Source: Tubulanus polymorphus
Lineage: Eukaryota; Animalia; Nemertea
DNA length: 64,000 nt
NCBI RefSeq assembly: GCF_964204645.1
Contig: NC_134036.1
Coordinates: 6,801,304-6,865,303 of the forward strand
Direction: 5' to 3'
Shown: piece by piece, positions 1 to 64,000 of the stretch
Position numbering within the stretch: position 1 is the first letter of the stretch
How the letters are laid out: each line of letters starts with the position of its first letter
Program-made: the position numbers and the translations under genes
The notes under the pieces: model-generated
What the model was told of the DNA's origin: nothing
Database searches by the model: none
Seen by the model: only the letters and a program-made list of their open reading frames with translations

Positions 1-3000
1 GGCAGTAGGTCGGTCGTCCGTCCGTTTGTCAGTGTGCCGGCAGTGATGGTTGTTCGAAAAATGACTAAGGGCTGACCGGGCCTTGATCAGCGTTACGACC
101 CGGCGCTGGTCAGGGCGGGAGGGAGGGAGGCAGTAGGTCGGTCGTCCGTCCGTTCGTCAGTGTGCCGGCAGAGTTGGTTGTTCGAAAAACGACTAAGTGC
201 TGACCGGGCCTTGATCAGCGTTACGACCCGGTGCAGTGAGAGAGGGAGGGAGGGAGGCAGTAGGTCGGTCGTCCATCCGTTCGTCAGTGTGCCGGCGGTG
301 GTTGTTCGAAAAACGACTAAGTGCTGACCGGGCCTTGATCAGCGTTACGACCCGGTGCAGTGAGGGAGGGAGGGAGGGAGGCAGTAGGTCGGTCGTCCAT
401 CCGTTCGTCAGTGTGCCGGCGGTGGTTGTTCGAAAAACGACTAAGTGCTGACCGGGCCATGAACAGCGTTACGACCCGGCACCGGTCAGGAAGGGAGGGA
501 GGGTGGCAGTAGGTCGGTCGTCCGTTCGTTCGTCAGTGTGCCGGCGGTGGTTGTTCGAAAAACGACTAAGTGCTGACCGGGCCATGAACAGCGTTACGAC
601 CCGGCACCGGTCAGGAAGGGAGGGAGGGTGGCAGTAGGTCGGTCGTCCGTTCGTTGGTCAGTGTGCCGGCGGTGGTAGTTCGAAAAACGACTAAGTGCTG
701 ACCGGGCCTTGATCAGCGTTACGACCCGGTGCAGTGAGGGAGGGAGGGAGGGAGGCAGTAGGTCGGTCGTCCGTCCGTTCGTCAGTGTGCCGGCGGTGGT
801 AGTTCGAAAAACGACTAAGTGCTGACCGGGCCATGAACAGCGTTACGACCCGGCACCGGTCAGGAAGGGAGGGAGGGTGGCAGTAGGTCGGTCGTCCATC
901 CGTTCGTCAGTGTGCCGGCGGTGGTAGTTCGAAAAACGACTAAGTGCTGACCGGGTTATGCTCAGCGTTACGACCCGGTGCAGTGAGGGAGGGAGGGAGG
1001 GAGGCAGTAGGTCGGTCGTCCATCCGTTCGTCAGTGTGCCGGCGATGGTTGTTCGAAAAACGACTAAGTGCTGACCGGGCCTTGATCAGCGTTACGACCC
1101 GGTGCAGTGAGGGAGGGAGGGAGGCACTAGGACAGTCGTCCGCCCGTTAGTCAGTGTGCCGGCGGTGGTTGTTCGAAAAACGACTAAGTGCTGACCGGGC
1201 CTTGATCAGCGTTACGACCCGGCACCGGTCAGGGAGGGAGGGAGGGAGGCAGTAGGTCGGTCGTCCGTCCGTTCGTCACTGTGCCGGCGGTGGTAGTTCG
1301 AAAAACGACTAAGTGCTGACCGGGCCTTGATCAGCGTTACGACCCGGAGCATTGAGGGAGGGAGGGAGGCAGTAGGTCGGTCGTCCGTCCGTTTGTCAGT
1401 GTGCCGGCAGTGATGGTTGTTCGAAAAAATGACTAAGGGCTGACCGGGCCTTGATCAGCGTTACGACCCGGCGCTGGTCAGGGCGGGAGGGAGGGAGGCA
1501 GTAGGTCGGTCGTCCATCCGTTCGTCAGTGTGCCGGCGGTGGTAGTTCGAAAAACGACTAAGTGCTGACCGGGCCTAGATCAGCGTTACGACCCGGTGCA
1601 GTGAGGGAGGGAGGGAGGCAGTAGGTCGGTCGTCCGTCCGGTCGTCAATGTGCTGGCGGTGGTTGTTCGAAAAACGACTAAGTGCTGACCGGGCCTTGAT
1701 CAGCGTTACGACCCGGTGCAGTGAGGGAGGGAGGGAGGAACTAGGACAGTCGTCCGCCCGTTAGTCAGTGTGTCGGCGGTTGTTGTTCGAAAAACGACTA
1801 AGTGCTGACCGGGCCATGAACAGCGTTACGACCCGGCACCGGTCAGGAAGGGAGGGAGGGTGGCAGTAGGTCGGTCGTCCGTTCGTTGGTCAGTGTGCCG
1901 GCGGTGGTAGTTCGAAAAACGACTAAGTGCTGACCGGGCCTTGATCAGCGTTACGACCCGGTGCAGTGAGGGAGGGAGGGAGGCAGTAGGTCGGTCGTCC
2001 GTCCGTTCGTCAGTGTGCCGGCGGTGGTAGTTCGAAAAACGACTAAGTGCTGACCGGGCCATGAACAGCGTTACGACCCGGCACCGGTCAGGAAGGGAGG
2101 GAGGGTGGCAGTAGGTCGGTCGTCCATCCGTTCGTCAGTGTGCCGGCGGTGGTAGTTCGAAAAACGACTAAGTGCTGACCGGGCCTTGATCAGCGTTACG
2201 ACCCGGTACAGTGAGGGAGGGAGGGAGGCAGTAGGTCGGTCGTCCGTCCGTTCGTCAGTGTGCCGGCGGTGGTTGTTCGAAAAACGACTAAGTGCTGACC
2301 GGGTCATGATCAGCGTTACGACCCGGTGCAGTGAGGGAGGGAGGGAGGGAGGCAGTAGGTCGGTCGTCCATCCGTTCGTCAGTGTGCCGGCGATGGTTGT
2401 TCGAAAAACGACTAAGTGCTGACCGGGCCTTGATCAGCGTTACGACCCGGTGCAGTGAGGGAGGGAGGGAGGCACTAGGACAGTCGTCCGCCCGTTAGTC
2501 AGTGTGCCGGCGGTGGTTGTTCGAAAAACGACTAAGTGCTGACCGGGCCTTGATCAGCGTTACGACCCGGCACCGGTCAGGGAGGGAGGGAGGGAGGCAG
2601 TAGGTCGGTCGTCCGTCCGTTCGTCACTGTGCCGGCGGTGGTAGTTCGAAAAACGACTAAGTGCTGACCGGGCCTTGATCAGCGTTACGACCCGGCGCTG
2701 GTCAGGGCGGGAGGGAGGGAGGCAGTAGGTCGGTCGTCCATCCGTTCGTCAGTGTGCCGGCGGTGGTAGTTCGAAAAACGACTAAGTGCTGACCGGGCCT
2801 AGATCAGCGTTACGACCCGGTGCAGTGAGGGAGGGAGGGAGGCAGTAGGTCGGTCGTCCGTCCGGTCGTCAATGTGCTGGCGGTGGTTGTTCGAAAAACG
2901 ACTAAGTGCTGACCGGGCCTTGATCAGCGTTACGACCCGGTGCAGTGAGGGAGGGAGGGAGGGAGGAACTAGGACAGTCGTCCGCCCGTTAGTCAGTGTG

Positions 3001-6000
3001 TCGGCGGTTGTTGTTCGAAAAACGACTAAGTGCTGACCGGGCCATGAACAGCGTTACGACCCGGCACCGGTCAGGAAGGGAGGGAGGGTGGCAGTAGGTC
3101 GGTCGTCCGTTCGTTGGTCAGTGTGCCGGCGGTGGTAGTTCGAAAAACGACTAAGTGCTGACCGGGCCTTGATCAGCGTTACGACCCGGTGCAGTGAGGG
3201 AGGGAGGGAGGGAGGCAGTAGGTCGGTCGTCCATCCGTTCGTCAGTGTGCCGGCGATGGTTGTTCGAAAAACGACTAAGTGCTGACCGGGCCTTGATCAG
3301 CGTTACGACCCGGTGCAGTGAGGGAGGGAGGGAGGCACTAGGACAGTCGTCCGCCCGTTAGTCAGTGTGCCGGCGGTGGTTGTTCGAAAAACGACTAAGT
3401 GCTGACCGGGCCTTGATCAGCGTTACGACCCGGCACCGGTCAGGGAGGGAGGGAGGGAGGCAGTAGGTCGGTCGTCCGTCCGTTCGTCACTGTGCCGGCG
3501 GTGGTAGTTCGAAAAACGACTAAGTGCTGACCGGGCCTTGATCAGCGTTACGACCCGGAGCATTGAGGGAGGGAGGGAGGCAGTAGGTCGGTCGTCCGTC
3601 CGTTTGTCAGTGTGCCGGCAGTGATGGTTGTTCGAAAAAATGACTTAGTGCTGACCGGGCCTTGATCAGCGTTACGACCCGGCACCGGTCAGGGAGGGAG
3701 GGAGGGAGGCAGTAGGTCGGTCGTCCGTCCGTTCGTCACTGTGCCGGCGGTGGTAGTTCGAAAAACGACTAAGTGCTGACCGGGCCTTGATCAGCGTTAC
3801 GACCCGGAGCTTTGAGGGAGGGAGGGAGGCAGTAGGTCGGTCGTCCGTCCGTTTGTCAGTGTGCCGGCAGTGATGGTTGTTCGAAAAAATGACTAAGGGC
3901 TGACCGGGCCTTGATCAGCGTTACGACCCGGCGCTGGTCAGGGCGGGAGGGAGGGAGGCAGTAGGTCGGTCGTCCATCCGTTCGTCAGTGTGCCGGCGGT
4001 GATAGTTCGAAAAACGACTAAGTGCTGACCGGGCCTAGATCAGCGTTACGACCCGGTGCAGTGAGGGAGGGAGGGAGGCAGTAGGTCGGTCGTCCGTCCG
4101 GTCGTCAGTGTGCCGGCGGTGGTTGTTCGAAAAACGACTAAGTGCTGACCGGGCCATGATCAGCGTTACGACCCGGTGCAGTGAGGGAGGGAGGGAGGAA
4201 CTAGGACAGTCGTCCGCCCGTTAGTCAGTGTGTCGGCGGTTGTTGTTCGAAAAACGACTAAGTGCTGACCGGGCCATGAACAGCGTTACGACCCGGCACC
4301 GGTCAGGAAGAGAGGAAGGGTGTTAGTAGGTCGGTCGTCCATCCGTTCGTCAGTGTGCCGGCGGTGGTAGTTCGAAAAACGACTAAGTGCTGACCGGGCC
4401 TTGATCAGCGTTACGACCCGGTACAGTGAGGGAGGGAGGGAGGCAGTAGGTCGGTCGTCCGTCCGTTCGTCAGTGTGCCGGCGGTGGTTGTTCGAAAAAC
4501 GACTAAGTGCTGACCGGGTCATGATCAGCGTTACGACCCGGTGCAGTGAGGGAGGGAGGGAGGGAGGCAGTAGGTCGGTCGTCCATCCGTTCGTCAGTGT
4601 GCCGGCGGTGGTTGTTCGAAAAACGACTAAGTGCTGACCGGGCCTTGATCAGCGTTACGACCCGGTGCAGTGAGGGAGGGAGGGAGGGAGGCAGTAGGTC
4701 GGTCGTCCATCCGTTCGTCAGTGTGCCGGCGGTGGTTGTTCGAAAAACGACTAAGTGCTGACCGGGCCATGAACAGCGTTACGACCCGGCACCGGTCAGG
4801 AAGGGAGGGAGGGTGGCAGTAGGTCGGTCGTCCGTTCGTTCGTCAGTGTGCCGGCGGTGGTTGTTCGAAAAACGACTAAGTGCTGACCGGGCCATGAACA
4901 GCGTTACGACCCGGCACCGGTCAGGAAGGGAGGGAGGGTGGCAGTAGGTCGGTCGTCCGTTCGTTGGTCAGTGTGCCGGCGGTGGTAGTTCGAAAAACGA
5001 CTAAGTGCTGACCGGGCCATGAACAGCGTTACGACCCGGCACCGGTCAGGAAGGGAGGGAGGGTGGCAGTAGGTCGGTCGTCCATCCGTTCGTCAGTGTG
5101 CCGGCGGTGGTAGTTCGAAAAACGACTAAGTGCTGACCGGGCCTTTATCAGCGTTACGACCCGGTACAGTGAGGGAGGGAGGGAGGCAGTAGGTCGGTCG
5201 TCCGTCCGTTCGTCAGTGTGCCGGCGGTGGTTGTTCGAAAAACGACTAAGTGCTGACCGGGTCATGATCAGCGTTACGACCCGGTGCAGTGAGGGAGGGA
5301 GGGAGGGAGGCAGTAGGTCGGTCGTCCATCCGTTCGTCAGTGTGCCGGCGATGGTTGTTCGAAAAACGACTAAGTGCTGACCGGGCCTTGATCAGCGTTA
5401 CGACCCGGTGCAGTGAGGGAGGGAGGGAGGCACTAGGACAGTCGTCCGCCCGTTAGTCAGTGTGCCGGCGGTGGTTGTTCGAAAAACGACTAAGTGCTGA
5501 CCGGGCCTTGATCAGCGTTACGACCCGGCACCGGTCAGGGAGGGAGGGAGGGAGGCAGTAGGTCGGTCGTCCGTCCGTTCGTCACTGTGCCGGCGGTGGT
5601 AGTTCGAAAAACGACTAAGTGCTGACCGGGCCTTGATCAGCGTTACGACCCGGCGCTGGTCAGGGCGGGAGGGAGGGAGGCAGTAGGTCGGTCGTCCATC
5701 CGTTCGTCAGTGTGCCGGCGGTGGTAGTTCGAAAAACGACTAAGTGCTGACCGGGTCATGATCAGCGTTACGACCCGGTGCAGTGAGGGAGGGAGGGAGG
5801 GAGGCAGTAGGTCGGTCGTCCATCCGTTCGTCAGTGTGCCGGCGGTGGTTGTTCGAAAAACGACTAAGTGCTTACCGGGCCTTGATCAGCGTTACGACCC
5901 GGTGCAGTGAGGGAGGGAGGGAGGGAGGCAGTAGGTCGGTCGTCCATCCGTTCGTCAGTGTGCCGGCGGTGGTTGTTCGAAAAACGACTAAGTGCTGACC

Positions 6001-9000
6001 GGGCCATGATCAGCGTTACGACCCGGTGCAGTGAGGGAGGGAGGGAGGCACTAGGACAGTCGTCCGCCCGTTAGTCAGTGTGTCGGCGGTTGTTGTTCGA
6101 AAAACGACTAAGTGCTGACCGGGCCATGAACAGCGTTACGACCCGGCACCGGTCAGGGAGGGAGGCAGTAGGTCGGTCGTCCGTCCGTTCGTCATTGTGC
6201 CGGCGGTGGTAGTTCGAAAAACGACTAAGTGCTGACCGGGCCTTGATCAGCGTTACGACCCGGAGCATTGAGGGAGGGAGGGAGGCAGTAGGTCGGTCGT
6301 CCGTCCGTTTGTCAGTGTGCCGGCAGCGATGGTTGTTCGAAAAATGACTAAGGGCTGACCGGGCCTTGATCAGCGTTACGACCCGGTGCAGTGAGGGAGG
6401 GAGGGAGGCAGTAGGTCGGTCGTCCGTCCGGTCGTCAGTGTGCCGGCGGTGGTTGTTCGAAAAACGACTAAGTGCTGACCGGGCCTTAATCAGCGTTACG
6501 ACCCGGCACCGGTCAGGAAGGGAGGAAGGGTGGCAGTAGGTCGGTCATCCGTTCGTTGGTCAGTGTGCCGGCGGTGGTAGTTCGAAAAACGACTAAGTGC
6601 TGACCGGGCCTTGATCAGCGTTACGACCCGGAGCAGTGTGGGAGGGAGGGGGACAGTAGGTCGGTCGTCCGTCCGTTCGTCAGTGTGCCGGCAGAGTTGG
6701 TTGTTCGAAAAACGACTAATTGCTGACCGGGCCTTGATCAGCGTTAGGACCCGGTGCTGTGAGGGAGGGAGGGAGGCAGTAGGTCGGTCGTCCATCCGTT
6801 CGTCAGTGTGCCGGCGGTGGTTGTTCGAATAACGACTAAGTGCTGACCGGGCCTTGATCAGCGTTACGACCCGGCACCGGTCAGGGAGGGAGGGAGGGTG
6901 GCAGTAGGTCGGTCGTCCGTTCGTTCGTCATTGTGCCGGCGGTGGTAGTTCGAAAAACGACTAAGTGCTGACCGGGCCTTGATCAGCGTTACGACCCGGA
7001 GCATTGAGGGAGGGAGGGAGGCAGTAGGTCGGTCGTCCGTCCGTTTGTCAGTGTGCCGGCAGTGATGGTTGTTCGAAAAATGACTAAGGGCTGACCGGGC
7101 CTTGATCAGCGTTACGACCCGGCGCTGGTCAAGCGCGGGAGGGAGGGAGGCAGTAGGTCGGTCGTCCGTCCGTTCGTCAGTGTGCCGGCAGAGTTGGTTG
7201 TTCGAAAAACGACTAAGTGCTGACCGGGCCTTGATCAGCGTTACGACCCGGTGCTGTGAGGGAGGGAGGGAGGCAGTAGGTCGTTCGTCCATCCGTTCGT
7301 CAGTGTGCCGGCGGTGGTTGTTCGAAAAACGACTAAGTGCTGACCGGGCCTTGATCAGCGTTACGACCCGGCGCAGTGAGGGAGGGAGGGAGGGAGGCAG
7401 TAGGTCGGTCGTCCATCCGTTCGTCAGTGTGCCGGCGGTGGTTGTTCGAAAAACGACTAAGTGCTGACCGGGCCTTGATCAGCGTTACGACCCGGTGCAG
7501 TGAGGGAGGGAGGGAGGCACTAGGACAGTCGTCCGCCCGTTAGTCAGTGTGTCGGCGGTTGTTGTTCGAAAAACGACTAAGTGCTGACCGGGCCATGAAC
7601 AGCGTTACGACCCGGCACCGGTCAGGAAGGGAGGGAGGGTGGCAGTAGGTCGGTCGTCCGTCCGTTCGTCAGTGTGCCGGCGGTGGTTGTTCGAAAAACG
7701 ACTAAGTGCTGACCGGGCCTTAATCAGCGTTACGACCCGGCACCGGTCAGGAAGGGAGGGAGGGTGGCAGTAGGTCGGTCGTCCGTTCGTTGGTCAGTGT
7801 GCCGGCGCTGGTAGTTCGAAAAACGACTAAGTGCTGACCGGGCCTTGATCAGCATTACGACCCGGAGCAGTGAGGGAGGGAGGGAGGCAGTAGGTCGGTC
7901 GTCCGTCCGTTCGCCAGTGTGCCGCTGGTGGTTGTTCGAAAAACGACTAAGTGCTGATCGGGCCTTGATCAGCGTTACGACCCGGTGCAGTGAGGGAGGG
8001 AGGGAGGCACTAGGACAGTCGTCCGCCCGTTAGTCAGTGTGTCGGCGGTTGTTGTTCGAAAAACGACTAAGTGCTGACCGGGCCATGAACAGCGTTACGA
8101 CCCGGCACCGGTCAGGAAGGGAGGGAGGGTGGCAGTAGGTCGGTCGTCCGTTCGTTGGTCAGTGTGCCGGCGGTGGTAGTTCGAAAAACGACTAAGTGCT
8201 GACCGGGCCTTGATCAGCGTTACGACCCGGTGCAGTGAGGGAGGGAGGGAGGAGCACTAGGACAGTCGTCCGCCCGTTAGTCAGTGTGTCGGCGGTTGTT
8301 GTTCGAAAAACGACTAAGTGCTGACCGGGCCATGAACAGCGTTACGACCCGGCACCGGTCAGGAAGGGAGGGAGGGTGGCAGTAGGTCGGTCGTCCGTTC
8401 GTTGGTCAGTGTGCCGGCGCTGGTAGTTCGAAAAACGACTAAGTGCTGACCGGGCCTTGATCAGCGTTACGACCCGGAGCAGTGAGGGAGGGAGGGAGGC
8501 AGTAGGTCGGTCGTACGTCCGTTCGCCAGTGTGCCGCTGGTGGTTGTTCGAAAAACGACTAAGTGCTGATCGGGCCTTGATCAGCGTTACGACCCGGTGC
8601 AGTGAGGGAGGGAGGGAGGCACTAGGACAGTCGTCCGCCCGTTAGTCAGTGTGTCGGCGGTTGTTGTTCGAAAAACGACTAAGTGCTGACCGGGCCATGA
8701 ACAGCGTTACGACCCGGCACCGGTCAGGAAGGGAGGGAGGGTGGCAGTAGGTCGGTCGTCCGTTCGTTGGTCAGTGTGCCGGCGGTGGTAGTTCGAAAAA
8801 CGAATAAGTGCTGACCGGGCCTTGATCAGCGTTACGACCCGGAGCAGTGTGGGAGGGAGGGGGACAGTAGGTCGGTCGTCCGTCCGTTCGTCAGTGTGCC
8901 GGCAGAGTTGGTTGTTCGAAAAACGACTAAGTGCTGACCGGGCCTTGATCAGCGTTACGACCCGGTGCTGTGAGGGAGGGAGGGAGGCAGTAGGTCGGTC

Positions 9001-12000
9001 GTCCATCCGTTCGTTAGTGTGCCGGCGGTGGTTGTTCGAAAAACGACTAAGTGCTGACCGGGCCTTGATCAGCGTTACGACCCGGTGCAGTGAGGGAGGG
9101 AGGGAGGCACTAGGACAGTCGTCCGCCCGTTAGTCAGTGTGTCGGCGGTTGTTGTTCGAAAAACGACTAAGTGCTGACCGGGCCATGAACAGCGTTACGA
9201 CCCGGCACCGGTCAGGAAGGGAGGGAGGGTGGCAGTAGGTCGGTCGTCCGTCCGTTCGTCAGTGTGCCGGCAGTGGTTGTTCGAAAAACGACTAAGTGCT
9301 GACCGGGCCTTAATCAGCGTTACGACCCGGCACCGGTCAGGAAGGGAGGGAGGGTGGCAGTAGGTCGGTCGTCCGTTCGTTGGTCAGTGTGCCGGCGGTG
9401 GTAGTTCGAAAAACGACTAAGTGCTGACCGGGCCGTGATCAGCGTTACGACCCGGAGCAGTGTGGGAGGGAGGGGGACAGTAGGTCGGTCGTCCGTCCGT
9501 TCGTCAGTGTGCCGGCGGTGGTTGTTCGAAAAACGACTAAGTGCTGACCGGGCCATGATCAGCGTTACGACCCGGTGTAATGAGGGAGGGATGGAGGCAC
9601 TAGGACAGTCGTCCGCCCGTTAGTCAGTGTGTCGGCGGTTGTTGTTCGAAAAACGACTAAGTGCTGACCGGGCCATGAACAGCGTTACGACCCGGCACCG
9701 GTCAGGAAGGGAGGGAGGGTGGCAGTAGGTCGGTCGTCCGTTCGTTCGTCAGTGTGCCGGCGGTGGTTGTTCGAATAACGACTAAGTGCTGACCGGGCCT
9801 TGATCAGCGTTACGACCCGGCACCGGTCAGGGAGGGAGGGAGGGAGGCAGTAGGTCGGTCGTCCGTCCGTTCGTCATTGTGCCGGCGGTGGTAGTTCGAA
9901 AAACGACTAAGTGCTGACCGGGCCTTGATCAGCGTTACGACCCGGTGCAGTGAGGGAGGGAGGGAGGCAGTAGGTCGGTCGTCCATCCGTTCGTCAGTGT
10001 GCCGGCGGTGGTAGTTCGAAAAACGACTAAGTGCTGACCGGGCCTTGATCAGCGTTACGACCCGGTGCAGTGAGGGAGGGAGGGAGGGAGGCAGTAGGTC
10101 GGTCGTCCATCCGTTCGTCAGTGTGCCGGCGGTGGTAGTTCGAAAAACGACTAAGTGCTGACCGGGCCTAGATCAGCGTTACGACTCGGTGCAGTGAGGG
10201 AGGGAGAGAGGCAGTAGGTCGGTCGTCCGTCCGGTCGTCAGTGTGCCGGCGGTGGTTGTTCGAAAAACGAGTAAGTGCTGACCGGGCCTTGATCAGCGTT
10301 ACGACCCGGTGCAGTGAGGGAGGGAGGGAGGCAGTAGGTCGGTCGTCCGTCCGTTCGTCAGTGTGCCGGCAGAGTTGGTTGTTCGAAAAACGACTAAGTG
10401 CTGACCGGGCCTTGATCAGCGTTACGACCCGGTGCAGTGAGGGAGGGAGGGAGGCAGTAGGTCGGTCGTCCATCCGTTCGTCAGTGTGCCGGCGGTGGTA
10501 GTTCGAAAAACGACTAAGTGCTGACCGGGCCTTGATCAGCGTTACGACCCGGTGCAGTGAGGGAGGGAGGGAGGGAGGCAGTAGGTCGGTCGTCCATCCG
10601 TTCGTCAGTGTGCCGGCGGTGGTAGTTCAAAAAACGACTAAGTGCTGACCGGGCCTTGATCAGCGTTACGACCCGGTGCACTGAGGGAGGGAGGGAGGCA
10701 GTAGGTCGGTCGTCCGTCCGTTCGCCAGTGTGCCGCTGGTGGTTGTTCGAAAAACGACTAAGTGCTGACCGGGCCTTGATCAGCGTTACGACCCGGAGCA
10801 GTGAGGAAGGGAGGGAGGCAGTAGGTCGGTCGTCCGTCCGTTCGCCAGTGTACCGCTGGTGGTTGTTCGAAAAACGACTAAGTGCTGACCGGGCCTTGAT
10901 CAACGTTACGACCCGGTGCAGTGAGGGAGGGAGGGAGGCACTAGGACAGTCGTCCGCCCGTTAGTCAGTGTGTCGGCGGTTGTTGTTCGAAAAACGACTA
11001 AGTGCTGACCGGGCCATGAACAGCGTTACGACCCGGCACCGGTCAGGAAGGGAGGGAGGGTGGCAGTAGGTCGGTCGTCCGTTCGTTGGTCAGTGTGCCG
11101 GCGGTGGTAGTTCGAAAAACGACTAAGTGCTGACCGGGCCTTGATCAGCGTTACGACCCGGAGCAGTGTGGGAGGGAGGGGGACAGTAGGTCGGTCGTCC
11201 GTCCGTTCGTCAGTGTGTCGGCGGTTGTTGTTCGAAAAACGACTAAGTGCTGACCGGGCCATGAACAGCGTTACGACCCGGCACCGGTCAGGAAGGGAGG
11301 GAGGGTGGCAGTAGGTCGGTCGTCCGTCCGTTCGTCAGTGTGCCGGCGGTGGTTGTTCGAAAAACGACTAAGTGCTGACCGGGCCTTAATCAGCGTTACG
11401 ACCCGGCACCGGTCAGGAAGGGAGGGAGGGTGGCAGTAGGTCGGTCGTCCGTTCGTTGGTCAGTGTGCCGGCGGTGGTAGTTCGAAAAACGACTAAGTGC
11501 TGACCGGGCCTTGATCAGCGTTACGACCCGGAGCAGTGTGGGAGGGAGGGGGACAGTAGGTCGGTCGTCCGTCCGTTCGTCAGTGTGCCGGCGGTGGTTG
11601 TTCGAAAAACGACTAAGTGCTGACCGGGCCATGATCAGCGTTACGACCCGGTGTAATGAGGGAGGGATGGAGGCACTAGGACAGTCGTCCGCCCGTTAGT
11701 CAGTGTGTCGGCGGTTGTTGTTCGAAAAACGACTAAGTGCTGACCGGGCCATGGACAGCGTTACGACCCGGCACCGGTCAGGAAGGGAGGGAGGGTGGCA
11801 GTAGGTCGGTCGTCCGTTCGTTCGTCAGTGTGCCGGCGGTGGTTGTTCGAATAACGACTAAGTGCTGACCGGGCCTTGATCAGCGTTACGACCCGGCACC
11901 GGTCAGGGAGGGAGGGAGGGAGGCAGTAGGTCGGTCGTCCGTCCGTTCGTCATTGTGCCGGCGGTGGTAGTTCGAAAAACGACTAAGTGCTGACCGGGCC

Positions 12001-15000
12001 TTGATCAGCGTTACGACCCGGTGCAGTGAGGGAGGGAGGGAGGCAGTAGGTCGGTCGTCCATCCGTTCGTCAGTGTGCCGGCGGTGGTAGTTCGAAAAAC
12101 GACTAAGTGCTGACCGGGCCTTGATCAGCGTTACGACCCGGTGCAGTGAGGGAGGGAGGGAGGGAGGCAGTAGGTCGGTCGTCCATCCGTTCGTCAGTGT
12201 GCCGGCGGTGGTAGTTCGAAAAACGACTAAGTGCTGACCGGGCCTAGATCAGCGTTACGACTCGGTGCAGTGAGGGAGGGAGAGAGGCAGTAGGTCGGTC
12301 GTCCGTCCGGTCGTCAGTGTGCCGGCGGTGGTTGTTCGAAAAACGACTAAGTGCTGACCGGGCCTTGATCAGCGTTACGACCCGGTGCAGTGAGGGAGGG
12401 AGGGAGGCAGTAGGTCGGTCGTCCGTCCGTTCGTCAGTGTGCCGGCAGAGTTGGTTGTTCGAAAAACGACTAAGTGCTGACCGGGCCTTGATCAGCGTTA
12501 CGACCCGGTGCAGTGAGGGAGGGAGGGAGGCAGTAGGTCGGTCGTCCATCCGTTCGTCAGTGTGCCGGCGGTGGTAGTTCGAAAAACGACTAAGTGCTGA
12601 CCGGGCCTTGATCAGCGTTACGACCCGGTGCAGTGAGGGAGGGAGGGAGGGAGGCAGTAGGTCGGTCGTCCATCCGTTCGTCAGTGTGTCGGCGGTTGTT
12701 GTTCGAAAAACGACTAAGTGCTGACCGGGCCATGAACAGCGTTACGACCCGGCACCGGTCAGGAAGGGAGGGAGGGTGGCAGTAGGTCGGTCGTCCGTTC
12801 GTTGGTCAGTGTGCCGGCGGTGGTAGTTCGAAAAACGACTAAGTGCTGACCGGGCCTTGATCAGCGTTACGACCCGGAGCAGTGTGGGAGGGAGGGGGAC
12901 AGTAGGTCGGTCGTCCGTCCGTTTGTCAGTGTGCCGGCAGTGATGGTTGTTCGAAAAATGACTAAGGGCTGACCGGGCCTTGATCAGCGTTACGACCCGG
13001 CGCTGGTCAAGGGCGGGAGGGAGGGAGGCAGTAGGTCGGTCGTCCGTCCGTTCGTCAGTGTGCCGGCAGAGTTGGTTGTTCGAAAAACGACTAAGTGCTG
13101 ACCGGGCCTTGATCAGCGTTACGACCCGGTGCTGTGAGGGAGGGAGGGAGGCAGTAGGTCGGTCGTCCATCCGTTCGTCAGTGTGCCGGCGGTGGTTGTT
13201 CGAAAAACGACTAAGTGCTGACCGGGCCTTGATCAGCGTTACGACCCGGCGCAGTGAGGGAGGGAGGGAGGGAGGCAGTAGGTCGGTCGTCCATCCGTTC
13301 GTCAGTGTGCCGGCGGTGGTTGTTCGAAAAACGACTAAGTGCTGACCGGGCCTTAATCAGCGTTACGACCCGGCACCGGTCAGGAAGGGAGGGAGGGTGG
13401 CAGTAGGTCGGTCGTCCGTTCGTTGGTCAGTGTGCCGGCGGTGGTAGTTCGAAAAACGACTAAGTGCTGACCGGGCCTTGATCAGCGTTACGACCCGGAG
13501 CAGTGTGGGAGGGAGGGGGACAGTAGGTCGGTCGTCCGTCCGTTCGTCAGTGTGCTGGCGGTGGTTGTTCGAAAAACGACTAAGTGCTGACCGGGCCATG
13601 ATCAGCGTTACGACCCGGTGTAATGAGGGAGGGATGGAGGCACTAGGACAGTCGTCCGCCCGTTAGTCAGTGTGTCGGCGGTTGTTGTTCGAAAAACGAC
13701 TAAGTGCTGACCGGGCCATGAACAGCGTTACGACCCGGCACCGGTCAGGAAGGGAGGGAGGGTGGCAGTAGGTCGGTCGTCCGTTCGTTCGTCAGTGTGC
13801 CGGCGGTGGTTGTTCGAATAACGACTAAGTGCTGACCGGGCCTTGATCAGCGTTACGACCCGGCACCGGTCAGGGAGGGAGGGAGGGAGGCAGTAGGTCG
13901 GTCGTCCGTCCGTTCGTCATTGTGCCGGCGGTGGTAGTTCGAAAAACGACTAAGTGCTGACCGGGCCTTGATCAGCGTTACGACCCGGTGCAGTGAGGGA
14001 GGGAGGGAGGCAGTAGGTCGGTCGTCCATCCGTTCGTCAGTGTGCCGGCGGTGGTAGTTCGAAAAACGACTAAGTGCTGACCGGGCCTTGATCAGCGTTA
14101 CGACCCGGTGCAGTGAGGGAGGGAGGGAGGGAGGCAGTAGGTCGGTCGTCCGTCCGTTCGTCAGTGTGCCGGCGGTGGTTGTTCGAAAAACGACTAAGTG
14201 CTGACCGGGCCTTAATCAGCGTTACGACCCGGCACCGGTCAGGAAGGGAGGGAGGGTGGCAGTAGGTCGGTCGTCCGTTCGTTGGTCAGTGTGCCGGCGC
14301 TGGTAGTTCGAAAAACGACTAAGTGCTGACCGGGCCTTGATCAGCGTTACGACCCGGAGCAGTGTGGGAGGGAGGGGGACAGTAGGTCGGTCGTCCGTCC
14401 GTTCGTCAGTGTGCCGGCAGAGTTGGTTGTTCGAAAAACGACTAAGTGCTGACCGGGCCTTGATCAGCGTTAGGACCCGGTGCTGTGAGGGAGGGAGGGA
14501 GGCAGTAGGTCGGTCGTCCATCCGTTCGTCAGTGTGCCGGCGGTGGTTGTTCGAAAAACGACTAAGTGCTGACCGGGCCTTGATCAGCGTTACGACCCGG
14601 CGGAGTGAGGAAGGGAGGGAGGGAGGCAGTAGGTCGGTCGTCCATCCGTTCGTCAGGGTGCCGGCGGTGGTTGTTCGAAAAACGACTAAGTGCTGACCGG
14701 GCCTTGATCAGCGTTACGACCCGGTGCAGTGAGGGAGGGAGGGAGGCACTAGGACAGTCGTCCGCCCGTTAGTCAGTGTGTCGGCGGTTGTTGTTCGAAA
14801 AACGACTAAGTGCTGACCGGGCCATGAACAGCGTTACGACCCGGCACCGGTCAGGAAGGGAGGGAGGGTGGCAGTAGGTCGGTCGTCCGTCCGTTCGTCA
14901 GTGTGCCGGTGGTGGTTGTTCGAAAAACGACTAAGTGCTGACCGGGCCTTGATCAGCGTTACGACCCGGAGCATTGAGGGAGGGAGGGAGGCAGTAGGTC

Positions 15001-18000
15001 GGTCGTCCGTCCGTTTGTCAGTGTGCCGGCAGTGATGGTTGTTCGAAAAACGACTAAGTGCTGACCGGGCCTTAATCAGCGTTACGACCCGGCGCTGGTC
15101 AGGGAGGGAGGGAGGGAGGCAGTAGGTCGGTCGTCCATCCGTTCGTCAGTGTGCCGGCGGTGGTAGTTCGAAAAACGACTAAGTGCTGACCGGGCCTTGA
15201 TCAGCGTTACGACCCTGTGCAGTGAGGGAGGGAGGGAGGCAGTAGGTCAGTCGTCCGTCCGTTCGTCAGTGTGCCGGCAGAGTTGGTTGTTCGAAGAACG
15301 ACTAAGTGCTGACCGGGCCTTGATCAGCGTTACGACCCGGTGCAGTGAGGGAGGGAGGGAGGGAGGCAGTAGGTCGGTCGTCCATCCGTTCGTCAGTGTG
15401 CCGGCGGTGGTAGTTCGAAAAACGACTAAGTGCTGACCGGGCCTTGATCAGCGTTACGACCCGGTGCAGTGAGGGAGGGAGGGAGGGAGGCAGTAAGTCG
15501 GTCGTCCATCCGTTCGTCAGTGTGCCGGCGGTGGTTGTTCGAAAAACGACTAAGTGCTGACCGGGCCTTGATCAGCGTTACGACCCGGCACCGGTCAGGA
15601 AGGGAGGGAGGTCGGCAGTAGGTCGGTCGTCCGTTCGTTCGTCAGTTTGCCGGCGGTGGTTGTTCGAATAACGACTAAGTGCTGATCGGGCCTTGATCAG
15701 CGTTACGACCCGGCACCGGTCAGGGAGGGAGGGAGGGAGGCAGTAGGTCGGTCGTCCGTCCGTTCGTCATTGTGCCGGCGGTGGTAGTTCGAAAAACGAC
15801 TAAGTGCTGACCGGGCCTTGATCAGCGTTACGACCCGGGGCATTGAGGGAGGGAGGGTGGCAGTAGGTCGGTCGTCCGTCCGTTTGTCAGTGTGCCGGCA
15901 GTGATGGTTGTTCGAAAAATGACTAAGGGCTGACCGGGCCTTGATCAGCGTTACGACCCGGCGCTGGTCAGGGCGGGAGGGAGGGAGGCAGTAGGTCGGT
16001 CGTCCATCCGTTCGTCAGTGTGCCGGCGGTGGTAGTTCGAAAAACGACTAAGTGCTGACCGGGCCTAGATCAGCGTTACGACTCGGTGCAGTGAGGGAGG
16101 GAGAGAGGCAGTAGGTCGGTCGTCCGTCCGGTCGTCAGTGTGCCGGCGGTGGTTGTTCGAAAAACGACTAAGTGCTGACCGGGCCTTGATCAGCGTTACG
16201 ACCCGGTGCAGTGAGGGAGGGAGGGAGGCAGTAGGTCGGTCGTCCGTCCGTTCGTCAGTGTGCCGGCAGAGTTGGTTGTTCGAAAAACGACTAAGTGCTG
16301 ACCGGGCCTTGATCAGCGTTACGACCCGGTGCAGTGAGAGAGGGAGGGAGGGAGGCAGTAGGTCGGTCGTCCATCCGTTCGTCAGTGTGCCGGCGGTGGT
16401 AGTTCGAAAAACGACTAAGTGCTGACCGGGCCTAGATCAGCGTTACGACTCGGTGCAGTGAGGGAGGGAGAGAGGCAGTAGGTCGGTCGTCCGTCCGGTC
16501 GTCAGTGTGCCGGCGGTGGTTGTTCGAAAAACGACTAAGTGCTGACCGGGCCTTGATCAGCGTTACGACCCGGAGCAGTGAGGGAGGGAGGGAGGCAGTA
16601 GGTCGGTCGTCCGTCCGTTCGCCAGTGTGCCGCTGGTGGTTGTTCGAAAAACGACTAAGTGCTGACCGGGCCTTGATCAGCGTTACGACCCGGTGCAGTG
16701 AGGGAGGGAGGGAGGGAGGCACTAGGACAGTCGTCCGCCCGTTAGTCAGTGTGTCGGCGGTTGTTGTTCGAAAAACGACTAAGTGCTGACCGGTCCATGA
16801 ACAGCGTTACGACCCGGCACCGGTCAGGAAGGGAGGAAGGGTGGCAGTAGGTCGGTCATCCGTTCGTTGGTCAGTGTGCCGGCGGTGGTAGTTCGAAAAA
16901 CGACTAAGTGCTGACCGGGCCTTGATCAGCGTTACGACCCGGAGCATTGAGGGAGGGAGGGAGGCAGTAGGTCGGTCGTCCGTCCGTTTGTCAGTGTGCC
17001 GGCAGTGATGGTTGTTCGAAAAATGACTAAGGGCTGACCGGGCCTTGATCAGCGTTACGACCCGGCGCTGGTCAAGGGCGGGAGGGAGGGAGGCAGTAGG
17101 TCGGTCGTCCATCCGTTCGTCAGTGTGCCGGCGGTGGTTGTTCGAAAAACGACTAAGTGCTGACCGGGCCTTGATCAGCGTTACGACCCGGCGCAGTGAG
17201 GGAGGGAGGGAGGGAGGCAGTAGGTCGGTCGTCCATCCGTTCGTCAGTGTGCCGGCGGTGGTTGTTCGAAAAACGACTAAGTGCTGACCGGGCCTTGGTC
17301 AGCGTTACGGCCCGGTGCAGTGAGGGAGGGAGGGAGGCACTAGGACAGTCGTCCGCCCGTTAGTCAGTGTGTCGGCGGTTGTTGTTCGAAAAACGACTAA
17401 GTGCTGACCGGTCCATGAACAGCGTTACGACCCGGCACCGGTCAGGAAGGGAGGAAGGGTGGCAGTAGGTCGGTCATCCGTTCGTTGGTCAGTGTGCCGG
17501 CGGTGGTAGTTCGAAAAACGACTAAGTGCTGACCGGGCCTTGATCAGCGTTACGAACCGGAGCATTGAGGGAGGGAGGGAGGCAGTAGGTCGGTCGTCCG
17601 TCCGTTTGTCAGTGTGCCGGCAGTGATGGTTGTTCGAAAAATGACTAAGGGCTGACCGGGCCTTGATCAGCGTTACGACCCGGCGCTGGTCAGGAAGGGA
17701 GGAAGGGTGGCAGTAGGTCGGTCATCCGTTCGTTGGTCAGTGTGCCGGCGGTGGTAGTTCGAAAAACGACTAAGTGCTGACCGGGCCTTGATCAGCGTTA
17801 CGACCCGGAGCATTGAGGGAGGGAGGGAGGGAGGCAGTAGGTCGGTCGTCCGTCCGTTTGTCAGTGTGCCGGCAGTGATGGTTGTTCGAAAAATGACTAA
17901 GGGCTGACCGGGCCTTGATCAGCGTTACGACCCGGCGCTGGTCAAGGGCGGGAGGGAGGGAGGCAGTAGGTCGGTCGTCCATCCGTTCGTCAGTGTGCCG

Positions 18001-21000
18001 GCGGTGGTTGTTCGAAAAACGACTAAGTGCTGACCGGGCCTTGATCAGCGTTACGACCCGGCGCAGTGAGGGAGGGAGGGAGGGAGGCAGTAGGTCGGTC
18101 GTCCATCCGTTCGTCAGTGTGCCGGCTGTGGTTGTTCGAAAAACGACTAAGTGCTGACCGGGCCTTGGTCAGCGTTACGGCCCGGTGCAGTGAGGGAGGG
18201 AGGGAGGCACTAGGACAGTCGTCCGCCCGTTAGTCAGTGTGTCGGCGGTTGTTGTTCGAAAAACGACTAAGTGCTGACCGGTCCATGAACAGCGTTACGA
18301 CCCGGCACCGGTCAGGAAGGGAGGAAGGGTGGCAGTAGGTCGGTCATCCGTTCGTTGGTCAGTGTGCCGGCGGTGGTAGTTCGAAAAACGACTAAGTGCT
18401 GACCGGGCCTTGATCAGCGTTACGAACCGGAGCATTGAGGGAGGGAGGGAGGCAGTAGGTCGGTCGTCCGTCCGTTTGTCAGTGTGCCGGCAGTGATGGT
18501 TGTTCGAAAAATGACTAAGGGCTGACCGGGCCTTGATCAGCGTTACGACCCGGCGCTGGTCAGGAAGGGAGGAAGGGTGGCAGTAGGTCGGTCATCCGTT
18601 CGTTGGTCAGTGTGCCGGCGGTGGTAGTTCGAAAAACGACTAAGTGCTGACCGGGCCTTGATCTGCGTTACGACCCGGAGCAGTGTGGGAGGGAGGGGGA
18701 CAGTAGGTCGGTCGTCCGTCCGTTCGTCAGTGTGCCGGCAGAGTTGGTTGTTCGAAAAACGACTAATTGCTGACCGGGCCTTGATCAGCGTTAGGACCCG
18801 GTGCTGTGAGAGAGGGAGGGAGGCAGTAGGTCGGTCGTCCGTCCGTTTGTCAGTGTGCCGGCAGTGATGGTTGTTCGAAAAATGACTAAGGGCTGACCGG
18901 GCCTTGATCAGCGTTACGACCCGGCGCTGGTCAGGGAGGGAGGGAGGGAGGCAGTAGGTCGGTCGTCCATCCGTTCGTCAGTGTGCCGGCGGTGGTTGTT
19001 CGAAAAACGACTAAGTGCTGACCGGGCCTAGATCAGCGTTACGACTCGGTGCAGTGAGGGAGGGAGAGAGGCAGTAGGTCGGTCGTCCGTCCGGTCCTCA
19101 GTGTGCCGGCGGTGGTTGTTCGAAAAACGACTAAGTGCTGACCGGGCCTTGATCAGCGTTACGACCCGGTGCAGTGAGGGAGGGAGGGAGGCAGTAGGTC
19201 GGTCGTCCGTCCGTTCGTCAGTGTGCCGGCAGAGTTGGTTGTTCGAAAAACGACTAAGTGCTGACCGGGCCTTGATCAGCGTTACGACCCGGTGCAGTGA
19301 GAGAGGGAGGGAGGGAGGCAGTAGGTCGGTCGTCCATCCGTTCGTCAGTGTGCCGGCGGTGGTAGTTCGAAAAACGACTAAGTGCTGACCGGGCCTTGAT
19401 CAGCGTTACGACCCGGTGCAGTGAGGGAGGGAGGGAGGGAGGCAGTAGGTCGGTCGTCCATCCGTTCGTCAGTGTGCCGGCGGTGGTAGTTCAAAAAACG
19501 ACTAAGTGCTGACCGGGCCTTGATCAGCGTTACGACCCGGAGCAGTGTGGGAGGGAGGGGGACAGTAGGTCGGTCGTCCGTCCGTTCGTCAGTGTGCCGG
19601 CAGAGTTGGTTGTTCGAAAAACAACTAAGTGCTGACCGGGCCTTGATCAGCGTTACGACCCGGAGCAGTGAGGGAGGGAGGGAGGCAGTAGGTCGGTCGT
19701 CCGTCCGTTCGCCAGTGTGCCGCTGGTGGTTGTTCGAAAAACGACTAAGTGCTGACCGGGCCTTGATCAGCGTTACGACCCGGTGCAGTGAGGGAGGGAG
19801 GGAGGCACTAGGACAGTCGTCCGCCCGTTAGTCAGTGTGTCGGCGGTTGTTGTTCGAAAAACGACTAAGTGCTGACCGGGCCATGAACAGCGTTACGACC
19901 CGGCACCGGTCAGGAAGGGAGGGAGGGTGGCAGTAGGTCGGTCGTCCGTTCGTTCGTCAGTGTGCCGGCGGTGGTTGTTCGAAAAACGACTAAGTGCTGA
20001 CCGGGCCTTGATCAGCGTTACGACCCGGTGCAGTGAGGGAGGGGGGGAGGCAGTAGGTCGGTCGTCCGTCCGTTCGTCATTGTGCCGGCGGTGGTAGTTC
20101 GAAAAACGACTAAGTGCTGACCGGGCCTTGATCAGCGTTACGACCCGAAGCATTGAGGGAGGGAGGGAGGCAGTAGGTCGGTCGTCCGTCCGTTTGTCAG
20201 TGTGCCGGCAGTGATGGTTGTTCGAAAAATGACTAAGGGCTGACCGGGCCTTGATCAGCGTTACGACCCGGCGCTGGTCAGGGCGGGAGGGAGGGAGGCA
20301 GTAGGTCGGTCGTCCATCCGTTCGTCAGTGTGCCGGCGGAGGTAGTTCGAAAAACGACTAAGTGCTGACCGGGCCTAGATCAGCGTTACGACTCGGTGCA
20401 GTGAGGGAGGGAGAGAGGCAGTAGGTCGGTCGTCCGTCCGGTCGTCAGTGTGCCGGCGGTGGTTGTTCGAAAAACGACTAAGTGCTGACCGGGCCTTGAT
20501 CAGCGTTACGACCCGGTGCAGTGAGGGAGGGAGGGAGGGAGGCAGTAGGTCGGTCGTCCATCCGTTCGTCAGTGTGCCGGCGGTGGTAGTTCGAAAAACG
20601 ACTAAGTGCTGACCGGGCCTTGATCAGCGTTACGACCCGGTGCAGTGAGGGAGGGAGGGAGGGAGGCAGTAGGTCGGTCGTCCATCCGTTCGTCAGTGTG
20701 CCGGCGGTGGCAGTTCAAAAAACGACTAAGTGCTGACCGGGCCTTGATCAGCGTTACGACCCGGTGCAGTGAGGGAGGGAGGGAGGCAGTAGGTCGGTCG
20801 TCCGTCCGTTCGCCAGTGTGCCGCTGGTTGTTGTTCGAAAAACGACTAAGTGCTGACCGGGCCTTGATCAGCGTTACGACCCGGTGCAGTGAGGGAGGGA
20901 GGGAGGGAGGCAGTAGGTCGGTCGTCCATCCGTTCGTCAGTGTGCCGGCGGTGGCAGTTCAAAAAACGACTAAGTGCTGACCGGGCCTTGATCAGCGTTA

Positions 21001-21758
21001 CGACCCGGTGCAGTGAGGGAGGGAGGGAGGCAGTAGGTCGGTCGTCCGTCCGTTCGCCAGTGTGCCGCTGGTTGTTGTTCGAAAAACGACTAAGTGCTGA
21101 CCGGACCTTGATCAGCGTTACGACCCGGAGCAGTGAGGGAGGGAGGGAGGCAGTAGGTCGGTCGTCCGTCCGTTCACCAGTGTGCCGCTGGTGGTTGTTC
21201 GAAAAACGACTAAGTGCTGACCGGGCCTTGATCAGCGTTACGACCCGGTGCAGTGAGGGAGGGAGGGAGGCACTAGGACAGTCGTCCGCCCGTTAGTCAG
21301 TGTGTCGGCGGTTGTTGTTCGAAAAACGACTAAGTGCTGACCGGGCCATGAGCAGCGTTACGACCCGGCACCGGTCAGGAAGGGAGGGAGGGTGGCAGTA
21401 GGTCGGTCGTCCGTTCGTTGGTCAGTGTGCCGGCGGTGGTAGTTCGAAAAACGACTAAGTGCTGACCGGGCCTTGATCAGCGTTACGACCCGGCGCTGGT
21501 CAGGGCGGGAGGGAGGGAGGCAGTAGGTCGGTCGTCCATCCGTTCGTCAGTGTGCCGGCGGTATTAGTTCGAAAAACGACTAAGTGCTGACCGGGCCTAG
21601 ATCCGCGTTACGACTCGGTGCAGTGAGGGAGGGAGAGAGGCAGTAGGTCGGTCGTCCGTCCGGTCGTCAGTGTGCCGGCGGTGGTTGTTCGAAAAACGAC
21701 TAAGTGCTGACCGGGCCTTGATCAGCGTTACGACCCGGAGCATTGAGGGAGGGAGGGA

Positions 21759-24700
21759 GGCAGTAGGTCGGTCGTCCGTCCGTTTGTCAGTGTGCCGGCA
21801 GTGATGGTTGTTCGAAAAATGACTAAGGGCTGACCGGGCCTTGATCAGCGTTACGACCCGGCGCTGGTCAGGGCGGGAGGGAGGGAGGCAGTAGGTCGGT
21901 CGTCCGTCCGTTCGTCAGTGTGCCGGCAGAGTTGGTTGTTCGAAAAACGACTAAGTGCTGACCGGGCCTTGATCAGCGTTACGACCCGGTGCAGTGAGAG
22001 AGGGAGGGAGGGAGGCAGTAGGTCGGTCGTCCATCCGTTCGTCAGTGTGCCGGCGGTGGTTGTTCGAAAAACGACTAAGTGCTGACCGGGCCTTGATCAG
22101 CGTTACGACCCGGTGCAGTGAGGGAGGGAGGGAGGGAGGCAGTAGGTCGGTCGTCCATCCGTTCGTCAGTGTGCCGGCGGTGGTTGTTCGAAAAACGACT
22201 AAGTGCTGACCGGGCCATGAACAGCGTTACGACCCGGCACCGGTCAGGAAGGGAGGGAGGGTGGCAGTAGGTCGGTCGTCCGTTCGTTCGTCAGTGTGCC
22301 GGCGGTGGTTGTTCGAAAAACGACTAAGTGCTGACCGGGCCATGAACAGCGTTACGACCCGGCACCGGTCAGGAAGGGAGGGAGGGTGGCAGTAGGTCGG
22401 TCGTCCGTTCGTTGGTCAGTGTGCCGGCGGTGGTAGTTCGAAAAACGACTAAGTGCTGACCGGGCCTTGATCAGCGTTACGACCCGGTGCAGTGAGGGAG
22501 GGAGGGAGGGAGGCAGTAGGTCGGTCGTCCGTCCGTTCGTCAGTGTGCCGGCGGTGGTAGTTCGAAAAACGACTAAGTGCTGACCGGGCCATGAACAGCG
22601 TTACGACCCGGCACCGGTCAGGAAGGGAGGGAGGGTGGCAGTAGGTCGGTCGTCCATCCGTTCGTCAGTGTGCCGGCGGTGGTAGTTCGAAAAACGACTA
22701 AGTGCTGACCGGGTTATGCTCAGCGTTACGACCCGGTGCAGTGAGGGAGGGAGGGAGGGAGGCAGTAGGTCGGTCGTCCATCCGTTCGTCAGTGTGCCGG
22801 CGATGGTTGTTCGAAAAACGACTAAGTGCTGACCGGGCCTTGATCAGCGTTACGACCCGGTGCAGTGAGGGAGGGAGGGAGGCACTAGGACAGTCGTCCG
22901 CCCGTTAGTCAGTGTGCCGGCGGTGGTTGTTCGAAAAACGACTAAGTGCTGACCGGGCCTTGATCAGCGTTACGACCCGGCACCGGTCAGGGAGGGAGGG
23001 AGGGAGGCAGTAGGTCGGTCGTCCGTCCGTTCGTCACTGTGCCGGCGGTGGTAGTTCGAAAAACGACTAAGTGCTGACCGGGCCTTGATCAGCGTTACGA
23101 CCCGGAGCATTGAGGGAGGGAGGGAGGCAGTAGGTCGGTCGTCCGTCCGTTTGTCAGTGTGCCGGCAGTGATGGTTGTTCGAAAAAATGACTAAGGGCTG
23201 ACCGGGCCTTGATCAGCGTTACGACCCGGCGCTGGTCAGGGCGGGAGGGAGGGAGGCAGTAGGTCGGTCGTCCATCCGTTCGTCAGTGTGCCGGCGGTGG
23301 TAGTTCGAAAAACGACTAAGTGCTGACCGGGCCTAGATCAGCGTTACGACCCGGTGCAGTGAGGGAGGGAGGGAGGCAGTAGGTCGGTCGTCCGTCCGGT
23401 CGTCAATGTGCTGGCGGTGGTTGTTCGAAAAACGACTAAGTGCTGACCGGGCCTTGATCAGCGTTACGACCCGGTGCAGTGAGGGAGGGAGGGAGGAACT
23501 AGGACAGTCGTCCGCCCGTTAGTCAGTGTGTCGGCGGTTGTTGTTCGAAAAACGACTAAGTGCTGACCGGGCCATGAACAGCGTTACGACCCGGCACCGG
23601 TCAGGAAGGGAGGGAGGGTGGCAGTAGGTCGGTCGTCCGTTCGTTGGTCAGTGTGCCGGCGGTGGTAGTTCGAAAAACGACTAAGTGCTGACCGGGCCTT
23701 GATCAGCGTTACGACCCGGTGCAGTGAGGGAGGGAGGGAGGCAGTAGGTCGGTCGTCCGTCCGTTCGTCAGTGTGCCGGCGGTGGTAGTTCGAAAAACGA
23801 CTAAGTGCTGACCGGGCCATGAACAGCGTTACGACCCGGCACCGGTCAGGAAGGGAGGGAGGGTGGCAGTAGGTCGGTCGTCCATCCGTTCGTCAGTGTG
23901 CCGGCGGTGGTAGTTCGAAAAACGACTAAGTGCTGACCGGGCCTTGATCAGCGTTACGACCCGGTACAGTGAGGGAGGGAGGGAGGCAGTAGGTCGGTCG
24001 TCCGTCCGTTCGTCAGTGTGCCGGCGGTGGTTGTTCGAAAAACGACTAAGTGCTGACCGGGTCATGATCAGCGTTACGACCCGGTGCAGTGAGGGAGGGA
24101 GGGAGGGAGGCAGTAGGTCGGTCGTCCATCCGTTCGTCAGTGTGCCGGCGATGGTTGTTCGAAAAACGACTAAGTGCTGACCGGGCCTTGATCAGCGTTA
24201 CGACCCGGTGCAGTGAGGGAGGGAGGGAGGCACTAGGACAGTCGTCCGCCCGTTAGTCAGTGTGCCGGCGGTGGTTGTTCGAAAAACGACTAAGTGCTGA
24301 CCGGGCCTTGATCAGCGTTACGACCCGGCACCGGTCAGGGAGGGAGGGAGGGAGGCAGTAGGTCGGTCGTCCGTCCGTTCGTCACTGTGCCGGCGGTGGT
24401 AGTTCGAAAAACGACTAAGTGCTGACCGGGCCTTGATCAGCGTTACGACCCGGCGCTGGTCAGGGCGGGAGGGAGGGAGGCAGTAGGTCGGTCGTCCATC
24501 CGTTCGTCAGTGTGCCGGCGGTGGTAGTTCGAAAAACGACTAAGTGCTGACCGGGCCTAGATCAGCGTTACGACCCGGTGCAGTGAGGGAGGGAGGGAGG
24601 CAGTAGGTCGGTCGTCCGTCCGGTCGTCAATGTGCTGGCGGTGGTTGTTCGAAAAACGACTAAGTGCTGACCGGGCCTTGATCAGCGTTACGACCCGGTG

Positions 24701-27700
24701 CAGTGAGGGAGGGAGGGAGGGAGGAACTAGGACAGTCGTCCGCCCGTTAGTCAGTGTGTCGGCGGTTGTTGTTCGAAAAACGACTAAGTGCTGACCGGGC
24801 CATGAACAGCGTTACGACCCGGCACCGGTCAGGAAGGGAGGGAGGGTGGCAGTAGGTCGGTCGTCCGTTCGTTGGTCAGTGTGCCGGCGGTGGTAGTTCG
24901 AAAAACGACTAAGTGCTGACCGGGCCTTGATCAGCGTTACGACCCGGTGCAGTGAGGGAGGGAGGGAGGGAGGCAGTAGGTCGGTCGTCCATCCGTTCGT
25001 CAGTGTGCCGGCGATGGTTGTTCGAAAAACGACTAAGTGCTGACCGGGCCTTGATCAGCGTTACGACCCGGTGCAGTGAGGGAGGGAGGGAGGCACTAGG
25101 ACAGTCGTCCGCCCGTTAGTCAGTGTGCCGGCGGTGGTTGTTCGAAAAACGACTAAGTGCTGACCGGGCCTTGATCAGCGTTACGACCCGGCACCGGTCA
25201 GGGAGGGAGGGAGGGAGGCAGTAGGTCGGTCGTCCGTCCGTTCGTCACTGTGCCGGCGGTGGTAGTTCGAAAAACGACTAAGTGCTGACCGGGCCTTGAT
25301 CAGCGTTACGACCCGGAGCATTGAGGGAGGGAGGGAGGCAGTAGGTCGGTCGTCCGTCCGTTTGTCAGTGTGCCGGCAGTGATGGTTGTTCGAAAAAATG
25401 ACTTAGTGCTGACCGGGCCTTGATCAGCGTTACGACCCGGCACCGGTCAGGGAGGGAGGGAGGGAGGCAGTAGGTCGGTCGTCCGTCCGTTCGTCACTGT
25501 GCCGGCGGTGGTAGTTCGAAAAACGAATAAGTGCTGACCGGGCCTTGATCAGCGTTACGACCCGGAGCTTTGAGGGAGGGAGGGAGGCAGTAGGTCGGTC
25601 GTCCGTCCGTTTGTCAGTGTGCCGGCAGTGATGGTTGTTCGAAAAAATGACTAAGGGCTGACCGGGCCTTGATCAGCGTTACGACCCGGCGCTGGTCAGG
25701 GCGGGAGGGAGGGAGGCAGTAGGTCGGTCGTCCATCCGTTCGTCAGTGTGCCGGCGGTGATAGTTCGAAAAACGACTAAGTGCTGACCGGGCCTAGATCA
25801 GCGTTACGACCCGGTGCAGTGAGGGAGGGAGGGAGGCAGTAGGTCGGTCGTCCGTCCGGTCGTCAGTGTGCCGGCGGTGGTTGTTCGAAAAACGACTAAG
25901 TGCTGACCGGGCCATGATCAGCGTTACGACCCGGTGCAGTGAGGGAGGGAGGGAGGAACTAGGACAGTCGTCCGCCCGTTAGTCAGTGTGTCGGCGGTTG
26001 TTGTTCGAAAAACGACTAAGTGCTGACCGGGCCATGAACAGCGTTACGACCCGGCACCGGTCAGGAAGAGAGGAAGGGTGTTAGTAGGTCGGTCGTCCAT
26101 CCGTTCGTCAGTGTGCCGGCGGTGGTAGTTCGAAAAACGACTAAGTGCTGACCGGGCCTTGATCAGCGTTACGACCCGGTACAGTGAGGGAGGGAGGGAG
26201 GCAGTAGGTCGGTCGTCCGTCCGTTCGTCAGTGTGCCGGCGGTGGTTGTTCGAAAAACGACTAAGTGCTGACCGGGTCATGATCAGCGTTACGACCCGGT
26301 GCAGTGAGGGAGGGAGGGAGGGAGGGAGGCAGTAGGTCGGTCGTCCATCCGTTCGTCAGTGTGCCGGCGGTGGTTGTTCGAAAAACGACTAAGTGCTGAC
26401 CGGGCCTTGATCAGCGTTACGACCCGGTGCAGTGAGGGAGGGAGGGAGGGAGGCAGTAGGTCGGTCGTCCATCCGTTCGTCAGTGTGCCGGCGGTGGTTG
26501 TTCGAAAAACGACTAAGTGCTGACCGGGCCATGAACAGCGTTACGACCCGGCACCGGTCAGGAAGGGAGGGAGGGTGGCAGTAGGTCGGTCGTCCGTTCG
26601 TTCGTCAGTGTGCCGGCGGTGGTTGTTCGAAAAACGACTAAGTGCTGACCGGGCCATGAACAGCGTTACGACCCGGCACCGGTCAGGAAGGGAGGGAGGG
26701 TGGCAGTAGGTCGGTCGTCCGTTCGTTGGTCAGTGTGCCGGCGGTGGTAGTTCGAAAAACGACTAAGTGCTGACCGGGCCATGAACAGCGTTACGACCCG
26801 GCACCGGTCAGGAAGGGAGGGAGGGTGGCAGTAGGTCGGTCGTCCATCCGTTCGTCAGTGTGCCGGCGGTGGTAGTTCGAAAAACGACTAAGTGCTGACC
26901 GGGCCTTTATCAGCGTTACGACCCGGTACAGTGAGGGAGGGAGGGAGGCAGTAGGTCGGTCGTCCGTCCGTTCGTCAGTGTGCCGGCGGTGGTTGTTCGA
27001 AAAACGACTAAGTGCTGACCGGGTCATGATCAGCGTTACGACCCGGTGCAGTGAGGGAGGGAGGGAGGGAGGCAGTAGGTCGGTCGTCCATCCGTTCGTC
27101 AGTGTGCCGGCGATGGTTGTTCGAAAAACGACTAAGTGCTGACCGGGCCTTGATCAGCGTTACGACCCGGTGCAGTGAGGGAGGGAGGGAGGCACTAGGA
27201 CAGTCGTCCGCCCGTTAGTCAGTGTGCCGGCGGTGGTTGTTCGAAAAACGACTAAGTGCTGACCGGGCCTTGATCAGCGTTACGACCCGGCACCGGTCAG
27301 GGAGGGAGGGAGGGAGGCAGTAGGTCGGTCGTCCGTCCGTTCGTCACTGTGCCGGCGGTGGTAGTTCGAAAAACGACTAAGTGCTGACCGGGCCTTGATC
27401 AGCGTTACGACCCGGCGCTGGTCAGGGCGGGAGGGAGGGAGGCAGTAGGTCGGTCGTCCATCCGTTCGTCAGTGTGCCGGCGGTGGTAGTTCGAAAAACG
27501 ACTAAGTGCTGACCGGGTCATGATCAGCGTTACGACCCGGTGCAGTGAGGGAGGGAGGGAGGGAGGCAGTAGGTCGGTCGTCCATCCGTTCGTCAGTGTG
27601 CCGGCGGTGGTTGTTCGAAAAACGACTAAGTGCTTACCGGGCCTTGATCAGCGTTACGACCCGGTGCAGTGAGGGAGGGAGGGAGGGAGGCAGTAGGTCG

Positions 27701-28148
27701 GTCGTCCATCCGTTCGTCAGTGTGCCGGCGGTGGTTGTTCGAAAAACGACTAAGTGCTGACCGGGCCATGATCAGCGTTACGACCCGGTGCAGTGAGGGA
27801 GGGAGGGAGGCACTAGGACAGTCGTCCGCCCGTTAGTCAGTGTGTCGGCGGTTGTTGTTCGAAAAACGACTAAGTGCTGACCGGGCCATGAACAGCGTTA
27901 CGACCCGGCACCGGTCAGGGAGGGAGGCAGTAGGTCGGTCGTCCGTCCGTTCGTCATTGTGCCGGCGGTGGTAGTTCGAAAAACGACTAAGTGCTGACCG
28001 GGCCTTGATCAGCGTTACGACCCGGAGCATTGAGGGAGGGAGGGAGGCAGTAGGTCGGTCGTCCGTCCGTTTGTCAGTGTGCCGGCAGCGATGGTTGTTC
28101 GAAAAATGACTAAGGGCTGACCGGGCCTTGATCAGCGTTACGACCCGG
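21759..28148 (+). repeat. Near-identical segmental copy of array positions 1-6386 (offset 21758, then 21762)
   Basis: The same order of monomer variants occurs, including rare ones (GGGTTATGCTCAG at ~953 and ~22711; GGAAGAGAGGAAGGGTGTTAG; GTGCTTACC). ORF-track pairs 236/21994, 944/22702, 1826/23584 and 4286/26044 share the offset. One extra GGGA near 26310 shifts it by 4. Confidence 0.93.
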
Positions 28149-31100
28149 AGCATTGAGGGAGGGAGGGAGGCAGTAGGTCGGTCGTCCATCCGTTCGTCAG
28201 TGTGCCGGCGGTGGTAGTTCGAAAAACGACTAAGTGCTGACCGGGCCTAGATCAGCGTTACGACCCGGTGCAGTGAGGGAGGGAGGGAGGCAGTAGGTCG
28301 GTCGTCCGTCCGGTCGTCAGTGTGCCGGCGGTGGTTGTTCGAAAAACGACTAAGTGCTGACCGGGCCATGAACAGCGTTACGACCCGGCACCGGTCAGGA
28401 AGGGAGGGAGGGTGGCAGTAGGTCGGTCGTCCGTCCGTTCGTCAGTGTGCCGGCGGTGGTAGTTCGAAAAACGACTAAGTGCTGACCGGGCCATGAACAG
28501 CGTTACGACCCGGCACCGGTCAGGAAGGGAGGGAGGGTGGCAGTAGGTCGGTCGTCCATCCGTTCGTCAGTGTGCCGGCGGTGGTAGTTCGAAAAACGAC
28601 TAAGTGCTGACCGGGCCTTGATCAGCGTTACGACCCGGTACAGTGAGGGAGGGAGGCAGTAGGTCGGTCGTCCGTCCGTTCGTCAGTGTGCCGGCGGTGG
28701 TTGTTCGAAAAACGACTAAGTGCTGACCGGGTCATGATCAGCGTTACGACCCGGTGCAGTGAGGGAGGGAGGGAGGGAGGCAGTAGGTCGGTCGTCCATC
28801 CGTTCGTCAGTGTGCCGGCGATGGTTGTTCGAAAAACGACTAAGTGCTGACCGGGCCTTGATCAGCGTTACGACCCGGTGCAGTGAGGGAGGGAGGGAGG
28901 CACTAGGACAGTCGTCCGCCCGTTAGTCAGTGTGCCGGCGGTTGTTGTTCGAAAAACGACTAAGTGCTGACCGGGCCTTGATCAGCGTTACGACCCGGCA
29001 CCGGTCAGGGAGGGAGGGAGGGAGGCAGTAGGTCGGTCGTCCGTCCGTTCGTCACTGTGCCGGCGGTGGTAGTTCGAAAAACGACTAAGTGCTGACCGGG
29101 CCTTGATCAGCGTTACGACCCGGAGCTTTGAGGGAGGGAGGGAGGCAGTAGGTCGGTCGTCCGTCCGTTTGTCAGTGTGCCGGCAGTGATGGTTGTTCGA
29201 AAAAATGACTAAGGGCTGACCGGGCCTTGATCAGCGTTACGACCCGGCGCTGGTCAGGGCGGGAGGGAGGGAGGCAGTAGGTCGGTCGTCCATCCGTTCG
29301 TCAGTGTGCCGGCGGTGGTAGTTCGAAAAACGACTAAGTGCTGACCGGGCCTAGATCAGCGTTACGACCCGGTGCAGTGAGGGAGGGAGGGAGGCAGTAG
29401 GTCGGTCGTCCGTCCGGTCGTCAGTGTGCCGGCGGTGGTTGTTCGAAAAACGACTAAGTGCTGACCGGGCCATGATCAGCGTTACGACCCGGAGCAGTGA
29501 GGGAGGGAGGGAGGCAGTAGGTCGGTCGTCTGTCCGTTCGCCAGTGTGCCGGCGGTGGTTGTTCGAAAAACGACTAAGTGCTGACCGGGCCTTGATCAGC
29601 GTTACGACCCGGAGCATTGAGGGAGGGAGGGAGGGAGTAGGTCGGTCGTCCGTCCGTTTGTCAGTGTGCCGGCAGTGATGGTTGTTCGAAAAACGACTAA
29701 GGGCTGACCGGGCCTTAATCAGCGTTACGACCCGGCGCTGGTCAGGGAGGGAGGGAGGGAGGCAGTAGGTCGGTCGTCCGTCCGTTCGTCATTGTGCCGG
29801 CGGTGATAGTTCGAAAAACGACTAAGTGCTGACCGGGCCTTGATCAGCGTTACGACCCGGTGCAGTGAGGGAGGGAGGGAGGAACTAGGACAGTCGTCCG
29901 CCCGTTAGTCAGTGTGTCGGCGGTTGTTGTTCGAAAAACGACTAAGTGCTGACCGGGCCATGAACAGCGTTACGACCCGGCACCGGTCAGGAAGGGAGGG
30001 AGGGTGGCAGTAGGTCGGTCGTCCGTTCGTTGGTCAGTGTGCCGGCGGTGGTAGTTCGAAAAACGACTAAGTGCTGACCGGGCCTTGATCAGCGTTACGA
30101 CCCGGTGCAGTGAGGGAGGGAGGGAGGGAGGAACTAGGACAGTCGTCCGCCCGTTAGTCAGTGTGTCGGCGGTTGTTGTTCGAAAAACGACTAAGTGCTG
30201 ACCGGGCCATGAACAGCGTTACGACCCGGCACCGGTCAGGGAGGGAGGCAGTAGGTCGGTCGTCCGTCCGTTCGTCATTGTGCCGGCGGTGGTAGTTCGA
30301 AAAACGACTAAGTGCTGACCGGGCCTTGATCAGCGTTACGACCCGGTGCAGTGAGGGAGGGAGGGAGGGAGGCAGTAGGTCGGTCGTCCGTCCGTTCGTC
30401 AGTGTGCCGGCGGTGGTAGTTCGAAAAACGACTAAGTGCTGACCGGGCCATGAACAGCGTTACGACCCGGCACCGGTCAGGAAGGGAGGGAGGGTGGCAG
30501 TAGGTCGGTCGTCCATCCGTTCGTCAGTGTGCCGGCGGTGGTAGTTCGAAAAACGACTAAGTGCTGAACGGGTTATGATCAGCGTTACGACCCGGTGCAG
30601 TGAGGGAGGGAGGGAGGGAGGCAGTAGGTCGGTCGTCCATCCGTTCGTCAGTGTGCCGGCGATGGTTGTTCGAAAAACGACTAAGTGCTGACCGGGCCTT
30701 GATCAGCGTTACGAACCGGTGCAGTGAGGGAGGGAGGGAGGCACTAGGACAGTCGTCCGCCCGTTAGTCAGTGTGCCGGCGGTGGTTGTTCGAAAAACGA
30801 CTAAGTGCTGACCGGGCCTTGATCAGCGTTACGACCCGGCACCGGTCAGGGAGGGAGGGAGGGAGGCAGTAGGTCGGTCGTCCGTCCGTTCGTCACTGTG
30901 CCGGCGGTGGTAGTTCGAAAAACGACTAAGTGCTGACCGGGCCTTGATCAGCGTTACGACCCGGAGCATTGAGGGAGGGAGGGAGGCAGTAGGTCGGTCG
31001 TCCGTCCGTTTGTCAGTGTGCCGGCAGTGATGGTTGTTCGAAAAAATGACTAAGGGCTGACCGGGCCTTGATCAGCGTTACGACCCGGCGCTGGTCAGGG

Positions 31101-31620
31101 CGGGAGGGAGGGAGGCAGTAGGTCGGTCGTCCATCCGTTCGTCAGTGTGCCGGCGGTGGTAGTTCGAAAAACGACTAAGTGCTGACCGGGCCTAGATCAG
31201 CGTTACGACCCGGTGCAGTGAGGGAGGGAGGGAGGCAGTAGGTCGGTCGTCCGTCCGGTCGTCAATGTGCTGGCGGTGGTTGTTCGAAAAACGACTAAGT
31301 GCTGACCGGGCCTTGATCAGCGTTACGACCCGGTGCAGTGAGGGAGGGAGGGAGGAACTAGGACAGTCGTCCGCCCGTTAGTCAGTGTGTCGGCGGTTGT
31401 TGTTCGAAAAACGACTAAGTGCTGACCGGGCCATGAACAGCGTTACGACCCGGCACCGGTCAGGAAGGGAGGGAGAGTGGCAGTAGGTCGGTCGTCCGTT
31501 CGTTGGTCAGTGTGCCGGCGGTGGTAGTTCGAAAAACGACTAAGTGCTGACCGGGCCTTGATCAGCGTTACGACCCGGAGCAGTGAGGGAGGGAGGGAGG
31601 CAGTAGGTCGGTCGTCCGTC

Positions 31621-34600
31621 CGTTCGTCAGTGTGCCGGCGGTGGTAGTTCGAAAAACGACTAAGTGCTGACCGGGCCTAGATCAGCGTTACGACCCGGTG
31701 CAGTGAGGGAGGGAGGGAGGCAGTAGGTCGGTCGTCCGTCCGGTCGTCAGTGTGCCGGCGGTGGTTGTTCGAAAAACGACTAAGTGCTGACCGGGCCATG
31801 ATCAGCGTTACGACCCGGTAGAGTGAGGGAGGGAGGGAGGAACTAGGACAGTCGTCCGCCCGTTAGTCAGTGTGTCGGCGGTTGTTGTTCGAAAAACGAC
31901 TAAGTGCTGACCGGGCCATGAACAGCGTTACGACCCGGCACCGGTCAGGAAGGGAGGGAGGGTGGCAGTAGGTCGGTCGTCCGTTCGTTGGTCAGTGTGC
32001 CGGCGGTGGTAGTTCGAAAAACGACTAAGTGCTGACCGGGCCTTGATCAGCGTTACGACCCGGGGCAGTGAGGGAGGGAGGGAGGCAGTAGGTCGGTCGT
32101 CCGTCCGTTCGTCAGTGTGCCGGCGGTGGTAGTTCGAAAAACGACTAAGTGCTGACCGGGCCATGAACAGCGTTACGACCCGGCACCGGTCAGGAAGGGA
32201 GGAAGGGTGTTAGTAGGTCGGTCGTCCATCCGTTCGTCAGTGTGCCGGCGGTGGTAGTTCGAAAAACGACTAAGTGCTGACCGGGCCTTGATCAGCGTTA
32301 CGACCCGGTACAGTGAGGGAGGGAGGGAGGCAGTAGGTCGGTCGTCCGTCCGTTCGTCAGTGTGCCGGCGGTGGTTGTTCGAAAAACGACTAAGTGCTGA
32401 CCGGGTCATGATCAGCGTTACGACCCGGTGCAGTGAGGGAGGGAGGGAGGGAGGCAGTAGGTCGGTCGTCCATCCGTTCGTCAGTGTGCCGGCGGTGGTT
32501 GTTCGAAAAACGACTAAGTGCTGACCGGGCCTTGATCAGCGTTACGACCCGGTGCAGTGAGGGAGGGAGGGAGGGAGGCAGTAGGTCGGTCGTCCATCCG
32601 TTCGTCAGTGTGCCGGCGGTGGTTGTTCGAAAAACGACTAAGTGCTGACCGGGCCATGAACAGCGTTACGACCCGGCACCGGTCAGGAAGGGAGGGAGGG
32701 TGGCAGTAGGTCGATCGTCCGTTCGTTCGTCAGTGTGCCGGCGGTGGTTGTTCGAAAAACGACTAAGTGCTGACCGGGCCATGAACAGCGTTACGACCCG
32801 GCACCGGTCAGGAAGGGAGGGAGGGTGGCAGTAGGTCGGTCGTCCGTTCGTTGGTCAGTGTGCCGGCGGTGGTAGTTCGAAAAACGACTAAGTGCTGACC
32901 GGGCCTTGATCAGCGTTACGACCCGGTGCAGTGAGGGAGGGAGGGAGGCAGTAGGTCGGTCGTCCGTCCGTTCGTCAGTGTGCCGGCGGTGGTTGTTCGA
33001 AAAACGACTAAGTGCTGACCGGGCCATGAACAGCGTTACGACCCGGCACCGGTCAGGAAGGGAGGGAGGGTGGCAGTAGGTCGGTCGTCCGTTCGTTGGT
33101 CAGTGTGCCGGCGGTGGTAGTTCGAAAAACGACTAAGTGCTGACCGGGCCATGAACAGCGTTACGACCCGGCACCGGTCAGGAAGGGAGGGAGGGTGGCA
33201 GTAGGTCGGTCGTCCATCCGTTCGTCAGTGTGCCGGCGGTGGTGTTTCGAAAAACGACTAAGTGCTTACCGGGCCTTGATCAGCGTTACGACCCGGTGCA
33301 GTGAGGGAGGGAGGGAGGGAGGCAGTAGGTCGGTCGTCCATCCGTTCGTCAGTGTGCCGGCGGTGGTTGTTCGAAAAACGACTAAGTGCTGACCGGGCCA
33401 TGATCAGCGTTACGACCCGGTGCAGTGAGGGAGGGAGGGAGGCACTAGGACAGTCGTCCGCCCGTTAGTCAGTGTGTCGGCGGTTGTTGTTCGAAAAACG
33501 ACTAAGTGCTGACCGGGCCATGAACAGCGTTACGACCCGGCACCGGTCAGGGAGGGAGGCAGTAGGTCGGTCGTCCGTCCGTTCGTCATTGTGCCGGCGG
33601 TGGTAGTTCGAAAAACGACTAAGTGCTGACCGGGCCTTGATCAGCGTTACGACCCGGAGCATTGAGGGAGGGAGGGAGGCAGTAGGTCGGTCGTCCGTCC
33701 GTTTGTCAGTGTGCCGGCAGCGATGGTTGTTCGAAAAATGACTAAGGGCTGACCGGGCCTTGATCAGCGTTACGACCCGGAGCATTGAGGGAGGGAGGGA
33801 GGCAGTAGGTCGGTCGTCCATCCGTTCGTCAGTGTGCCGGCGGTGGTAGTTCGAAAAACGACTAAGTGCTGACCGGGCCATGAACAGCGTTACGACCCGG
33901 CACCGGTCAGGAAGGGAGGGAGGGTGGCAGTAGGTCGGTCGTCCGTCCGTTCGTCAGTGTGCCGGCGGTGGTAGTTCGAAAAACGACTAAGTGCTGACCG
34001 GGCCATGAACAGCGTTACGACCCGGCACCGGTCAGAAAGGGAGGGAGGGTGGCAGTAGGTCGGTCGTCCATCCGTTCGTCAGTGTGCCGGCGGTGGTAGT
34101 TCGAAAAACGACTAAGTGCTGACCGGGCCTTGATCAGCGTTACGACCCGGTACAGTGAGGGAGGGAGGGAGGCAGTAGGTCGGTCGTCCGTCCGTTCGTC
34201 AGTGTGCCGGCGGTGGTTGTTCGAAAAACGACTAAGTGCTGACCGGGTCATGATCAGCGTTACGACCCGGTGCAGTGAGGGAGGGAGGGAGGGAGGCAGT
34301 AGGTCGGTCGTCCATCCGTTCGTCAGTGTGCCGGCGATGGTTGTTCGAAAAACGACTAAGTGCTGACCGGGCCTTGATCAGCGTTACGACCCGGTGCAGT
34401 GAGGGAGGGAGGGAGGCACTAGGACAGTCGTCCGCCCGTTAGTCAGTGTGCCGGCGGTGGTTGTTCGAAAAACGACTAGGTGCTGACCGGGCCTTGATCA
34501 GCGTTACGACCCGGTGCAGTGAGGGAGGGAGGGAGGGAGGCAGTAGGTCGGTCGTCCATCCGTTCGTCAGTGTGCCGGCGATGGTTGTTCGAAAAACGAC

Positions 34601-37555
34601 TAAGTGCTGACCGGGCCTTGATCAGCGTTACGACCCGGTGCAGTGAGGGAGGGAGGGAGGCACTAGGACAGTCGTCCGCCCGTTAGTCAGTGTGCCGGCG
34701 GTGGTTGTTCGAAAAACGACTAAGTGCTGACCGGGCCTTGATCAGCGTTACGACCCGGAGCTTTGAGGGAGGGAGGGAGGCAGTAGGTCGGTCGTCCGTC
34801 CGTTTGTCAGTGTGCCGGCAGTGATGGTTGTTCGAAAAAATGACTAAGGGCTGACCGGGCCTTGATCAGCGTTACGACCCGGCGCTGGTCAGGGCGGGAG
34901 GGAGGGAGGCAGTAGGTCGGTCGTCCATCCGTTCGTCAGTGTGCCGGCGGTGGTAGTTCGAAAAACGACTAAGTGCTGACCGGGCCTAGATCAGCGTTAC
35001 GACCCGGTGCAGTGAGGGAGGGAGGGAGGCAGTAGGTCGGTCGTCCGTCCGGTCGTCAGTGTGCCGGCGGTGGTTGTTCGAAAAACGACTAAGTGCTGAC
35101 CGGGCCATGATCAGCGTTACGACCCGGTAGAGTGAGGGAGGGAGGGAGGAACTAGGACAGTCGTCCGCCCGTTAGTCAGTGTGTCGGCGGTTGTTGTTCG
35201 AAAAACGACTAAGTGCTGACCGGGCCATGAACAGCGTTACGACCCGGCACCGGTCAGGAAGGGAGGGAGGGTGGCAGTAGGTCGGTCGTCCGTTCGTTGG
35301 TCAGTGTGCCGGCGGTGGTAGTTCGAAAAACGACTAAGTGCTGACCGGGCCTTGATCAGCGTTACGACCCGGGGCAGTGAGGGAGGGAGGGAGGCAGTAG
35401 GTCGGTCGTCCGTCCATTCGTCAGTGTGCCGGCGGTGGTAGTTCGAAAAACGACTAAGTGCTGACCGGGCCATGAACAGCGTTACGACCCGGCACCGGTC
35501 AGGAAGGGAGGAAGGGTGTTAGTAGGTCGGTCGTCCATCCGTTCGTCAGTGTGCCGGCGGTGGTAGTTCGAAAAACGACTAAGTGCTGACCGGGCCTTGA
35601 TCAGCGTTACGACCCGGTACAGTGAGGGAGGGAGGGAGGCAGTAGGTCGGTCGTCCGTCCGTTCGTCAGTGTGCCGGCGGTGGTTGTTCGAAAAACGACT
35701 AAGTGCTGACCGGGTCATGATCAGCGTTACGACCCGGTGCAGTGAGGGAGGGAGGGAGGGAGGCAGTAGGTCGGTCGTCCATCCGTTCGTCAGTGTGCCG
35801 GCGGTGGTTGTTCGAAAAACGACTAAGTGCTGACCGGGCCTTGATCAGCGTTACGACCCGGTGCAGTGAGGGAGGGAGGGAGGGAGGCAGTAGGTCGGTC
35901 GTCCATCCGTTCGTCAGTGTGCCGGCGGTGGTTGTTCGAAAAACGACTAAGTGCTGACCGGGCCATGAACAGCGTTACGACCCGGCACCGGTCAGGAAGG
36001 GAGGGAGGGTGGCAGTAGGTCGATCGTCCGTTCGTTCGTCAGTGTGCCGGCGGTGGTTGTTCGAAAAACGACTAAGTGCTGACCGGGCCATGAACAGCGT
36101 TACGACCCGGCACCGGTCAGGAAGGGAGGGAGGGTGGCAGTAGGTCGGTCGTCCGTTCGTTGGTCAGTGTGCCGGCGGTGGTAGTTCGAAAAACGACTAA
36201 GTGCTGACCGGGCCTTGATCAGCGTTACGACCCGGTGCAGTGAGGGAGGGAGGGAGGCAGTAGGTCGGTCGTCCGTCCGTTCGTCAGTGTGCCGGCGGTG
36301 GTTGTTCGAAAAACGACTAAGTGCTGACCGGGCCATGAACAGCGTTACGACCCGGCACCGGTCAGGAAGGGAGGGAGGGTGGCAGTAGGTCGGTCGTCCG
36401 TTCGTTGGTCAGTGTGCCGGCGGTGGTAGTTCGAAAAACGACTAAGTGCTGACCGGGCCATGAACAGCGTTACGACCCGGCACCGGTCAGGAAGGGAGGG
36501 AGGGTGGCAGTAGGTCGGTCGTCCATCCGTTCGTCAGTGTGCCGGCGGTGGTGTTTCGAAAAACGACTAAGTGCTTACCGGGCCTTGATCAGCGTTACGA
36601 CCCGGTGCAGTGAGGGAGGGAGGGAGGGAGGCAGTAGGTCGGTCGTCCATCCGTTCGTCAGTGTGCCGGCGGTGGTTGTTCGAAAAACGACTAAGTGCTG
36701 ACCGGGCCATGATCAGCGTTACGACCCGGTGCAGTGAGGGAGGGAGGGAGGCACTAGGACAGTCGTCCGCCCGTTAGTCAGTGTGTCGGCGGTTGTTGTT
36801 CGAAAAACGACTAAGTGCTGACCGGGCCATGAACAGCGTTACGACCCGGCACCGGTCAGGGAGGGAGGCAGTAGGTCGGTCGTCCGTCCGTTCGTCATTG
36901 TGCCGGCGGTGGTAGTTCGAAAAACGACTAAGTGCTGACCGGGCCTTGATCAGCGTTACGACCCGGAGCATTGAGGGAGGGAGGGAGGCAGTAGGTCGGT
37001 CGTCCGTCCGTTTGTCAGTGTGCCGGCAGCGATGGTTGTTCGAAAAATGACTAAGGGCTGACCGGGCCTTGATCAGCGTTACGACCCGGAGCATTGAGGG
37101 AGGGAGGGAGGCAGTAGGTCGGTCGTCCATCCGTTCGTCAGTGTGCCGGCGGTGGTAGTTCGAAAAACGACTAAGTGCTGACCGGGCCATGAACAGCGTT
37201 ACGACCCGGCACCGGTCAGGAAGGGAGGGAGGGTGGCAGTAGGTCGGTCGTCCGTCCGTTCGTCAGTGTGCCGGCGGTGGTAGTTCGAAAAACGACTAAG
37301 TGCTGACCGGGCCATGAACAGCGTTACGACCCGGCACCGGTCAGAAAGGGAGGGAGGGTGGCAGTAGGTCGGTCGTCCATCCGTTCGTCAGTGTGCCGGC
37401 GGTGGTAGTTCGAAAAACGACTAAGTGCTGACCGGGCCTTGATCAGCGTTACGACCCGGTACAGTGAGGGAGGGAGGGAGGCAGTAGGTCGGTCGTCCGT
37501 CCGTTCGTCAGTGTGCCGGCGGTGGTTGTTCGAAAAACGACTAAGTGCTGACCGG
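31621..37555 (+). repeat. Higher-order duplication inside the satellite: 31621-34246 repeated at 34930-37555 (offset 3309, ~27 monomers)
   Basis: Private variants GGTAGAGTGAG, GGTCGATCG, GGTGTTTCGA and TCAGAAAGGG each occur twice 3309 bp apart. ORF-track pairs 31928/35237, 32791/36100, 33195/36504 and 34015/37324 agree. Confidence 0.9.
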
Positions 37556-40500
37556 GCCTTGATCAGCGTTACGACCCGGGGCAGTGAGGGAGGGAGGGAG
37601 GCAGTAGGTCGGTCGTCCGTCCGTTCGTCAGTGTGCCGGCGGTGGTAGTTCGAAAAACGACTAAGTGCTGACCGGGCCATGAACAGCGTTACGACCCGGC
37701 ACCGGTCAGGAAGGGAGGAAGGGTGTTAGTAGGTCGGTCGTCCATCCGTTCGTCAGTGTGCCGGCGGTGGTAGTTCGAAAAACGACTAAGTGCTGACCGG
37801 GCCTTGATCAGCGTTACGACCCGGTACAGTGAGGGAGGGAGGGAGGCAGTAGGTCGGTCGTCCGTCCGTTTGTCAGTGTGCCGGCAGTGATGGTTGTTCG
37901 AAAAAATGACTAAGGGCTGACCGGGCCTTGATCAGCGTTACGACCCGGCGCTGGTCAGGGCGGGAGGGAGGGAGGCAGTAGGTCGGTCGTCCATCCGTTC
38001 GTCAGTGTGCCGGCGGTGGTAGTTCGAAAAACGACTAAGTGCTGACCGGGCCTAGATCAGCGTTACGACCCGGTGCAGTGAGGGAGGGAGGGAGGGAGGC
38101 AGTAGGTCGGTCGTCCGTCCGGTCGTCAGTGTGCCGGCGGTGGTTGTTCGAAAAACGACTAAGTGCTGACCGGGCCTTGATCAGCGTTACGACCCGGTGC
38201 AGTGAGGGAGGGAGGGAGGCACTAGGACAGTCGTCCGCCCGTTAGTCAGTGTGCCGGCGGTGGTTGTTCGAAAAACGACTAGGTGCTGACCGGGCCTTGA
38301 TCAGCGTTACGACCCGGTGCAGTGAGGGAGGGAGGGAGGCAGTAGGTCGGTCGTCCATCCGTTCGTCAGTGTGCCGGCGGTGGTAGTTCGAAAAACGACT
38401 AGGTGCTGACCGGGCCTTGATCAGCGTTACGACCCGGTGCAGTGAGGGAGGGAGGGAGGCAGTAGGTCGGTCGTCCGTCCGTTCACCAGTGTGCCGCTGG
38501 TGGTAGTTCGAAAAACGACTAAGTGCTGACCGGGCCTTGATCAGCGTTACGACCCGGTGCAGTGAGGGAGGGAGGCAGGCAGTAGGTCGGTCGTCCGTCC
38601 GTTCGTTAGTGTGCCGGCGGTGGTTGTTCGAAAAACGACTATGTGCTGACCGGGCCTTGATCAGCGTTACGACCCGGTGCAGTTAGGGAGGGAGGGAGGG
38701 AGGCAGTAGGTCCGTCGTCCGCCCGTTAGTCAGTGTGTCGGCGGTTGTTGTTCGAAAAACGACTAAGTGCTGACCGGGCCATGAACAGCGTTACGACCCG
38801 GCACCGGTCAGGAAGGGAGGGAGGGTGGCAGTATGACGGTCGTCCGTTCGTTCGTCAGTGTGCCGGCGGTGGTAGTTCGAAAAACGACTAAGTGCTGACC
38901 GGGCCTTGATCAGCGTTACGACCCGGTGCAGTGAGGGAGGGAGGGAGGGAGGCAGTAGGTCGGTCGTCCATCCGTTCGTCAGTGTGCCGGCGGTGGTAGT
39001 TCGAAAAACGACTAAGTGCTGACCGGGCCTTGATCAGCGTTACGACCCGGTGCAGTGAGGGAGGGAGGGAGGCAGTAGGTCGGTCGTCCGTCCGTTCGTC
39101 AGTGTGCCGGCGGTGGTTGTTCGAAAAACGACTATGTGCTGACCGGGCCTTGATCAGCGTTACGACCCGGTGCAGTTAGGGAGGGAGGGAGGGAGGAACT
39201 AGGACAGTCGTCCGCCCGTTAGTCAGTGTGTCGGCGGTTGTTGTTCGAAAAACGACTAAGTGCTGACCGGGCCATGAACAGCGTTACGACCCGGCACCGG
39301 TCAGGAAGGGAGGGAGGGTGGCAGTAGGTTGGTCGTCCGTCCGTTCGTCAGTGTGCCGGCGGTGGTTGTTCGAAAAACGACTAAGTGCTGACCGGGCCTT
39401 GATCAGCGTTACGACCCGGAGCAGTGAGGGAGGGAGGGAGGTAGTAGGTCGGTCGTCCGTTCGTTCGTCAGTGTGCCGGCGGTGGTTGTTCGAAAAACGA
39501 CTAAGTGCTGACCGGGCCTTGATCAGCGTTACGACCCGGCACCGGTCAGGGAGGGAGGGAGGGAGGCAGTAGGTCGGTCGTCCGTCCGTTCGTCATTGTG
39601 CCGGCGGTGATTGTTCGAAAAACGACTAAGTGCTGACCGGGCCTTAATCAGCGTTACGACCAGGCACCGGTCAGGGAGGGAGGGAGGGAGGCAGTAGGTC
39701 GGTCGTCCATCCGTTCGTCAGTGTGCCGGCGGTGGTAGTTCGAAAAACGACTAAGTGCTGACCGGGCCTAGATCAGCGTTACGACCCGTTGCAGTGAGGG
39801 AGGGAGGGAGGCAGTAGGTCGGTCGTCCGTCCGGTCGTCAGTGTGCCGGCGGTGGTTGTTCGAAAAACGACTAAGTGCTGACCGGGCCTTGATCAGCGTT
39901 ACGACCCGGTGCAGTGAGGGAGGGAGGGAGGCACTAGGACAGTCGTCCGCCCGTTAGTCAGTGTGTCGGCGGTTGTTGTTCGAAAAACGACTAAGTGCTG
40001 ACCGGGCCATGAACAGCGTTACGACCCGGCACCGGTCAGGAAGGGAGGGAGGGTGGCAGTAGGTCGGTCGTCCGTCCGTTCGTCAGTGTGCCGGCGGTGG
40101 TTGTTCGAAAAACGAATAAGTGCTGACCGGGCCTTAATCAGCGTTACGACCCGGCACCGGTCAGGGAGGGAGGGAGGGAGGCAGTAGGTCGGTCGTCCGT
40201 CCGTTCGTCAGTGTGCCGGCGGTGGTTGTTCGAAAAACGACTAAGTGCTGACCGGGCCTTGATCAGCGTTACGACCCGGAGCAGTGAGGGAGGGAGGGAG
40301 GCAGTAGGTCGGTCGTCTGTCCGTTCGCCAGTGTGCCGGCGGTGGTTGTTCGAAAAACGACTAAGTGCTGACCGGGCCTTGATCAGCGTTACGACCCGGA
40401 GCATTGAGGGAGGGAGGGAGGGAGTAGGTCGGTCGTCCGTCCGTTTGTCAGTGTGCCGGCAGTGATGGTTGTTCGAAAAACGACTAAGGGCTGACCGGGC

Positions 40501-43500
40501 CTTAATCAGCGTTACGACCCGGCGCTGGTCAGGGAGGGAGGGAGGGAGGCAGTAGGTCGGTCGTCCGTCCGTTCGTCATTGTGCCGGCGGTGATAGTTCG
40601 AAAAACGACTAAGTGCTGACCGGGCCTTGATCAGCGTTACGACCCGGTGCAGTGAGGGAGGGAGGGAGGGAGGAACTAGGACAGTCGTCCGCCCGTTAGT
40701 CAGTGTGTCGGCGGTTGTTGTTCGAAAAACGACTAAGTGCTGACCGGGCCATGAACAGCGTTACGACCCGGCACCGGTCAGGAAGGGAGGGAGGGTGGCA
40801 GTAGGTCGGTCGTCCGTTCGTTGGTCAGTGTGCCGGCGGTGGTAGTTCGAAAAACGACTAAGTGCTGACCGGGCCTTGATCAGCGTTACGACCCGGAGCA
40901 TTGAGGGAGGGAGGGAGGCAGTAGGTCGGTCGTCCGTCCGTTTGTCAGTGTGCCGGCAGTGATGGTTGTTCGAAAAAATGACTAAGGGCTGACCGGGCCT
41001 TGATCAGCGTTACGACCCGGCGCTGGTCAGGGCGGGAGGGAGGGAGGCAGTAGGTCGGTCGTCCATCCGTTCGTCAGTGTGCCGGCGGTGGTAGTTCGAA
41101 AAACGACTAAGTGCTGACCGGGCCTAGATCAGTGTTACGACCCGGTGCAGTGAGGGAGGGAGGGAGGCAGTAGGTCGGTCGTCCGTCCGGTCGTCAATGT
41201 GCTGGCGGTGGTTGTTCGAAAAACGACTAAGTGCTGACCGGGCCTTGATCAGCGTTACGACCCGGTGCAGTGAGGGAGGGAGGGAGGAACTAGGACAGTC
41301 GTCCGCCCGTTAGTCAGTGTGTCGGCGGTTGTTGTTCGAAAAACGACTAAGTGCTGACCGGGCCATGAACAGCGTTACGACCCGGCACCGGTCAGGAAGG
41401 GAGGGAGGGTGGCAGTAGGTCGGTCGTCCGTTCGTTGGTCAGTGTGCCGGCGGTGGTAGTTCGAAAAACGACTAAGTGCTGACCGGGCCTTGATCAGCGT
41501 TACGACCCGGTGCAGTGAGGGAGGGAGGGAGGCAGTAGGTCGGTCGTCCGTCCGTTCGTCAGTGTGCCGGCGGTGGTAGTTCGAAAAACGACTAAGTGCT
41601 GACCGGGCCATGAACAGCGTTACGACCCGGCACCGGTCAGGAAGGGAGGGAGGGTGGCAGTAGGTCGGTCGTCCATCCGTTCGTCAGTGTGCCGGCGGTG
41701 GTAGTTCGAAAAACGACTACGTGCTGACCGGGCCTTGATCAGCGTTACGACCCGGTACAGTGAGGGAGGGAGGGAGGCAGTAGGTCGGTCGTCCGTCCGT
41801 TCGTCAGTTTGCCGGCGGTGGTTGTTCGAAAAACGACTAAGTGCTGACCGGGTCATGATCAGCGTTACGACCCGGTGCAGTGAGGGAGGGAGGGAGGGAG
41901 GCAGTAGGTCGGTCGTCCATCCGTTCGTCAGTGTGCCGGCGATGGTTGTTCGAAAAACGACTAATTGCTGACCGGGCCTTGATCAGCGTTACGACCCGGT
42001 GCAGTGAGGGAGGGAGGGAGGCACTAGGACAGTCGTCCGCCCGTTAGTCAGTGTGCCGGCGGTGGTTGTTCGAAAAACGACTAAGTGCTGATCGGGCCTT
42101 GATCAGCGTTACGACCCGGCACCGGTCAGGGAGGGAGGGAGGGAGGCAGTAGGTCGGTCGTCCGTCCGTTCGTCACTGTGCCGGCGGTGGTAGTTCGAAA
42201 AACGACTAAGTGCTGACCGGGCCTAGATCAGCGTTACGACCCGGTGCAGTGAGGGAGGGAGGGAGGCAGTAGGTCGGTCGTCCGTCCGGTCGTCAGTGTG
42301 CCGGCGGTGGTTGTTCGAAAAACGACTAAGTGCTGACCGGGCCATGATCAGCGTTACGACCCGGTGCAGTGAGGGTGGGAGGGAGGAACTAGGACAGTCG
42401 TCCGCCCGTTAGTCAGTGTGTCGGCGGTTGTTGTTCGAAAAACGACTAAGTGCTGACCGGGCCATGAACAGCGTTACGACCCGGTGCAGTGAGGGAGGGA
42501 GGGAGGGAGGCAGTAGGTCGGTCGTCCGTCCGTTCGTCACTGTGCCGGCGGTGGTAGTTCGAAAAACGACTAAGTGCTGACCGGGCCTAGATCAGCGTTA
42601 CGACCCGGTGCAGTGAGGGAGGGAGGGAGGCAGTAGGTCGGTCGTCCGTCCGGTCGTCAGTGTGCCGGCGGTGGTTGTTCGAAAAACGACTAAGTGCTGA
42701 CCGGGCCATGATCAGCGTTACGACCCGGTGCAGTGAGGGTGGGAGGGAGGAACTAGGACAGTCGTCCGCCCGTTAGTCAGTGTGTCGGCGGTTGTTGTTC
42801 GAAAAACGACTAAGTGCTGACCGGGCCATGAACAGCGTTACGACCCGGTGCAGTGAGGGAGGGAGGGAGGGAGGCAGTAGGTCGGTCGTCCATCCGTTCG
42901 TCAGTGTGCCGGCGATGGTTGTTCGAAAAACGACTAAGTGCTGACCGGGCCTTGATCAGCGTTACGACCCGGTGCAGTGAGGGAGGGAGGGAGGCACTAG
43001 GACAGTCGTCCGCCCGTTAGTCAGTGTGCCGGCGGTGGTTGTTCGAAAAACGACTAGGTGCTGACCGGGCCTTGATCAGCGATACGACCCGGTGCAGTGA
43101 GGGAGGGAGGGAGGGAGGCAGTAGGTCGGTCGTCCATCCGTTCGTCAGTGTGCCGGCGATGGTTGTTCGAAAAACGACTAAGTGCTGACCGGGCCTTGAT
43201 CAGCGTTACGACCCGGTGCAGTGAGGGAGGGAGGGAGGCACTAGGACAGTCGTCCGCCCGTTAGTCAGTGTGCCGGCGGTGGTTGTTCGAAAAACGACTA
43301 AGTGCTGACCGGGCCTTGATCAGCGTTACGACCCGGCACCGGTCAGGGAGGGAGGGAGGGAGGCAGTAGGTCGGTCGTCCGTCCGTTCGTCACTGTGCCG
43401 GCGGTGGTAGTTCGAAAAACGACTAAGTGCTGACCGGGCCTTGATCAGCGTTACGACCCGGAGCATTGAGGGAGGGAGGGAGGCAGTAGGTCGGTCGTCC

Positions 43501-46500
43501 GTCCGTTTGTCAGTGTGCCGGCAGTGATGGTTGTTCGAAAAAATGACTTAGTGCTGACCGGGCCTTGATCAGCGTTACGACCCGGCACCGGTCAGGGAGG
43601 GAGGGAGGGAGGCAGTAGGTCGGTCGTCCGTCCGTTCGTCACTGTGCCGGCGGTGGTAGTTCGAAAAACGACTAAGTGCTGACCGGGCCTTGATCAGCGT
43701 TACGACCCGGAGCTTTGAGGGAGGGAGGGAGGCAGTAGGTCGGTCGTCCGTCCGTTTGTCAGTGTGCCGGCAGTGATGGTTGTTCGAAAAAATGACTAAG
43801 GGCTGACCGGGCCTTGATCAGCGTTACGACCCGGCGCTGGTCAGGGCGGGAGGGAGGGAGGCAGTAGGTCGGTCGTCCATCCGTTCGTCAGTGTGCCGGC
43901 GGTGATAGTTCGAAAAACGACTAAGTGCTGACCGGGCCTAGATCAGCGTTACGACCCGGTGCAGTGAGGGAGGGAGGGAGGCAGTAGGTCGGTCGTACGT
44001 CCGGTCGTCAGTGTGCCGGCGGTGGTTGTTCGAAAAACGACTAAGTGCTGACCGGGCCATGATCAGCGTTACGACCCGGTGCAGTGAGGGAGGGAGGGAG
44101 GAACTAGGACAGTCGTCCGCCCGTTAGTCAGTGTGTCGGCGGTTGTTGTTCGAAAAACGACTAAGTGCTGACCGGGCCATGAACAGCGTTACGACCCGGC
44201 ACCGGTCAGGAAGAGAGGAAGGGTGTTAGTAGGTCGGTCGTCCATCCGTTCGTCAGTGTGCCGGCGGTGGTAGTTCGAAAAACGACTAAGTGCTGACCGG
44301 GCCTTGATCAGCGTTACGACCCGGTACAGTGAGGGAGGGAGGGAGGCAGTAGGTCGGTCGTCCGTCCGTTCGTCAGTGTGCCGGCGGTGGTTGTTCGAAA
44401 AACGACTAAGTGCTGACCGGGTCATGATCAGCGTTACGACCCGGTGCAGTGAGGGAGGGAGGGAGGGAGGCAGTAGGTCGGTCGTCCATCCGTTCGTCAG
44501 TGTGCCGGCGGTGGTTGTTCGAAAAACGACTAAGTGCTGACCGGGCCTTGATCAGCGTTACGACCCGGTGCAGTGAGGGAGGGAGGGAGGGAGGCAGTAG
44601 GTCGGTCGTCCATCCGTTCGTCAGTGTGCCGGCGGTGGTTGTTCGAAAAACGACTAAGTGCTGACCGGGCCATGAACAGCGTTACGACCCGGCACCGGTC
44701 AGGAAGGGAGGGAGGGTGGCAGTAGGTCGGTCGTCCGTTCGTTCGTCAGTGTGCCGGCGGTGGTTGTTCGAAAAACGACTAAGTGCTGACCGGGCCATGA
44801 ACAGCGTTACGACCCGGCACCGGTCAGGAAGGGAGGGAGGGTGGCAGTAGGTCGGTCGTCCGTTCGTTGGTCAGTGTGCCGGCGGTGGTAGTTCGAAAAA
44901 CGACTAAGTGCTGACCGGGCCATGAACAGCGTTACGACCCGGCACCGGTCAGGAAGGGAGGGAGGGTGGCAGTAGGTCGGTCGTCCATCCGTTCGTCAGT
45001 GTGCCGGCGGTGGTAGTTCGAAAAACGACTAAGTGCTGACCGGGCCTTTATCAGCGTTACGACCCGGTACAGTGAGGGAGGGAGGGAGGCAGTAGGTCGG
45101 TCGTCCGTCCGTTCGTCAGTGTGCCGGCGGTGGTTGTTCGAAAAACGACTAAGTGCTGACCGGGTCATGATCAGCGTTACGACCCGGTGCAGTGAGGGAG
45201 GGAGGGAGGGAGGCAGTAGGTCGGTCGTCCATCCGTTCGTCAGTGTGCCGGCGATGGTTGTTCGAAAAACGACTAAGTGCTGACCGGGCCTTGATCAGCG
45301 TTACGACCCGGTGCAGTGAGGGAGGGAGGGAGGCACTAGGACAGTCGTCCGCCCGTTAGTCAGTGTGCCGGCGGTGGTTGTTCGAAAAACGACTAAGTGC
45401 TGACCGGGCCTTGATCAGCGTTACGACCCGGCACCGGTCAGGGAGGGAGGGAGGGAGGCAGTAGGTCGGTCGTCCGTCCGTTCGTCACTGTGCCGGCGGT
45501 GGTAGTTCGAAAAACGACTAAGTGCTGACCGGGCCTTGATCAGCGTTACGACCCGGCGCTGGTCAGGGCGGGAGGGAGGGAGGCAGTAGGTCGGTCGTCC
45601 ATCCGTTCGTCAGTGTGCCGGCGGTGGTAGTTCGAAAAACGACTAAGTGCTGACCGGGTCATGATCAGCGTTACGACCCGGCACCGGTCAGGGAGGGAGG
45701 GAGGGAGGCAGTAGGTCGGTCGTCCGTCCGTTCGTCAGTGTGCCGGCGGTGGTTGTTCGAAAAACGACTAAGTGCTGACCGGGCCTTGATCAGCGTTACG
45801 ACCCGGAGCAGTGAGGGAGGGAGGGAGGCAGTAGGTCGGTCGTCTGTCCGTTCGCCAGTGTGCCGGCGGTGGTTGTTCGAAAAACGACTAAGTGCTGACC
45901 GGGCCTTGATCAGCGTTACGACCCGGAGCATTGAGGGAGGGAGGGAGGGAGTAGGTCGGTCGTCCGTCCGTTTGTCAGTGTGCCGGCAGTGATGGTTGTT
46001 CGAAAAACGACTAAGGGCTGACCGGGCCTTAATCAGCGTTACGACCCGGCGCTGGTCAGGGAGGGAGGGAGGGAGGCAGTAGGTCGGTCGTCCGTCCGTT
46101 CGTCATTGTGCCGGCGGTGATAGTTCGAAAAACGACTAAGTGCTGACCGGGCCTTGATCAGCGTTACGACCCGGTGCAGTGAGGGAGGGAGGGAGGGAGG
46201 AACTAGGACAGTCGTCCGCCCGTTAGTCAGTGTGTCGGCGGTTGTTGTTCGAAAAACGACTAAGTGCTGACCGGGCCATGAACAGCGTTACGACCCGGCA
46301 CCGGTCAGGAAGGGAGGGAGGGTGGCAGTAGGTCGGTCGTCCGTTCGTTGGTCAGTGTGCCGGCGGTGGTAGTTCGAAAAACGACTAAGTGCTGACCGGG
46401 CCTTGATCAGCGTTACGACCCGGAGCATTGAGGGAGGGAGGGAGGCAGTAGGTCGGTCGTCCGTCCGTTTGTCAGTGTGCCGGCAGTGATGGTTGTTCGA

Positions 46501-48148
46501 AAAAATGACTAAGGGCTGACCGGGCCTTGATCAGCGTTACGACCCGGCGCTGGTCAGGGCGGGAGGGAGGGAGGCAGTAGGTCGGTCGTCCATCCGTTCG
46601 TCAGTGTGCCGGCGGTGGTAGTTCGAAAAACGACTAAGTGCTGACCGGGCCTTGATCAGCGTTACGACCCGGTGCAGTGAGGGAGGGAGGGAGGGAGGCA
46701 GTAGGTCGGTCGTCCGTCCGTTCGTCAGTTTGCCGGCGGTGGTTGTTCGAAAAACGACTAAGTGCTGACCGGGTCATGATCAGCGTTACGACCCGGTGCA
46801 GTGAGGGAGGGAGGGAGGGAGGCAGTAGGTCGGTCGTCCATCCGTTCGTCAGTGTGCCGGCGATGGTTGTTCGAAAAACGACTAATTGCTGACCGGGCCT
46901 TGATCAGCGTTACGACCCGGTGCAGTGAGGGAGGGAGGGAGGCACTAGGACAGTCGTCCGCCCGTTAGTCAGTGTGCCGGCGGTGGTTGTTCGAAAAACG
47001 ACTAAGTGCTGACCGGGCCTTGATCAGCGTTACGACCCGGCACCGGTCAGGGAGGGAGGGAGGGAGGCAGTAGGTCGGTCGTCCGTCCGTTCGTCACTGT
47101 GCCGGCGGTGGTAGTTCGAAAAACGACTAAGTGCTAACCGGGCCTAGATCAGCGTTACGACCCGGTGCAGTGAGGGAGGGAGGGAGGCAGTAGGTCGGTC
47201 GTCCGTCCGGTCGTCAGTGTGCCGGCGGTGGTTGTTCGAAAAACGACTAAGTGCTGACCGGGCCATGATCAGCGTTACGACCCGGTGCAGTGAGGGTGGG
47301 AGGGAGGAACTAGGACAGTCGTCCGCCCGTTAGTCAGTGTGTCGGCGGTTGTTGTTCGAAAAACGACTAAGTGCTGACCGGGCCATGAACAGCGTTACGA
47401 CCCGGTGCAGTGAGGGAGGGAGGGAGGGAGGCAGTAGGTCGGTCGTCCATCCGTTCGTCAGTGTGCCGGCGGTGGTTGTTCGAAAAACGACTAAGTGCTG
47501 ACCGGGCCTTGATCAGCGTTACGACCCGGTGCAGTGAGGGAGGGAGGGAGGGAGGCAGTAGGTCGGTCGTCCATCCGTTCGTCAGTGTGCCGGCGGTGGT
47601 TGTTCGAAAAACGACTAAGTGCTGACCGGGCCATGAACAGCGTTACGACCCGGCACCGGTCAGGAAGGGAGAGAGGGTGGCAGTAGGTCGGTCGTCCGTT
47701 CGTTCGTCAGTGTGCCGGCGGTGGTTGTTCGAAAAACGACTAAGTGCTGACCGGGCCATGAACAGCGTTACGACCCGGCACCGGTCAGGAAGGGAGGGAG
47801 GGTGGCAGTAGGTCGGTCGTCCGTTCGTTGGTCAGTGTGCCGGCGGTGGTAGTTCGAAAAACGACTAAGTGCTGACCGGGCCTTGATCAGCGTTACGACC
47901 CGGTGCAGTGAGGGAGGGAGGGAGGCAGTAGGTCGGTCGTCCGTCCGTTCGTCAGTGTGCCGGCGGTGGTTGTTCGAAAAACGACTAAGTGCTGACCGGG
48001 CCATGAACAGCGTTACGACCCGGCACCGGTCAGGAAGGGAGGGAGGGTGGCAGTAGGTCGGTCGTCCGTTCGTTGGTCAGTGTGCCGGCGGTGGTAGTTC
48101 GAAAAACGACTAAGTGCTGACCGGGCCATGAACAGCGTTACGACCCGG

Positions 48149-48592
48149 TGATCGATTGCCTCTAAGATGTCTTCTCTCCAAAAATCAAACTAACGACCAG
48201 GCAATCTCATAGGATCTACTGCTGACAACTGTCCTGGTGGCTGCCAAAAATTGAACTCCCTCTCTCCACTTGTTCCCCAACTTAACTAGTATCTCCCTCT
48301 ACCAAGTTTCAACCACGTGATCTCTCCCTACCAAATTTAGTGTGGTTTCTACAGAATCTGCAGCCTCCATCAACCACTCTCCGCCTAGAAATATATTCCC
48401 AACCACCAACACTACATACCAAGTTTCTGAATCATGTTTTCTGAACTATTCCCTTAGACTAAGGTATTTCTTGTTTGCTTCGTTAAACCCAACTGTTCCC
48501 ATTAAATCATTATTTTTTCCCAGACGTTACTAATATTTATTTCATTATTTGGTTAACCCTAGTCAACTATCATTAACCCTAGTCAACTATCA
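48149..48592 (-). repeat. Candidate 3' LTR (~444 bp)
   Basis: On the minus strand it starts TGATAGTTG immediately after a G-rich PPT and ends ...CAATCGATCA at the satellite junction. This gives TG...CA termini with an imperfect inverted repeat (TGATAG-TTG vs TGATCGATTG). No second LTR is present to confirm the distal boundary. Confidence 0.6.
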
Positions 48593-48615
48593 TCCCCCCA
48601 GGCTTAATTTTTTTT
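48593..48615 (-). promoter_or_regulatory. Polypurine tract (plus-strand primer site)
   Basis: Minus strand reads AAAAAAAATTAAGCCTGGGGGGA directly followed by TG, a typical Gypsy PPT/LTR junction. It lies downstream of env. Confidence 0.7.
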
Positions 48616-50082
48616 CGCCCCGAAAAACAAATGGCAACCATCCAGACATGAACTTTATTCAACCAGATTAAATATAAGATAAAACAATATACAAACAATA
48701 CAATACAGATACGACAGCATTCTTAAGGAATTTAATTTAACATAATAATCATCAGTAGTTTATATTATCATAATTAATATCATCATTCATTTATACATGG
48801 CAATTTATTTATTCATTGAACTAATTTTATTCATTAATGCATTATTAAATATGTAAAAATTTTTTTCCACGATTCTATTTTCACTTCCGCAGCAGTTCAG
48901 CATACAACGCGCAAAACAAAAGTTGATCATTTATGTACGAAAATTGAATGCACAACAAGTTCAATTAAGTCATTTAATTAACAAGAAAGTGTCGAAGCAT
49001 GAATCGGTACCACTCACACACAATAACGCACCCATTTAGATGGCGAATCAGAATCTTCTCGAATAACGGCGGCTCTCGCGTCGACAAACGGTCTCCATTC
49101 AAAAGCATCAAATCAAGTAACCGTACAAATGACATGAGTACACAACAAAATACGGTAAGAGACGTACCATAAGGTATACGACATATTAAACATTAAGACG
49201 CAGAACAAACAGGTATTTATTATAATGCGAATACATCGCCACAGACGAACACTAATCAATTCGATTACAGCGCAAACGATGACGAAGCGGTTTTCTTTTC
49301 TTTTCGAACGAACAACTGACAGCTAATAATACAGAATGATGGCCATAGGTGTTAACGAACAAGCTAGCACAGTCTCACAGCTCGAGTCGGTTTTATTTTT
49401 CGAATGGACCATACTACGATCCTGAATATAATTATCTATCACACCGTCCATAATATACGGGACTTCCAGGGATCGCAAGAACGACGGCACCATATTGAGA
49501 ATCACTCTCCACAACGATTCAGCAGCGGTATAACGGAACAAGCGACCGAACGCTCGACAATCTGCACGAACAGCGAATTGGGCGAAGTCCGAACAACGCA
49601 TTCAGATCCAGGATACGGACGATCGCGCTAAGTTGAGGTCACGTAAAGCGAATCCGGTGACTGCAAGTATATGTGAAGATGGCGACGGCTACGGTCTCAC
49701 GACGATCTCGAAACAATACAGTCCATTCCCGACGAGTTCGACTCTGGCCGAAACGAAAGTGACATGGAACAACCCAAACAAAACTAAGCAATCAAACCCA
49801 AAACACTCCCCATGGTTTTGCAGATAAAGATAGCATAGCAATAATATATGAGATTTTCAGTAAATAGATAAGGTACAATTCACTCCAAATGCTAAACCAA
49901 AAGATCCCGATAAATGATAATTATGCAACGATATACGATATAACATACGTTATATAGTTCCAAATGAACGTAATATCTTTTATAAATAATAAAGGAATTT
50001 GCAATTAATGACTATAGAACCAAACGAACACAGCAACACGACTACATTCCAAATACGAATAATTTCATAAAATATTCAAAAC

Positions 50083-52704
50083 TTAAGGCTGATAAAGTGA
50101 CAAGTCCGGATAAAGACCTGACCTCCCACCTGGTCTCCCAGCTAAACTAGATGCATCAATATTTCGAATCATGTCTTGAGAATATTGAATCTCATGAGGT
50201 ATACCTTTATCTTCACTGATCGACAAAGGAACCAAAAGATCGTGATGTTTAACATATATCCGTAAAGTAAATGATGAGCTCATAATCAATCTTCCAATTC
50301 GCCTATATAGAGAAGGCTTGACCGGAATTTTATCCGGAAAATCAATAGCAATTCCATCATACTGAATTTTACAAGGTGTAACCCAATCAAGATTGATAAA
50401 TAATTTAAAGAAATGAGAATTACAATGTAGCTTACGTAAAGCAGGGGATCCAAGTAAGGAAATACTGCCCGCACAGGCATTAAGATCAATTAATGGAAGT
50501 AAGATACATTCATTCCAATCCGAAATCTCTAAAAGTAGTTGTGATTTACAACGTTGAACCATATTACGCCTGCCCCTTAGAAAGGTAAATAGGTATTTAA
50601 TATCATAACACAGGAAATGCAACGCACAGTAGATAATAGCCAGAAGAACTATCGTGTCAACTAGAAAATTGGAATCGTCGTCAATTAGCGATTGAGCAAC
50701 CCGCGAAGACTGTTCTAAAAATGAAATAGTCCTATTAGACTGTATAACCGTTGCCCCAGCAAGTGGTGCTGCATGAGCTGCACCCAAGGCTGCAACCGGA
50801 AAAATACCCCCTGGATTATACCGTATCATGAAGAAAATATAAACTGACATAGCAAGCGCCGCTATGCTCAGAATAGTAGGAACCGATATAATGCCTATAG
50901 ACGATGGAGATGAAAATATATGTCGCAAATTATCTTTAGCTAGTTCATTCTTTAACGCGTCGGCCTTTGAGGCGAACAAATCTACATTAGACTTATGCGT
51001 TGAAGCCAATTTCTTAAGATCCGTTGAAAATTTAGCGTCCTTTGATGCTACCAAATCCCATGATTCTTTATTCAGTTTTAAGGGTGGAACCTCAACCATA
51101 GGCGCTTTCGATAACTCATTCCCCCTTATCTTTCTCAAATCTGCAGCATTAGAGAACAACAAATGCAGCACAGGTAAATTTACTACATGCAAAACAGTTT
51201 TATCCTCCTTTCCAATATGACAACCTGTGAGTTTATAAGGGATCCGAAAAGATGACGCAATTATAGAGCAAAAACAAGGGATTGTCATTACGCACAACCT
51301 GCAACCATTGATAGACTTAACCTGTCGGTCAGAACAATGCATAGTCCAAACTTCGTCAGCAGATGACAGTAAATAACGCCCATCCGCTAATTCATAACTA
51401 CCTTCAAACAGTAACGCTTCCTCATATCTAATGTCACACAATTTCATTATAGCCTCAGGTTGGTCCCAAAATAGCGCTGACGCACACGTTAATTTATGAC
51501 GGGAATTGAGAGATTTAGTTGTACTACACACTTTAAGGTCTCTACCGTTGCAGGAAAGTAAAAAATCACTATCGAATTCGGTATAATATTCGTTATCACT
51601 TGTAACGGCGATATACTGAGGTAAACCAAAAATTTGAGTCGTATTAGCACTAGTGGCATTCGACGGTACAGGTAATGTATCAATATGATAAACATCCATA
51701 AAACCAGCCAAACTATGGATGGGAATGGCGATCGTTATATATAAATACGTTTCAGTCTGCGTGAACGTGATATCCCGCATTTGATAATAAAAACTAGGCT
51801 GACTATGCGTAACCTTAAAACTAGGATAATGATCGCTGAGAATATCCTGTACATTATTAATTACTTTATTGATCTGTTCAGGACCCACGAGAGAAATAGG
51901 CAAAAAGCCATCCAATAATAACTGAGTTGCCTGTAGAAAATTCTCCGACTGGCCAACTACTACCCCAAAACGGTATTGGTAGTCAACCAAGTTCCTCATT
52001 AAAATGGACAAAGCCGAAACTGTGACATTTAAACGATCCAATTTATGAAATATTTCCTTCCGAGAATTTCGGTACTCTACAGTCAAAATATTATAAGAAT
52101 CGGCAAACCTCTTAATTGTTTCATGATTCTCTTTAATGGCCACCATAGCATTATCAAGCCTTTCGTTAGTTGTGTTCATGAATGAATTAAGCAACTTGCC
52201 GTCTTGTACAACCTGATCAGCCAAGGCTGTTACCCCTGACTCCACTTTGAGGACATGTTGCCTAAGTGCGTCCACGTCCTCTTCAGTAGCCGTGCCAAAT
52301 AGCGACTTCGCAAAATTTCCTACAAAGTTTAATAAAGCTCTTTTCCCACGACCACTTGCCCTAACAGGAATCAAAGATTTAACGGTATTCATATTAGCGT
52401 TAAGCCGTGTTCGTGTTTCTTTAATCTGAGAATTTAATCGCTCAATAATCGTATTTAACATCCCACAACCGTTATACGGGTGAAAATGATAATGTATAGG
52501 GCATGATAGAGGGGTTATAATATCTAGGTCAAATTTAGGCCAGGGAATACAGAAGGTATGCCTATACTTGGAAACACCATTAAGAATATTTGTGAACTTA
52601 TTGAAGACAATTCCCCAATTCAACATAACAACTGAATTCGCCGAAGTGTCAACCGGTTCCAACGTCGTCATGTAAACAGCCAGTAATAAAATGTAAAGCC
52701 TCAT
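50083..52704 (-). CDS. env: Envelope glycoprotein, class I fusion protein of the baculovirus F / errantivirus Env type, with long C-terminal extension (873 aa)
   Basis: Signal peptide MRLYILLLAVYM. Furin site RGKR (aa119-122) is followed by fusion peptide ALLNFVGNFAKSLFGTATEED, matching the F-protein pattern RxKR-xLxNFVGxxxKxLFGT. Heptad region, Cys-rich ectodomain (aa385-495), several N-X-S/T sequons and a TM helix at aa603-627. ACCATG start context, no internal stops. Confidence 0.9.
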   Translation of the reverse strand: MRLYILLLAVYMTTLEPVDTSANSVVMLNWGIVFNKFTNILNGVSKYRHTFCIPWPKFDLDIITPLSCPIHYHFHPYNGCGMLNTIIERLNSQIKETRTRLNANMNTVKSLIPVRASGRGKRALLNFVGNFAKSLFGTATEEDVDALRQHVLKVESGVTALADQVVQDGKLLNSFMNTTNERLDNAMVAIKENHETIKRFADSYNILTVEYRNSRKEIFHKLDRLNVTVSALSILMRNLVDYQYRFGVVVGQSENFLQATQLLLDGFLPISLVGPEQINKVINNVQDILSDHYPSFKVTHSQPSFYYQMRDITFTQTETYLYITIAIPIHSLAGFMDVYHIDTLPVPSNATSANTTQIFGLPQYIAVTSDNEYYTEFDSDFLLSCNGRDLKVCSTTKSLNSRHKLTCASALFWDQPEAIMKLCDIRYEEALLFEGSYELADGRYLLSSADEVWTMHCSDRQVKSINGCRLCVMTIPCFCSIIASSFRIPYKLTGCHIGKEDKTVLHVVNLPVLHLLFSNAADLRKIRGNELSKAPMVEVPPLKLNKESWDLVASKDAKFSTDLKKLASTHKSNVDLFASKADALKNELAKDNLRHIFSSPSSIGIISVPTILSIAALAMSVYIFFMIRYNPGGIFPVAALGAAHAAPLAGATVIQSNRTISFLEQSSRVAQSLIDDDSNFLVDTIVLLAIIYCALHFLCYDIKYLFTFLRGRRNMVQRCKSQLLLEISDWNECILLPLIDLNACAGSISLLGSPALRKLHCNSHFFKLFINLDWVTPCKIQYDGIAIDFPDKIPVKPSLYRRIGRLIMSSSFTLRIYVKHHDLLVPLSISEDKGIPHEIQYSQDMIRNIDASSLAGRPGGRSGLYPDLSLYQP

Positions 52705-52740
52705 GGTAGTATCCTAAAAGAGAACGAAATATAGTTACTA
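52705..52740 (-). promoter_or_regulatory. Splice acceptor for subgenomic env mRNA
   Basis: Minus strand TAGTAAC (branch-like) ...TTTCGTTCTCTTTTAG|GATACTACCATG: polypyrimidine tract, AG at 52715-52714, then 9 nt to the env ATG. It lies in the 52-bp gap between the pol stop and env. Confidence 0.75.
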
Positions 52741-52756
52741 CATTCCGTGAACCAAC

Positions 52757-53821
52757 TTATTCCTTTAGTTCCTTCGTTTTAAAATAGTTCTCAATTAAAC
52801 TTGGGTTTAATATATTTTCCTCAGGTTCGAAAGTAGACTCGCCTTTCGTATAACCCTCCCACCATATCTTAAAATGGCGTTTACCATTGATAACTTTATC
52901 ACCTAAAATCTCTTTAACTATAAAAATGTCATCTGGAATATCAACTAACTCATCTTCCTGATTTGCTAAATCCGATCTTAAAGGTTCGCCAAAACAAGCG
53001 TCTTGATCTCCTATTGGAAGATCGTCCCTGTGAACAAACTTCTTCAACCTATCTGCTGCTATAGGACTTTTCATATATTTACCAGTTTTAACACATTTGA
53101 CTCTAAATGTAGAGGGACCTATTGACTTTACAATCTGGAACGGTCCACGATAACGCTTTTGTAACTTCCTAGTCAACCCTTTCTTAAAATTTGGAAAGAA
53201 AACCCAACAGTGGTCCCCAACTTCAAAGTTGACCGGGGTAGCATGTTTATCGCTGATCTTTTTGAATGCAGCTTGTGCCGTAAGGATCGCACCTTTAGCT
53301 ATCTTGTAAACATACCGTAATTTATCTTGGGCCAGTCTGACATGTGTGTTTATCTTTAGAGGATTATACATAGGTTCCAGTAATGCACTATCTAGCGGCG
53401 TGTTCGGATGCCTTAAAAACATTAAGTAAAATGGACTATAATTCGATATTGACTTCATTGGACTAGTATTATACGCAAAGACTGCAGCACGCAAGTAAGT
53501 GGTCCAATCGGTTTGATTATCAGAAATCATCATAGATAATAAGGATTTAATTGACTTGTTCGTAACTTCACAGAGACCATTGCATTTAGGATTGAATGAA
53601 GCAGTCTTCTTATGTGTAATATTCGAGAATTTAAGTATTTCCTCCACAATCTCACTTAAGAAATTACTTCCGCGATCACTTAATAATTCTTTAGGGAAAG
53701 CATATCTTAGGAAAATTTCATCATACATGATTCTAGCAATAGTAGGAGCAGTTATATCAGGAACCGCAAATGCTTCACAATATCGTGTAAAATTACACAC
53801 AAAGACCACAATTTGGTTCAT
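52757..53821 (-). pseudogene. pol: 3' part of Gypsy pol: integrase catalytic core (N-terminally truncated), GPY/F domain and chromodomain
   Basis: LLSDRGSNF (D49) ... NGLCE (E85) gives D-X35-E. Also W..YL....FAYNTS, SPFYLMF, KLQKRYRGPFQIV, and chromodomain FIVKEILG...FKIWWEGY...STFEPEENI (aa299-348). The HHCC finger and first catalytic Asp are missing, and upstream in-frame sequence is not integrase-like. Confidence 0.92.
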
Positions 53822-53875
53822 AAAACATAAAAGTGTGAGTAAAGTGTGAGTGAAACATTGAATATTTATATTTGA

Positions 53876-54190
53876 ATGAGTTTTAATAAAAACCTCGTTA
53901 TGAAAATGAAGAAAGAAGCAGAAGAACCCAAATTGAAAATCGAAATCAATGAAACCGATAAATTATTTTCACAGTTCAACATTAAAAAATATATCTCAGC
54001 AACAAATTTAGTGTATGCAAGACACTATAAAATTGATAACATTACTATAATTAATCAAATATTATCTAAAGAAACATATTTAATTACGGAACTAGTAGAT
54101 ACTTTTGATAATGGAATCAAAAATCCTAAATATTTAATACAGTTTTCAATTATAAAGAAACTTAAGAAATATTCTCAAAACTCCTTTTAA
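53876..54190 (+). CDS. Hypothetical protein, 104 aa, K/N/I-rich
   Basis: A 315-bp open frame in extremely AT-rich DNA, where stops are expected often. Its TAA overlaps the next ATG. No recognisable domain. Confidence 0.45.
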   Translation: MSFNKNLVMKMKKEAEEPKLKIEINETDKLFSQFNIKKYISATNLVYARHYKIDNITIINQILSKETYLITELVDTFDNGIKNPKYLIQFSIIKKLKKYSQNSF

Positions 54191-54492
54191 TGAAAGAGAT
54201 AGTGATTTAATACTTTCTAAATTCTAAAGATTACAACGATTTGATTAACTTAAGAATTGGAAAAAGACAATTATATTATTCAAATTTTGATAATAAACAA
54301 ATTATCAATAATGAAAATTCATCAAATATTCGAATTCAATGTCATTTAGATGATGAATTAAAAAAATTCAATCCAAATGAAAAGGTTTATTGTTATTGCG
54401 GCGGCAAATATTTAAAATCACATAAATCAAAGCATTATCAAACAATTAAACATATCAAATATGAAAAGAATAATAATTATATATTGAAATAA
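54190..54492 (+). pseudogene. Small zinc-finger protein with one premature stop
   Basis: ATG at 54190 is in frame with track ORF 54241-54492 and is interrupted by TAA at 54208-54210 (MKEIVI*YFLNSKDYNDLINLR...). The C-terminal CYCGGKYLKSHKSKHYQTIKH has C-x-C...H...H spacing. Confidence 0.5.
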
Positions 54493-54547
54493 GATTAAGC
54501 TGTATGAGTAATAAGATATTTCAAATTACTATTTTTTTCTTAAATAG

Positions 54548-54685
54548 ATGGAAGATTTCATTCCCACTGGAAAACGTGATTTCAAGCATCATCTTGTAGC
54601 AGGAGGATTAATTTTGGCAGCGCTTTACTTTTATTACGAGTATATCAGTAAGGATTTGATGAATGAAAAAAACAAAATTGAGTAA
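54548..54685 (+). CDS. Putative 45-aa single-pass membrane protein (below ORF-track cutoff)
   Basis: Translates as MEDFIPTGKRDFKHHLVAGGLILAALYFYYEYISKDLMNEKNKIE*, with hydrophobic core LVAGGLILAALYFYY. Locally higher GC than its flanks. Confidence 0.4.
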   Translation: MEDFIPTGKRDFKHHLVAGGLILAALYFYYEYISKDLMNEKNKIE

Positions 54686-54806
54686 AAAATTAAAGAAATT
54701 AAATGGGAATCATAAAACTAAAAAGAATAAAACAGTTAATTCAGTAAATGATTTATAGGATTAAGACAGAATCTTTTAATTCATTTTGTATATTTTAACT
54801 ATAAAA

Positions 54807-55067
54807 ATGAGTGAAAGTAAGGTATTAGAAATATTACATCTTATATATAAAAATCAAGAACGCATTAAATTGATTATTATGATTTCTGGAATGGTTTCTT
54901 TTTCAGTTTATAGTATAAAACAGCTGTTAGAATTTTATGATAATTGCAAAATTAGATACCCCGAATTAAAAGATAACATAAATTATCTATCAGATAGATT
55001 GAATAATATTAAGTGTTGTGAAATATGCAATAAAAAGTATAAAAATAAAGAGTTTAAAAAATCATAG
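54807..55067 (+). CDS. Hypothetical 86-aa protein with hydrophobic segment and C-terminal CxxC
   Basis: AAAATG start, then LIIMISGMVSFSVYSI (hydrophobic), LKDNINYLSDRLNNI (heptad-like) and CCEIC. Confidence 0.35.
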   Translation: MSESKVLEILHLIYKNQERIKLIIMISGMVSFSVYSIKQLLEFYDNCKIRYPELKDNINYLSDRLNNIKCCEICNKKYKNKEFKKS

Positions 55068-56106
55068 ATATATTCACGAATTAAATGATAAATTATATGA
55101 ATGAAAATAAGATAAATGATATTTCAATAAATGCCCCCTGTGTCTTTATTGTCTGTAGTAGTCTTAGTTCTTTTAGGACATAAAGAATAAATCTTTATTC
55201 TATTAGTACTTCAAAAAAAAGCAAAGAGTTTGAGAAATCATAAATACATTCATGAATTAAATGATAAATTATATAATTCAAATTAAGTTATTCATATATG
55301 ATATTTTAATTCTTTACATAAACTAGAATAACACAAGATGATACTAACTTATTCAAGGTAAAGTTTTTCTAGTTGAATTCTAGTCAAATGTAATGTAATT
55401 TAAAGTAAACAAGAATTGAATAGATTCAATGAGAATTATAATAAGTTTCTTTAACTTTAACTAAATAATACTAACTCATTCAATTCTAATGCTTTTCTTA
55501 TTGAATCTATTCAAAATGTTATAGCAAATAAAAACACTAGCCAGTCTTAATTTAAAGAATTATATCATATTCTAGGTCTGAATAAAGAATATGATATTCA
55601 TCTGATAGATTTTAAATAGTACTTATGAAAATAAAATAATACCAATCCAGTGTTAAAATGTAAAATATATTGGTTGGAAATATAAATTATATTAGCTGAA
55701 AATATAAAATATATTAGTTAAAAATATGAATATGATAAATCTGTGAAGACATAGAGGATATTTCAAATAATTAAAGAAAATTATTATAATTCTCATATTT
55801 TCTAATATATCTTGTTAATATTAAATTTCTTTACATTTGACAAGAATTCAACTAAAAATTTAATAAACAAACTAATATCGCTCTTGTCAGAAATAAAGAA
55901 TAATTTTTATTCAATACGTATTTGATACGTATTTAATACATTAAAAAAGTGATGAGAGTATTTTGGATAAAAATATATATCTCTCTTATTTATTTTATAT
56001 GAATATGTCTCTCATCTATTTTTTATATGAATATGAATATGAATATGAATATGTGTCCCTTATTTCTTTTTTATATAAAAATAAATATTAATATAGCTGC
56101 AAAGTC

Positions 56107-56346
56107 TTAGAATCCTGTTCAACGGTGGATTTCGACAAAGCATTTGATAAGGCACAACATCAGCCATTACTAAACAGGCTATTAGGAATCAGTGATCAAT
56201 GATAGGTCGCTCAAATAGCTCAGAAGTTATATCTCTGAACGAAAACTTGTAGCCGAAATCAACGGAACGCCCCATCTTGGAATAAGTCAGTCTAACTAGT
56301 GGAGTCGCGCAAGGTAGTATCCTAAGTCGTCTTCTGTTTAATGTCC
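56107..56346 (+). pseudogene. Decayed non-LTR (LINE) reverse-transcriptase fragment
   Basis: Manual translation across frameshifts gives VDFDKAFDKAQHQPLLNRLLGI, LK*LRSYISERKLVAEING and TSGVAQGSILSRLLFNV. These match the LINE RT motifs DFxKAFD, WxxSYLSxR and SGVPQGSxLGPLLF. Confidence 0.85.
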
Positions 56347-56414
56347 TGACAAATCACATACACAGTAATCCAAAATATACCAGACCGAGTAAATTTCCAA
56401 AACGACCTTAACAC

Positions 56415-56940
56415 GCTGTTCGACCAAAAAACTTAAAGTTCTGACAAGAAAATCTTGTTCGAATGAAACAATTCTGTTTGATCGAACAATACGCTTTTTG
56501 TTTGAACCAAAACTTTTCTTCATTCAGACAAAAAAATGAGTTCAAATAAAAAGCTATGTTATTGTCGAAGTGAAGAAATTTTTGTCCCGGCAAAAAATTT
56601 GGTTGAGCGAAAACAATTTCTTTCGAACGAATGTTTGAATGAAAACAATTCTGTTTGATTGAACGAAATAATTATTTTTTTTTCAATTTTTACAATACAC
56701 TTGTTCGAACGAAAAACTTAATGTTCTGACAAGAAAATTCTGTTAAAATTAAAACGATTCTGTTCCATCGAACTATTGTTCGAACGAAAAACCTTTCGTT
56801 TGGACAAAAAGAAGTTTGATCAACTTTGTTCTAACAATTTTTTCAAATTGGTTTAATCGAACAGAATATTATTGGGTCGAACGGAATAAATTTTCTCTCG
56901 ACGAAAGAATTTTCAAGCAAAAGGTCTTTTGAATGAAAAA
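56415..56940. repeat. Degenerate repeat region built on TGTTCGAACGAAAA-like motifs
   Basis: ~75-bp imperfect direct repeat at ~56418 and ~56702 (TGTTCGA..AAAACTTAA.GTTCTGACAAGAAAAT), plus many partial copies in both orientations. Confidence 0.6.
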
Positions 56941-56969
56941 AAAATTTCTTGGGCTCCGCAGTAACTTAA

Positions 56970-57285
56970 AGCCGGACGTAGGTCGGCCTTGTGACTCGAT
57001 GTGATCCTCGCGTTGCATCGCAAGTTTTGGTTCGGTGCTAGTCGGTTGCGATACGATTGTCAGCGACTGTGTGCGACTAGTTTCTGCCAGTCGCAAGAGC
57101 GCGTAGGTCGGTTGTTACAGTCGTGTAGCGTCGCAGAAAGTAGAACACGTGTGAGTGGCGTTGCTGACAGTCGCATCCAGTCGCAAGGGAGTGTAGGTCG
57201 ATGAGTCGTTGCGAGACAATCGTCGCTGGTTGTCGCAGTGAAAGGCGTCGCAATGAGCCGTTGCAAGGCCGGCCTACGCCCGGCT
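56970..57285. mobile_element. PIF/Harbinger-like MITE, 316 bp
   Basis: 22-bp TIRs AGCCGGACGTAGGTCGGCCTTG / CAAGGCCGGCCTACGCCCGGCT (20/22), flanked by TAA at 56967-56969 and 57286-57288. GC-rich non-coding interior. Confidence 0.8.
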
Positions 57286-57519
57286 TAAGTCATTAGTAAT
57301 TAATGAAATACCTGTTTCATTTATGATGAAAAAACTCAAATGAAAAGTCCGGCTTATGAAGCTGTCTGCTCAGGCGAAATTTTCAAAAAAACTTTCATTT
57401 TTGGTAATAAAATTGATAATTGTGATTGATCGTTGCAAGTCAGAACCAGTTAATCACTCATTAACATGCATTTAAAAAAAAACAATATGATTCCTCCTTT
57501 ACAGCGAACTTAGCTTTAA

Positions 57520-57727
57520 CCTATTAAAGGCTACTAGCCTATGTAGGCCTATGTATATGCGTAGGCCTAACATCCGGACAGATTGGTCGTTGGCCTATTG
57601 AATAACGACCCTCTTAAATATCGTAAATTTTCTTTTGAAGTTCAATCCAATGAGTCCGTTAATAAACGCAACAATTATACTGTGTTTGTTTGAGACAGTT
57701 AATCTCAGTACCGGTAGGCCTAAAGGG
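57520..57727. mobile_element. Possible degenerate piggyBac-like MITE
   Basis: TTAA on both sides. Left end CCTATTAAAGGCTACTAG vs reverse complement of right end CCCTTTAGGCCTACCGG, an imperfect match needing gaps. Confidence 0.3.
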
Positions 57728-57900
57728 TTAAGGTCGCGTAAAACTCGTTAAACACTTCAAGCGACACAGCGAATGATCTCCTTCCCCCACAGCGAACGCT
57801 TATTCCGAATGTCAAGTGTGAGTCCAGCATACGGATGGAAGTGTGTTATTCTCATTCTCTTACTGAAGTGTGGAACTACATTTTCTTGCTTAATGAAAGA

Positions 57901-58117
57901 GGGTGACATCGGGGATGGTGACAGTGACATCGGGGATGGTGACAGTGACATAGGGTGACATTGGAGACAGGGACATAGGGTGACAGTGACATAGGATGAC
58001 ATTGGGGACAGTGACATAGAGTGACATCGGGGACAGTGACATAGGTTGACATCGGGGGCAGTGACACAGAGTGACATCGGGGATGGTGACATAGGGTGAC
58101 ATTGGGGACAGTGACAT
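57901..58117 (+). repeat. GTGACA-based minisatellite (~25-bp compound unit GTGACATCGGGGACAGTGACATAGG)
   Basis: Roughly 20 exact or near GTGACA cores with variable spacers. It explains the low-complexity ORFs at 57757-58219. Confidence 0.9.
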
Positions 58118-58232
58118 CTCTAGGATACATCTCCGGGGATATTTTTCCAGCTCCGCTTCTCTCCCCCAAAATGGTTGAGTTGCATCCAAGAAAACCATGC
58201 AGAAATATCTAGAAAACATAGCCAGGCGTATG

Positions 58233-58483
58233 AGTTTTCAAAAGTGAAAATGTGATAATTACAAATCGCTATTAGAACTCAATTATTTATTCCAATCGAA
58301 TATATTTACATTAAAAAAGTTTTCAAAAGTGACAATGTGATAACTATAAATCGCCATTCAAGATCAATTACTTATTCCAATCTAATTTATTTACATCGAA
58401 AAACTTTTCACGAAAATGTGATAACTGTTAATCCCTATTCAAGATCAATTATTTAATCCAATCGAATTAATTTACATTAAAAA
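58233..58483 (+). repeat. Three diverged tandem copies of an ~85-bp AT-rich unit
   Basis: TTTTCA...AATGTGATAA...TCAATTA..TA.TCCAATC.AAT..ATTTACAT..AAAA recurs at ~58233, ~58318 and ~58402. Confidence 0.85.
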
Positions 58484-58799
58484 AGGGAAAAAGTATGCTA
58501 AAATGTATATTTACATTCGAGAATATTTAGAAGAAGTACTGTCATATAAAAGTAACAAATAAATGGAAGAAGAGTGATACTGGTAAATAATAATTGGCAT
58601 ACTAGTCAATTATTTCTTTCAATTGAAAATATCGGAGATATATAGCATCTTTAGAAAAGTATGTGTGCTAAATATTGTCATATTATGCAAATTATACAAT
58701 AATAAATTTCATATAGCCTTAGTAAGTTTCATATGGTATGAATCAGGTATAATATTATTCACAATGGGGTATAGGATAAATGGGGCGCATAAATGTAAT

Positions 58800-59990
58800 T
58801 ACAATAGTTCATGCTGGTAATGTTGTGGTAAATGCGTAATAAATTCAGGTTAACAATCCATTGAGAAATTTTCGCTGTTAATGCTGAATGTTGATTCCAG
58901 ACTTGAAAATATCGTCATATTCAGGAAGTTGCGCGGTGGCCGGATGCGATTTCATGAAGAATACTGATCTTCCAAGAATGTCAATTCGGCCGAATCCTCG
59001 TTCGGTCAACTGCTGTAATTCGCCTAAAATAAAGTGTCAGTAATTAGAAACTGAAAGTAAAAGAGGATTACGAGGCTCACCGATTATGGCAGCGTCAATG
59101 ACGGGCCAAAATAACAACACAACGAAGCTATAAAATGTTTGACTAGTACTTACCATAATAATTACCTTTAACTTGTTCTGCTAGACAGCTTTTCACAACT
59201 CTGTGAATGTTGCGTACATATGTGACAGGTCCTTGTGACGAAAGCAACGCCTTCGATATCTTTTGCGAAAATGATGACACGCGAGGCGCGTGTATTGAAT
59301 CTACAGCATTGTGCTCTTCCACTGGCTGTAAATCAAAATGGAAAAACTATTTTAGTTTACCGGTAGTTATTATAATTTGTGTGGACAATGCACTTTTTCG
59401 ACCCCATTGAGCAGTAAATTGTTTCTCAATGGTTAGCACCAATGCATTTTTCTGGATGCATCGTTCAGTTACATAACTAATTGTGAAAAAATGTGTTTTG
59501 GTTTAAGCCCAACGGTCATTGATAATAATACGTGATGAAATTAATTTGATTTGGGGAAATACATACCTCGAGAAATATAGCTTTCTGGTGCTGCATTGTT
59601 CTGAAAAGCGTTTTCGCAGCTTGCATTTGTTGCATTGGGATAATTTCTGAAATGATTAATGCATTTTCGGATCTCCTTATGGTGTGCATCATCGCCCCAA
59701 CGAATATATGCAGTAACGCAGCAAGCCAAAATATGTGCGTCGCATCCGTTGACGATGCCATGTATATATCGCCGTTCTGTTCTTTGTTTTCTTCTGAAAT
59801 ATGAAAATAAACGTTAAAATGAACGCATAGTCTTACGATTAAAGACCATTGGTGAAACCATGGATTCAGCAACTTGCCAATATTTTCGTGGTATCTGCGT
59901 TGAAGGTAATCGATGTTTTCTTTCCTAAATTTCGTTAAACAAATTCTCACTTTTAACGCAGTCTCAAATGTTTTGTGACTTTCTCAAAAT
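58800..59990 (-). pseudogene. Possible decayed multi-exon gene with short introns; tentative DUF3987/AAA+ lid-like C-terminus
   Basis: Exon-like segment 59793-59567 is bounded by TTTCAG| and |GTATGT and reads EENKEQ...THIFWLAALLHIF...IIPMQQMQAAKTLFRTMQHQKAIFLE. Further acceptor-bounded open segments PVEEHN...KALLSSQGPV...EQVK and ELQQLTERGFGRIDILGRSVFFMKSHP, the last ending in stops. The family guess is from motif memory only. Confidence 0.3.
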
Positions 59991-60272
59991 GTATCAAAAA
60001 TTTAACTAATTTTTAGTTCATAAGTCCTCAAATATTCATAAATGAACAGTTAAAAATTGTTGAAACATGTCGACTCTGCTGTAAAATCAACCTATTAACA
60101 GTCCGGAATTTGGGATAATATTGGGCTTTAGAGGACATAATGCCCCCGAGGTCTTCACATTTACAGAAAAGATTACGTAAGTGATTCATGCGCAGCTCGC
60201 GATAGGCGCACAATAGAAATCTGAGCCGCGCTTTCTTTGAGCGTCACCAATTAAGAGGACCGCTATTGTGAA

Positions 60273-60530
60273 AATTGACTGCGGGAGGAATATTCCTCCC
60301 AATGTCAATCGATGGAAACTTGACCATGGGGTCCGATATTCAAAGAATTGACTTTGGGAGGAATATTCCTCCCAAGGTCAAACGAAGAGAATTTGACCTT
60401 CAGGTCTGATATTCAAAGTATCGACTTCGGGAGGAATGTTCCTCCGAATGTCAAACGAAGGAAACTGGACCTGGTCTGTTATTCGAAATATAGACTTTGG
60501 GATGAATGTTCTTCCAAACGACTAAACGCT
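60273..60530. repeat. ~73-bp tandem repeat (about 3.5 copies) with a central palindrome GGGAGGAATATTCCTCCC
   Basis: Perfect 18-bp palindrome at 60283-60300 and a 22-bp one at 60354-60375. Decayed copies at ~60429 and ~60499. Periods are 73, 73 and 70. Confidence 0.9.
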
Positions 60531-61094
60531 AAAACCTGAGCTTTTAGAATGATAGGTGTATCTATTAATTATATTGGTGTAATAATTGTTTTAATAAGTA
60601 GTATACTATAGTGACGACACCAGACATATTTAGGCAATTTGAGTGATAATGTACACGGTATTTGAGGGTCTGCGACGAATGATTTATAGAAAGTTGAATA
60701 GCTGTAGTGCAGGTTCTAATAATAAGGCTTATATAGTCTTCACATCGCAATCAGTTGTTAGAATGCATCTTCCTGTTTCTTTACTTGATCTTGAGTCTTG
60801 ATCTTGACTAGTTTAATTTTTTCTTCATTGATTGACGCTGGGAGGTCTAGATCAAATTATACTGTTAATCAAATCAATTATTTTTCAACTGCAAATTCAC
60901 ACTTGATATTGATATTAACAATCAATATTACTCATTTCATTTTATAGCGCACTGCTGCAAATTGTTATCAGTGTGCTTTGCATGAGTATAAAATTAACAC
61001 AAGCTGAAAGAATCGAAATTTAAATACGTGGATGATAAAAATCAAGTTAAAAGGTGTAGGGACGGAGAGATCTGGCGAAAAAAAAAACAGTAAT

Positions 61095-61385
61095 GGGTGC
61101 AAAATGGACCCGTGCCTAATCGCCCGACCAAAAACGACGGACCAGACCTGAGTCAAATTAAGCGTGTTGATTTAAACTGGTTCTGGAAGTCATTCACTTT
61201 GCTTGGTTTAAGTATGGACTCGTTTTAGATTCCATGGTTTAAGCATTGTTTAGTAACGAATGAATGGGTTTGAATTTGAATGTGAAATGAATTTGAACAT
61301 GAAAATCTGCGCGCTCTTTGGTAAGCCATGCGTAAAATTTAAGTCAGACCTGATTCGAGCCAATTTAGCCCCGACAAATCGTCTC
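61095..61385. mobile_element. Older degenerate copy of the adjacent MITE interior
   Basis: Collinear matches to 61456-61700: CCCGACCAAAAACG.CGGACCAG, AGCATTGTTTAGTA.CGA.TGAATGG and CCTGAT...AATTT.GCCC...CAAATCGTCTC. No intact TIRs. Confidence 0.6.
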
Positions 61386-61388
61386 TAT

Positions 61389-61715
61389 AGCCGCGATCAC
61401 ACGTGTATTTTTTTTAGGCCAGGGCCAAATTTGGGCCGGACCAACTGTTCACACGGGTGCCAATGTGCCCGAGCCTGTTTGGCCCGGGCCAAATTTGGCC
61501 CGACCAAAAACGTCGGACCAGGCCCGAGCACCAGACAAATGACTGCGTTTGAATTGCAACTAGCACCGTAAATGATCCACTTCGCTTTGTTTGAGCATTG
61601 TTTAGTATCGAGTGAATGGTTTGCGTGTGAACGCACTCTCTAATTACCAAATTTGGCCCGAGCCTGATCGGTGCTAATTTGGCCCGGGCCAAATCGTCTC
61701 CGTGTGATCGCGGCT
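61389..61715. mobile_element. PIF/Harbinger-like MITE, 327 bp
   Basis: Perfect 15-bp TIR AGCCGCGATCACACG / CGTGTGATCGCGGCT with 3-bp flanking duplication TAT. Internal palindromic GGCCAAATTTGGCC-type motifs. Confidence 0.8.
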
Positions 61716-63486
61716 TATGTGGGTCATGATTGTTGAGAGAAATCTTTCCCTTTATGTTTGCAAATTAGCCATTGTCCTAGTTTTAACTTCTGATTTGTAC
61801 CCTGTATAGGGTTTATATATCTGTTTGTACTTTTTCATAGAAATACGACAGATATCAAATGGAATCTTTGATTTAAGACACTGTAAACCGGTCCACACTA
61901 ATATGTCTATCCATCCGACCTACGAGCGATCATCTCATTAATGTGATAATTGCTCGTAAATCCGACAGCTACGTTTTACAACTAGAAATATATTAGATCA
62001 GATTCCTAATAATAAAATCATTACTATTAAGAATATGTTATTGATTATGGATAAATTCAAAAAGAATTGACAAAATATATTGCTTTGAATGGCCTTTAGA
62101 TATTGGATAGGGCGATTTTGAATTATTTTTGGGGAATTTTATCGAGAAGCTCAAACTCCCTAAGGCGATAAATTCTTTAAGGCAGATCTTTCCCGATTAT
62201 GATCCCACCATATGAATTGTTCACGAAACTTTTATGTATAAACACCTCACAATTAACGTAATGAATCAGTGACGTCCGGTTCCAATGTTTGCTCTATGGA
62301 TTTCAAAATAAAAGAAAAATCTACGTTTAAACGTGATATCTGTTTCATTACTCGTGATATATCGGGGAATCTCTGCAATAAAATTGGACGATTTCAAAAA
62401 TATTACAAAATGACCAAATTGCGATTCTTAGTGATTTTTGCTAACAGTATTGATTCTAGCGTATACGCGGATTTGTGTGATATGTAAAAAGTAACGTAGC
62501 GAATAATCAAAGTATCTACTGTAGCTAGATATGACAATTAAAAATCCCCCAGAATATCTCCTTCAAAATACCTTCATCCGTTCAAAAAAGATCACCTGGT
62601 AAAGATTTCCTATATAGAAATCTAAAAAATCTAAACCCTGGGTAAAAATCCCCCAAATATTCATACTTGGTGATTGTCAAGAACATGTCAAAGCACGATG
62701 TTTCTCGAATTTGCAATGAGACTGAAATATGTTTGAACTTTTAAATGAAATCTTTCGTTGCGATAAATTCTTACGAATAAAATAAATTGTAAGAATTAAT
62801 AAGAGTAATAAACTTTTATTTGTAATATCTTAAGATTCGAACTGGAATTTTTTTTGAATTTCAGCTGTGCGATGCCAAGAATTATTAGAAATAACGTACT
62901 TTTGATATTAAATATTTTAGATTCAAGCTAGTGTAATATATTTGAAATGCGCGATGAACCCCTTTACTAAGCTGTGCAATAACTGCATGTATATGTACTA
63001 ATTTAGTATCAATGAAACGTTAATTTGTAGTATGTTTTAATTTAAATAGCATAGTTTGTATGGGCATATTGATATCCTTACGGTGTTCGACAGTAAAATA
63101 TGAATAAATTGGATATACGTATCAATAATACGAATTAATTGACCTTAAGATTGTATCTGCTTATAATCCCTTTAAAGGGAGGGGATTACCTAATTTGAAG
63201 AATTGGGGATTTTTACCGAGGGGATTTTTGCTCGCTTACTTAGATGTTTTGAACTATTGACTTAGTTATTTTATTAAGTTTAAGTTAATCACTAGTAAGT
63301 TTATTCATTGACCACTTGCATGATAGTTCTTGATATATTCATGATATGCAATGAAATGAAATGTAAGTTCATCACATTTCTGAACTCATTAATACCGATT
63401 TTAATTGTGTTAAGCCCCATGAAAAATATGTCATGTCATTATATTGAAAGCTTTATGTTTTATTAACATTGGTAGTAGTTCTCATA

Positions 63487-63593
63487 AATTTTCCTTGGCC
63501 TTTTTTTCCGTGGCCATTTTTTCCTAGACAAATTACCTTGGCCATTTTTTCCTTGGCCATTCTTTCCTGGCCATTTTTCCTTGGCCATTTTTC
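63487..63593 (+). repeat. Short tandem repeat of ~14-15 bp (TGGCCATTTTTTCCT)
   Basis: About seven imperfect copies are visible directly. Confidence 0.8.
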
Positions 63594-64000
63594 CAACATT
63601 CTGGGATTTTTTACAACTAACCCTTAGCAATGCACTGTAATGAACAATTTACTTTGTTTTGCTAAATTAACTACTTGTAATCAATTCACTATAGAACTGT
63701 GGTCGATCCTAACAAAGAGTCCGACGTGCTATTCTAAACTTCAGTGGACAAAAATCTCTTTCTAAAAATTACATTGCTAAGATATTCTTAGTCTTCATCT
63801 TTCAGCATGAACTCTAGGCCTGGATATATTTCGGATTCATTAAATGGTATCATGTGTGTGTAGAACGTTTGGGCGAAGGTATTATCCCCCTGGATCACGC
63901 GTAAAACAAACAGAAAACATATTTTCATACATAGGTCATCGCATTATAGAAATTGAACTGTTGACAAGTTGTATTAAATCTCTATAGATGAAACACTTTT

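Follow-up and report, generated by a model that had tools for sequence, protein, structure and literature searches.

A truncated enveloped Ty3/gypsy element with an integrase chromodomain and a predicted matrix-like domain in its Env tail

The segment 48149..53821 of the DNA analyzed here (the window, 64,000 nucleotides from Tubulanus polymorphus) corresponds to the 3' third of one Ty3/gypsy retroelement; all its parts lie on the minus strand, and the copy is a remnant of an errantivirus-type element. It combines a chromodomain integrase with an open F-type env, and its LTR lies at a satellite. In the explanation that we consider best, and hold with modest confidence, Env would be cut into the F fusion protein and a second membrane-anchored protein, the inner domain of which is predicted to be matrix-like and to engage the host machinery for budding via an LYPxL motif. 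The features of the window on which this is based are the following (evidence in parentheses):

1..48148, no strand: satellite array (TRF, 391.8 copies, 89% matches; 371 anchor matches)
48149..48592, minus: 3' LTR of 444 bp with TGAT...ATCA termini, one copy in the window (sequence)
48593..48599, minus: polypurine tract GGGGGGA, adjoining the LTR (sequence)
48600..50082, minus: untranslated region of ~1.5 kb from the env stop to the polypurine tract (no ORF of at least 100 aa, no Rfam match)
50083..52704, minus: open env ORF, 873 aa (ORF, Baculo_F, modelled F fold)
50101..50115, minus: LYPDL, ALIX-type late-domain motif, aa 864-868 (sequence motif)
50230..50544, minus: conserved predicted beta-sandwich domain, aa ~721-825, matrix-like by structure (model, structure searches, profile)
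50605..50667, minus: membrane anchor 2, aa ~680-700, with basic residues after it (hydropathy)
50761..50823, minus: putative internal signal-peptide-like stretch (alignment of relatives)
50824..50898, minus: membrane anchor 1, aa ~603-627, where the F ectodomain ends (hydropathy)
52270..52350, minus: furin-type site RGKR (aa 119-122) and fusion peptide (aa 123-145) (alignment)
52714..52730, minus: candidate splice acceptor for the env mRNA, pyrimidine tract and AG (sequence only)
52757..53821, minus: integrase remnant (Pfam, PDB sequence search, Pol relatives)
52778..52924, minus: group-I-type chromodomain, aromatic cage intact (Pfam, alignments)
53822..55300, no strand: AT-rich repeated sequence, foreign to the element, replacing its 5' two-thirds (GC 0.20-0.22)

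The break lies within the integrase core, at ~53821; this truncation is absent from an earlier note on this DNA. The missing parts are gag, PR, RT, RH, the zinc-binding domain and first catalytic Asp of the integrase, and the 5' LTR, with no second LTR being found within the window. Six full-length Pol relatives align to the window at 53812-52775 only. Because homology reaches the joint and ends there, the 401-aa stop-to-stop frame and the Met at 53821 were ruled out as a genuine start. The joint is bridged by one contig of run X2 (53255-53852), which continues 31 letters beyond it with 0 differences. A contig of run X1 ends at 53821 with three letters unmatched, a hint that the sequence past this position is different in other copies. 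The LTR with TG...CA ends and the polypurine tract are those of Ty3/gypsy elements (Metaviridae). The copy does not have the intact gag-pol-env between two LTRs that makes an errantivirus in the sense of Chary & Hayashi (eLife 2026, PMC13524379).

The AT-rich segment 53822-55300 contains three short plus-strand ORFs (104, 93 and 95 aa). A zinc-finger-like Cys/His motif occurs in one of them, and none had a convincing match in Pfam or PHROG. The contig depth of the segment in X1 is high. A piece of some DNA element, Polinton-like or other, would be one guess at its nature. The Rfam search of 47-64 kb gave 0 matches.

The integrase remnant comprises the rear part of the catalytic core, in which the second Asp and the Glu are kept, an SH3-like part and the chromodomain. 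The earlier note had proposed profile searches with rve, Chromo and Baculo_F. In the remnant, Chromo scored above its cut-off (E 1e-8, 35.4 vs. 25.1 bits) and rve slightly below it (E 2.7e-7, 31.2 vs. 32.6 bits, profile positions 26-102 only), with a weak SH3_Tf2-1 match, and Baculo_F matched env with an E of 1.8e-11. The best match of the integrase in the PDB sequence search was Ty3 Gag-Pol (E 3e-21), followed by HP1/CBX chromodomains, and the remnant is 34-38% identical to PR-RT-RH-IN polyproteins, placing it among the Ty3/gypsy integrases. As the earlier note had stated, this integrase ends in a chromodomain, the arrangement of chromoviruses. The three cage aromatics (F300, W321 and Y324) are all present in the alignment to CBX3 and 22 relatives. 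The chromodomain is thus, by alignment, of the methyl-lysine type and of group I, which PMC3350952 defines by three cage aromatics at the HP1 Y24/W45/Y48 positions. According to the same source, the group-I chromodomain of MAGGY binds H3K9me2/3 and directs integration; by analogy, a general bias toward heterochromatin is plausible for the integration of our element.

Most of the top integrase relatives bear Chromo. A FastTree integrase tree was built from 183 proteins, most of them unnamed. The window element has a long branch there, and its neighbors are 37 proteins in which no chromodomain was detected, although these labels are confounded by fragmentary gene models; the tree is uninformative on placement and speaks at most weakly against an easy membership in a published chromodomain clade. 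Two other sequences have further domains after the chromodomain. In P0036, the integrase-chromodomain runs on in one ORF into a Rhabdo_glycop_FD match (E 8e-7), so that a class III-type env is fused in frame to a chromodomain element, and in P0019 (aa 1590-1673) Pol terminates with a chromodomain and DUF4326, an unusual additional C-terminal domain.

The env ATG (52704) lies 52 bases beyond the integrase stop (52757-59), and the spacer holds the pyrimidine tract with its AG located 9 nt upstream of the ATG, from which we infer that env would be expressed from a spliced mRNA. The ORF is stop-free, and its furin-type site is followed by ALLNFVG..LFGTAT, with R101, L103, G108 and LFGTAT invariant in 12/12 aligned envs. 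The ectodomain was modelled with a pLDDT of 65 and a pTM of 0.38, and its structure search gave 209 rows at E<=0.001, with F structures of paramyxoviruses and pneumoviruses as matches (best E 3e-8). An env with an F-type ectodomain, furin site and fusion peptide after pol is what PMC13524379 describes for errantiviruses. The earlier description of an enveloped Ty3/gypsy element with a chromodomain, including the position, length, furin site and fusion peptide of its env, is borne out. The nearest named env relative is from the scallop Argopecten irradians (30%). The PDB sequence search with env gave 0 matches at E<=1, and the scans of viral contigs gave 1 and 13 pattern matches, with 0 confirmed. 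In L007, the integrase and an F-type env are separated by an ORF at 1231-1686 that matches Pfam SBSPON_C (E 4e-11) and could possibly encode a second surface protein.

The pairing of chromodomain and env, taken as a novelty in the earlier note, is already known, and the window element is one more, broken, example; as far as architecture goes, this refutes the novelty by the standard that the earlier note had set. A chromodomain-carrying errantivirus clade has been reported from Cnidaria, Mollusca and Annelida (PMC13524379); in supplement 4 of that paper, 28/139 representatives are labelled Chromodomain and every insect row reads "no chromodomain," and 11 of the 12 chromodomain representatives looked up had ENV_F, the remaining one having ENV_HSV. 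Its "ancient errantiviruses" from non-insect hosts, such as Apac_4, Ofus_3, Cari_2, Gmag_4, Dlin_6 and Pfla_1, likewise have an integrase C-terminal chromodomain, then an env of the F type (furin site, fusion peptide) and a 3' LTR, whereas the window copy is truncated and would fail the intactness filter of that paper. The same layout was found in the unrelated metagenome contig L002 (gag, PR-RT-RH-IN-chromodomain, F env). Chromoviruses with group I chromodomains (MAGGY, Tcn1 and Sushi) share the C-terminal chromodomain with three cage aromatics but, unlike the window element, are without env. Insect errantiviruses (gypsy, ZAM and Idefix) also have a Baculo_F-related env after pol and a candidate splice acceptor, and differ in being without a chromodomain (PMC13524379, supplement 4). 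As to the potentially infectious lineage suggested earlier, the window copy, lacking gag and most of pol, could not infect on its own.

It is the Env tail that probably makes the element a new variant of the published layout. Insect errantivirus Env proteins are not known to have more than a single anchor with a short tail. Here, hydropathy revealed two hydrophobic membrane anchors, with the second trailing the first by 76-79 aa in 6/6 envs measured (the L002 anchor 1 is below the hydropathy threshold and its position was taken from the alignment). The alignment of relatives shows, between the anchors, a basic residue, a short hydrophobic run and a small-x-small end, suggestive of an internal signal peptide. 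The domain following anchor 2 was modelled with a pLDDT of 78 and a pTM of 0.69 and is conserved, the leave-one-out profile giving an E of 2.5e-7 vs. a best of 0.3 among 1000 shuffles. In structure searches the predicted beta-sandwich aligned with Mononegavirales matrix proteins over 87-106 residues, and near-full-length alignments came only from three different Mononegavirales families. The top Foldseek PDB rows were TEAD domains with a TM of ~0.2. The atlas search gave no usable match for the window tail and weak jelly-roll fragments for P0003, and the tail profile had 0 matches among PDB sequences. A Pfam bCoV_NS8 match to one member of the tail family (E 0.002) was rejected as chance. As a lead, we predict a matrix fold of the Borna M/Ebola-type VP40 kind. 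Downstream of it, the window Env carries the LYPDL motif, and LYPxL also terminates P0003 and L006. A known budding motif is located at the extreme C-terminus of three envs with just 20-27% identity to the window env.

The fold would be like that of the Mononegavirales matrix proteins (Borna M, filovirus VP40 and paramyxovirus M), and there the late motifs sit on the matrix proteins. In retroviruses, membrane lining and ESCRT recruitment are done by Gag MA and p6/p9; Ty3/gypsy Gag is not known to have a matrix domain. No matrix domain in a retroelement env or chuvirus G was found in the literature searched, which was mostly open-access. The methods of PMC13524379 cover env ectodomains only, and its available text, with 0 occurrences of "matrix" or "cytoplasmic," does not discuss a second anchor, matrix-like domain or late motif. 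Among the structure-search rows were long (1047-1235 aa) chu-like glycoproteins of Mogami, Atrato Chu-like 5, Shayang Fly 1 and Taiyuan leafhopper viruses, in which the same matrix-like domain may be present. A separate M gene is usually said to be missing from chuviruses.

In an intact member of the family, Env would be made from the spliced mRNA and cut by signal peptidase at its N-terminus and again at the internal signal, with furin priming F. The second product would consist of a short lumenal piece, anchor 2, the cytosolic matrix-like domain and the late motif. It would line the membrane, gather F and the Gag capsid, and call ALIX/ESCRT via LYPxL for particle release. The chromodomain, by analogy, would bias integration toward H3K9-methylated chromatin generally. 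The window copy probably integrated into a satellite monomer, would later have lost its 5' part, and would now be inert, at most a source of Env.

The satellite at this insertion is made of ~120-125-bp monomers with a 245-bp higher period; its G skew is strong (+0.26), it contains runs of GGGA, and 350 monomers include at least 137 variants. In reads, it is very abundant. No foreign insert was found inside the 48-kb array, all gaps between anchor matches being monomer multiples. The last LTR base meets the array end exactly, the terminal CA abutting satellite ...GACCCGG, so that the contact with a satellite of at least 48 kb, already seen in the earlier note, holds to the base. The LTR start has a 20-bp tandem duplication, and no similarity was found between LTR and satellite. 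In run X5, raw-read depth was ~52-55 for the element and ~140 for the LTR, against ~29 for flanks that we chose as 5/16 bins from 53668 onward, excluding the high-copy repeats as well as three bins of low depth (7-15). This corresponds to 2 internal copies by the chosen flanks, and up to about 8 if the low bins are the single-copy level; under either choice, the family is small at >=90% identity. Element depth is near flank depth in X1 and X2, and two LTR variants occur in reads at ~45:55.

Elsewhere in the window, very high-copy interspersed repeats occupy 56050-58034 (X5 depth 700-3200), where ~56100-56340 resembles, by eye, a decayed LINE RT fragment, and a 50/75-bp minisatellite lies at 57900-58120. 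Other libraries contain deletion alleles at 58360-58721, 59452-59529 and 49184-49238 that skip 360, 76 and 53 bases, respectively; the third is within the 3' untranslated region of the element.

Our preferred explanation has to be weighed against a simpler one, less probable in our view yet a serious competitor, in which the copy is a truncated plain member of the published chromodomain and F-env errantiviruses, the tail is a conserved accessory domain with a generic beta-sandwich (e.g., for cytoplasmic sorting or restriction evasion) and the satellite contact is incidental. Both the restriction of near-full-length structure alignments to three Mononegavirales families and the known budding motif ending such divergent envs argue against it.

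That the chromodomain homes specifically into satellite or centromeric chromatin while the lineage spreads between cells seems improbable. Such homing would be consistent with the intact cage, the MAGGY precedent (PMC3350952) and an LTR terminus coinciding with the array end to the base, as is typical of integrase-made joints. However, this is a single junction, with the second flank and target duplication lost, the 48 kb of array hold no insert, and copies are few by X5 depth. Moreover, the joint is bridged by none of the listed contigs, and its TG is also the commonest satellite continuation, fitting 147/370 monomers, so that a 2-bp microhomology or an assembly join is possible. We give the least credence to env having been kept by the host, as a domesticated, syncytin-like gene at a heterochromatin edge after gag-pol loss. 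The 2.6-kb ORF is indeed open though the 5' two-thirds of the element are gone, the truncation joint recurs in X2, which is an independent library, and both X1 and X2 show a depth close to flank depth; but the integrase remnant is just as open, which fits youth over selection, the promoter-bearing 5' LTR is missing, and the LTR depth and two LTR variants suggest further copies.

Returning to the processed Env that we favor, its broader form is more tentative, falling somewhat short of our confidence in the explanation for this element: in a branch of invertebrate enveloped retroelements, env would be a full envelopment kit, made of an F fusogen, a signal-peptidase-released anchored matrix of the Borna/Ebola/paramyxovirus fold and an ESCRT late domain. 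If true, the negative-strand RNA virus matrix fold would be common to retroelements and chu-like glycoprotein polyproteins, and a gag-pol transposon would become a virus able to bud by gaining a single ORF. A matrix-like second Env product would be a concrete, testable answer to how env-bearing Ty3/gypsy elements wrap in membrane and bud. Through the tail, the F gene of such elements would also be linked with another hallmark fold of negative-strand RNA viruses, a point relevant to the origin of the envelope cassette.
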